Assembly (NCBI RefSeq): GCF_964204645.1
Contig: NC_134032.1
Span: 744,001 to 808,000, forward strand
DNA: 64,000 nt
Origin: Tubulanus polymorphus
Lineage: Eukaryota; Animalia; Nemertea
Direction of reading: 5' to 3'
The position numbers and the translations under genes were made by a program. Numbering within the stretch: position 1 is the first letter of the stretch; each line of letters opens with the position of its first letter. A model generated the notes under the pieces. That model was not told where the DNA came from. It saw only the letters and a program-made list of their open reading frames with translations, and made no database searches. Shown piece by piece: positions 1 through 64,000 of the stretch.

Positions 1-56
1 AAACAAATGGTGAGCGATTGATTTGAAACCAACAGGGGCAGTTTCGCAGTTGTGGC

Positions 57-450
57 TTAGATATAAGATCAGTCTAAGCTCATTTTGTTTCTATAACCAA
101 TCTAACAACTTAAGACCAGTCTAAGCTCATTTTGTTTCTATAACCAACCTAACAACTTAAGACCAGTCTAAGCTCATTTTGTTTCTATAACCAACCTAAC
201 AACTTAAGACCAGTCTAAGCTCATTTTGGTTCTATAACCAATCTAACAACTTAAGACCAGTCTAAGAGCAACTTAGTTCTATAACCAATCTAACAACTAA
301 AGACCAGTCTAAGACCAACTTAGTTCTATAACCAATCTAACAACTAAAGACCAGTCTAAGACCAACTTAGTTCTATAACCAATCTAACAACTAAAGACCA
401 GTCTAAGCTCATTTTGGTTCTATGGCCAATCTAACAGCTTAAGACCAGTC
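57..450. repeat. 46-47 bp tandem minisatellite (TTAAGACCAGTCTAAGCTCATTTTGGTTCTATAACCAATCTAACAAC); same family inverted at 6390-6690 and 32590-33400
   Basis: Directly visible tandem units; the same sequence forms the interior of the MITE family at 2545-2850, 4682-4790, 32230-32550, 55120-55250. Confidence 0.95.
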
Positions 451-517
451 TTTATATTTCACACCGCTCATTGAGCTGAAGTCACAAATACAAATGATAT
501 GATCTATTTTTGTGCAG

Positions 518-3500
518 ATTTTCAAAGTGGATGATGAAGTTTTGGGTAAATGGACCGACGGTAGATTCTACTCCGCTAAAATCATCGCTCTTCTCATGAA
601 AGACGGTAAGAAGCTTATGACAATTTTTCTAATAGTCTGGATCCAGTCACACAGTTGTGAATAAGAGTTAACTCTGATTTCTGGACCCAGTTTCACGGTT
701 GTGAGTTGAAGTTAAAGCCCTCGACTTGAAATTAGTTTATTTTCAATGAGTTAAATCTAGATTCACTTGGTCCGTATTTTCGAAATTGAAATTAAGATTT
801 TTTCACAAAATTTTTTCAGAATTGTATGAAGTGCTGTTTGACGATGGGTTCACCAGAAAACTGTCTCCGACACAAGTGAAAGCCGCCGTTCCAACTTCTA
901 AGAAGGTAAAATCTTAAGTTATAAAAGAAAATGAAATTTCAGTTTTATACAAATTGAGATCGTAAATTAGCAAATCTTTCGGGAAAGCGATAACGTTTCA
1001 ATGCGAATCAAGTTCATGATTTCCAAATCTTTTACATTTTCTGGTTTACGCAAACAATCTTCATAAATTTGCTTATCTTTCGGGAAAAGAACCATTTCTC
1101 TTTATATGCAAACGTTATGCAAATTATATGAATAAATTTGCATATATTTCAGAAAATCGTGTTCATAAATTTGCGTTTGTTTCAAATAAGTGATTTCTGT
1201 TTTATGCAAATTATATTCATAAATTTGCATACCTTTAAAAAAATAACTATCTCTCTTTTTATGCAAACCCTATGCAAATTATATGAATAAATTTGCATAT
1301 ATTTCAGAGAGTCGATTCGTCGGAGGCGAAAGAAAGCGATTATTTCGAAGGTTTAGATAAATCGGCAACCGTCACGAAGTCCGGACGAAAAGCGACGTTA
1401 ATAACGACGGCGTTGATGAAAGAACGTCGTCGGAGTTCGAATTCGAACGTCGGAGATAAACGCGAGCGTTCGCTGTCAACCGGATCGCAGCAGTCCGGCC
1501 GGTCACGTTCGCTGTCGAGGAGCTCCCTGCGGGAACGATGCGTATCGGGCGGTTCGGACGCGGTTGAACCGGCGCCATCTAGTGGCGGACTCGCGGATAT
1601 CGTCGACGGGAAAGCTTCGCTCGAGCGGGCGGAATGCAACGCGTCGAGTCCTTTAACCGAATCGGCGAACGAGATAAAGAAAGAGCAGACGGATGAGAGT
1701 ACGTCTGCCGAGAAGGTCACCACCGTGTCTCCGAAGAGCAAAAAGGTCAAGAAGAAACACAAAGACGGCCTGGATTTCGGAAAGAGCAAATCGTCGAAAA
1801 AGGCGACGAGCAACGACGAGGGCGGCTCCGGAGAGAAGAAGAAGAGATCGTCGGACGCGGGATCGAGCGAGAAAAAGAAGAAGAAAGAGCGACGATCGAG
1901 CGAAAAGAAAGAGAGACGACGCAAGTCGGGCGATCGACACCACAGTACGAAAGAAAAAATGTCACCCGTGAAAAGCGGCGTAAAAACGGCGTTGAAGTTC
2001 GAAACGGGTGATTCTGGTAGCGACGCGACGCCCCCTGGTGGTGATTTGATGAACGATGCTTCGCCATCTCCCCCGCCGCCGCAGCCCGAGAAGAAAAAGG
2101 TGATCATGACCGCGGCGTTTCGCCGGGAGATGGAACGTCGCGAGAAATTAGGGGAGAGCGTCGACGTGGAGCAGGTTCTGAAGAGTGAAACACCGGCGCC
2201 CTCTAACCAGCAGACGACGGTAACACCGGCGCCCTCTCACCAGCCGATCGAACCACCTGTGCCCTCGAATGCACAGACAGGACCGGCGTCCCCTAACCAG
2301 CAGAAGACCGAACTATTAGCACTCTCTAACCAGCAGACAGAGATAGGACCACCGGCGCCCCCTGACCAGCAGACGGACGTTCGAACAACAGTCGGCCAAT
2401 CAAAACAGATCGATGAAGAGAAAGGTTTGTAGGGATTCTTTAGAATTGTCTTTTATAGAAATGAAGAGCCCTTTTAGCCTAAAAAGTTTCGCTTGAACCC
2501 AGTATCAACTCAATTACCTTTTGATGCAGTAAAACATCCGGTGTCAGTTCCATAGTTGAGGTTTAATACCTGAAGGGGTCTTAAATCTTAATACTGGTCT
2601 TAAAATGTTAGATTGGATATGGAACTTAGTTGGTCTTAGCCCGGTCTTAAGTCTTGAGCCCTGACTATAGACCCAGCCCCAGGGGTCATGGCTTAGACTG
2701 AATACCAGTCTGAGACCAACTTAGTTCTATAACCAATCTCAGCTTTAAAGACCAGTCTTAGCTGTTCTGTAGCCTGTCTAACGATTTAAATCAGTCATAA
2801 GATTGAAGATGACTTTAGGGCTTAAGTCATGACTATGCATCTGGGCCAGGGCCTATCTCCATCTATAAATCAAGGCCTAGGATTATAAAGCCTCTATTGA
2901 TGATGATCTGTTTTTCAGCCGTCTGCTCGATAGCGTCTGCCGCTGTTGTAAAGGAAGCACCGACTGAAATTAAACTCGAACCGAATGAAGAACCCGACAA
3001 TCGACTCAACGTTAAAGCGAGAGAGAAGGTATGCATTAAAAATACGGCGCAAGATTTTCAGATTATGCCAAATTAAAAAAATAGTTTTTGATATAGGGCT
3101 AAAAGATGATACCTTGTTTTTCCTAATCAGTCGGGTCACTTTTGTAAACCGCAATAGAATTTGTAATCAGTTTATTTCTATAACTGCCGGGTCTGTTATT
3201 GCTTAGAGCCTGATCATGATTTTTAAAAAAGTTATGTAAAACGTAGATATTAAGCTCAGAGAAATCAATGCGAAAGAAGGTATCCATTTTTGGTCGCGAA
3301 GTCAGTGAATGGTTTGGGAAAAAAAAGCTAAAAAGCAGGGACATTTATTGAGATCGCGCATAAATTAAATAGCTAGATCACGCATAAATTAAATAGCTAG
3401 ATCACGCATAAATTAAATAGCTAGATCACGCATAAATTAAATAGCTAGATCATGCATAAATTAAATAGCTAGATCACGCATAAATTAAATAGCTAGATCG

Positions 3501-5034
3501 CGCATAAATTAAATAGCTAGATCGCACATGAATTAAATAGCTAGATCACACATAAATTAGATAGCTAGATCGTGCATAAATTAAATAGCTAGATCACGCA
3601 TAAATTAAATAGCTAGATCGCGCATGAATTAAATAGCTAGATCACGCATAAATTAAATAGCTAGATCGCACATGAATTAAATAGCTAGATCACGAATAAA
3701 ATCAAACAGTTTCCGTCCATGTCTTAAGTATTTGACTGCGTTAATTGATTGGATTCTTAGCAGATCAAGTCAGGGAAATAAAAGTGGCCACCCTGAAAAA
3801 AACTTTTCCAAAAATGTTCCTTCGCGTGAAATCCTAAATGTCTTCACGATTTATTTTCAGCCGTCGTTTGACGATATTTTGCCGCCGCCGTTTAAAAAAC
3901 AGCGTTTAGATTCGTCGGTTAGTGAACCGACGACAGCACCAGTCGCGGAAGCGCCACCTACGATACAAGACTCGCCGATGGAAGTATCGGAGACGTCGCC
4001 GTCGCCGAGTAGGAAGAAATACCCGCGTCGAGACAGGCGCGGAAAAACTGGCGCGAAACCGTTGAATTCTACGCCAGCTGCCGATCCGGGCGCGGGCGGC
4101 GACTCGGCAGCCGCCGGACTAGCACCGGTGGCGCCACCGGTGGTCGCGCCGCCGTCGTGCAGTAAGGCGTTCGTCATCGAGGAGGACCACAACCCGTTCA
4201 AATGTCCGTACGACGACTGCAACAAGAGTTTCCGTAAAGATCGTCTGCTCGAGTACCACATCAAATATTACCACGACGACGACAACAACAGTAAACCGGT
4301 GCTGCCACCTAGGAAACGACGCAAAACTACGAGCATCTGTGAGTTTCTGTGATTCTGCTAAAACGGGATGGGGGCGCCACTTACCTGGAATCAGGGAAAT
4401 TAGTTGAGATCACCAAGCCCTACTTAAGCGCCTGAGACCCCCTAAAATTACTGGGTGACCCATTTATGTCATAATTAGACCCTCCTAAAATCTCACTTAA
4501 ACGCATGAGACTACTTTTAAAATCACTCTAGGACCCACTTATCTAGGTCCACTAGGACCCACTTATGTGCCTGAAACCCCTGAACAATCAATGTGGCCCA
4601 TTTACTGACGTATGTGATACTGCGACCTGGGTCACGTAAAATCTCACTGACACTGACTGTAGCGCCCGATATCCCCTACTGCCGGTTGCATAGTCATGGC
4701 TTAAACTTAGTTCTTAATCCAATCTAACCACTTAAGACCAGGGTTAAGATTTAAGACCACTTTTGGACTTAAGCCAGGACTGTGCCCTGAGTTGGCCCCT
4801 GAAGTACGATCAAAACCCCCCTGCTTGAATTTAACACTCTGGGTCTGGTTTCACAAAAATGATCAATTCCTAAATCAATTTGATGTGAATTAGCGAGGAA
4901 ATTAAATCAATTCATGGATTTTGTGAAGCTGGGCCCAGAATCAAGTAAAGGCTCCTGTAACACCTGTGTCTATTGTTTCTGCAGGTTCTACAGACTCGGA
5001 TATGTCGATCCAGTCCGGGTCGATGATGCTTCAA

Positions 5035-5081
<47 letters not shown>

Positions 5082-8000
5082 TAGTAGAACGAGGACTGTA
5101 TCGACTCGCAGTGAGGTCGACGTCGTACACGGAGGAGGAACCGATGAGGAATACGAGGTCGTTACCATCGACGATCACAACACCAACAACAGTACGTATT
5201 GCGGTAACTCGCGCCCCTCGAGCAGATCCTCGCGTCCCTCGAGCAGATCCTCATGATCCCTACGACTCCTCAATTCCTTTTAGAAACCCTTTAGCGCAAA
5301 ATGCTTTTAAAACGTGCTTCAAAACTCATTCAATTTGGACAAAATACCCGAAACTCTGTTAAAACTCCTTCAATTTTGAGAAATAGGCAAATTGAGAATT
5401 AGAAATTTGTGTCTAGTTTTTAGTTGTAAATTAGACTACCCCTTAATCGGTGCAGTTAGGATTTGTTTTTATGCATTTAGGTAGCAATTAAGATTAGAAA
5501 CTGAGTTCATGTCGAGTTAAGGGGTCGTAATTTGCTTGTAAAACCACTGAATTAACCGTTTACCGAGATAAACAGTACTGATTTAGTCTACGCGAGGCAC
5601 TGAAAATATCCGAAATGCCCTTCTTTGAAAGACAGAAAATGTTGAAATGAATTTGAAAACTGTTCAAATGTCTTATCCGGCAAAATTTCCTGAGGATTTG
5701 CCTCAAAAGATTGTTTCCTCGGGATCATGAATGCTCTGTTTCGGATATTCAATTGTACGCGCATTGAGAATTTTCTGGAAATTTTTTGAAAGAATTGCCA
5801 TTTACTTTGGTAAGGCAGCAGTAAAAATTGGACCCTGGATCCACTTCTGTGTAATTGGGATATGAAAGTGATGCAGAGGCTTTCTTAAAGTTTGAAATTT
5901 TCTGCATGAAAACTCCTTACATCCAGGAATGACTGAATTGTGGGGAACTTAGGGTAATATCAGTCCGCCTAAACCATATATTTCTAATTGGTATCTTTAC
6001 GTAATACGTCTGCTTGTTATTGTTTTAGTTCACCACCAGGTGGCAGCACGAGAGCGTTACGAATCGCTGGGCTGCGAGTCGATCGACGTCACCGAGGACG
6101 AACAGGTCGACCCGACTCGCGAGGAAGAGGTCGTCAACTGCGTCTGTCTCGATAACTTTGAAAACGGTCTTATGATACAGGTAATTAAACACCAGGGGGC
6201 GCTTTGAAACGTTTAACCCCTGCTGGGTTTTCTGGAAACTAATCGTGTTTTTTTTTTCGTCAGTGTGAGTTGTGTTTATGTTGGCAACACGTGACCTGTT
6301 TGAGTCTCCCGGAAGATGCTCTGCCCAGTGAATATATCTGCATATTCTGCGTCAGTCCTAAAGGTATTTACAAATCCTAGGTTTCTTAAGACCGGGCTTT
6401 AGTTGTTAGATTGGTTATAGAACCAAAATGAGCTTAGACTGGTCTTAAGGTTGTTAGATTGGTTATAGAACCAAAATGAGCTTAGACTGGTCTTGAGTTG
6501 TTAGATTGATTATAGAAAATCAGCTTAGACTGGTCTTAAGTTGTTAGATTGGTTATAGAACCAAAATGAGCTTAGACTGGTCTTGAGTTGTTAGATTGAT
6601 TATAGAAAATCAGCTTAGACTGGTCTTCAGTAAACTGGTTTTAAGTTGACTGAATAGTTATAGAACCACAATGAGCTTAGACTGGTCTTAATAAGTTATT
6701 TAACTGAAATGACTTCATTCTGGTCTAAAATGTAAGTCCAGACTCAATTGATCGTTTGTTTTGTTCAGGTTTGCGTAAAAGTGCTACGTTCAGCTACGAT
6801 CAGGAATGGTTGAAAAACGGCGTTTTACCGAAATTCAAATTTCTGACGTCGGACGCGGTGAAAACCGATCACCAGACGGCGCTACTGAAAGGAACTAACA
6901 GTCTCATTGGTGATATTCACAATCTCAATAAAGTGCTGCGCGGCCTTCGTCAGAAAATTGCTCTTGCCAGGTAGGATATTGAAATGGGAATAAACAGAAT
7001 GGAGGGGTAGCTAGGCTTATCCTCTCTTGATGAGTTATTCGATGACATGATTGGGGGATTCATGAAGGCGACCATCTTTACTGGAAGCCTGTGTGAGGGT
7101 AACTTGATGATGTCATAAGGTGATTTATGGAGACAACCATCTTAAGAAGTTAATTCTAGATCTTAAAATGACGTCAAAGAGGATTTATATTTCTGGAAAG
7201 TTTTAGATCTTTAATTAAATGATGGATTTATGGAGGCAGCCATATTTCATAGAAAGCTTTAAATCTTTTAATGATGTCATAGATGGATTTATGGGGGCAG
7301 CCATATTTCATAGAAAGCTTTAAATCTTTAAATGATGTCATAGATGGATTTATGGAGGCAGACATACTTTCTGCAAAGTTCTTGATCTATAAATGATGTC
7401 ATAGGTGGATTTATAGAGGCAGACATATTTAATAGAAAGTCCTTGATCATTTGATGATGTCATAGGTGGATTTATTGAGGCAATCATCTCTTTGGTGAAG
7501 TGCTAAATCTTTATAATGAGATCATAGGGGGATTTTTGGAGGCAGCCATCTTAATGAAATATCGTTGAACTGTTGTCTATATTATTTTCAGTTGCGACGA
7601 TCATCCGGACTTGAAAATCTGGTCGAAACACTGGGAGGTCGAACAGGAAGTGCCGATTGACCAGGACGCCACGGCGAATAAAGACACTGAATCCACGGCG
7701 ACCGTCGACGAGGTCGCTAAAAATATCACCGAGTTCACCGATCTGTTACCAGAGGGCGCCGCCGTCGAAGATGAAGACGGTATCGATTTGTCGATGGACG
7801 TGGATTCGGTCGAGCAGACGGGCGTCAGAGTCGGGTTGAGTTTAGACAGCGGTTTAACGACGGCAAGCGCGCAGGAGATCGATCTCAGCGGACAGCTAGA
7901 TGCGTTTAGCTTTCCGACCGCTAGTCAAAATCAGTCGAATCTGGAGTCATCGGCAGGTCGAAATGAGTCAAATCAAGAGTCGTGTGCAGGTCAAAATGAG

Positions 8001-11000
8001 CAAAATCAAGAGTCGTCTACAGTTCATGAGTCGAATCTGGAGTCATCTACAGGTAAAACCGAGTCGAATCTGGAGTCATCTACAGGTCATAAGGAATCAA
8101 ATCTGGAGTCGTCTGCAGGTAAAATTGAGGTGAATTTGGAGTCATCTGCAGGTAAAAATGAGTCAAATCTAGGGTCATCTGCAGCTCATAATGAGTCGAA
8201 TCTGGAGTCATCTGCAGGGCAAAATGAGCCAAATCAAGAGTCATCTGCAGTTCAAAACGAGTCGAATCTGGAGTCATCTACAGGTCAAAACCAGTCAAAT
8301 CTGGAGTCGTCTACAGGTCAAAACCAGTCGAATCTGGAGTCGTCTACAGGTCAAAATGAGTCGAATCTGGAGTCGTCTACAGGTCAAAACCAGTCGAGCA
8401 CTGGCAATGAAAAAACTCTTGAAAATCTCGATGAGAATCGGGCTCCGACGCCCACCGTGATAGAAGAACCATCTTCTGAAGAACCGCGTAAAACCGAACC
8501 TGGAAATACAAACCACGAATCAGTGAACCCTGACGGTGATGAATTAGAGGAATCTATGATCGATGACGAGACAAGTTTTAAATTACGAATCGAGGAAACG
8601 GACGAAGAATCGAATTCAAGTTTGATGTTTCTCGATCGAAGTCGATCGTTCCAAACGAAAACACCGGTCGTCGACTCAATGCCGGTCGATGACTCAATGC
8701 CGGTCAATAACTCTCTACCCATCAAAGACTCTGTGCCGGCCGAAGACTCTGTGCCGGTCGATGACTCTCTGCTAGGTGAGGAGTCAATGCCGGCCGAAGA
8801 CTCTGTGCCAGTCGATGACTCTCTGCCGGTCAATGACTCTGTGCTAGGTGAGGAGTCAATGCCGGCCGAAGACTCTGTGCCAGTCGATGACTCTCTGCCG
8901 GTCAATGACTCTGTGCCAGTCGATGACTCTGTGCCAGTCGATGACTCTCTACCGGTCAATGACTCTGAGCCGGTCAATGACTCTCTGCTGGTCAATGATT
9001 CTCTGCCAGGTGAGGAGTCAATGCTGGTCGATGACAAACAGGAAGGGACCTGCCAACAAGAAGTGACCCCTGAACGGAATGTGACCAATACGTCTGATAA
9101 TATTGCTAACCTTGACCCGGTCGATACGCCCGCCATCGCCGACCTTGACCTGACCGAAACGTCTGCCGTCGATGACCCTGACCACGGTGATGTAAGCGAA
9201 AATAAAATGGATGAGGAGTCGACGAAGAACAAATTCAAATTGGAGGACTCCGATCGGTCTCCGGACAAAACTGACGTTGATACGAACGAAACCTCAGCGA
9301 AAAGTGAAGTCCGCAGTTGTGAACCGTGTTTTAGTGATTCGGATTTGATTACGAGTAAAAAAGATTCCGCTCGTTCGTTGGACAACGGTCTCGTAGATTC
9401 GGCGGAGCGATCAGAAACGATCGCCCGACCATCGCGGGGAGCAGACGACGATACTAATCAATCGTTAACCGATCACACGTACTTCCCTCCGACTTATAAA
9501 CATTCTCCGGCTCCGACTGGAGTCCGGCTTACTGGTAATAGTGTGTGGACACCGGTGAAGGTAAGCTATTATTATACCCGCAGTCCACCGTGACCACTGG
9601 TGGATCTAGCTTAGGTTTTGGAGGCTCGGCTGCGGAAGGGCACCTTTTTCATGGACAATTTTGAATTTTAGGGGCCTGAGTCAATTTGGGGCATCAAATC
9701 CTTCTGTGCACCCACAAAATATGATATTTTGACATTTTAATGAAGAATCATTCATTAAAAATAAGAAGTTTACCCATTTTCTATTATTCAAATCGGCCAC
9801 TCTAATTACTTCTATAACCAGAACTTGTAAAATAGAAGGGCACTTCTAAAATCATGAGTACTGCTCAAGCGTTAGTAGCCCTAGGCTGGATCTGTGCCTG
9901 GTGACAATATGGCTGCCGATATAAATCCCCCTTCAACGTCATCTAATTATGCATAAACGCGCGTGCAGAAAATGCCTGCCTCCATGAATCCCCCTATGAC
10001 ATCATCTAAATGCCACCAGTGATTTCGTGTACGGATACTTCTGAAGATGATGTGTCTACCTCTATTAATCTCCCTATGACATCATCAAATTGTCTACTAC
10101 TGATTTGATCTAATAGACACTCTTCAAAATATGACTGACTGTTATTTCATTGTCTTTGAAATAAGGATGTCTCTTAGAGACCTATCTAGAGAAGATGTCT
10201 GCCTCCATAAATCCTCCTATGATGTCATGAAATAATAGTCAGAGACTTCCTAATCAAAATGGCTGTCTACAATGGCTCCTCCGATGACATGATTCAATGG
10301 TGGCAGAAAATCGTTTTCTAGGTTTTAACATGAGGATAATTTGATGATGTCATAGGGTGAATTACAAATACTGAAATCATATTTACGTGTGTTAATCTCG
10401 TTGACAGGGATCGAATTTAGATGTGGTCGATGATGAGGTCGACGATGAACTGTTAGAGGACGGCGACGATGACAGTAACCTGGTGGAGATGATGCCGATC
10501 GGTCAGAACCCGACGGACGAATGCCGACAGAATCTGCTGTTACACATCATGTCGCTGCAAGATGAAATCGATAAACGACTCGATTTAATCGATGAACAAG
10601 TGACAGGTACAGAAAAATATCTCATTGATGAAACGCTCGTCCATGTTGTAAAGATAATATAAAATGCCCACTAAGAATAAAAAGAGTCTGAAATGTTTCC
10701 TTGAGCTAGTGTAGTTTATTCAACGTTTCCACTATATCCTAATAGTCATCTTCAGGAATACTGATGTTGTCCTCATTATAACCATTGATGAAACACTCTG
10801 AGTCCGTGTTGTAAAGATAATATAAAATCCCTGCACACTAAGAATAAAAAGAGTCTGAAATGTTTCCTTGAGCTAGTGTAGTTTATTCAACATTTCGACT
10901 ATATCCTAATAGTCATCTTCAGAAATACTGATGTTGTCCTCATTATAACCATTGATGAAACACTCTGAGTCCGTGTTGTAAAGATAATATAAAATCCCTG

Positions 11001-11502
11001 CAAACTAAGAATAAAAAGAGTCTGAAATGTTTCCTTGAGCTAGTGTAGTTTATTCAACGTTTCCACTATATCCTAATAGTCATCTTCAGGAATACTGATG
11101 TTGTCCTCATTATAACCATTGATGAAACACTCTGAGTCTGAGTTGTAAAGATAATATAAAATCCCTGCACACTAAGAATAAAAAGAGTCTGAAATGTTTC
11201 CTTGAGCTAGTGTAGTTTATTCAACGTTTCGACTATATCCTAATAGTCATCTTCAGGAATACTGATGTTGTCCTCATTATAACCATTGATGAAACACATC
11301 TCTAAGTCTTTGTGGGATTGTTTAAAGTATTGTATGATTTTCTAATTCAGGGTTGGAGGAAATCGAAGGCCCGTTCCCCGGAGCGTGTGAACCGACGAGC
11401 GATGATCAGGACGTGCTCGCCGATTTACCAGTCGTTAAGAAATCGTTTAAAACTCTACTACTCGACCTCGCGAAGGTCAGGAAGTTCGCCTCGATGCCTT
11501 GA
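518..11502 (+). CDS. PHF20: PHD finger protein 20-like (PHF20/PHF20L1/MBD-R2 family), 5'-truncated by the window. Exons: 518-605, 820-905, 1308-2424, 2919-3028, 3861-4338, 4985-5191, 6029-6180, 6264-6363, 6769-6970, 7592-9560, 10408-10606, 11351-11502
   Basis: Tudor motif [29 protein letters not shown]; C2H2 finger [26 protein letters not shown]; PHD finger [27 protein letters not shown]; post-[12 protein letters not shown] and [11 protein letters not shown]; C-terminal [39 protein letters not shown]. All introns GT-AG with compatible phases; the 5191 donor is the least certain. Confidence 0.9.
3353..3705. repeat. 24-bp tandem repeat (ATCACGCATAAATTAAATAGCTAG)
   Basis: About 14 near-identical units, intronic. 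Confidence 0.95.
5032..5079 (+). repeat. Coding CAA/CAG trinucleotide repeat (poly-Q, ~16 Gln) in PHF20-like exon
   Basis: In frame within exon 4985-5191. Confidence 0.85.
7060..7555. repeat. ~60-bp dispersed minisatellite family (TGATGATGTCATAGGGGGATTTATGGAGGCAGCCATC); also 9960-10360, 34460-35820, 36960-37635
   Basis: Recurrent core seen in four introns, both orientations. Confidence 0.9.
10623..11297 (-). ncRNA. 167-bp tandem array (4 units) carrying minimal type I hammerhead ribozyme motifs, antisense in last PHF20-like intron
   Basis: Reverse complement reads TATTC-CTGAAGA-T-GACTAT-taggat-ATAGTC-GAAAC-GTT-GAATA (intact in the unit near 11218-11262). Confidence 0.75.
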
Positions 11503-11557
11503 GTCACCACGCCTTGAGTCAGTTCCACAATTTTGTGTTCAAAATATCACTCTTTAA

Positions 11558-11831
11558 AACCCTTTCAGTGCTGACTAGTTGATGACCGCGTGCTGGAAAT
11601 GATTTGAAAATTTTAGAAAATTCCACCGCAGTGCGGTGTATAACAGGCATACCGCTTTAGAGTGTCTACACCGCAGTGCGATGTATCATAAGTAACTAAT
11701 ATTTCACTATTGACTGGTGCTGCCATCTTACAATTGGATTAAAACTAAAAACATAAATACACCGCATGCAGTGCACTAGCAAAGTCCATCCCCGATTTTC
11801 TGCACTGCGGTGTAGACACACTGAAAGGGTT
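11558..11831. mobile_element. MITE with AACCCTTTCAGTG...CACTGAAAGGGTT termini (piggyBac-like ends); relatives at ~25350-25715, ~36270-36660, ~38100-38380
   Basis: Terminal inverted repeats and shared internal CACCGCAGTGCGGTGTA motifs. Confidence 0.6.
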
Positions 11832-12848
11832 CAACAGGGTTTGCACTGTTTGCAGGATTTTCTATGTTCTAACGTATTTTGTCTCGGAGTCTAAAGAAGC
11901 TTGATAATGATTTATATGTTCTAATTGTGTAAATATAGTCGACAGATTCATCTGTGAATTGTTGAATAAATGCGGATATATTTGTTACTAAAAAGTACGA
12001 AGTAGTTCAAGTTTGTGGTAGGGACGTTTATAGGTCTCTTCAGGGGCCTGGCCCTTATGATGTGGTCAGAAGAACACCAGACCAGCGTGGACCTGCACCC
12101 ATTGTGTGATATTCCTAACTCCATCCCTTGTGCTGATACCTTGTTTGTCCTAATCAGACGGGTAATTGAGTTATCAGATCATTTCAATAACTGCCGGGTC
12201 TGTTATTGTTAGGCTAATATGAAATGATACCTCGTTTCTCCTAATCAGCTGGAGTAATTTTGTAAACTGAACTAGAACTTTGTTATCAGTTCATTTCTAT
12301 AACTGCCTGGTCTGTTATCGTTCGCTTGATCATGATTTTTAAAAACAAGTGTACAGGGGGCGACCGACCAGCCGGGTCAACTCGAAAGCTCGGCACAAAT
12401 GATAAACTTAATGTATCACTTTTCTGGGCCTAAAACATCAATTTCCAATCTGTTTTTCGTAGTGATAAGGTTCAAACCAAAAGGTCTTCAGGGTTGAATC
12501 AGAGCAGAGACTCTTTCCATTCATACGCGATAATTTTATTGCTAGGAGTTTAGCAATACCTATCTTGAAGTGGTAAGATTACGAATTAGGAAAAATGGTT
12601 CAACAGGTTTAGACGACCCGCATTACCGTAAGAGATAAAACTTTAGCTGGCAAAATTATAAAAACTGGGCCACGATACGAGATAAGGTGAATAATGTCAT
12701 GAGTGAAGACATCAGTGAAGATATAAGTGAAGACATAAGTGAGTCAGCACCGAATATCACCTGACTGTTCCTGTATATAAAACCCGATACAACGCCCATA
12801 AGTTACATATATTTACTTGCTGGTGTTGATCGCGGATAAGGTGTAAAA

Positions 12849-15800
12849 ATGGCGACAAGCAGTTCGTATCGGTTTGAATTCTCTGTAACGTTTAAAGGGC
12901 GAAAAGTGAAAGTTTATTCAGATGAACAGAATGAGAACAGAACCGTCAAAAACTATTTCTATCATCCGCTGTGTGATTTACAAACTGATCAGATAACAGT
13001 TGACTGTAATGTGTTGTATCTGCCGGTTACGATGTGGAGTGAAGAATTAGAGAACGTTATTGAACAGAAACTAAAAACTAGTGATACTGAACAACAAATT
13101 TCTGTACAGATGATGCTGTTTGATGAGGTAAGAATCTCATAATGATGCAGGATAGTAATAGAGAGCACTATTCTACTCAAATATTTTACTACCCTTTCAT
13201 TTATTTTAGAATAGCTAACTATTCCACTATTCTAATATTCTACTCAATTTGATTTATTGCGACACTTCAAGTTTTTAGATGACTTTTCCTATATTCTACT
13301 CAACTTTTCTACTTTAATTTGGGGTTTAGAGGATATGGTTTTAAACCCGGGTTGGGAGGATATATGGTTTACAGACTTAAACTTGAGGGTAAGGTTTTAG
13401 ATGTGTTTAGGGTTTAAAGATGCATAGAGCTTCGGGTTAGGATTTACAGTTACGTAGGGTCAATAGAGTTAGGATTTAGGGGGTTGGTGTTTAGAGGAAA
13501 GGATATATAGGGTTATGGTTCAGATGAGGGTTAGAGTTAAAAGGGTAAGGATTAGAAGATAAGCGTGTGGTTGGTTCGGGTTTAGAGGGCTGGTTTAGAG
13601 GATTACCTTGGCTTTAGAATAGTAAAATAGTAGAATAGTATCATAGCTATCACGATCGTAACGATCGTTAGAATAGTGATCATGAGTAATAGGGAAAGTG
13701 TTGTTTCATACCAGAGGTCGAGCTCGCAAAAGCTCACTCACCCTCTCAACCTCTGATATGAAACAACACTTTCCCTATTACTCCTAATAATTTCATAAAC
13801 ATGAACATTATTTTTATGAATTTCATTGATTTCGAATAAAAAGATATGTAAAATAGATGGACAATTAAAAGAATATAAAAACGAACGAGTAATTAATGAT
13901 TCTTGATTTTTAAACATAAAAGTGTGAGTAAAGTGTGAGAAATAATTCATATTCTAACATTGAATATTTATATTTGAATGAGTTAGATTCATTTTAATAA
14001 AAATTTTGTTATAAAAATGAAAAAAGATTAAGAAGAACCAAAATTCAAAATCGAAATCAAAGAAACTAATCACTTATACTACTTTGAAATAGTTATAGTA
14101 ATTTGAAATATCTTATTTTGAATTACTCATACAGCTTAATCTTTTTTCAATATTAAATCATTATTCTTTCCATAATTGATGTGTTTGATTGTCTGATAAT
14201 GTTTTGATTTATGTGATTTTAAATATTTGCCATCATCTAAATTACATTGAATACCAATATCTTTAAAAGAATTATTATTAAATGATTCACATTGGATTTC
14301 AGTATTTGATGAATTTTCATTATAGATGATTTGTTAATTATCAAAATTAAAATAATATAATTGTCGTTTTTCAAATTCTTTAGTTTATTATATCATTGTA
14401 ATCTTTAGAAAGTATCAAATCATCGTTTCTTTCATTAAAAGGGGTTTCAAGAATATCTATAATTTTTTCATCTAAATTACCTTTACAATTTAAAACTGTA
14501 TTGAATATTTTAGGATTTTTGATTCCATTATCTTAAGTATCTATGAGTTCAGTAATTAAATATGTTTCTTTTGATAATATTTGATTATTTATAGTAATAT
14601 TATCTATTTTATATTGTCTTCCATACACTAAATTTGTTGCTGTTTAACAGTGAAAATAAGTTATTAGTTTCTTTGATTTCAATTTTGAATTTCGGTTCTT
14701 CTTAATCTTTCTTCATTTTTATAACAAAATTTTTATTAAAATGAATTTAACTCATTCAAAATATTATCAGACAATCAAACACATCAATTATGGAAAGAAT
14801 AATAATTCTATATTGAAAAAAGATTTAAAGCTGTATGAGTAATTCAAAATAAGATATTTCAAATTACTATAACTATTTCAAAGTAGTATAAGTGATTAGT
14901 TTCTTTGATTTCGATTTTGAATTTTGGTTCTTCTTAATCTTTTTTCATTTTTTTAACAAAATTTTTATCAAAATGAATCTAACTCATTCAAATATAAATA
15001 TTCAATGTTGAAATATGAATTATTTCTCACACTTTACTCACACTTTTATGTTTAAAAATCAAGAATCATTAATTACTCGTTAGTTTTTATATTCTTTTAA
15101 TTGTCCATCTATTTTACATATTTTTTTATTCGAAATCAATGAAATTCATATTAATAATGTTGATTTTTATGAAATTATTAGGAGTAATAGGGAAAGTGTT
15201 GTTTCATATCAGAGGTTGAGAGGGTGAGTGAGCCTAGTGGAGCTCGACCTCTCGACCTCTGGTATGAAACAACACTTTCCCTATTACTATCATGGACATA
15301 ATAAAAATCATAGAATATTAAGATAGTTAAGTTATTTTAAATCCTACCATTTTGGTACAGTAGAATGGTTGAACAAAGTTTTGGATAGCGATAGAAAGAA
15401 ACCTTTTACCGGTACAGAAATGTATTAAAGAATAGTTTGAATAGTTGTGCGTCATTTTCATCTTCAGTTTCATCATCATCACCCACGTGTGATACTAGAC
15501 AGGTGACCGCTGCGAAGTGAGAATCAAATAGAAATGTCGTTTTCTATTTCAGGTGAAATTAGAATGGAGAGCAGCGCCCCCTGGTGTTGAGATACCGGAT
15601 CACGGCATCCCGTTCAATCATCAACCGCAGAATCAAGTTTTCATCGTGAAATGTAAAGATGACAAAACGGCTGAAAACTACAAATCAGGCCTCGAACAGT
15701 TTCAGCAATCGATACTTGCGGGTCTTAATGTTATCGGTTTTGGTCAAGACGGGACACAAACACGGTATAAAATGAATACAGGAATATCGGGCTCTGCTAC

Positions 15801-18738
15801 TGTTACTCGACAACAACTTGTAATACTGGAAGCAAGACTGAACAAACGCATTGATGATGTCATAGGCAGAAACAATAGCGTTAAGGCGTCAATTGATGAC
15901 CTCAAAGGGAGAATTGAAAAAATGGAAAGATCTTATGATGATGTTATTGATTCATTGGTGCCCCGTAAACAGGTTCAGATAGACTTCACACCACACCTAG
16001 TGACGTCATTACCCGGTGAACAGGCGGGTATTATATATGCGCAGTGGTACTGCAATGAAGATTCGTTTATACATTACAGGAATGATAATTCAGTAAACAT
16101 GACATACATAAAGTGTGATTGTGAAGAGATACAAGGACTCGCTACTGATAGTGACGGGTTTCTGTTTGTGGTCGTGAAGAAAAACAGTGAATTCATCCTG
16201 AGAAAATATAAAGATGATGAAAAACTGTTTGAAGAAGAAATCACTGATATCCTGCCTGGAGGCTGTGAAACCCTCATAATCCGTGATCGCAATATCTATG
16301 TTCATACAGGAAGAGACGTTCAGGTTTTATGTTTACTAGAAAACCCTGAAAACAGTTTAATCGATAGATGCCGAGTGAAGAAATATCAGCTCCCGGGTGG
16401 AGATAACTATTCCATCAACTGTTTAGATGTCGATTCAAAGGGACGCATGTTTCTTTACTGTCACATGACTCACAGATTACTTTTTCTAACATCAGAAGCA
16501 GAACTGATCAGTTGTATCAATACGAAGGATTGCGATGAACTAGAATTTGATCCATGCGAGGGATTTCCGTGTGTGATTAGTAATAAACATGTATTACTAT
16601 CAGTATGCTCAGTGACTGATAACAGAGGAACTGTGATTAGTATCAGATATGATGATGATGGGTTTATAGATCCCCCCGGGCGTATAGTACTCAACTCTAC
16701 AGACAGTATGACGTATCAGATACATCACGTGTTTGACAGTGACGCTGTAGTTATCCATCACCGTGATATCAGTAATAAACAGCAATCTCTGAGATTTTAC
16801 AATATAAACACTGTATTCGATCTGAGGGCTATGACAAAAGAAGTCATCGGGAGAGTTCATGAAGTGGAGAGATCTACTGATGACGTCATAGGGAGAGTTG
16901 ATAAAGTGGAGAAGTCTACTGGTGACGTCATAGGGAGAGTTGATGAAGCGGAGAAGTCTACTGGTGACGTCATAGGGAGAGTTGATAAAGTGGAGAAGTC
17001 TACTGGTGACGTCATAGTTAGAGTTGATGAAGTGGAGAAGTCTACTGGTGACGTCATAGGGAGAGTTGATGAAGTGGAGAAGTCTACTGGTGACGTCATA
17101 GTTAGAGTTGATGAAGTGGAGAGATCTACTGGTGACGTCATAGGGAGAGTTGATAGAGTGGAGAGATCTACTGGTGACGTCATAGGGAGAGTTGATAGAG
17201 TGGAGAGATCTACTGTTGACGTCATAGGGAGAGTTGATGAAGTGGAGAGATCTACTGTTGACGTCATAGGGAGAGTTGATAAAGTGGAGAGATCTACTGT
17301 TGACGTCCTAGGGAGAGTTGATAAAGTGGAGAAGTCTACTGGTGACGTCATCGGGAGAGTTGATAAAGTGGAGAAGTCTACTGGTGACGTCATCGGGAGA
17401 GTTGATAAAGTGGAGAAGTCTACTGGTGACGTCATCGGGAGAGTTGATAAAGTGGAGAAGTCTACTGGTGACGTCATAGGGAGAGTTGATGAAGGGGAGA
17501 GATTTACTGATGACGTCATAGGGAGAGTTGATAAAGTGGAGAAGTCTACTGGTGACGTCATCGGGAGAGTTGATAAAGTGGAGAAGTCTACTGGTGACGT
17601 CATAGGGAGAGTTGATAAAGTGGAGAAGTCTACTGGTGACGTCATAGGGAGAGTTGATAAAGTGGAGAAGTCTACTGGTGACGTCATAAGGAGAGTTGAC
17701 AAAGTGGAGAAGTCTACTGGTGACGTCATAGGGAGAGTTGATAAAGTGGAGAAGTCTACTGGTGACGTCATAGGGAGAGTTGATGAAGTGGAGAAGTCTA
17801 CTGGTGACGTCATAGGGAGAATTGATAACGTAGAGATTTCTACTGGTGTAATCGATTCATTGAAGTTCAATAAACAGTTAGATACAGACTTCAGACCCCA
17901 CCTGGTGACGTCAATACCCGGTGAACACGAGGGTGAACAGTCACGTGTTATATGTGCGCACTGGGGCTCCACTGATTATATATATAGTATGAATGACGAT
18001 AATGAGATGAAGAGATACATAAAGATTGATGGTTGGATACAAGGACTCGCTGCTGATGGTAACGGGTTTCTGTTTGTGGTCGTGTGGAAAAACAGTGAAT
18101 CCATCCTGAGAAAATATAAAAATGAGATAAAACTCTTCGAAGAAAATATCACTGATCTCCTGTCTGTAGGCTGTGGATCCTTCGTAATCCGTGATTACAT
18201 TATGTATATACAGACAGGAGATAGTAACATTCATGTTTTACCTTTACGAGAAAACCCTGTAAACAAATTGATTGATAGAAACCGAGTGAAGAAATATCAG
18301 CTTCCGGGTGGAGATTACAAATATATCAACAGTTTAAATGTCGACACGCGGGGACGGATATTTGTTTACTGCTCGCGGACGCGTCGATTATTGTATCTAA
18401 CAGCAGAAGCGGAACAGATAAGTTTTATCAATATGAAGGATTTCGGACTAACATTTGATCCGCTTGTGGGATCCCCGTGTGTCATTAGTGATAGACATGT
18501 ATTACTATCTGTACGCTCTAATACTGGTAACAGAGGTGCTGTTATTAGTATCAGATATAATGATGTGGGGTTTATAGATCACCCGCGTATAATACTGAAC
18601 TCTACAGACAGTAGGACATTTAACATACATCACGTGTTTAACAGTAACGCTGTAGTTATCCATCACTGGGATTACAGTGATAAACAGAACTCATTGAGAT
18701 TTTACAATATAAACACTGAATTTACTCTTCCGATTTAG
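12849..18738 (+). CDS. Uncharacterised ~1154-aa protein: N-terminal domain, coiled coil, beta-propeller-like (NHL/6-blade-like) domain, ~24 x 14-aa coiled-coil repeat, second beta-propeller-like domain. Exons 12849-13127 and 15553-18738
   Basis: ATG at 12849 downstream of TATATAAA (~12774); GAG|gtaag donor at 13127 (phase 0) and tttcag|GTG acceptor at 15553 join in frame; internal duplication (IQGLATDSDGFLFVVV / IQGLAADGNGFLFVVV; LDVDSKGRMFLY / LNVDTRGRIFVY) resembles NHL blades. Fold call is inference. Confidence 0.75.
13320..13620 (+). repeat. Degenerate G/T-rich telomere-like (TTAGGG/TTTAGG) low-complexity tract
   Basis: Many imperfect GGGTTTAG/GGGTTAG motifs. Confidence 0.55.
13685..15288. 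mobile_element. 1.6-kb AT-rich foldback element, non-autonomous Polinton/Maverick-like; 6-bp TSD ATCATG
   Basis: Termini AGTAATAGGGAAAGTG...CACTTTCCCTATTACT; ~520-bp inverted arms (13685-~14207 vs ~14755-15288); ATCATG at 13679-13684 and 15289-15294. Confidence 0.75.
16843..17850 (+). repeat. 42-bp coding tandem repeat (VIGRVDKVEKSTGD, ~24 units; two heptads per unit)
   Basis: Visible in DNA and ORF translation. Confidence 0.95.
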
Positions 18739-19020
18739 AACCGAAGTCTAAACCGGTTCTAGGGTTCCAGAACCGCGTGTATAGAATGAATGCTACTCGT
18801 GAATATTGCTTGGATATAGAGGGCGCTGCAGGCGCTGATAATTGATCTGATTATTGTATCTATATAAACTGTAACCGGTCTGTAATGAGAACTATATATC
18901 CGCTAAGCGACAGCTATCAACGTGAACCCAGAACCCCCATCTTGCTGACTTTCTTTTAGTTCGATTCATTCAATATCAATACATCACGTAATTAGCCGAG
19001 AAGATACACAATATCCGTGT

Positions 19021-19222
19021 ATGATGATGACGAGAGAAATCCCACAATAACGAAGCCAAGATTGAAAAATTCTATATCAGAATTTGACGGTACGCCTGAT
19101 GATGGCTTCGCCTGATGATGGCTAACAGTTAGCCGAAACGTCGCTCCTCAAATATAATCATTCTGATATAGAATTTTTCAATCTTGGCTTCGTTATTGTG
19201 GGATTTCTCTCGTCATCATCAT
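19021..19222 (+). ncRNA. Penelope-like inverted-repeat unit with minimal hammerhead core at 19112-19142
   Basis: CTGATGA-T-GGCTAA-cag-TTAGCC-GAAAC-GTC flanked by ~65-bp inverted repeats (19021-19087 / 19158-19222); stem I weak. Confidence 0.65.
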
Positions 19223-20438
19223 AATAATTGGAATAACTAATGGACTTCTACAATGTTCAATTGACAAAAATTAAGAGAAACACGGCTGATATTGCATACA
19301 AGGGGAGGGGTTCACTAAATGAATTAGCCCAATGTGGAAATACCGTAGAAAGTTGTGTTTTAAGAAACTAATTCAAACAAGTTCAAGTTGTTTTTTTTAA
19401 TTGTCGTGAAGTCTTTAACCGTTTCAGAGCTCTGACTACATAAATATCCTAAAGTGCTGGAGATGATTTGATAATTTTGAATTCTTTTTTATCAATCAAC
19501 ATTTCACTACGCATTCTCTTAAATCCTTGGACCGTTTGCAAAGACAACTGATTTTTAGTACATTTTTTGGCTAGACTAGTCAGTCGAATGCTAACCGAAA
19601 ATATTTATCGGAAGTGTCTAATATGTGAGGTAGGGGGGGGGGGGGGTTCAGGGTTCATATTTTTTGAAAAATTTGTAAATTTTACTATACCTTAATATTC
19701 ATTCTCCAAGTGTTTAAAATTATCATCATCAAATCAAGTTCACATTTTTAGGAAAATATTAATCTCAGTCACATGTTGGCCTAAATTCTAACTTTATATA
19801 TATCCATTATCCGAGTATTTTATCAGCTTACCGAATTAAGCGCACTGATTACAATTTGTAGAATACAATATATGAAACATTGAATTATCATTATGATTTA
19901 GCATTAGATGCATTTTGGACCAAGCTTATTAGCGCATCGTGTGTCGCCAATCATTTTGTTCCATTTCGAAAAACAGAAAATTAACCTTCTTTAGTTTTTC
20001 TGCCTGAAAGTGCATGTATTGTATTATCAACGATGCTTTTTGTCTCTATTGGTCCAAATGTAAATATGTTGTATAAAAACAATTTGATCTCCGATTATGT
20101 ACTTCGATTTCTACAAACAATTCTGTAAACTGAACCGCTGATCACACAACTATATTTGTACTTCGATTTCTGATTTCAAAATCAAACCGCCTGTTTCGCT
20201 CCCGGCAGGTGTGGTGGGTTTGTAAGGGACACTCAATCAAAAAAAAAATTTACCAACCAAAACAGGGTCAATCCCTATTTTATGATAAAATTAAATGATC
20301 CTATAACAACTACGTATCAAATTGAGCTCCGTTGTTTTTTGTTGTTGTCTGAAAGTGAATGGTTGCTTATTTATGATCATGACTTCAGGATGCCTCTAAA
20401 ATTCATCTAGGATCTTTCAAAAACCACATTGTTGTCCA

Positions 20439-21053
20439 GGACCCAGTTCCACAGTTGTGACTAAGAGTTAACTCTGAGTTAAAGTTAGTTCATTTTCAAT
20501 GAGTTAACTCAGAGTTGAATCTTAACTCGGAACTGTGGAACTGGACCCTGGGATCATAGGTCCTACTTTGATAAACCAACCACAGTCGATTAGATGTACT
20601 GCCGGCAGTCCGAGACCTACAAATAGTGTGAACTTTCCTTATTAGACTCACAACTGTGGAACTGGATCCTGATTTCAGAGTCAACTCTAACTCACTGTGG
20701 AAGTGGATCCTGATTTCAGAGTTAACTCTAACTCACAACTGTGGAACTGGATCCTGAGTTCAGAGTTAACTCTAACTCACAACTGTGGAACTGGATCCAG
20801 AGTTTACAGTTAACTCTAACTCACAACTGTGGAACTGGATCCTGAGTTCAGAGTTAATTCTAACTCACAACTGTAGAACTGGATCCTGAGTTCAGAGTTA
20901 ACTCTAACTCACAACTGTGAAACTGGATCCTGATTTCAGAGTTAACTCTAACTCACAACTGTGGAACTGGATCCTGAGTTCACAGTTAACTCTGACTCAC
21001 AACTGTGGAACTGGATCCTGAGTTCAGAGTTAACTCTAACTTACAACTCACAA
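20439..21053. repeat. MITE (GGACCCAGTTCCACAGTTGTGA...CTGTGGAACTGGACCC) followed by its derived 44-bp satellite; also 27495-27840, 52857-52966, 55418-55528, 639-720
   Basis: TIRs and tandem units GTGGAACTGGATCCTGAGTTCAGAGTTAACTCTAACTCACAACT. Confidence 0.9.
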
Positions 21054-22504
21054 GTTCAGAGTGAAATTCTAAATTCAAACCAAGAAGAAGAAATAAAAAA
21101 GACAATATTTCGTAAATATAGAATCGTGGTTTTTATTTCATTGACTAGCACCTGATGACATTTATTAACTAAATACAAATTAGAATCGAATTCTAAAACA
21201 GTTATATTTACAAACCGCAACAGACAGCGCTGTATCAACAGAATTGTTTAAAACATTCGAAAAATTGCGACGCCTTTTTAGGAGTTCAGGCCAAACTCGT
21301 ATAGGACAGTGGGATAAAAGGATCCCCACGGATCTGTCGTTCTCGGATATAAGGAGTTTTCAAGGAGTTTTAAAGGAGAAAATTTCATATTTCGTAGAAG
21401 CGTCTGCATCACTTTCATATCTCAATTACAGTAGACTCCTCCTTAATCCTAATTTCGGGAATTTTCAAATGAGAGGAGTTTCAAGCAATTCACGTTTGAA
21501 ACGGCTTAGATTAAGAACCACCTTTAAGCCCAGTCAAGCCCAGATATAGTGCCATTAGTGACTAAGGATTTCAGTGGCATTATAAGTTATATTGTTTATG
21601 ACTAGTTTAAAGACAAAATACAGGGCCCGGTTTTAAAGAATAGAATTAACTTTAACCTGGGGGCTAACTCAATTCATTTTCAATCGTTTCTACCCCCCCC
21701 CCCCCGGGCATTTCTCGGATGAAGCAGCTGTGTCAAATCCCTAGCGCGGTCCTCCAACTAGGGTTAGATATATTTCTAAAGAAATCCACCCTAAGAGCAG
21801 TAATTTCCGAAACTGGATGAATGTCTAATTAACAGGTTTTAATGATTTCTGTCCAGACGAAAAGGGAACTCAATAGGGGCCACCTGAATGGGAAGATAGG
21901 CAGGGTCTGGATCACCCCCATAATCCACCCCTGGTTTCGCGTTCATCGGGCGCCAGTATATATCGGAGGTTTACTGCATGTCTTAATCAGGATTGAGCAA
22001 CTGTTAAACAGGGTTCAGGTTAAAACCCTTTAAGTTTTCATCACGGTATTAAAACTATCTAATACAATAATCAGTAATCATGCGATGCATTTTTTCTTCG
22101 TGCGTTTTTTTTTTGGTTGTTTCTTTATATTAAAATCTTTGCGTCTTTTATCACAGAATCAAATATATAAAAATCCGATTTAAAACGAACTCGGTTATAA
22201 TTCTATTTTTCTCGTAGAACAGCTTTGAAATAAACTCGATTTTACTTGGAAAATGTAATACTTTGGGGACTTAATCATCCCGAGTTGTTCGCACAGAGTT
22301 CACACGGGTTTCCCAATTTCATTTTCCATGACTTTTTCACGCCCAGATTTAGATTTTCCATACCGCTAAGTAACAGATCGCGCCAACCTTAAGTACAGGC
22401 GACTTAGGCCCATTCACAGTGAATAAGCGCCAATTATCAATACATGCACCATCGACAAAGTGTTTTCATAAAGTTTGTTAACAAATGCTTACCTAAACGA
22501 AAAT

Positions 22505-22680
22505 GATACCTTGTTTCTCCGCAGCGGCCGGGTCATTTTTGTAAACAGTTCATTTCTATAGCGGCCGGGTCTGTTATGGTAAAATTGATCACAATTTTTA
22601 AAAAAAGAGTAATGTATAGGGTAGATAGGCGGCCGGCCGGGTCAACATTTATGCTCAGCAGAGCGGAGAAACAAGGTATC
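22505..22680. mobile_element. MITE with 18-bp TIR GATACCTTGTTTCTCCGC; partial copies at 3107-3230, 12135-12390, 41010-41200
   Basis: Perfect TIR pair and shared internal sequence. Confidence 0.75.
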
Positions 22681-22879
22681 AATCTTTTTAGCCTTAGTAA
22701 TATATTCAGGAAAATTCGATTTCGAGACCATTTTCTGAGTTTCCAAAGTCGTAGGAAAAATCACAACATTTCCATAGCTCGGAAAAAAAATGTCCCGATT
22801 TTAAAAAACTGTCTAAGACTTCGCAAAACCCGTAAGAACTCTGTAATCACAATAATTATCTATTTACCCGTTGAAAGGG

Positions 22880-25800
22880 TTAATCGTATTTATTCACATA
22901 TTCCGAGTCCTCGGTCGGTAAAGGTTGGTAGACGGCGCCACCTACACCTTGTATCGTGTCGAGTCGACTCCTGTTGTGACGTTCGCGGTCCTCGTCGCTG
23001 TTCCAGTATTGAGTCTCTCCGCTGCCGAATATCACGTAGAATAAAGCCCCGAACGCGTAGATACCGGCCGCTATATAGAATACGATCTGCCATTGACCAC
23101 GAGTTTGCTGTGAATATATAAAACATAGAATTAGGTTCAATTTATAGCTCATAACCTGCGACCCGTCTGGCAATCTGCAGCCTGGAACCTGCACCCGTTC
23201 AGATTATCTGCAGCCTGTAACCTGCACCCCGTCTGACAATCTGCAGCCTGTAACCTGCACCCCGTCTGACAATCTGCAGCCTGTAACCTGCACCCCTTCA
23301 GACAATCTGCAGCCTGTAACCTGCACCCCTTCAGACAATCTGCAGCCTGGAACCTGCACCCCTTCAGGCATGTAACTTTGCAGTGCGAAGTTAGACGGTT
23401 GTGTAGGTTTCCACAGAAATGTGGCTTTAATTTGACTCTGACCCAGTTCTACAGTTGTGTGGGTTTAATTTAGCCCAATTCCACAGTAGTGTGGGTTTAA
23501 TTTGACTCTGGATCCAGTTCCACATTGCATTGATATCCCATATATCCCCGGAGCTAGTGTGGCCAGTTTGTTTACATCAGGTGACCAGCCAAGAGATAGT
23601 GTGCTTGAGGTCGCTGCATATATCAGATGACCAGCTGCAGCCAATCAGAAGCTAGGGTTAGGGTCAGTGGTCATGTGCTTGGGGCTATTTGCATATATCA
23701 CGTGACAAGCTCCAGCCAATCAGAAGCTAGGGTTAGGGTTAGTGGTCATGTGCTTGGGGCTATTTGCATATATCAGGTGACCAGCTCCAGCCAATCAGAA
23801 GCTAGGGTTAGGGTTAGTGGTCATGTGCTTGGGGCTATTTACATATATCAGGTGACCAGCTCCAGCCAATCAGAAGCTAGGGTTAGGGTTAGCTGTTTCT
23901 AGGTGGGAGGAGGTGTATGTTTACATACAGTGACATCAGTTCATTGACAGCTCCCCCTATAGTTAGTCAATTATACATCTACAATTGACTGTGAATTGAT
24001 TTTTACAGTTGTGTGTTATATTGACATAGAATACATTTCTGTAAGCATTATTACATCTGGCTATGGATTCAATTCTACAGTTGTATGAAGTCATTTCTAT
24101 AAAGATAACAATATCTGTTATAAGGCATTTAATAGATTGACTTGACTATTGGTTTGACTATGAATTTGAAATAAGAAGCGCGTTGATAAAGTATCAAATG
24201 TTTAAGGAGGAGGGGAGGGGGTGTTAACAGGCCGAGGAGGTACAAGATGCTGTCGGCAGGTAACACAATACTTACGTCATCATTAGTGAGTAACCCAACC
24301 ACGTACGGGCCGACCATCCCGGGTATAGTAGCAAAACTATTACTGATACCCATTAGCGTTCCTGTAAAACAAAATCATCGAATTCATTTCAAGCAACAAT
24401 CTTCATATTAGTTGTCGAATAAACACTATAATCCGTGTATACTGTAAATAAATGAAGAAATCCCACACTTCGAATTTAAAATCATATGATCAAATTTATT
24501 ATTATGAAACCACAACGTTTCGGCTGTTGACTAACATCATTCCACCTGATGATGGCTTCCACCTGATGATGGCTGTTAGTCAACAGCCGAAACGTTGTGG
24601 TTTCGTAATAATAAATTTCATCATATAATTTTAAATTCGAAGTGTGGGATTTCTTCATTAATCTTCATATTATCAATTAATTCCAATAAATATTATCTCA
24701 ATTCAACTTACCTCATTAGGCTTTTTAAAGTTATTCTTTTTCATTTGAGATATATTTTCTTTGATTTATATATTATTTTTCATTGAAATAATCGATGAAT
24801 TGTTTTTTTACACAATAGATAATTACGATATCTTTAATCTATTCGATCGCTATCTTAAATATGTTTCAATCCAGGGTTTGTAGCAGTCGGACTGAGTGAA
24901 AAGTGTCACAGCACTTTATCGGGAATCCAAAGAATCTAGACAATTTTCTAAATCTAGGCACAGTTGAATTCACACATTACGACAAAATAGACCGCGATAA
25001 AACTTGTCGCTATAAATTTCCTTTGATGACATCGGGTCCAAAATGTACAAGCACTTTTCAGCAGATTTTAGGGATATTACCTGAATGTTTAGCCCTAATC
25101 AGGGCCTCTCCTAATACATTGCAAAACGAAGCACTTTTCAGACTCAGTCGAATTAGCTACAAACCCCGTCAATCAGTTTTTATACATTAAAACGTAATTA
25201 AAACAGATAAATGATTGATTATGTTTTAGCATGCGAGGGAGTTGCAGTATATAGAAGCACGGTGAAGGAAAGACAAACAGTGAGTGTAACAACAGACAAA
25301 ACCTTCTATCATTTTCAATCCAAAACTCCCGGGTTCATTTCATATGTCTTTACCCTTTCGGTGTGGTGTATAAATCAGCGATTGCCTTTTGATGTAGTTA
25401 GGCATTAGTTTTCATCTCGATTGTTAGTCCCATTAAGTGCATCTACACCTCAGTGCAGTGTATAAATTGGTGATGGATTTTTCTAGTACACCGCATCGTG
25501 GTGTATTGATATAATTAGGAACTTTATAGCTAATGAGAGATGGCAGCACCTTAGTGAAACTTAGTGAAATATTCGTAACTAACGATACACCGCACCGCAG
25601 TGTAGACGCACTGTGGTATGCCCGTTATACACCGTACTAAAGTGGAATTTTTAGTAATTTTCAAATTATCTCCAGCACTTTCGGATTATAAATGTGTCCG
25701 CAGTGAAAGGGTTAGTAGTATTTGTTATAGTAGACTCTAACTCTCTGAGACCCCGAACTAAGATTGTCAATTCATAAAAATCTTTAGCAAGTTCACGGTA

Positions 25801-27150
25801 CAAATTTATATGTGACAATTCTATATTTAGCAGTTTGAATATCTTGAATGGTTGATAAAAGTTTTTAGTAGAATTTCAACAGATACGACCTGAATACCGG
25901 ACTCTTATAACGAGGGGTAGAAATGAGACCGAAATGATTAAAACTGGGCCACAAGACAAGATAAGGTGAATGTCGCAAGATTAGTGAATATCACTCTTAA
26001 AGCTGATAACAGAAAAACAGTTTGAAAACTTATAAGAACTAAAGCTTGGAAATTGTGTCTCAGGACCTACTTTCAAAATATTCCCGAACACCCAACACTG
26101 CCCACTTCACACCTCTGATATTATTTGTACTCTGTGGGCCATCAGTGATTAGCGACCCCCTCTTAAGTATCCTGATTCCACCCCTGCCAACTCCCCATAC
26201 ATCCCCACTCCTCCCTACCCCCCAACAAACTGTTCTCCCTCCATATGCTGGAATTTCAAATGGGCTGAATTCATTGTTCAGAGTTTGACATTTCCATTCC
26301 CGACAAAAATCTAATATAAGGCTAGCCTAATTTCAATGTTATCTTCTTTTCTTCATATCAGCTCAATATATTTCAAAGCGATTATCAGCATTGATATCGA
26401 TATTGACATCCACTTAAGTAGGGAGCATCAGATATTCTATAAGGGGTGGCTGATTTTCAGAGGGGCGGATGTGGAAATGAAAGGGGGTGGCCACAATTCT
26501 AAAAATCAACAATTAATCGCAAAATACGGCTATATCAGCCTATTTTATTATCTCAAACCTGGTGCACCACTGCAACATTCCAATACTCTTTTACTCTGTA
26601 ATCGGTACCTCAGATATGGTCAGTGGTATAAGATCTATTATACGGTTTCTGTAAGTTGATATCTGTTTTGCAGTATAGCTTATAATCAATAGATTCTTTA
26701 TCCAATCGAAAACAAGTTTATTATTTGTCGCCTGTTTTTGTTCATGTGTCTGTATTATGTCTGTATCCGTTGACGACGACCCATTTCACCAATTGTAAAA
26801 TGGCGTCCGCATCACTTTCATATCCCAATTACAGAAGACTCCTCCTAAACTCGGTTTTGGCATAATCGAGTAAAAACGAACCCAGTTTCACGAAATGGTT
26901 TAAGCATAAAACGGTTAAGTTAGAATAGTTGTCCTCATTAAAAACATGAAGTAACCAAGTACAGATTCAGGGGTAGTCTAAAGTCTAATCGCCTAAAATT
27001 GAACGGGATTCCGACATTTCCATCAAATCAAAAGAGTTTCAGGCACGTTTCAAAAGCATTTTTTCATTTTAAAAGGAGCTTTTAAGGAATCAATGAGTCT
27101 TAGTCTTAAGCGTGTGTGGTACATTGAAAGTAGAAGCATTTTGGTATATT

Positions 27151-27249
<99 letters not shown>

Positions 27250-30200
27250 ATGGTATATATAGAGGACGCAGGTACCTGCAAACACCGCCGATATATCCAG
27301 ATGGTTTATTCCGACACCGGTCAAATTAGGACCGTTAAACCCGACAGCCAGCGTTAAAATCAAAACCGCCTCCTGGGCGTTGCATCTAACAAACGACAGT
27401 CCGACTAGACATACTGCCGGCAGTCCGAGTCCTACAAATAGTGCGTGAATGTACTAGATATTAGACACTTTTAATCACTCAAACTCCCTGAATTCAGTTC
27501 CACAGTTTTGAGTTCACTGGATCCTGAGTTCAGATTTAACTCTAACTCACAACTGTGGAACTGGATCCTGAGTTCAGAGGTAACTCTAACTCACAACTGT
27601 GGAACTGGATCCTGAGTTCAGATTTAACTCAAACTCACAACTGTGGAACTGGATCCTGAGTTCACAGTTAACTCTGACTCATAACTGTGGAACTCGATCC
27701 TGAGTTCAGAGTTAACACAAACTCACAACTGTGTAACTGGATCCTGAGTTCACAGTTAATTCTGACTCACAACTGTGGAACTAGATCATCCTGAGTTCGG
27801 AGTTAACTCATTAAGTAAAACTCACAACCGTGGAACTAGATGCCAGTCTCTACGAAACAGTTTTAGTTTTAACCCTGGTTTCCGAGAATGAAATCAGAAA
27901 ATTACTTTCGAAGCTGGTTTAAGGTAATCAGTGGCAGTCGGATGGCGCGCTGGATCCGCACCTGATACGGGCGCGTGGCATACAGGTACCGGCACCTGGC
28001 ACGCGGTTAAGTACCTGCGTAAACCGCCGCGATATCTAGATGATTGACCGCAGCTGATGCTATCGTGGCACTGTTCAAACTGACGGCGAGAGTTAAAACC
28101 AAAACTGCTTCCGTAGTGTTACATTTTACGAACGAAAGTCCGATCAGACAAAAAACAGGCAGTCCGAGTCCTACAAATAGTTAAATATGTTGTTATTGTT
28201 ATGGCGCCGGTTCAGCCCATGTAGCTTGACTCCGGGCCAGTACTAAACGTGGTTTACATGCGTCTATAAAGTAGGCATCGATCTGCAGCCTGGAGCCACC
28301 CCACCTCTTCAGCCTAGGAGCAAATATCCTTCCGCTTGAGCCTGGAGCCACCCCGTCCCTTCATTCATGATGGAGCTAAGCCTTCTCTTCAGTCCGGGAT
28401 CAATTATCGCTCCCCTTTAGCCTGGAGCTACCCCTTTCCCTTTAATCAACCTGGAGCCACCCCGCTTCAGTCTGGAAGCTCCATCCAATCTTAGTCTGGA
28501 GCCAACCCTCCACTTCAGCCTGGAAGCAGCTATCACTCTTCCGCGTGGAGCCAACCCACTTAAGTCTGGAAGCTCCATCTACCCTCTTAGCCTGGAGCCA
28601 ACCCTCCTCTTCAGCCTGGAAGCAACTATCACTCCTCCGCGTGGAGCCAACCAATCGGAAGAGTGGACATTGCGATTAGTGGTCATGTGCTCGGGGCTAT
28701 TTGCATATATCAGGTGACCACCTTCAGCCAATCAGAAGTTAGGTTTAGGGTTAGCTGTTCCTAGGAGGGATGATGTGTCTGTTTACGAACAGTGACTTCA
28801 AGATCAAGGTGGCTGATCGCGAAAAAATAATCATCTGCAAAAATGTGATTGTAATCTGAGTCGAAAAAATGAGACAAGAAGGTTGTGTCTGCTTTATAGA
28901 ATAGCTAAAGAGGTTATAGTGCGTTTCTAGTTCATGCTATACCTGCGAATACGGCTGATATGTCTAAATGATTGATACTATAACCGGCCATATTGAATCC
29001 GTTCAAACCGACGGCCAGGGTCAACACTAAAACGGCGTGCTGAGAATCGCATATGATAAACGACATCCCCACGAGACAGACGCCCGGCAGACCGAGCCCT
29101 GAAAAATTCAAATTGGTTTTTGAAACGGGAAGTTCCATTCCTGTGCTCGATTCGCAGGTTTGAAGACGAAATGGCCGATTAAAACAGTGTCCCTACAGAT
29201 CAGTCATAAATTTTTAATTTTTTTCTAATTTCAAGGAGAAAATTTCAAATCCTGAGGAAGCGTCTGCGTCACTTTCATATCTCAATTACAGAAGACTCGC
29301 TCCTAAATCAGTACAGTTTATCAGTAAACCATTACTTCAGTGGTTTTGTAAACAAATTTCATTCCACATACTTTCTAAACTCAGTTAGCCTAATAATTTT
29401 GTAACCGCCCAATTGGGTTATAACAAATCCAGGTCCCAATTGTACCGATTTAGGTGTAGTCAACTGTACATCTAAAAACTAGATAAAAAATTTCTAATTG
29501 CTTTTAAATTCTCAAAATTTAATGAGTTTTAAAGGAATTTCGTGCATTTCTTTTAAATCAAAGGAGTTTCAAGCTATCTTAAACCCCATCCGGTGTCACT
29601 TTATCCGTCGAATAATATATCCCTAAAAATTTTTGCGTGCATTTTCAATTTTGTGCCGGTTTCGAATTCGATTGAGATCGTAAAGATGTGCTTTAAAAAT
29701 CATACGAAAACGGGTACACACGTAAAGCTAAGCTTCGATCGGCCGGTTTTTATTCGGCTAGTCCGGCGGTCGTATACCTGCGAATACGGCCGAAACGTCT
29801 AAATGGTTTATACTATAACCGGCCATATTGAATCCGTTTAAACCGACGGCCAGAGTCAATACTAAAACGGCGTGCTGAGAATCGCATATAATAAACGACA
29901 TCCCCACGAGGCAGATGCCCGGCAGACCGAGCCCTGAAAAATTCAAATCGTTCGTAAAATTGCGGAAGTTCCGTTCGTACGCTTGATTCGCTGATTTGAA
30001 GACACGATTGCCGATTAAACCTTCACCGCCATCTGTCATTTTCCGCACCCTTCAATACCATTATAACTTTTCCATCCCTAACTAAGGCATCAACCACATA
30101 GAACAGGCAATAGGCTGATCAAAAGTAGGTAAGCGCCGATCATCATAACCATTGACACATTGTTATCACATTGATGGTGGATCTATAACTCCCTGTTTTA

Positions 30201-33200
30201 AGCAAATGTATTTTCCTATGACAATCAGGCATAGCCTGAAGTTCGGATGAAAAATTATATTCTGAGGCCCTTACCGATTACCTAAACCCGTTCCCGAGCC
30301 AGAGAAAAAAAGGCAACAAATTTCCAGAGCGATGGTTCCCACAGTTACGTGAATTAAAAATTCCCAAGTTTTTCATGGGTGATTTTTCAGTTTTTCCAAA
30401 TGGAAATGAACGCGTACCAGTCATGCTACAGTCAATATTTCAGTGGTGACTGGGTGATAAAGGTGATCTCAAGGGAAATCTCTGAAGAAAATGACAAATG
30501 AAATGTAAAATGTAGATGAATTTCCCAAATATTTCCCAGATTAGGGGAACATTTTTCAAATTCCCAAATATTTCCAAACTGGGAATCATTATTTCAAAAT
30601 TCCCAAGTTTGTCCCCAATTTTTCCTGTTCTGCGGGAACCATGCATAGCTTTTCCGACGGCCTGGATAAAATTCCCATTTTCCAAAACTTCCGCTAGAAC
30701 CCGCGAGTCTTTTGGACGAATCTGTCGCTGCAACGACCGAAAGATTCTCGATATTGTCCGCGAAGGTTTCGACAATCGAATTCGATTTCGTAAAGACGTG
30801 CTTTAAAAATCGTACGAAAATGGGTACACGCGTAAAGCTAAGCTTCGGTCGGTCGGTTTTCAAGCTCGTGTATATGAATAGCCATAAAAGCGATAACACT
30901 AAAAACCTCATTTTCTAATGAGTAAATACTGTTAATTAACACGATCCGTTTTCGGGATCATATCCCCTCATCGGGTGAAATACAAGTGAATCAAATGATT
31001 AAACTACAGGGCTGGGTTTCATAGATGTGGAAGAAAGATAGTCCCTTGGAACATTTTGAAATTTGTCAGTTATTACCATAGTTTCTCATTGTTACTATGG
31101 TGGTTGTCATCCAGATTGACGATTTACCCCTAGGGATAACTTTAATACTCAGTCTATGAAACCGGGCCCAGGTTTATATACAACATACAGTTACAAAATT
31201 ACAAGTGCTAAATTCTAAGCTAATAACAAACCAAGTATTTAATTACAAGCTAATTATTTGAATACATTTAGGATAAAGGATGAGCCGTTTTGGAATAATT
31301 GTTGATTTAAAGAGGGTCGTTGCGCTTTAATAAAAATAAATTTAAATAAATAAATTTTTTAGTGTTAACGCTTCTATGGTTATTCAGATACTCGAACTCT
31401 CTTCCTAAGATCGTGTAGTGTACCTGCGTAGACCGCCGAGATGTCTAAATGGTTTATGCTATAACCGGCCATGATAAATCCGTTCAAACCGACGGCCGCC
31501 GATAAAACTATAACCGCCTGCTCAGAACCGCATACTATAAACGACATCCCTATAAGACACCCGGCGGCCAAATCTTGGCCTGAAAAAATTCAAGTCAGTC
31601 GAAATCAGCGTAATCACCACCTGCGGTACTTAGCCGTTGACGCTGAAATTTTTAGATTACCGCCGCCATTTTGGTTCAACAAAAAAAAAAAAACATTTAA
31701 ATACTTATACGAGATGGGGGGAAACACTTAAAATAGAAAACACCATGACAGATACTGAAAAAGATTAAAAACTGCAGCGGCCGGTTTCACAAAGCTTAAT
31801 TAACCTTTAATTATGATTAAACCACTAATCATGATTAAATTATCACAATTAAATAAAGTTATGTGTTTCACAAAATGTAATTATCTTAAATTATGATTAA
31901 GTTAAGTTCCTCTAGAGTGTCAATTAAATCGTATAATCGTTATTAACTAATCACGCTTAAGGAAATTTAATTATGATTTAGGTCCTAATTTTGATTAAAG
32001 TTGATTATGCTTTGCGAAACCGGCCCCCGAGGGATGTATCCAGTACTGGGAACTGTGGATCTAGGCCACATGGCTTGTAGCAGTACGGCTAGAGTGCAAA
32101 ACTGAGCACTTTTCTGCACTTACAGCGCGGAAAAAGTAGTGTCAACTTTAAGACTAGTCTTAAGACCTTAGACTTAACACCATCCTATTTCTATAGCTTA
32201 TCTAACAACTTAAGTTCAGTCCCAAGATTTAAGACCACTTTTGGTACTAAGTCTCGACTATGGAATTGACCTCAGGGGCCGGTTCCTCAGTTGAGACTTA
32301 AGTCCAAAAATGGTCTTAAATTTTAAGACTGGTCGTTAGATTGGCTATAGAACTAAGATGGTCTTAAATTGGTCTTAAGCCTAAGCCATGAATATGAAAC
32401 TGGGCCCAGGGGTCGGTTCCATAGTCATGACTTAGACTTAAGACCAGTCTAAGACCAACTTAGTTCTACATCCAATCTATCAACTTAAAACCAGTCTTAA
32501 GATTTAAGACAACTTTCGAACTTAAGTCACAACTGTGCAACCAGTCCAGTTGCAAAGTCGTGACTTAAGTCCAATAGTGGTCGTAAATCTTAAGACTGGT
32601 CTTAAGTTGTTAGATTGGCTACAGAACCAAAATGAGCTTAGACTGGTCTTAAGTTGTTAGATTGGTTATAGAACCATAATGAGCTTAGACTGGTCTTAAG
32701 TTGTTAGATTGGCTATAGAACCAAAATGAGTTTAGACTGGTCTTAAGTTGTTAGATTGGTTGTAGAACCATAATGAGCTTAGACTGGTCTTAAGTTGTTA
32801 GATTGGCTATAGAACCAAAATGAGTTTAGACTGGTCTTAAGTTGTTAGATTGGTTGTAGAACCATAATGAGCTTAGACTGGTCTTAAGTTGTTAGATTGG
32901 CTATAGAACCAAAATGAGTTTAGACTGGTCTTTAGTTGTTAGATTGGCTATAGAACCAAAATGAGTTTAGACTGGTTTTAAGTTGTTAGATTGGTTGTAG
33001 AACCATAATGAGCTTAGACTGGTCTTTAGTTGTTAGATTGGCTATAGAACTAAGTTGGTCTTAGACTGGTCTTAAGTTGTTAGATTGGTTATAGAACCAA
33101 AATGAGCTTAGACTGGTCTTAAGTTGTTAGATTGGTTATAGAACCAAAATGAGTTTAGACTGGTTTTAAGTTGTTAGATTGGTTATAGAACCAAAATGAG

Positions 33201-36200
33201 TTTAGACTGGTTTTAAGTTGTTAGATTGGTTATAGAACCAAAATGAGTTTAGACTGGTCTTAAGTTGTTAGATTGGTTATAGAACCAAAATGAGTTTAGA
33301 CTGGTTTTAAGTTGTTAGATTGGTTATAGAACCAAAATGAGCTTAGACTGGTCTTAAGTTGTTAGATTGGTTATAGAACTAAGTTGGTCTTAGACAGGTC
33401 TTAATTCTAAGCCATGACTATGCAACCGGTCCCTGGGGCCTTACCAAAAACGTAGCACTAGAGATAGACTCACTACAAGCCATGTAAAACACAACATCGA
33501 TGACACAAACATTCAGCGAATCCAAACGAACAAATCCTCTCCGTTTTCAATCATACCCGCGAAAACAGGCGAAAGGTCAAGGTGATTCACCATATACCCG
33601 ACCATCGCGAAGCCGTTCAACGCGACGTTCAAAACGACGAACACTAGCGCCACCTGTTGATCGCACGGGATATACCCGACCGCGATGAGGAACACGACCG
33701 GCAGGGTCAGACCTAACGTCGAATATATATCAGACAGTTATTAATATCGATGAATTCATGATCGCGAAAAACAGGGTTTGTAGTTTGTCAGACGCTTTCA
33801 CTAAAGTATCTAGGCTTCTCCGAAGGAGATGAATGTGAAATTGTAATCGGGCATCTATTTTGAAAACGACAGATTTGGCAACGTGAGGGGTGCAAGTATA
33901 ACATTAGTGGGGTTCGGGTGGTCCTCCAAACGAAATACAGGGGCTTAACTGGCCTTCATCAGGGTCTATTTTTTTGAAAATTTCATCTGGTCAAAAAGAA
34001 ATTGCAGACTTTTTGGAGAGCGCTTTTGAATTTATGACGGCCCCCGTTAAAGTAATCAGAAATGGCCGCCTATTTCAAGTTTGTCCAAAAGTATCACTTT
34101 TTCGGGAAAGTATCGACGTACCACAAACCCTGCCTTTTTCTTTTTGACGTATCATTTTAGACTGGATTTAAAGGTGGTTGTAGAATTCACCTGAAATATT
34201 TCTAGTATTGGTAATAAACATTTTCAACAATTACGATATTTCAAATTGTTTCTACTCCTCTGATTCAGAATGCTGCGTAAATTCGATGAATTTGAACACT
34301 TACCTAAAGTGTTGAATATTTTGCGTACTGTAGTCGTCGATAAGATGCCTTTAAATCGTAAATAATCGGCGATTTGTCCGGAACAAATCGCCAACACCCA
34401 GAACACTAAATACGGTACAGCCGATAGAAAACTATTCTGAAAATATACACGACATAACACGCTGTCATAGGGGGATTTATGCGGGTAGCCATCGTTTCTA
34501 GATCTGTGATGATGTCATAGGGGGATTTATAGAGGTAGCCATCGTTTCTAGATGATTCTAGATCTGTGATGATGTCATAGGGGGATTTATGGAGGTAGCC
34601 ATCGTTTCTAGATAGTTCTAGATTTGGGATGATGTCATAGGGGGATTTATGGAGGTAGCCATCGTTTCTAGATGATTCTAGATTTGTGATGATGTCATAA
34701 GGGGATTTATTATAGAGGTAGCCATCATTTCTTGATAGTTCTAGATCTGTGATGATGTCATAGGGGGATTTATGGAGGTAGCCATCATTTCTAGATAGTT
34801 CTAGATCTGTGATGATGTCATAGGGGGATTTATGGAGGTAGCCATCATTTCTAGATAGTTCTAGATCTGTGATGATGTCATAAGGGGATTTATAGAGGTA
34901 GCCATCGTTTCTAGATAGTTGTAGATCTGTGATGATGTCATAAGGGGATTTATTATAGAGGTAGCCATCATTTCTTGATAGTTCTAGATCTGTGATGATG
35001 TCATAGGGGGATTTATGGAGGTAGCCATCATTTCTAGATAGTTCTAGATCTGTGATGATGTCATAGGGGGATTTATAGAGGTAGCCATCGTTTCTAGATA
35101 GTTGTAGATCTGTGATGATGTCATAAGGGGATTTATTATAGAGGTAGCCATCATTTCTAGATAGTTGTAGATCTGTGATGATGTCATAGGGGGATTTATA
35201 GAGGTAGCCATCGTTTCTAGATAGTTGTAGATCTGTGATGATGTCATAAGGGGATTTATTATAGAGGTAGCCATCATTTCTTGATAGTTCTAGATCTGTG
35301 ATGATGTCATAGGGGGATTTATGGAGGTAGCCATCATTTCTAGATAGTTGTAGATCTGTGATGATGTCATAGGGGGATTTATTATAGAGGTAGCCATCAT
35401 TTCTAGATAGTTGTAGATCTGTGATGATGTCATAGGGGGATTATAGAGGTAGCCATCGTTTCTAGATAGTTCTAGATCTGTGATGATGTCATAAGGGGGT
35501 TTATGGAGGCCGCCATCAGTTCTGTTAATCACAAGTAGGCAAGCGGTACTGATAAATTGATGTCATAGGGAGATGTGCGAGTGCAGACATTTTTTCTTTC
35601 TGGAAGTGCGTAGAGGTTACTAGATGATGTCATAGGGGGATTTATGGAAGCAGAAATCTCTACTGTAAAGTTGTAGATCTTCATAATGATGTAGTAGGGC
35701 GATCTATGGAGGCAACCATCTTTTTTGTAGAGTTCCTTAAATGATGTCATTAGGGGGATTTTTGAAGGCAACCATCATTTTCAGAACGTATACGGGAGGT
35801 ATTTGATGATGTCATAGGGGGATAGATACTGACCTTTTTGATATCGAAATGAAGCACCTCTTTCATGTAGGTCGGGAGACAAGTCAACAGCGTATAAAAT
35901 CCCCAGTTGTTGCACATGTGCGTGACCAGTATCGCGTAATTCGGCATCGATTTGAATATATCCTTCCACGGTGGATGAGTGTACTGTGGAAATGAAAATA
36001 GATTTCAATATATCCTTCCACAGTGGATGAGTGTACTGTGGAGACAAAAATAAATTTCAATATATCCTTCCACAGTGGATGAGTATACTGTGGAAACAAA
36101 AATAGATTTCAATATATCCTTCCATGGTGGATGAGATTTAAAATCAATCTAATTTCTAGAAAAAATTCTTTAAATCAATCTTATTTCATTTTATTCAATT

Positions 36201-39200
36201 GATATCAATCGAAGATGAATTGAGAATTTTAAAAATTCCACGCCGGATGTTGAAAAGTAGGCATACCACGTAAGTGTGTCTACACCGCAGTGCGATGTAT
36301 CGTTAGTTACTAATATTTGACTGTTTGAGACAGGTGCTTCGTGCATCTTTCATTAGAGAAAAAAACTGATTACTAATTACATCGATAAACCACAATGCGG
36401 TGTACTAGCAACGTCCATGACCGATTTATACACCGCACTGCGGTGTAGACACACTGAACCATATTGATTCCCCTAAACTATCTAAACCTAACTGTAAGGT
36501 GCCGTATATTTATGCAATGCATCACTGATTATATACACCGCACTGCAGTGTAGACACACTGAACCCAAACTATCTAAACCTGTGTGGTGCCATATACTTA
36601 TACAGTGCATCACCGATTTACACACCGCACTGTGGTGTAGATAGACACAGTGCAAGGGTTTGAAATGGTTGAGGTATTCGACTGAAGGCGCCATCAATTG
36701 TTTTACCTTTTTTCCGTCGATGTGTCCCAGCGTCGATTCGATGTAGTGCTTCTCTTCGGCGGTGATAGTAGGGTGGCTCGCGGGGGTATCGTGTATCAGA
36801 ATGAACCACACGAGACACCATACGCAGCTGACTGACCCGAAAATATAGAACACGGACGGCCAGCCTCCGTCGAACCCGTATTGACATAGTAAACCGGATA
36901 GAGGCATCGACACTACCGTACCCATATGAGCTCCTACAAATAAACAAAACTTACAGCTACGCTTGATGATGTCATAGGGAGATTTATAGAGGCAGACATC
37001 TTTTCTACATTTCTAGAAGTGTCTATAGATAGACAATTTGATGATGTCATAGAGAGATAAATGGAGGCAGACATCTTTTCTAGAAGTTTCCATAGATCAA
37101 ATCACTAGAAGACAATTTGATGATGTCATAGGGGGATTTACGGAGGCAGACATCTTTTCTGGAAGTGTTTACAGATCGAATCAATTTCAGAAAATCTGAT
37201 GATGTCATAGGGAGATTAATGGAGGCAGACATCTTTTCTAGAAGGGTTTACTGATCAAATCAATTTGAGAAAATCTGATGATGTCATAGGGAGATTAATG
37301 GAGGCAGACATCTTTTACAGGAGTGTCTATAGATCAAATCACTAGTAGACAATTTCATGATGTCATAGGGGGATTTATGGAGGCAGACATCTTTCTACAA
37401 ATACAAACTCATACACTTGATGATGTCTTAGGGGGATTTATGGAGGAAGACATCTTTTCTAGAAGTGTTTACACAAATCGTTAGAAATTACATTAGAGAT
37501 TATCGCGAGGCGGACATCTTTTTTATTCGAAACGTCTTGATGTCATAGGGGGATTCAATCGGAGCAATTACGGAATATCTTTTTGCGATTATGAATTTTG
37601 CGACATCATAGGGGGATCTACGGAAGCGGCCATCTTGTTCTGCTTCGTACTTACCGGAATACGTAATACTGCCTAGTTTACTTCTCTCTAAAGGTGGCGC
37701 CCATCGACCCCAAATCGCGTGCATCGCCGGGAATGTAACCCCCTGAAAAATGATAAAATTACTTTAAAACACGAACAGTTCAGGAAGGTCATAAATCGTT
37801 CCTAAAATTTTTTTTAGATTTTGAGATTTCGATATTTTTAAAAATATTTCTACCTCGCCAATGCCTTCCAGGATGCGCACGACGACTAGGAGTATCCAGC
37901 TAGTCCTAGCGGCGATCGGGGTGACTAGCGTCAACACGCTAGTGCACAGTACGCCGGCACCGAACGGTATTTTACCGCCGTACTTTTCGGCGATCCAACC
38001 GCCGGGAATCTGAGTGAGTATGTACCCGTAGAAAAACGAGCCCAATATGATGCCCTGCATCTCGGGCGTCCAGTTGAACTCTCCTTGCTGCAAAACAAAA
38101 ATCAACCCTAATTAATGCCCTAAAGTGCTGGAGATCGAATCCGAATCTAAAAAATTCAATCCCAATCGTTTGTCTAACGGGTATAACGCTTAAGTGCGTC
38201 TTCACCGTGGTGCCGCGTAACGTCAGTTACTTATATTAATCTGCGTATCGCGGTGCTGCCACCTTTTGATAGATATAAACAAACTGATAACTATTTACAT
38301 ATCAATACACGGTGACGCGATGCATTAGCTAGCGATGCGGTGTAAATCACTGATTCATACACCGCACTGAAAGGATTAATTGATAATGAAGACATTTTGT
38401 AATGTATTATTGGAGATAACTATTGAATAACCATACTTAGATTGATTTGAATAGTATTCCGAACATTTGATAGTAGTTCTGATTATTTGATAATAACTAT
38501 CAAATAATCAGAACTACTCAGAATCAGAATTGCTAACCATCAGAAACTATTGCTAACTATCAGAAACTAATGCTAACTATCAGAAACTATTGCTAACTAT
38601 CAGAAACTAATGCTAACTTTCAGAAACTATTGCAAACTATCAGAATCAGAATTGCTAACCATCAGAAACTATTGCTAACTATCAGAAACTAATGCTAACT
38701 TTCAGAAACTATTGCTAACTATCAGAAACTATTGCTAACTATCAGAAACTATTGCAAACTATCAGAAATTATTGCTAACTATCAGAAACGATTGCTAACT
38801 ATCAGAAACTATTGCTAACTATCAGAAACTATTGCAAACCACGCGAGGCCCTTGTCAGAACCTGTTTAAACAGATTTTGGAAACGTTTTGACAATCGGTC
38901 GTAGAATAAAGGATTAGTTACCGTTGTAGGGGGCGCCGGCGTAGTCGTATTATCGGTTATCTCGTGAGGACATTCGCTGGTCTCGTTGGCGTGCGACTCG
39001 GCTGTTAGATTGACCATCGCGACGAGCGCCACGCTCAAATTCACCCGCAAACAATAAACGAAGAAAAACCCGAGAAATGACATCCCGCACAGAATGTGAC
39101 GCTTCAAAATAGACGGACATCCTGGAAAAATTGACAGCAGGTGATATTACATGCCAATTGGCTAATTGACCCATGTGCACTGAGGTGCACCACTTAGAAA

Positions 39201-39559
39201 ATTCAAGGAAAGTGTCCCTGCTGCACAGTTGAGTCCCTGAGAAAACAGTTGGATAGAGCGGGACTCGAACCCGGGCCAGCAAATTACTAGCGTAACGTCT
39301 TCCCACTAGACCACCGAGGTCCAACCGTAACGTTAAAAGCATAGACGGATCAACGATTCTATAGAGGGGCGTACACATCCAAATCCGTCTGGGCGATTGA
39401 TATGAGAAGATCAATAAACGGAGATAGAGTCTTTGAGAAGGTGTTACCTTTACGACTTTGAGCTGGTTTCACTAGAAAGCTTTCATCGTCCTCATCAGAA
39501 TTGATGCTGACAGGCGATTCAGCTCCATATGGATTGTAATCCGCCATTTTGACTGTCAT
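22880..39559 (-). CDS. SLC17A5: Sialin-like SLC17 MFS anion transporter. Constitutive exons: 39448-39559, 38922-39121, 37854-38087, 37655-37742, 36707-36933, 35834-35983, 34304-34436, [variable exon x6], 24276-24361, 22880-23107
   Basis: SLC17 motifs [131 protein letters not shown]; N-terminal acidic DDESFLV and C-terminal YQPL sorting-type motifs; all introns GT-AG in phase. Orthology to SLC17A5 vs other SLC17 members not proven. Confidence 0.92.
23150..23365. repeat. 33-bp tandem repeat (CTGCAGCCTGTAACCTGCACCCC..GACAAT)
   Basis: About 6 units, intronic. Confidence 0.9.
23600..23940. repeat. 75-bp tandem repeat containing CCAAT, GGGTTAGGGTTAG and ATTTGCAT; single copy at 28675-28800
   Basis: About 4 units spaced 75 bp (23641, 23716, 23791, 23866). 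Confidence 0.9.
24451..24660 (+). ncRNA. Penelope-like inverted-repeat unit with minimal hammerhead core at 24559-24600 (antisense in SLC17 intron)
   Basis: CCAC-CTGATGA-T-GGCTGTT-agtc-AACAGCC-GAAAC-GTT-GTGG: stem I 4 bp, stem II 7 bp, palindromic AACGTT stem III. Confidence 0.75.
27153..27246. repeat. (TA)n microsatellite
   Basis: Direct. Confidence 0.99.
27276..27431 (-). CDS. SLC17 variable exon 8f ([53 protein letters not shown])
   Basis: 156 nt, atttgtag| ... |gtacct, open frame. Confidence 0.88.
28015..28170 (-). CDS. SLC17 variable exon 8e ([53 protein letters not shown])
   Basis: 156 nt, atttgtag| ... |gtactt, open frame; not in the ORF track, translated by hand. Confidence 0.88.
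28943..29098 (-). CDS. SLC17 variable exon 8d ([53 protein letters not shown])
   Basis: 156 nt, tttttcag| ... |gtatag, open frame. Confidence 0.9.
29778..29933 (-). CDS. SLC17 variable exon 8c ([53 protein letters not shown])
   Basis: 156 nt, tttttcag| ... |gtatac, open frame. Confidence 0.9.
31010..31168. mobile_element. PIF/Harbinger (Tourist)-like MITE, TIR GGC(T/C)(G/C)GGTTTCATAGA, flanked by CAG; relatives at 31778-32028, 52204-52331
   Basis: 16-bp near-perfect TIRs with 3-bp CAG direct flanks. Confidence 0.65.
31424..31579 (-). CDS. SLC17 variable exon 8b ([53 protein letters not shown])
   Basis: 156 nt, ttttttcag| ... |gtacac, open frame. Confidence 0.9.
33557..33712 (-). CDS. SLC17 variable exon 8a ([53 protein letters not shown])
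   Basis: 156 nt, tag| ... |gtatga, phase 1-1, open frame. Confidence 0.9.
38510..38840. repeat. 20-bp tandem repeat (ATCAGAAACTATTGCTAACT)
   Basis: Direct. Confidence 0.95.
39150..39319 (-). mobile_element. tRNA-derived SINE fragment in SLC17 intron 1
   Basis: Minus strand A box TGGTCTAGTGG and B box GGTTCGAGTCC at tRNA spacing; no clean cloverleaf. Confidence 0.6.
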
Positions 39560-40235
39560 GTGACATGTGTCCCGTGTATATTTACCCGCGTGCCACAGTA
39601 GAAATAGCGAGCGAGTGGGATCTCGACTGTCTCGTGCTGCCGCTGCGTATAACGATAGCGGGAAAAACGTGAACTAACATAATACTCGCTTGCCAGACAC
39701 TTTTAACTGGCGCAGCTGGGACGAACTAGTTACCGATTATAAACGTTCAAGTTGAATCGAGGCGGGCGGTGCGCGGGGATTCTTCACCCGTCAAGGCATT
39801 CGAACCCACAAAGCTCAAGCCGTTCCCCAAACCCCTTGATTTGACGAGTCGTTCGAGTCGTTACTAGCCGACCATAATCAGGTCGGGCCGATCACAGCGC
39901 TTGTAACCGACATTCTGTTGGATTCCCGTCCGAGTCCACCACCGACCCGGACGGCCCGGGCGTTGCCAATCCATCAGCGAACATTGACCGATATTTAATA
40001 TCATATGCGCAGGAGTACCACCAAGTGGAATCCTCTATTGCCGCAGTAGTTGATGTCCTACTGCACACTAGTGACACCTGGTGGATCCCCACTTGCAACA
40101 ATTGAACGAATCCTCAAGACAAGTAAATGTTTTATTTTTTAAATCTTTTTTTATTGACTTTATTTACTGCGTTAGACATAATCATTACATGAATATTGAG
40201 CCATCGCGGTGTCGCGAGACGTCGAGAATTCCGCT

Positions 40236-41678
40236 TTATCGAGACAGGGCGATTTGTCTGTTTCGTCCGGGTCCGACTATCTGCCCGTAACGAACAGTCA
40301 TCGACGTGTCGCGAGGATTATAACTCAAATTGAGATGCACCACTCCGCGATCGACGAGACGCGTCACGATAGCGCGCCGTCTATCGGCACGCATCACAAC
40401 CTGTATGTGGAACTCGTAAACGCGATAACGGTTCTTCGTCTCATACCTGTTGCCTCCTAACAGGCGCCCCTCTTCGGCGACGTCATTCTGCAGGCGGAAG
40501 TAGTCTTTGGCTACGATTACCGGGATGACCGCCGGGTCGCTCTTGTGGAAATGCAGGCGTCTGGTCATCTCCTCATCCCATTTCGCCTGGCTGGTTCCGA
40601 GTTGTTGAAATTCGTGGGTCGTCATGAAATGTTTGTTTTCGAATTCGTCGCTGAGATGTCGCTTCGACTGTTCACGCGTCTCTTCTGCTTAGAAATAGTT
40701 AACATACTAATAGTAAATCCCGTACACTCGGACGTATAGGGTTATAGGGGAATTATTATATGTAATAGATGAAATCTAATTGACGGTTTAATGCTTGAAA
40801 TCTGCGTAGACAATAGATGAAATACTTGTCACGGATTTTGAAACAAAGTTCTAATGTTATCCACAAGGAGGCAGCGCAAACGATTTTAGAAAACTTTGCC
40901 GTAGTTTATTGAATTATCTTCCAGAGTTAGTTTCGTAAAAGCCTGAACCGATTCCATATCAAATCTCATCTCAAACCTTCGTTTTATCGTAACGCTTTTC
41001 GGCTTAAAGATTGATACCTTTTTTTCTCATTTCTAAGTTGCCGGCCGGTCGCCAATCTGCCCTGTTACATTACATTTTTTAAAATCACGATCAAGCTTAG
41101 CATAGCAGACCCGGCAGTTTTAGAAACGAACTGATTACAAATTTCATTGAGGTTTACAAAAGTGACCCGGCCGATTAGGAGAAACAAGCCATCATTTTTA
41201 GCCGTATTACGTGCAGGTTTAGTTGAAATTCACACTGTTTCGTGTTGTAAATAGCAGTAGTTTATAGTATAATTCATAATTTAGAAAATAGTGTTTTATG
41301 GAAATTATGTTTACTATAATATATCCAAGGGGTCGATAACAGAAAACAAGGCTCGCAGAAGATACCTAACGACTTCGCTTGCCGCAGACGCTTTCATATC
41401 GCTTACCTTCATCACGCGACGGTCTCAACCACTGGTAATCGATCGCGTCGTTTTCGAACTAAAAGATTAAGAAAAAATCAATCAAAGCTCAAGTTATTAG
41501 ATCTATTTAAGTTAAAATAAATCTCAACGAAGCAATCACAATTTTTTGGTGAAATTAGGGAATTTTTGTAGAGTATTTGTGATTAGTCGAGACTCACCTG
41601 TTCCTCGTCAACGGCCTTGGCATTGGCCCAGATTACCGACAAGAGAACTATAGCTACGACGTTCAGCGATCTGGACAT
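40236..41678 (-). CDS. Unrecognised secreted prepro-protein, copy 1 (~194 aa). Coding exons 41598-41678, 41407-41458, 40236-40687; putative non-coding exon ~42495-42538
   Basis: MSRSLNVVAIVLLSVIWANAKA signal peptide; acidic pro-region ending SKR; Cys-free, Arg/Val-rich mature part; splice phases 0/1 compatible and conserved in copy 2. Confidence 0.8.
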
Positions 41679-41823
41679 TTTCCTTGATCCAAATAACAAC
41701 TTTCTTCTAGAGGTAAAAATATAGCATCGTTAAATTTCATTTGTTCGAATAAAAATATTACGAAGAATTTCCAAAGGACTTTTCATAATTCGCCCATTCG
41801 AAAATAACCCTTTTTGAAAGCTT

Positions 41824-42400
41824 AAATCCCTGCACACTAATAATGAAAATAGTCTGAAATGTTTCCTTGAGCTAGTGTAGTTTATTCAACGTTTCCACTA
41901 TATCCTAATAGTCATCATCAGGAATTCTGATGTTGTCCTCATTATAACCATTGATGAAACACTCTGAGCACGTGTTGTAAAGATAATATAAAATCCCTGC
42001 ACACTAAGAATAAAAAGAGTCTGAAATGTTTCCTTGAGCTAGTGTAGTTTCGGCTATATCCTAAAAGTCATCTTCAGGAATGCTGATGTTGTCCTCATTA
42101 TAACCATTGATGAAACACTCTGAGTCCGTGTTGTAAAGATAATATAAAATCCCTGCACACTAAGAATAAAAAGAGTCTGAAATGTTTCCTTGAGCTAGTG
42201 TAGTTTATTCAAAGTTTCGACTATATCCTAATAGTCATCTTCAGGAATACTGATGTTGTCCTCATTATAACCATTGATGAAACACTCTGAGTCCGTGTTG
42301 TAAAGATAATATAAAATCCCTGCACACTAAAAAGAGTCTGAAATGTTTCCTTGATCTAGTGTAGTTTCGACTATATCCTAAAAGTCATCTTCAGGAATAT
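41824..42400 (-). repeat. 167-bp hammerhead-type repeat array (4 damaged cores), sense orientation in intron 1 of orphan gene copy 1
   Basis: Same unit as 10623-11297; each core has a lesion. Confidence 0.85.
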
Positions 42401-42534
42401 TGTATAGCATTGAACTCACGAGGATAGTGACTTTCATCGATGGTTATGGTTAACCCGTCAGTTGGCCTTCTTCATTTCATTTCCTTGCACTTACCTTGAT
42501 ATCAGTCAGTCGAACTCGAACCGCTCGTTATGAA

Positions 42535-42615
42535 ATGAAGCCGATGCTTTCGAATCTTCCAGACGTTTATATATTAGTTTTATGCCGCAGTTTATCGTTG
42601 ATAAAAATGATAAAA
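42535..42615 (-). promoter_or_regulatory. Putative core promoter of orphan copy 1: TATATAAA (42566-42573), Inr-like TCATTT ~30 nt downstream, clustered GATA sites
   Basis: Spacing fits TATA/Inr; block conserved upstream of copy 2 (47470-47545). Confidence 0.5.
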
Positions 42616-43487
42616 TTTCGGTATCACCAAACATATTGCATCGCAGGATGATTTTATTAGTTTAAAGTTTGAACAGGCCTGACTGATTGTTGGAAACATC
42701 TTTAAAAAAAAAAAAAAACTAGTATAAGGCAATGCTGTATAGCCATCGGGCCGGTGTGATAGTCGAAAGTGGTCTTAAGTTGTTGGATTGGTTATAGAAC
42801 TAAATTGTTCTTAGACTTGTCTTAAGTTATAAGATTGGTTTTGGAAACGAATTGAGTTTAGAGTGTTCTTTATTTATGCTGTAGGATTGTCAGTGTAGAA
42901 ATACGATCGTGTATAATCGATAAGAATGATAATAAACCCTCCATGACGCAGGTTTGGTTGCGATATTACTCAGTTTGTGTGGGCAGGTGAATTGATATGT
43001 ATCGGTTTAATGTTTGAAAATCATACGCAGTGTTTAATCTATTCAGGTCTGGCGCACATTAAAACGTCTTATTTCTTACGCGCTAAAATGTTTTGGGGTT
43101 TCGCCAGTTGACTTTGATCCAAAATTGGGTCGGTTCGATTTCACCAGATTCCAGTTCCACGGTTTATTGGGTTGAATTTGTCTCCGGATCAAGTTCCACA
43201 GTTGCTGAGGTTAAGTTAGTCTCAGTAATTAGTTCAACAGTTACAGTAGGCGGATCCATCAGTTCGGTCACCACAGTTTTGTTCAGAAGTCGATGTTGAA
43301 TTCGTTCCCTGCCGCCGAAAAAAAACTTGAAAATCAACCCGTACTGTGGCGAACTCCGATCATTTGTGAAAAAATCATCTCCTTCCAAAGAACACTCTCC
43401 AAAACGTGACACAAAACCGAACGCCATCTTGTTCAATAACAATTTATTATCATCTTCAAAACTTTTTTGCTATTGCATCGACATAGA

Positions 43488-44421
43488 CTAACAAATTCCA
43501 CAAGTTTTCTTACAGTTCTTCTTCATGAATTCAGCGTAAGAACTGAGTTTACAATACGCTTTCCAGCCTCCACAACTTGTATTTACATCCTTGCAAATGA
43601 TAATAGAATAATTCTCACAGGTTTAGGGCGCGTCGTTTGACAAGTTACATTAATAAGAAATGTATTTGAAGGTTATTTGACGAGTTAGATTAATAAGAAA
43701 TATATTTGAAGGTTATTTGACAAGTTAAGTTAATAAGAAATGTATTTTAAAGTCATTTTATCTCAGATTTTCGTGTTTCTGTGATTCGCCCTGCGTCATG
43801 AGTGTTTGGCCTTTTATTTTAGGCAGTGTAAAGAGTGTTAGGGGGGATGGTGGTTGGATATGGTCGGGGATTTCACACCAATATTTGAAAAAATGGATCA
43901 TTTTCGGCGTATTTACAGCATCGACTGACCCGTTTCCGCTTGAGATTGAGATATAGTTTGGTTGGTTCGTTGTTTCTATAAACTAGAAACCGAATGCCGC
44001 TTTTCGACTATAGTATTTCCTCAAGGAAAAATAAATCGAATTCGTTGCAAATGTTCACAGAATAAATATCAGGTGTCATTTTTGAGATGGTAAAATATAT
44101 CTAAGAGATCGATGATAAATTCCTCGACAATCGTTCGATTCAAACTTGTGATAGTACGAACTGAAATGCACAGTAGCTTGAGTGTACCGGTACGCCTGAT
44201 GATGGCTAATTGCATTTAGCCGAAACGTTACTCGAAATAAATAATAATCATTTTGATATAGAACTTTTTCATTTTTGGCTAATTTATTGTGGGATTTCTC
44301 TCGTTAGAGCTCGAGTAGCAAGTAAACGAGTTTCTATCTAGTGAACTATGGATATTACCTCTGAATAAACGATTGCGAATAACAGAGCAACGACTAAAAC
44401 CACATTAGTCAACGACTTCAT
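43488..44421 (-). pseudogene. Internally collapsed astacin-ShK paralog: signal exon 44359-44421, fragment of catalytic exon 43930-43982, intact terminal ShK 43488-~43595
   Basis: MKSLTNVVLVVALLFAIVYSE; FIETTNQPNYISISSGNG; CKDVNTSCGGWKAYCKLSSYAEFMKKNCKKTCGIC*; homologous to 55655-55717, 52580-52703, 49076-49185. HExxH exon absent. Confidence 0.75.
44190..44305 (+). ncRNA. Penelope-like unit with hammerhead core (44196-44229); further degenerate copy at 56556-56650
   Basis: CTGATGA-T-GGCTAA..TTAGCC-GAAAC-GTT plus same 3' tail as 19158-19222; stem I not supported. Confidence 0.5.
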
Positions 44422-45700
44422 CTTGTCACAGTTCGATGAACTGATGAAACTCTAATGCTGATCGACAGCACACAATTTGACCATCATTCATACCGTGTCG
44501 TTATCAAACACGATAAGTTGAACTACGGATAAACACGATGTTAATAGTTCGGAACAGGATCTAATCACTGTTTAATAGCGAGCGCGCTCGGGCCATGTGA
44601 ACATTTCCCGACAGTACGGTCGACATTTTGAACTAAATCTAGATTATGCCGATAGCATTTCTGTCGTTGCAGGCCCGTGCCCATGGGCTCCGAATGAACC
44701 GCCCTAAAATTTTCAAAGTGCTTTTAAGAAGTCAGTGTCAAAAAATTCGGGTCAATGTTCGAAATTTCGATACAATATCGATGTTTTTTTGAAAATGAAT
44801 TATTCAATTATTTGTAAAAATGTTATTGACGAATATTGGTGATAAATACTTTGAATTTAAAGTCATAAAAATTATGAGACGTTTAGTTGTTTTAGTTTAG
44901 TTATCGAAAAAAATCATATTCGATACGTGTACTATTTTCGATAGGAAAATGTTCCTTTTCACGTTGAAAAAAGTGCCTTTTTGAACTGAAAATAGAACTG
45001 CCGCTAAAAAATCTCGGCACGGGCCTGCGTCTAGGCCTTGTTTTTCGTATTACCTAGGACTTCACCGTCCCGACTGGGAAAGTCGTTGTATTGACATCAA
45101 AGTCATTCAAATTCTAGAGAACAATTTATACCTCTGAATAATTGGTAAAAACCGAGTTTTTCCTAAGAAAGAAAATATCTTAACTGATGGAAATGTAGAC
45201 AATTTTCTTTTAAATTTAGGACGGATTCGTAGTTTCATGGTTAATAAGAAATGCAAGGGCGGATCTAGGATTCTTTGAAAGGGTTGGACCCGAAAATTGG
45301 AATGGGAACTTTATTTGAAAAGGACAGATTTGACAAGACAAGGGCTGCACGAGACACATCACTTGCGGTTTAAGGTGGGCTTTTCGGAGAAAATTTAGGA
45401 CAAAAGGGGCTTTTCTGGCTCATATCAGGCCTATTTGGATTCGTTTTGCGTCTTTTTAAAATTTATTTTGCAAAAAAATAATGCCAGATTTTTTTGGAGG
45501 ACACATTTCGAAGTTTCCGCCTTGTGTCCGTATTGCTCGTAGTAGGAACATTTATATTCCGGCGGTAAATACGCGCTATCTATTCTAGTTTACAGAAATT
45601 CCGCTATCGTTTTTCATAGGGGCAGCACTGAACGGTTCAGATCTAACATAACCGCGCTATTCTACTCTGGTATGCGAAGAATACAGATTTTTTTCTAAGC

Positions 45701-45940
45701 GGAATCCTCTGAAAAAATAGCCGCAGTAGTTGATGCCCTACCGCACACTAGCGACAGCTAGTGGATCCTCACTAGCCATTAGCGGAATCCTCTGAAAAAA
45801 TAGCAGCAGTAGTTGATGCCCTACTGCACACTAGCGACACCTAGTGGATCCTCACTAGCCATTAGTGGAATCCTCTATTGCGAAAGTAGTTGATATCCTA
45901 CTGCACACTAGCGACACCTGGTGGATCCTCACTCGCCATT
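45701..45940. repeat. 83-bp x3 tandem repeat at the junction of the segmental duplication (single copy at 40025-40095)
   Basis: Units start 45701, 45784, 45867. Confidence 0.85.
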
Positions 45941-46067
45941 ATTTGAATCCGCGATTGTCACAGTCGAACTAGTCCTCAAGAAAAGTAGTGTAGTCGTTGA
46001 TGTTATTTTTGATTGACTTTATTTATTGCGTTTGACAATATCATTACATGAATATCGAGTCATTGCT

Positions 46068-46912
46068 TTATCGAGACTCCCCTTCATCGGACAGGGAGAT
46101 TTGTCTGTTTCGTCCGGGTCCGACTATCTGCCCGTAACGGACAGTCTTCTCCTTGTCGCGGGGATCGTGACTCAAAATCAGATTTACCACTCCGCGATCG
46201 ACGAGACGGGTCACCGTAGCATGTCGTCTATCGGCACGCACATCGACAACTATGTGGAACTCGTAAACGCGATAACGGTTCTTCGTCCGATACCTGCTGC
46301 CTCCTACTAGGATTCCCCCTTCGGCTACGTCACTCTGCAGGCGGAAGTAGTCTTTAGCTACGATTACCGGGATGACCGCCGGGTCGTACTTGTAGAAATG
46401 CAGGCGTCTGGTCATCTCTTCATCCCATTTCGCCTGGCTGGTTCTCAGTTGTAAGAATTCGCGAGTCGTCATGAAATGTTTGTTCTCAAATTCGTCGCTG
46501 AGATACCGCTTCGACTGTTCATGGGTCTCTTCTGCTTAGAAATAAATAGATAACATACTAATAGTAAATGCGTGACGACGCAAAGGATCGTATATCATCA
46601 ACTTTGTTTACCCCCAGATTGTTTCACGTTGCTTATACGTACCTAGCCCGCGTCTTAACCTCTGCTGATAATCAGTCGCGTCATTTTCAAACTAGAAACA
46701 AAAATCTTTTTATGTCGAGATTCCTTAATCGATTTCAGATATCATCAAGTAAAACTACAAGGTTTTTGTGGATTCAGACGCTTGGAAACTATAGGGGATT
46801 TGTAGAATAGTTTTGATCACCCGAGACTCACCTGATCCTCGTCAACAGCCTTGACATTGACCAATATCACCGACAAGAGAACTACAGCTACGACGTTCAG
46901 CGATCTGGACAT
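46068..46912 (-). CDS. Unrecognised secreted prepro-protein, copy 2 (~198 aa). Coding exons 46832-46912, 46643-46691, 46068-46534
   Basis: MSRSLNVVAVVLLSVILVNVKA signal; FENDATDYQQRLRRGL; SKR then mature region paralogous to copy 1; GT-AG sites conserved. Confidence 0.8.
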
Positions 46913-47078
46913 TTTCCTTGATACCAATAACAACTTTCTTCTAGAGGTACAAATATTGCATTTTTTGCGTTTATGTTATCTAATCTGATGAATACATCTC
47001 GAACTACGATATGAGACTTTTCATAATTCGGCCATTCGAAAATTAACCATATTCGTTAAGATACACTAAGAATACTTT

Positions 47079-47338
47079 TAATAGTCATCTTCAGGAATAC
47101 TGATGTTGTCCTTATTATAACCATTGATGAAACACTCTGAGTCCGTGTTGTAAAGATAATATAAAATCCCTGCACACTAAGAATATAAAGAGTCTGAAAT
47201 GTTTCCTTGAGCTAGTGTAGTTTATTCAACGTTTCGACTTTATCCTAATAGTCATCTTCAAGGATATTGTAGCATTCGACTAACATCAGTATTCCTGAAG
47301 ATGACTATTAGGATATAGTCGAAACGTTGAATAAACTA
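47079..47338. repeat. 167-bp hammerhead-type repeat: damaged minus-strand copies 47079-47270 and an intact plus-strand core 47281-47338
   Basis: Plus core TATTC-CTGAAGA-T-GACTAT..ATAGTC-GAAAC-GTT-GAATA; minus core has CUGA>UUGA. Confidence 0.8.
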
Positions 47339-48364
47339 GGTACAAGCTAACATTGATAGCGTGTTTCATCGATGGTTTCCCCTTCAGTTAACGTTCGTTA
47401 CATCACCAGCCAATATTCGGACCTTGCACTTACCTCAATAGTAGTCAGTTAAACTCGAACCGCTCGTTGTAAAATGAAGCCGATGCTTTCGAATCATCCA
47501 GCAGTTAATATACTAGTTTTATGCCGAAGTTTATCGTTGAATAAAGAAACAAAATCTTCGTATCACGAAGTATTTATTGCTTGATGGTTTTATAGGTTTT
47601 AAAGTTTTATAGTTTGGTTTTATCAAAGCCAAACTGATGCTTTATTGCAAGATATCATTACTGATAGCAACGTCGTATAGCCCTAGGGCCGGTTCCATAC
47701 TGAGAGGGGGGTTCCGGGGCCAGAGGGTCCGGTTCGGGGTCCGCACCCCCTCTTTTCTGACCAAGTCCCCTTTTGAAAATCACGTGTGAAAAATTCTACA
47801 CGACGTTGAACTATAACGTAGGTCCACAATACTTAATAAAAGCAGATATATGCACTAAAATTGCATAAAAATTTGCATAGTTTTTCATAATTTCCTGGGG
47901 GGAGGGCAACCCAGACCCCGCTGCGAGGGCATCATTGTACATCCGCCACGATGTGCCATTTCAGTATGAGGGTGAACTTGCTCCCAGGCTCGATCCGCCC
48001 CTGACTCGCGACTTAAGTCTAAAAGTGGTCTGAAATCTTAAGATTGGCCGTTAGTTGTTAGATTGGTCATTGAACTAAGTTGATCTGAGACTGCGTTTTA
48101 AGTTGTTACATTGACAGTATTGAAATAGGATGGTCTGTATTCGGTATAGGGACGTAAACCAACCCGCTATGACTCAGTTGTGGAGGCGTGGTTGAGAATA
48201 ATGTATAAGATATTACAGTTTATATGGACAGATGAATTGATATGTATTGGTTTAAGGTTCGTAAATCATTGTTTTATCTATTCGGGTCAGGTGCACATTT
48301 CAAGTCGCTAGGTTGGTTTGGGTTTTTTGACCGTGGAGCTCCAAAGTTAGTGTCAGTTGAATTT

Positions 48365-48890
48365 TACTCAGTTCCACAGTTGTGTGGGTTTAATTCGACT
48401 CTGAACCCAGTTCCACAGTTGTGTGGGTTTAATATTGACTCTGAACCCAGTTCCACAGTTGTGTGGGTTTAATTTGACTCTGAACCCAGTTCCGCAGTTG
48501 TGTGGGTTTAATTTGACTCTGAACCCAGTTCCACAGTTGTGTGGGTTTAATTTGACTCTGAACCCAGTTCCACAGTTGTGTGGGTTTAATTTGACTCTGA
48601 ACCCAGTTCCACAGTTGTGTGGGTTTAATTTGACTCTGAACCCAGTTCCACAGTTGTGTGGGTTTAATTTGAATCTGAACCCAGTTCCACAGTTGTGTGG
48701 GTTTAATTTGACTCTGAACCCAGTTCCACAGTTGTGTGGGTTTAATTTGACAGTGGATCCAGTTCAACATTTGTGTGAGTTTAATTTAAACTCTGGATCT
48801 AGTTCCACAAATTTGTGCGTTTAATTTGACTCTGAATCCAGTTACACAGTTGTGTGGGTTTAATTGCCCTCAGTAATCAGTTCCACAGTT
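48365..48890. repeat. 39-bp tandem repeat (CCAGTTCCACAGTTGTGTGGGTTTAATTTGACTCTGAAC)
   Basis: About 13 units; related to MITE terminus. Confidence 0.95.
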
Positions 48891-49075
48891 GCGTAGGGGT
48901 CCAATTTGATTGTGGATTCATCAGTTCCAAAGTTGTGTGTGGAAAGCGATATTGTCACTTAGTGGATTCGTTCCGCCCTGTCGCTGAAAAACTGTCATAT
49001 CAACCTTTCAAGTTATACAAAATCAAACTCAATTTCATTCGATATCAATTTATTCTTCTAATAACTGATACATGA

Positions 49076-55717
<6,642 letters not shown>

Positions 55718-58700
55718 CTTGTCACAGTTTGGTTAGAGCCACCCGATGTTACAACGTTTGATACTGATCGACAGCACTGCGGCCAATATTTATTCCATAT
55801 TATTATCAGAAACGATAAGCCGAACGACGGATTATTACATTACAATTAGTGAGGAACATGATCTAATCGCTGTTACATGGCACAAGCGCGCTCGGGCCAT
55901 GTGAACATTTTCCCACCAGTTTGGTTGGTGGCCTACATTTTGAATTAAATCTAGAAATGTCGATAGCCTTTCTGCAGTTTATACGCATTTTTTTCTCATA
56001 TTTTCCAAGCACCAAGACTTCACCGTCCAGGCTGGCACCATATCATTCAAAGAATTCTTATGAACAATTTATACTTTTGATTAATTGGTACAAACCGAGT
56101 TTTCGCTAGAAGAATAGAATATCTTAGCAGATGAAAATAAAGAAACATTCATCAAAATTCGCGACCGATCCATAGTATCATAGTTACGAGAATTAGAGAG
56201 TCCGTATCGTACGTGATAAGATATTTTGTATTCTGGTGATGAATACGCGCTATTATTTTAGTTCACAGAAATTCCGCTATCGTTGTTCATAGGGGCAGCA
56301 CTGAACGGCTCAGATCTAACAGAGACTCGATAGTCTACTGCGGCATGTAAGGAATACAGAAACTTTTGTAAGTCTCTAGACTGGTTGCCTGTCCAATTCA
56401 ATATGGAAGATAGAGACCGGTAACCAGTCTAGTAAGTCACACATTTCGTCTAGGATAGATCTTGTATCGCCGTTAGAGCTTGATAATAGTTAGAAGCTGC
56501 GCTCTAAAACAATTTTGAAGCCAGTTTTAAATGCTATTAGCCATCACGAGGCTTACTGATGATGGCAATAGCATATAGCCGAAACGTTGTTTGAAAGATA
56601 ATCATTCTAATATAGAATTTTTCATTTTTGGCTGAGTTTATTGTGGGACAATAAACTCAGCAGTCAGGCTTCAATGGTAACCTGATGAACAATCAACTGC
56701 ACTACTCATCACGATCGGCTTGTTCCTTACATTTTGAAAATCCCGCCATAGACTGACCGTAATGTCCAGCGATCTACAGTAATCCCTCGTTAATCCGACG
56801 AAGCTGATTGGCCAGCGTTTGTGACCCGGCCCTTTATTGACTGACTTGAAAATGTCTCGAACCATATACTAGTATCATATACACCTTAGTCGCCTGTGCT
56901 TAGATTTTAGGAAGGACATTGATTGAGTACGTTGAAAAATGAAATATGTATTTCGTGGAATATCTATGTGGATGTATTGCACATTTTGGGACATACACAA
57001 CTTAAATGATTAACTATTTATGACAAATACAACTCGACTTTCGACTCAGTAAACGGAATTTAAAATGACTTCGATAATTGACTCTAAACTCAAAGGATTA
57101 AATTGGCGTTCTTTTCAAATCTTTGGTTTATCACGTCACAAGGATGCCGTAAGGTAAGTGGAACATTTTCGAAGTCGCATCCCGCACCATCGTGTGTTTA
57201 GGCGTAGATGCATCAAAAACCAATAAATGAATCTTTTTCAGTAAAATTGTATTCGTGAGGGGAAAATCGATGTCGAAATCCTAAACCAAACCGGATGAAA
57301 ACCAATAGTCTTTGTATTTGAATCAGAATACGTATAGGAACTCGCCGGTTAAATTTGGACACGATTTGCGTCATTGAAGATATACATTGAAAATGAGAAA
57401 AACGGTAAATGAATTAGAAATTCCTACAATAGAAAAGCTGATATATTCTGTTTGCTGCTGCAGGGGCGGAATTAGGGGGAGCACAGGGTGATTACACCCC
57501 CCATTTTAGCCTAGTCTACATCCACATCTAACAATAGAACATTTCATCCTGTTCAGTTGGATTTCTACATATCCGCGGGTGATTGGACTCGACCTAGAAA
57601 CACGGGTTATTTCACGCCGACTGAGCTGACTGGTCGCTGTGACTTCATCAACTCTATTCAGGTCAGTAGTTTTAGCGATAACTTGTAAATAGTATCTGAA
57701 GAATCGCTGGGGAATCGTTCTTTGAAGAAATTTGACTATTTTGTTCTTAAAAATCTTCAAGGTCGAAAACTAGCAGTAATTACTTATATTAAACTGGATG
57801 ACTTTTAATTCCTGATAAGGAATTAATTATATGCTGTAGTTTGGACGGTGAAATTATAATTGAGTTAGTTTATCTCATATTCTGGACCTCATTGCGCGGA
57901 TGGTTAAGATTTAAAGCAACAGTTTGAATTTCAGGCGTAGATCCAGGGGGTCGCGCCTGGGGCACGCCCTACCCTCTAGATTTAATGGTGATTATCGAAC
58001 CGGCTACAGAACGACCACATAAAAAACAAAACCCTCGAATCTATCTTATTATCATCGATGGTTGTATCTTCACTTCAGCCTTTCTCAGACTCGTTATAGA
58101 TTTCTGTCCATCCATTTCTTACATCCAGCCTGAACTGGCAAGCGACTGATTTGGTTATATTTCAATACATTAATACAATTAAAGATGGTTAGATAAGGCA
58201 AACCAGACACTGGGCTTAAGTTATTGAGAACACTATTGTCTAACATTCGTTGAAATAAAATCGATCATATTAACCAATATTGATAACATACTAGACGTTG
58301 CAAATACAGATTTTAGAATACTAAATTTAAGAAATTATTCCAATACATTTCTATGTAATTAATTAGGATTACTTACCGATCATCGTTGTTAAACATGGAA
58401 AAAATATTTGACGTTATTAGGTTTTGAAATGGGGACCACAGCCCAAGTTGGTATTGAAAGTCATCGGTGCATATTTATTTCGTTGAATTCGTAATGATAT
58501 TTCGGCCGTCGTTACATAAAGCGGGATTGATCATCATCTTAGATTCGCTAGACACAAAACCAGAAACTGAAACTAAGAATAATCATAATTCTTTTAACTT
58601 GTTTGGTAAAACTTACTGAATTCAGTTGTGAATCCCATTGCCGCTCGGGTCCATTATATAACACCAGCCAGTCAGAGCGATATATCCATTCAATGTTACA

Positions 58701-59039
58701 ATGTAAATGTTCAGTTTGTCCAGTTGGATACTTCAATAAATCAGTTTAATCGAACTATATTTTTGTAGATGGTCGACGAGATTTAAACTGAAAATCGTCA
58801 ATATGTTTTAACTATTATCGTCTCTACTAAAAAAACGTACAAACTAGTTCATTTGATAAAACCTTTAATGGTAATGAGATCAGTTCCCTGTTGGTTCACT
58901 GGGGCTTGTATAATGTAGTTAAGCTGGTTCCTATAATCCTTTTACAAATTGTGAGTATTGCAGATGTAGTGTCATTCGGGTATTGTACAGTTAGCCTGGA
59001 ACCTGCATCCCTTCAGATACTTACTATCGCAGTTAGTGT

Positions 59040-59410
59040 CAGATGTGGACGATCAGTTTTTGAAAGTGCGCTGATAAAATGTCTAATGTCTGATGTTTGA
59101 AGTTCATTTTCAATTAGAAATGTCTCAGGTGAAGCACTGAACACATGTGAAGTGTGGACGATCAGTTTTTGAATGTGTGCTGATAAAATGTCTAATGTCC
59201 GGTGTTTGTAGTTCATTTTCAATTAGAAATGTCTCAGGTGAAGCAGTGAACACATGTGAAGTGTGGTCGATCAGTTTTTGAGAGTGCGCCGATAAAATGT
59301 CTAATATCTTGTGTTTGTAGTTCATTTTCAATCAAAAATGTCTCGGATGAAGTACTGAACACATGCGAAGTGTGAATGATCAGTTTTTGAAAGTGTTTTG
59401 ATAAAATATC
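59040..59410. repeat. ~110-bp tandem repeat x3
   Basis: Recurring GATCAGTTTTTGA..GATAAAATGTCTAAT..GTTCATTTTCAATT blocks. Confidence 0.85.
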
Positions 59411-59862
59411 TCTTCCTGATAAGGTATTAACTTTATATGCAGCCAGTTTGGACAGTGGAGTTATAATTAAGTTAGTTTATCTCGCAGGCGTGGATCCATT
59501 AGGACTGATGGACAGTTTTCAACCGTTGAGATATTTTGCTATGGGACATTGCACCATCTAATAAATATTCGCATACAACGAATAATTTGATTGCATTCAT
59601 ATATCAAAATACTATCATACAAAACTGAGTAAATTGACGTGTTAGGTATTATGAGGATCGAATTATCATTTGATGCGAACAGTAGATTGTGAGCTTCATG
59701 TGTTAATGGCTGACTATCAGTCTATTGTCAATGCACAGCAGTGAATCATGCGTTATTAGTTTAACTCGGATGCATGTATCGGTCGAACTTGCGATAGCTA
59801 TGTCATATATTCAACTAAATTCAACTCAAATCGGCCGAACTTATAGTAGCTATATCCTGCTC

Positions 59863-60747
59863 ATGTCTGTGGTGAACAGGTCTGGAATCCACCGCTATTT
59901 CTCACTGGTCGTACTGCCTGGCATGTTCCTTTTAGGAACCTTCGGAAATTCGGCAACTTTCCTGATAATGATCAGTCGCAGATTCCGCGGTTTATCGTAC
60001 GCTAACTATCTGATCGTTTTGTCTGTCAGCGATTCCATGTCATGTATCGATTTCACGCTGATACCGATATTGCAGTTTGTTCTCTTTCACGTTGAAGACG
60101 GTCCTATATTCGTGATCTTTTCACTGATCGGTTGTCAAATATATGAATTTACGATGGCACTTGCAATCTGCAACAGTTCGTGGTTGATAATAGCGATATC
60201 TCTGGAACGAGCGGCAGTTGTTCTCTTCCCGTTCACATCTCGTTTGATATGTACACCGAAATTCGCTAGATTCGCTATATTGATAATTATTGTAGTGAAT
60301 GTCCTCGTCCTGTATCTCACACCAGTTTTGTCGATTCATTTTCCCAACCGGTTTTTTGGATGTTTCTATGAGACATTTGACCAAATAACATATTTTGTGG
60401 TGTTTGGCGCCTACGTTTTCGCACTGCCCTTATCTTTGATTCTAATATCAAATTCTATAATAATAATTCAGTTGTTCAGAGGTTCAAAAATGGTTTCGTC
60501 CGATCAGAAAACTACAAAATCAAAACGTACAACAATAATGCTCGTAACAGTTTCACTCGCATTTGCAATATTTACACTTCCATCCACTATTATCGCATTT
60601 TTATCAATGTCACCGGAACAGAGCGAATTTCTATTTGACGTATTTTTGCATTTTAAAGTTTTTAACTATTCAATAAATTTTTACATATATATTTTACTGG
60701 GACGAGAAATTCGTGAATATTTCTGTATGAAAATCTTTAGAAGGTAA
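59863..60747 (+). CDS. Single-exon class A (rhodopsin-like) GPCR, peptide-receptor-like / invertebrate chemosensory-type
   Basis: Seven hydrophobic segments with GTFGN (TM1), LSVSD (TM2), C and SLERA (TM3), LP (TM5), FAIFTLP (TM6), NYSINFYIY (TM7). Start placed at MSVVN; ORF is open from 59725. Confidence 0.88.
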   Translation: MSVVNRSGIHRYFSLVVLPGMFLLGTFGNSATFLIMISRRFRGLSYANYLIVLSVSDSMSCIDFTLIPILQFVLFHVEDGPIFVIFSLIGCQIYEFTMALAICNSSWLIIAISLERAAVVLFPFTSRLICTPKFARFAILIIIVVNVLVLYLTPVLSIHFPNRFFGCFYETFDQITYFVVFGAYVFALPLSLILISNSIIIIQLFRGSKMVSSDQKTTKSKRTTIMLVTVSLAFAIFTLPSTIIAFLSMSPEQSEFLFDVFLHFKVFNYSINFYIYILLGREIREYFCMKIFRR

Positions 60748-60883
60748 TTCAAATAACCGATGCGTTCCAAAAGTTCACCGCAACTTCCAATCCCGTATTT
60801 TTTGTGGACTCGAGTAGAATACATTCTATTGCAAAATATAGTACTTTGAACAATTGAAACTATCTTAACAATAATGGACAGCA

Positions 60884-61080
60884 CTCATTACGAATTTATA
60901 ATATAAACACTGTATTTACTCCCCCGTTTTAGGGCGTATAATACTGAACTCTACAGACAGTACAACATTTGAGATACATAAAGTGTGTGACAGTAACGCT
61001 GTAGTTATCCGTCACGGGAATAAACGTAATAAACAGTCCTCGCTGAGACTCTATAATATAAACACTGTATTTATTCCCCC
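60884..61080 (+). pseudogene. Fragment homologous to the 3' end of the beta-propeller gene (18586-18738)
   Basis: RIILNSTDSTTFEIHKVCDSNAVVIRHGNKRNKQSSLRLYNINTVF vs RIILNSTDSRTFNIHHVFNSNAVVIHHWDYSDKQNSLRFYNINTEF. Confidence 0.75.
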
Positions 61081-61859
61081 GATTTTTTTTTATCCAAGTT
61101 AAATATCGGACTCGACAAACATCCGAGTTCACTCTGCGCGTGCGCAGTGTATAATCTACTCACCTCGCCCTAGTTACAGTTGGAAAGTATCGTGTCCACA
61201 TATCTACTGTTATCAATGAGGATTGAATTTTGCTTTTGAATTTTTAGATTTGTGCATAGCCATTTCTTTGTATTGTATGATGAGGATGGTAGTGATTTGA
61301 ATACTTGATTATATGTATCATAAACATGATTTCTCTAGATACGATTTCATGAATAATGAATGCATAATAGATACATGAATAATGTGGTGGATGATAAAGT
61401 GAGGTATAATCTGATCTATTCTCCAGTTTGGCTTTTCTAAACTACTTTTCTATTCGTTTTACACTGGCTGTTCCAACGTGCATATATGCAGTAAACGACG
61501 CCATCTTTTAGCGCCGGTGAACATTAACCGTTAGCAGGAAAGGCGCTATACAAGTGTGACAATTATTATTATCATTATTATTATCATCATTATACGAGGA
61601 TGACAAGTGGCCCTTGTATTTCGGCTTGGATTATAAACATAATGGAAAAAACGACGTTATGACATTAAAAAAGCGAACGTTCATGAGCTATTTGGACCAT
61701 TTGCAACTGAACTCATGAAGTAATTCATGATAGATTCAAATCGACTTTCAACTCAGGATACTAATGTGGCTATTAAGAGTCACATGCATTAATCTTTACA
61801 TGATCTCGAGTATAGGATAAACGCAAAACGTTGTTGTTGGGCAAAAACGAAAACTTCGG

Positions 61860-64000
61860 AAAAGGAAAAGTTTCGTTTTTGCTCCATAATATTCGTTTTT
61901 GCACCCGGCAAAAAACGAATTACGTTTTACTGCTACCGCTTTTTAAAAACGAAATATCATAGAGCAAAAACGAAAAGATTCGTTTTTGCTCCATGATTTT
62001 TCGTTTTTGCATAATAGTTGTTTTGCGCGGTAGAAAAAAACTAACTTTCGTTTGTGCTACCGCACAAAAACGAAATAGCTCCATGATTTTTCGTTTTTGT
62101 TCCATTATATTCGTTTTTGTGCCCTAGAAAAATAACCAGTTTTTGCCACCGCACAAAACGAAATATCATAGAGCAAAATCGAAAATATTCGTTTTTGCTC
62201 CATGATTTTTCGTTTTTGGTCCATTATAATCGTTCTTGTGCCCTGGAAAAAAAAAAACCAGTGTTTGCTTCCGCACAAAACGAAATATCATAGAGAAAAA
62301 TCGAAAAGCTTCGTTTTTTTCTCCATTTTATTCGTTGTTGTGCCCTGGAAAAAAAATCAGTGTTTGCTTCCGCACAAAACGAAATATCATAGAGCAAAAT
62401 CGAAAAGATTCGTTTTTGCTCCATGATTTTTCGTTTTTGCTCCATTTTATTCCTTGTTGTGCCCTGGAAAAAAAATCAGTGTTTGCTTCCGCACAAAACG
62501 AAATATCATAGAGCAAAATCGAAAAGATTCGTTTTTGCTCCATGATTTTTCGTTTTTGCTCCATTTTATTCCTTGTTGTGCCCTGGAAAAAAACCAGTGT
62601 TTGCTTCCGCACAAGACGAAATATCATAGAGCAGAGACGAAAATATTCGTTTTTGCTCCATGAGTTTTCGTTTTAGCTCCATTATTTTCGTTTTTGTGCC
62701 CTAGAAAAATAACCAGTTTTTGCCACCGCACAAAACGAAATATCATAGAGCAAAAACGAAAAGATTCGTTTTTGCTCCATGATTTTTCGTTTTAGCTCCA
62801 TTTTATTTGTTTTTGTGCCCTAGCAAAAACCACCTCGTTTTTGCTACCGAACAAAACGAAATATCATAGAGCAAAAACGAAAATATTCGTTTTTGCTCCA
62901 TGATTTTTCGTTTTAGCTCCATTATTTTCGTTTTTGTGCCCAAGAAAAAAATCAGTTTTTGCCACCGCACAAAACGAAATATCATGGAGCAAAAACGAAA
63001 ATATTCGTTTTTGCTCCATGATTTTTCGTTTTTGGTCCATTATATTCGTTTTTGTGCCCTAGAAAAATAACCAGTTTTTGCTTCCGCACAAAACGAAATA
63101 TCATGGAGCAAAATCGAAAAGATTCGTTTTTGCTCCATGATTTTTCGTTTGAGCTCCATTTTATTTGTTTTTGTGCCCTAGCAAAAACCACCTCGTTTTT
63201 GCTACCGCACAAAACGAAATATCATAGAGCAAAAACGAAAATATTCGTTTTTGCTCCATGATTTTTCGTTTGAGCTCCATTTTATTTGTTTTTGTGCCCT
63301 AGCAAAAACCACCTCGTTTTTGCTACCGAACAAAACGAAATATCATAGAACAAAAACGAAAAGATTCGTTTTTGCTCCATGATTTTTCGTTTTAGCTCCA
63401 TTTCATTTGTTTTTGTGCCCAAGAAAAAAACCAGTTTTTGCCACCGCACAAAACGAAATATCATAGAGCAAAAACGAAAATATTCGTTTTTGCTCCATGA
63501 TTTTTCGTTTTAGCTCCATTATTTTCGTTTTTGTGCCCAAGAAAAAAATCAGTTTTTGCCACCGCACAAAACGAAATATCATGGAGCAAAAACGAAAATA
63601 TTCGTTTTTGCTCCATGCTTTTTCGTTTTTGGTCCATTATATTCGTTTTTGTGCCCTAGAAAAATAACCAGTTTTTGCTTCCGCACAAAACGAAATATCA
63701 TAGAGCAAAATCGAAAAGATTCGTTTTTGCTCCATGATTTTTCGTTTTAGCTCCATTTTATTTGTTTTTGTGCCCTAGCAAAAACCACCTCGTTTTTGCT
63801 ACCGAACAAAACGAAATATCATAGAACAAAAACGAAAAGATTCGTTTTTGCTCCATGATTTTTCGTTTTAGCTCCATTTCATTTGTTTTTGTGCCCAAGA
63901 AAAAAACCAGTTTTTGCCACCGCACAAAACGAAATATCATAGAGCAAAAACGAAAATATTCGTTTTTGCTCCATGATTTTTCGTTTTAGCTCCATTATTT
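61860..64000. repeat. ~119-bp satellite DNA (>=17 units, continues past window) with internal palindrome GAGCAAAAACGAA..TTCGTTTTTGCTC
   Basis: Direct tandem periodicity. Confidence 0.97.

Follow-up and report, generated by a model that had tools for sequence, protein, structure and literature searches.

Six tandem copies of a TM10-encoding exon, probably spliced in a mutually exclusive manner, in a sialin-like transporter gene of the nemertean Tubulanus polymorphus

The gene that harbors the exon array described here lies on the minus strand of a 64,000-nucleotide stretch of the genome of the nemertean Tubulanus polymorphus (hereafter, the window) and is denoted "sialin-like" in RefSeq, a name assigned by automated annotation. 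As the gene model, we used RefSeq isoform X1 (P0273), which was spliced-mapped exactly onto the window (Table 1); this mapping reproduces the junctions originally deduced from the DNA alone, with position 34304 being the last base of exon 7 and 24361 the first base of exon 9. As full-length proteins, the analysis used RefSeq isoforms exclusively, and the exons were searched individually. Among solved structures, the closest relative of the RefSeq protein is human sialin (E-value 2.7e-145; ~50% identity over 470 residues), followed by VGLUT2 (about 1e-120) and DgoT (about 1e-22). Together with the Pfam MFS_1 matches of single exons, this bears out the original assignment of the gene to the sialin-type MFS transporters of the SLC17 family.

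Between exons 7 and 9, where no other coding exon is present, the gene contains six tandem copies (c1 to c6) of the same internal exon, all with the predicted boundaries: exactly 156 nt in length, phase 1-1, and flanked by AG/GT. Each copy is open in one frame only, which leaves 2 nt over on the 5' side and 1 nt on the 3' side, and the split codons at both ends of the cassette encode glycine in all six. A tblastn search of the window with the six peptides yielded six sites and otherwise noise, that is, no seventh copy; likewise, no further copies were detected in a six-frame search of the entire 268-Mb assembly, where the array is confined to a single contig (C8) and paralogous genes outside it give single, weaker matches.

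Table 1. Coding exons of the sialin-like gene and copies of the variable exon (window coordinates)
Feature	Coordinates	Strand	Evidence
Coding exon 1, start codon at 39547	39448..39547	-	exact spliced mapping of X1
Coding exon 2 (TM1)	38922..39121	-	X1 mapping and open frame
Coding exon 3	37854..38087	-	X1 mapping; Pfam MFS_1 E 1.2e-13 on surrounding open frame
Coding exon 4	37655..37742	-	X1 mapping
Coding exon 5	36707..36933	-	X1 mapping; Pfam MFS_1 E 2.4e-9
Coding exon 6 (TM7; pocket equivalents of sialin His298, Asn302, Phe305, Tyr306)	35834..35983	-	X1 mapping and sialin alignment
Coding exon 7, constitutive, strong donor gtaagt; joins one variable copy	34304..34436	-	X1 mapping
Variable exon copy c1, 5'-most, most family-like; absent from RefSeq isoforms	33557..33712	-	AG/GT frame check, tblastn, family HMM 70.3 bits
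Variable exon copy c2 (RefSeq isoform X1)	31424..31579	-	AG/GT frame check, isoform match
Variable exon copy c3 (RefSeq isoform X2)	29778..29933	-	AG/GT frame check, isoform match
Variable exon copy c4 (RefSeq isoform X4)	28943..29098	-	AG/GT frame check, isoform match
Variable exon copy c5 (RefSeq isoform X5); most divergent; kink Gly replaced by Ser	28015..28170	-	AG/GT frame check, isoform match
Variable exon copy c6 (RefSeq isoform X3)	27276..27431	-	AG/GT frame check, isoform match
Coding exon 9, constitutive (TM11)	24276..24361	-	X1 mapping
Coding exon 10 with stop codon (TM12 and C-terminal tail)	22880..23107	-	X1 mapping

The five RefSeq isoforms, X1 to X5, each consist of 533 amino acids, are identical outside residues 379-429, and carry one copy apiece (XP_074656222, 223, 225, 226, and 227 contain c2, c3, c6, c4, and c5, respectively). 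As read from these automated models, one-at-a-time use of c2-c6 is what mutually exclusive splicing would produce, and it is modelled for five copies. Of the up to six transporters originally proposed to be encoded by the locus, five are thus represented by modelled isoforms, but c1 appears in none of them. A protein search with whole isoforms retrieved the five-member RefSeq cluster alone, with proteins of other species no closer than ~58% identity; a protein with two copies or none was absent from the protein collection, in itself weak evidence, as were transcript-derived proteins of T. polymorphus in general. The proposal that no array of this size had been described in an SLC17 gene agrees with the literature we searched, but RefSeq already lists automated models for five of the six, and the class of event is well known in transporters.

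Pairs of copies share 37-96% of their amino acids; at the DNA level, c3 and c4 are 93% identical and the other copies 50-76%. Of the 156 nt, 11 differ between c3 and c4, as do, at the protein level, 2 of the 51 residues (I to V and V to I), matching the counts given for this pair (then labeled 8c and 8d) in the original prediction, and their dN/dS is 0.06 (Nei-Gojobori). The purifying selection that was suggested from this pair extends to the rest of the array, with dN/dS values of 0.06-0.41 over all copy pairs. Because dS among the pairs is mostly above 1, the copies are old, and they cluster together in phylogenetic trees (SH-aLRT 85-86).

A search for the exon in related genomes revealed a second tandem case, in the nemertean Lineus longissimus. 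The Lineus ortholog (P0214, locus L015) contains two tandem 156-nt copies (8493-8648 and 9015-9170), again with phase 1-1 and AG/GT boundaries. The annotation omits the 5' copy, whose donor is gtat, as in c1. On the 51 alignment columns, the AU test does not discriminate between a shared and a separate first duplication in Tubulanus and Lineus, nor does it decide on orthology of c1 and the Lineus 5' copy (p 0.45-0.50). The exon is single-copy in the six other sampled orthologs. A double match in Lingula turned out to represent a near-identical multi-exon duplication and not an exon array, and other proteins in which the exon was matched twice are fused tandem genes. Ten further sialin-like clusters from invertebrates were also compared; none shows an equal-length swap of this exon, the isoforms in each differing in length or stemming from paralogs.

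In the AF2 model (pLDDT 88, pTM 0.88), the protein has 12 membrane helices, with TM9 spanning residues 367-389 and TM10 residues 396-424, the latter with a break at Gly416 (Gly409 of sialin). The variable exon aligns to sialin residues 372-422, the GFSINHLD segment with which it had been equated, and covers the end of TM9 and the entire TM10, as expected of the TM9-TM10 cassette envisaged originally; the TM10 core strings quoted at that time are correct as well. The C...NHLD motif is kept in all six copies and the equivalent of sialin His414 is invariant, and the position of Ser411 is occupied by M, S, S, S, A, and G in c1 to c6, respectively. In the family profile, this column contains N (47%), M (14%), and Q (11%). 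Eight of the ten residues of the sialic-acid pocket of human sialin (Tyr54, Arg57, Tyr119, His298, Tyr301, Asn302, Phe305, Tyr306, Ser411, Asn430) are conserved, in the constant part of the protein; the exceptions are Tyr301, which is replaced by Asn, and Ser411, which is retained in c2-c4 only. These residues fit a transporter of the SLC17A5 clade but are no proof that it carries sialic acid. In human sialin, Ser411 and His414 contact NAAG, and the S411A substitution lowers sialic acid transport (PMC11116495); Ser411 has also been listed among the putative pocket residues of sialin (PMC9858498). In the bacterial relative DgoT, the TM10 residues Ser370 and Trp373 contact the substrate (PMC6532931).

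Taken together, these observations show a real cluster of six tandem exons and make it quite probable that each mRNA takes one copy from it and that the resulting swap of the TM10 cassette yields transporters that likely differ from one another. Under the mechanism we propose, each mature mRNA would include exactly one of the six copies, chosen per cell type via splice-site selection. The 52-residue cassette would make up the C-terminal half of TM9, TM10 in full along with the hinge glycine, and the TM10-TM11 loop, and the remainder of the substrate pocket (TM1, 2, 4, 7, and 11) would stay constant. To this pocket, TM10 would add the invariant His414 equivalent and the variable Ser411 equivalent, plus neighboring residues of the helix. 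The resulting transporters would share one fold; what sets them apart would likely be their substrate preference, the hinge step that TM10 performs in alternating access, or both. One gene would then probably give rise to a small family of transporters differing at a substrate-contact residue; we infer functional differences among the isoforms from this one mapped contact residue and from the literature on a human protein that is ~50% identical.

It is quite possible, if less so, that the isoforms are alike in substrate and differ instead in kinetics, coupling to pH or voltage, stability, contacts with lipids or partners, or trafficking. The cassette would then tune TM9, which faces the lipid, and the hinge in TM10, and not specificity. 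Cassette positions 1-16, the TM9 half, account for much of the variation between copies, and TM9 is a peripheral helix in the MFS architecture. Furthermore, c5 carries Ser in place of both Gly404 and the hinge glycine, the equivalent of sialin Gly409, which is Gly in 99% of the family and at which the substitution G409E causes sialic acid storage disease. A tuning role would also be compatible with TM10 being a gating hinge in DgoT (PMC6532931) and moving in sialin (PMC11116495). However, it is a pocket position, that of Ser411, that varies among the copies and, as expected of a specificity determinant, across the family, and substitution of this very residue alters transport by human sialin, all of which argues for the swap of a specificity cassette.

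Copy c1 is missing from all RefSeq isoforms and yet is intact, with the length, the frame, AG/GT, and both split Gly codons kept, and is the top scorer of the six against the family HMM (70.3 bits; 122-sequence profile). The context of its acceptor, …attcgacgttag, shows a polypyrimidine tract less continuous than those of c2-c4 (tttttcag) and of the constitutive exons. This poorer tract and the lack of a c1-containing protein in the collection are what would be seen if only five copies were live and c1 were a relic, that is, the ancestral exon, superseded by its downstream duplicates and no longer spliced. A search with the c1 open frame returned no match whatsoever, its own genomic ORF included, and thus carries no weight on this point. 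Such a scenario appears unlikely given that the synonymous divergence of c1 from the other copies is saturated, whereas its coding and splicing features persist, and that long neutral decay would have erased the best fit to the family profile. Moreover, the 5'-most copy of Lineus, although likewise unannotated, reaches 96 bits when scored out of sample, more than the family median, so that absence from gene models is a poor guide. Judging by its sequence, c1 is probably used but was not sampled by the gene models.

With a length divisible by 3 (156 nt), the exon preserves the reading frame whether two copies are included or all are skipped, so that NMD cannot remove such products; hence, selection among the copies must act at splicing. 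The donors of all six copies are non-consensus, gtaY, whereas a purine occupies position +4 in all eight constitutive donors. An ungapped 16-nt scan for docking/selector pairing, with G-U pairs allowed, between the first and last introns and the 400-nt flanks of the copies detected none above shuffles (fraction scoring at or above the observed value, 0.35-0.62), a weak test that addresses ungapped short-range pairing only. No shared motifs or conserved element were found in the flanking introns, and the Rfam search of these introns yielded sub-threshold miRNA-like hairpin matches only and no ribozymes. Docking windows suggested by RNAduplex were rejected as non-specific because G-rich windows pair with anything, and the inverted repeats of the region, which belong to a 47-nt satellite, a TA microsatellite, and a hairpin element, do not form pairs associated with the exons. 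The analogy with Dscam that was drawn originally therefore applies to the architecture of the array but not to docking/selector pairing, which does not exceed chance. With both introns in phase 1, surveillance by NMD inapplicable, and no RNA pairing architecture enforcing exclusivity apparent in the complementarity scan, transcripts with two copies in tandem or none could, in principle, be common. We nevertheless regard this as improbable: all five RefSeq isoforms have 533 amino acids and a single copy, purifying selection as strong as that seen on each of the copies would be expected only if all of them function as part of a normal 12-TM protein, and the 6+6 fold typical of the MFS would be broken by an extra helix pair (two copies) or by the loss of TM10 (no copy). 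We infer that exclusivity is strict also in the RNA.

The array does not stem from an assembly error. In four DNA runs (two samples from one study), c1-c5 are each tied by unitigs to their own unique flanks at about single-copy depth, and k-mers common to c3 and c4 occur at roughly double depth. The unitigs of these runs are genomic only and contain no spliced joints. An artefact such as haplotype collapse or expansion or a wrongly joined repeat, which could appeal to the 93% identity of c3 and c4 and to the short-read unitigs that break inside both, would leave this placement and depth, the far lower DNA identity of the other copies, and the separate use of c3 and c4 by the RefSeq models unaccounted for, and its probability is negligible.

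The alternative TM10 cassettes amount to a natural mutagenesis series, in which TM10 is exchanged six ways against an otherwise constant SLC17 pocket, covering the Ser411-equivalent position and, in one copy, the hinge glycine; the series bears on the part that TM10 plays in substrate choice and gating within the SLC17 family. With respect to splicing biology, the cluster cannot rely on NMD and has no obvious docking/selector system; to our knowledge, clusters of at least five mutually exclusive exons are rare outside arthropods. More tentatively, and with prospects well below even, one could envisage a frame-preserving and hence NMD-independent cluster, evolved in nemerteans (two copies in Lineus, six in Tubulanus), that swaps the substrate-contacting hinge helix TM10 of an SLC17A5-type transporter, so that a single locus encodes truly different organic-anion specificities, with the canonical 5' copy used in a restricted cell type. 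Exclusivity would then depend neither on docking/selector pairing nor on steric hindrance, spliceosome incompatibility, or NMD, but on some other mechanism.

Among the known counterparts, the Lineus longissimus ortholog has two copies of the exon compared to six in Tubulanus. Human sialin, SLC17A5 (PDB 8DWI, 8U3D-H, 9AYB), resembles the Tubulanus protein in its 12-TM MFS fold, in the conservation of Tyr54, Arg57, Tyr119, Arg168, His298, Asn302, Phe305, Tyr306, His414, and Asn430 (from the alignment and invariant columns), and in the boundary of the 156-nt phase 1-1 exon, which is common to orthologs from several phyla. It differs in having Tyr301 where Tubulanus and the consensus of the invertebrate homolog alignment have Asn, and in that Tubulanus supplies the Ser411 position by a six-way alternative exon. 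The arthropod clusters (Dscam1 exons 4, 6, and 9, the ABCC/MRP exon cluster, and 14-3-3 zeta) likewise comprise many tandem homologous exons, one of which is included in each mRNA. In those clusters, a docking site and selector sequences engage in competing pairing, whereas the Tubulanus array, in a nemertean host, gives no docking/selector signal in a simple scan. Among transporters, a parallel is exon 4 (A/B/F) of SLC12A1 (NKCC2), with tandem-duplicated, equal-length, mutually exclusive exons. These cassettes encode a membrane helix that belongs to the translocation pathway, and ion affinity varies between the isoforms. Unlike the Tubulanus gene, SLC12A1 is a vertebrate gene whose product has an APC/LeuT-type rather than an MFS fold. 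It has three mutually exclusive exons (PMC9741552) instead of six copies. Mutually exclusive exons recur convergently in ion-transporter families of vertebrates, arthropods, and nematodes (PMC9741552).

The gene that carries the exon array belongs to the SLC17 family and is of the sialin type, as originally predicted. MFS_1 is detected on its individual exons with Pfam, and a profile-free search with one exon against 1.8 billion representatives retrieves full-length SLC17 proteins; among the PDB sequences, human sialin ranks first (phmmer, E 2.7e-145), before VGLUT2/3 and E. coli DgoT. The best of the retrieved proteins, a gastropod sialin-like protein (P0045), led as a query to "sialin-like isoform X5" of Tubulanus polymorphus, a palaeonemertean, which matches the exons of the window at 98%, with the non-exon ends of the open frames counted. 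The 90% cluster of X5 consists of five RefSeq proteins, X1-X5 (XP_074656222, 223, 225, 226, and 227), all of 533 amino acids, that differ only within residues 379-429, where each reproduces one of the exon copies verbatim (see the table). Isoform X1 could be spliced exactly onto the window as ten coding exons, of which the variable exon is number 8, and this mapping confirms the predicted junction bases 34304 and 24361.

Features of the sialin-like locus and of related loci (window positions unless another sequence is named; the last three columns give the residue equivalent to the named sialin residue)
Feature	Coordinates	RefSeq isoform	Ser411	His414	Gly409
Exon 7, constitutive	34304-34436				
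Copy c1 of exon 8	33557-33712		M	H	G
Copy c2	31424-31579	X1	S	H	G
Copy c3	29778-29933	X2	S	H	G
Copy c4	28943-29098	X4	S	H	G
Copy c5	28015-28170	X5	A	H	S
Copy c6	27276-27431	X3	G	H	G
Exon 9, constitutive	24276-24361				
79-nt repeats	36963-37394				
Decoy exon 6 starts	36055-36090, 35997-36038				
52-nt tandem repeat, 3.6 copies	35949-36135				
60-nt minisatellite, 17 copies	34496-35523				
47-nt satellite, 17 copies	32189-33440				
Hairpin element, 94-nt arms	24443-24667				
SLC17 gene arrays, other contigs	C2:24.772-24.805 Mb, C1:6.42-6.44 Mb, C7:1.66-1.67 Mb				
SLC17 gene array, same contig	C8:11.18-11.20 Mb				
Lineus longissimus 5' copy (locus L015)	8493-8648				
Lineus annotated copy (L015)	9015-9170				
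Lineus partial exon copies (L015)	5021-5113				
Lingula anatina duplicates (locus L017)	6483-6638, 10920-11075				

The exon cluster is real. All six intervals named in the original prediction hold: each copy is exactly 156 nt long, lies on the minus strand between an AG and a GT, and is open in one frame only, with two bases left over at its 5' end and one at its 3' end (phase 1-1). In the 64-kb window, the six peptides match six places only, with the remaining tblastn matches at noise level, and a six-frame search of the entire assembly (268 Mb, 77 contigs) recovered the six copies within the window (C8:744001-808000), with only weaker, single matches in the rest. The latter were ruled out as further exon arrays because a search with the full protein showed that they fall in complete paralogs arranged as tandem gene arrays. 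Several such arrays of complete SLC17 genes were located, the one on contig C2 with about ten genes; thus, the family has grown through duplication of whole genes in addition to that of exons.

An assembly artefact is a very unlikely source of the array. The stretch is covered by four DNA-like sequencing runs, from two samples of one study, that were aligned over positions 27800-33750, that is, c1-c5 only. Unitigs at approximately single-copy depth tie each of these five copies to its own unique flanks, and the bins with k-mers common to c3 and c4 have about twice the single-copy depth. Three of the four exonic variants between the samples are synonymous (28154, 29908, and 31434). At position 28978, in codon 40 of c4, a heterozygous C>T at about half depth in one run (run X1) changes the pocket residue equivalent to sialin Ser411 from Ser to Asn, the commonest family residue at this position.

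Pairwise DNA identity between the copies is 50-76%, with the exception of c3 and c4 (93%), which, as had been noticed from the sequence, differ at 11 nucleotides, with two amino acid changes, an I/V exchange each way. The Nei-Gojobori dN/dS ratio for this pair is 0.06, and those for the remaining estimable pairs are 0.08-0.41 (c1-c5 and c1-c6 are too saturated for a dS estimate), which extends the purifying selection originally proposed for c3 and c4 to the other copies. Given these low ratios and dS above 1 for most pairs, the copies are old and constrained.

Copy c1 is present in none of the isoforms X1-X5, and no other close protein was found in the protein collection searched. Against a profile of 122 distinct homologous segments, c1 attains the top score, 70.3 bits vs 54-69 for c2-c6, and it retains the family-typical Gly, Tyr, and Pro at cassette positions 12, 13, and 48, all of which are jointly lost in c2-c6. 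Derived states at positions 15 and 49 are common to all six copies, which group together in trees (SH-aLRT 85-86), with c1 as the sister to c2-c6 (SH-aLRT 95-97) and c5 paired with c6. Because its synonymous divergence is saturated, c1 has clearly been under constraint for most of its history, and we consider it likely to be a live exon.

The exon peptides and family segments served as queries against the genomic loci of nine orthologs or paralogs from other species. A phase 1-1 exon of 156 nt is conserved in Lineus, Lingula, Paralvinella, Pinctada, Physella, and Liolophura; its equivalent in Owenia is 159 nt long, and the Glandiceps locus has one matching place, but no AG/GT-bounded exon of 150-162 nt was recovered there. 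Among the nine loci, a second, divergent tandem copy was found in the Lineus longissimus ortholog only (GCA_910592395.2, OU343010.1). This unannotated 5' copy, of 156 nt and AG/GT-bounded, shares 63% DNA identity with the annotated one and scores 96 bits out of sample, exceeding the family median of 86.5; it is certainly constrained, and the two copies probably form an unrecognized mutually exclusive pair. Since this copy is unannotated yet constrained, the lack of a copy in gene models argues only weakly against its use. In AU tests, a shared first duplication, with c1 joined to the Lineus 5' copy, was not rejected (p 0.45), and neither were independent duplications. Just upstream of the real Lineus exon lie degenerate partial exon copies encoding a 13-residue stretch, probably decayed duplicates. 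The Lingula locus (LFEI02000468.1) was rejected as an exon array: several exons occur there in near-identical duplicate, the two copies of this exon differing at a single residue, which reflects either a segmental duplication or an artefact of assembly. The 692-aa 'sialin' gene model P0155 reads through the duplicated C-terminal exons and is wrong.

Several features bear on how one copy would be chosen. All splice sites are GT-AG, and U12-type donor motifs are absent. The donors of all six copies are gtaY, with a pyrimidine at +4, and that of the Lineus 5' copy is gtat; a purine occupies +4 in 8/8 constitutive donors of the gene and in all but one of the seven distinct orthologous exons that are single or the last copy. 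Motif comparison and a pairing scan of the introns found no docking or selector signal: the flanking introns share no motif beyond that explained by the recency of c3/c4, the best score in the controlled pairing scan lay within the range of shuffled introns, and Rfam gave no match above threshold. Candidate docking sites from an RNAduplex scan were rejected, as G-rich windows dominated, and so were inverted repeats as exon-associated pairs, these being satellites and a hairpin element. With 583-1977 nt of intron between copies, steric hindrance can be set aside, and nonsense-mediated decay cannot enforce exclusivity either, as 156 is divisible by three and double inclusion or skipping therefore causes no frameshift.

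The gene also contains several repeats. The 52-nt repeat runs across the acceptor of exon 6 and 35 nt into this coding exon and yields two extra decoy starts with acceptor-like sites (tblastn). The 47-nt satellite in the c1-c2 intron, which includes an inverted block, reaches thousands of times the single-copy k-mer depth in the DNA runs and is thus a genome-wide repeat; sub-threshold miRNA-like Rfam matches in this intron are its hairpins. The 60-nt minisatellite of the exon 6-7 intron, to which the 79-nt repeats are related, yields an open frame of 344 codons on the strand of the gene, which was rejected as coding because it is repeat sequence. The hairpin element, whose arms are 94% complementary, looks like a MITE and is situated 80-300 nt before the exon 9 acceptor, within the cluster's last intron.

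The cassette (residues 379-429) aligns without gaps to sialin 372-422, which contains the GFSINHLD segment to which it had been assigned. In the AlphaFold2 model of X1 (80 homologs; pLDDT 88, pTM 0.88), TM9 spans residues 367-389 and TM10 spans 396-415 and 417-424, interrupted at Gly416. This residue corresponds to sialin Gly409, which forms the TM10 kink and is the site of the pathogenic G409E (PMC9858498). In sialin, bound NAAG is touched by Ser411 and His414, and docked sialic acid by His298, Tyr301, and Ser411, where alanine at any one reduces transport (PMC11116495); Ser411 is also included in the putative pocket (PMC9858498). In DgoT, the substrate is in contact with Ser370 and Trp373 of TM10, a helix that is a hinge in alternating access (PMC6532931). 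These studies support a functional role for TM10. Outside the cassette, the constant part retains the equivalents of sialin Tyr54, Arg57, Tyr119, Arg168, His298, Asn302, Phe305, Tyr306, and Asn430, and has Asn in place of Tyr301, in agreement with the consensus of the aligned invertebrate homologs, so that the pocket comparison makes sialic acid a candidate substrate only.

The claim that no array of this size had been described in an SLC17 gene stands for the full-text literature searched, in which no account of such a cluster was found for any SLC17 gene or for Tubulanus. Five isoforms, however, already exist as automated RefSeq models; the NCBI pipeline normally builds alternative variants only with transcript support. 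The closest functional analogue is exon 4 A/B/F of SLC12A1. The array falls in a well-known class, that of exons duplicated in tandem and spliced in a mutually exclusive manner, which have arisen convergently and repeatedly in the gene families of ion transporters in different animal phyla (PMC9741552).
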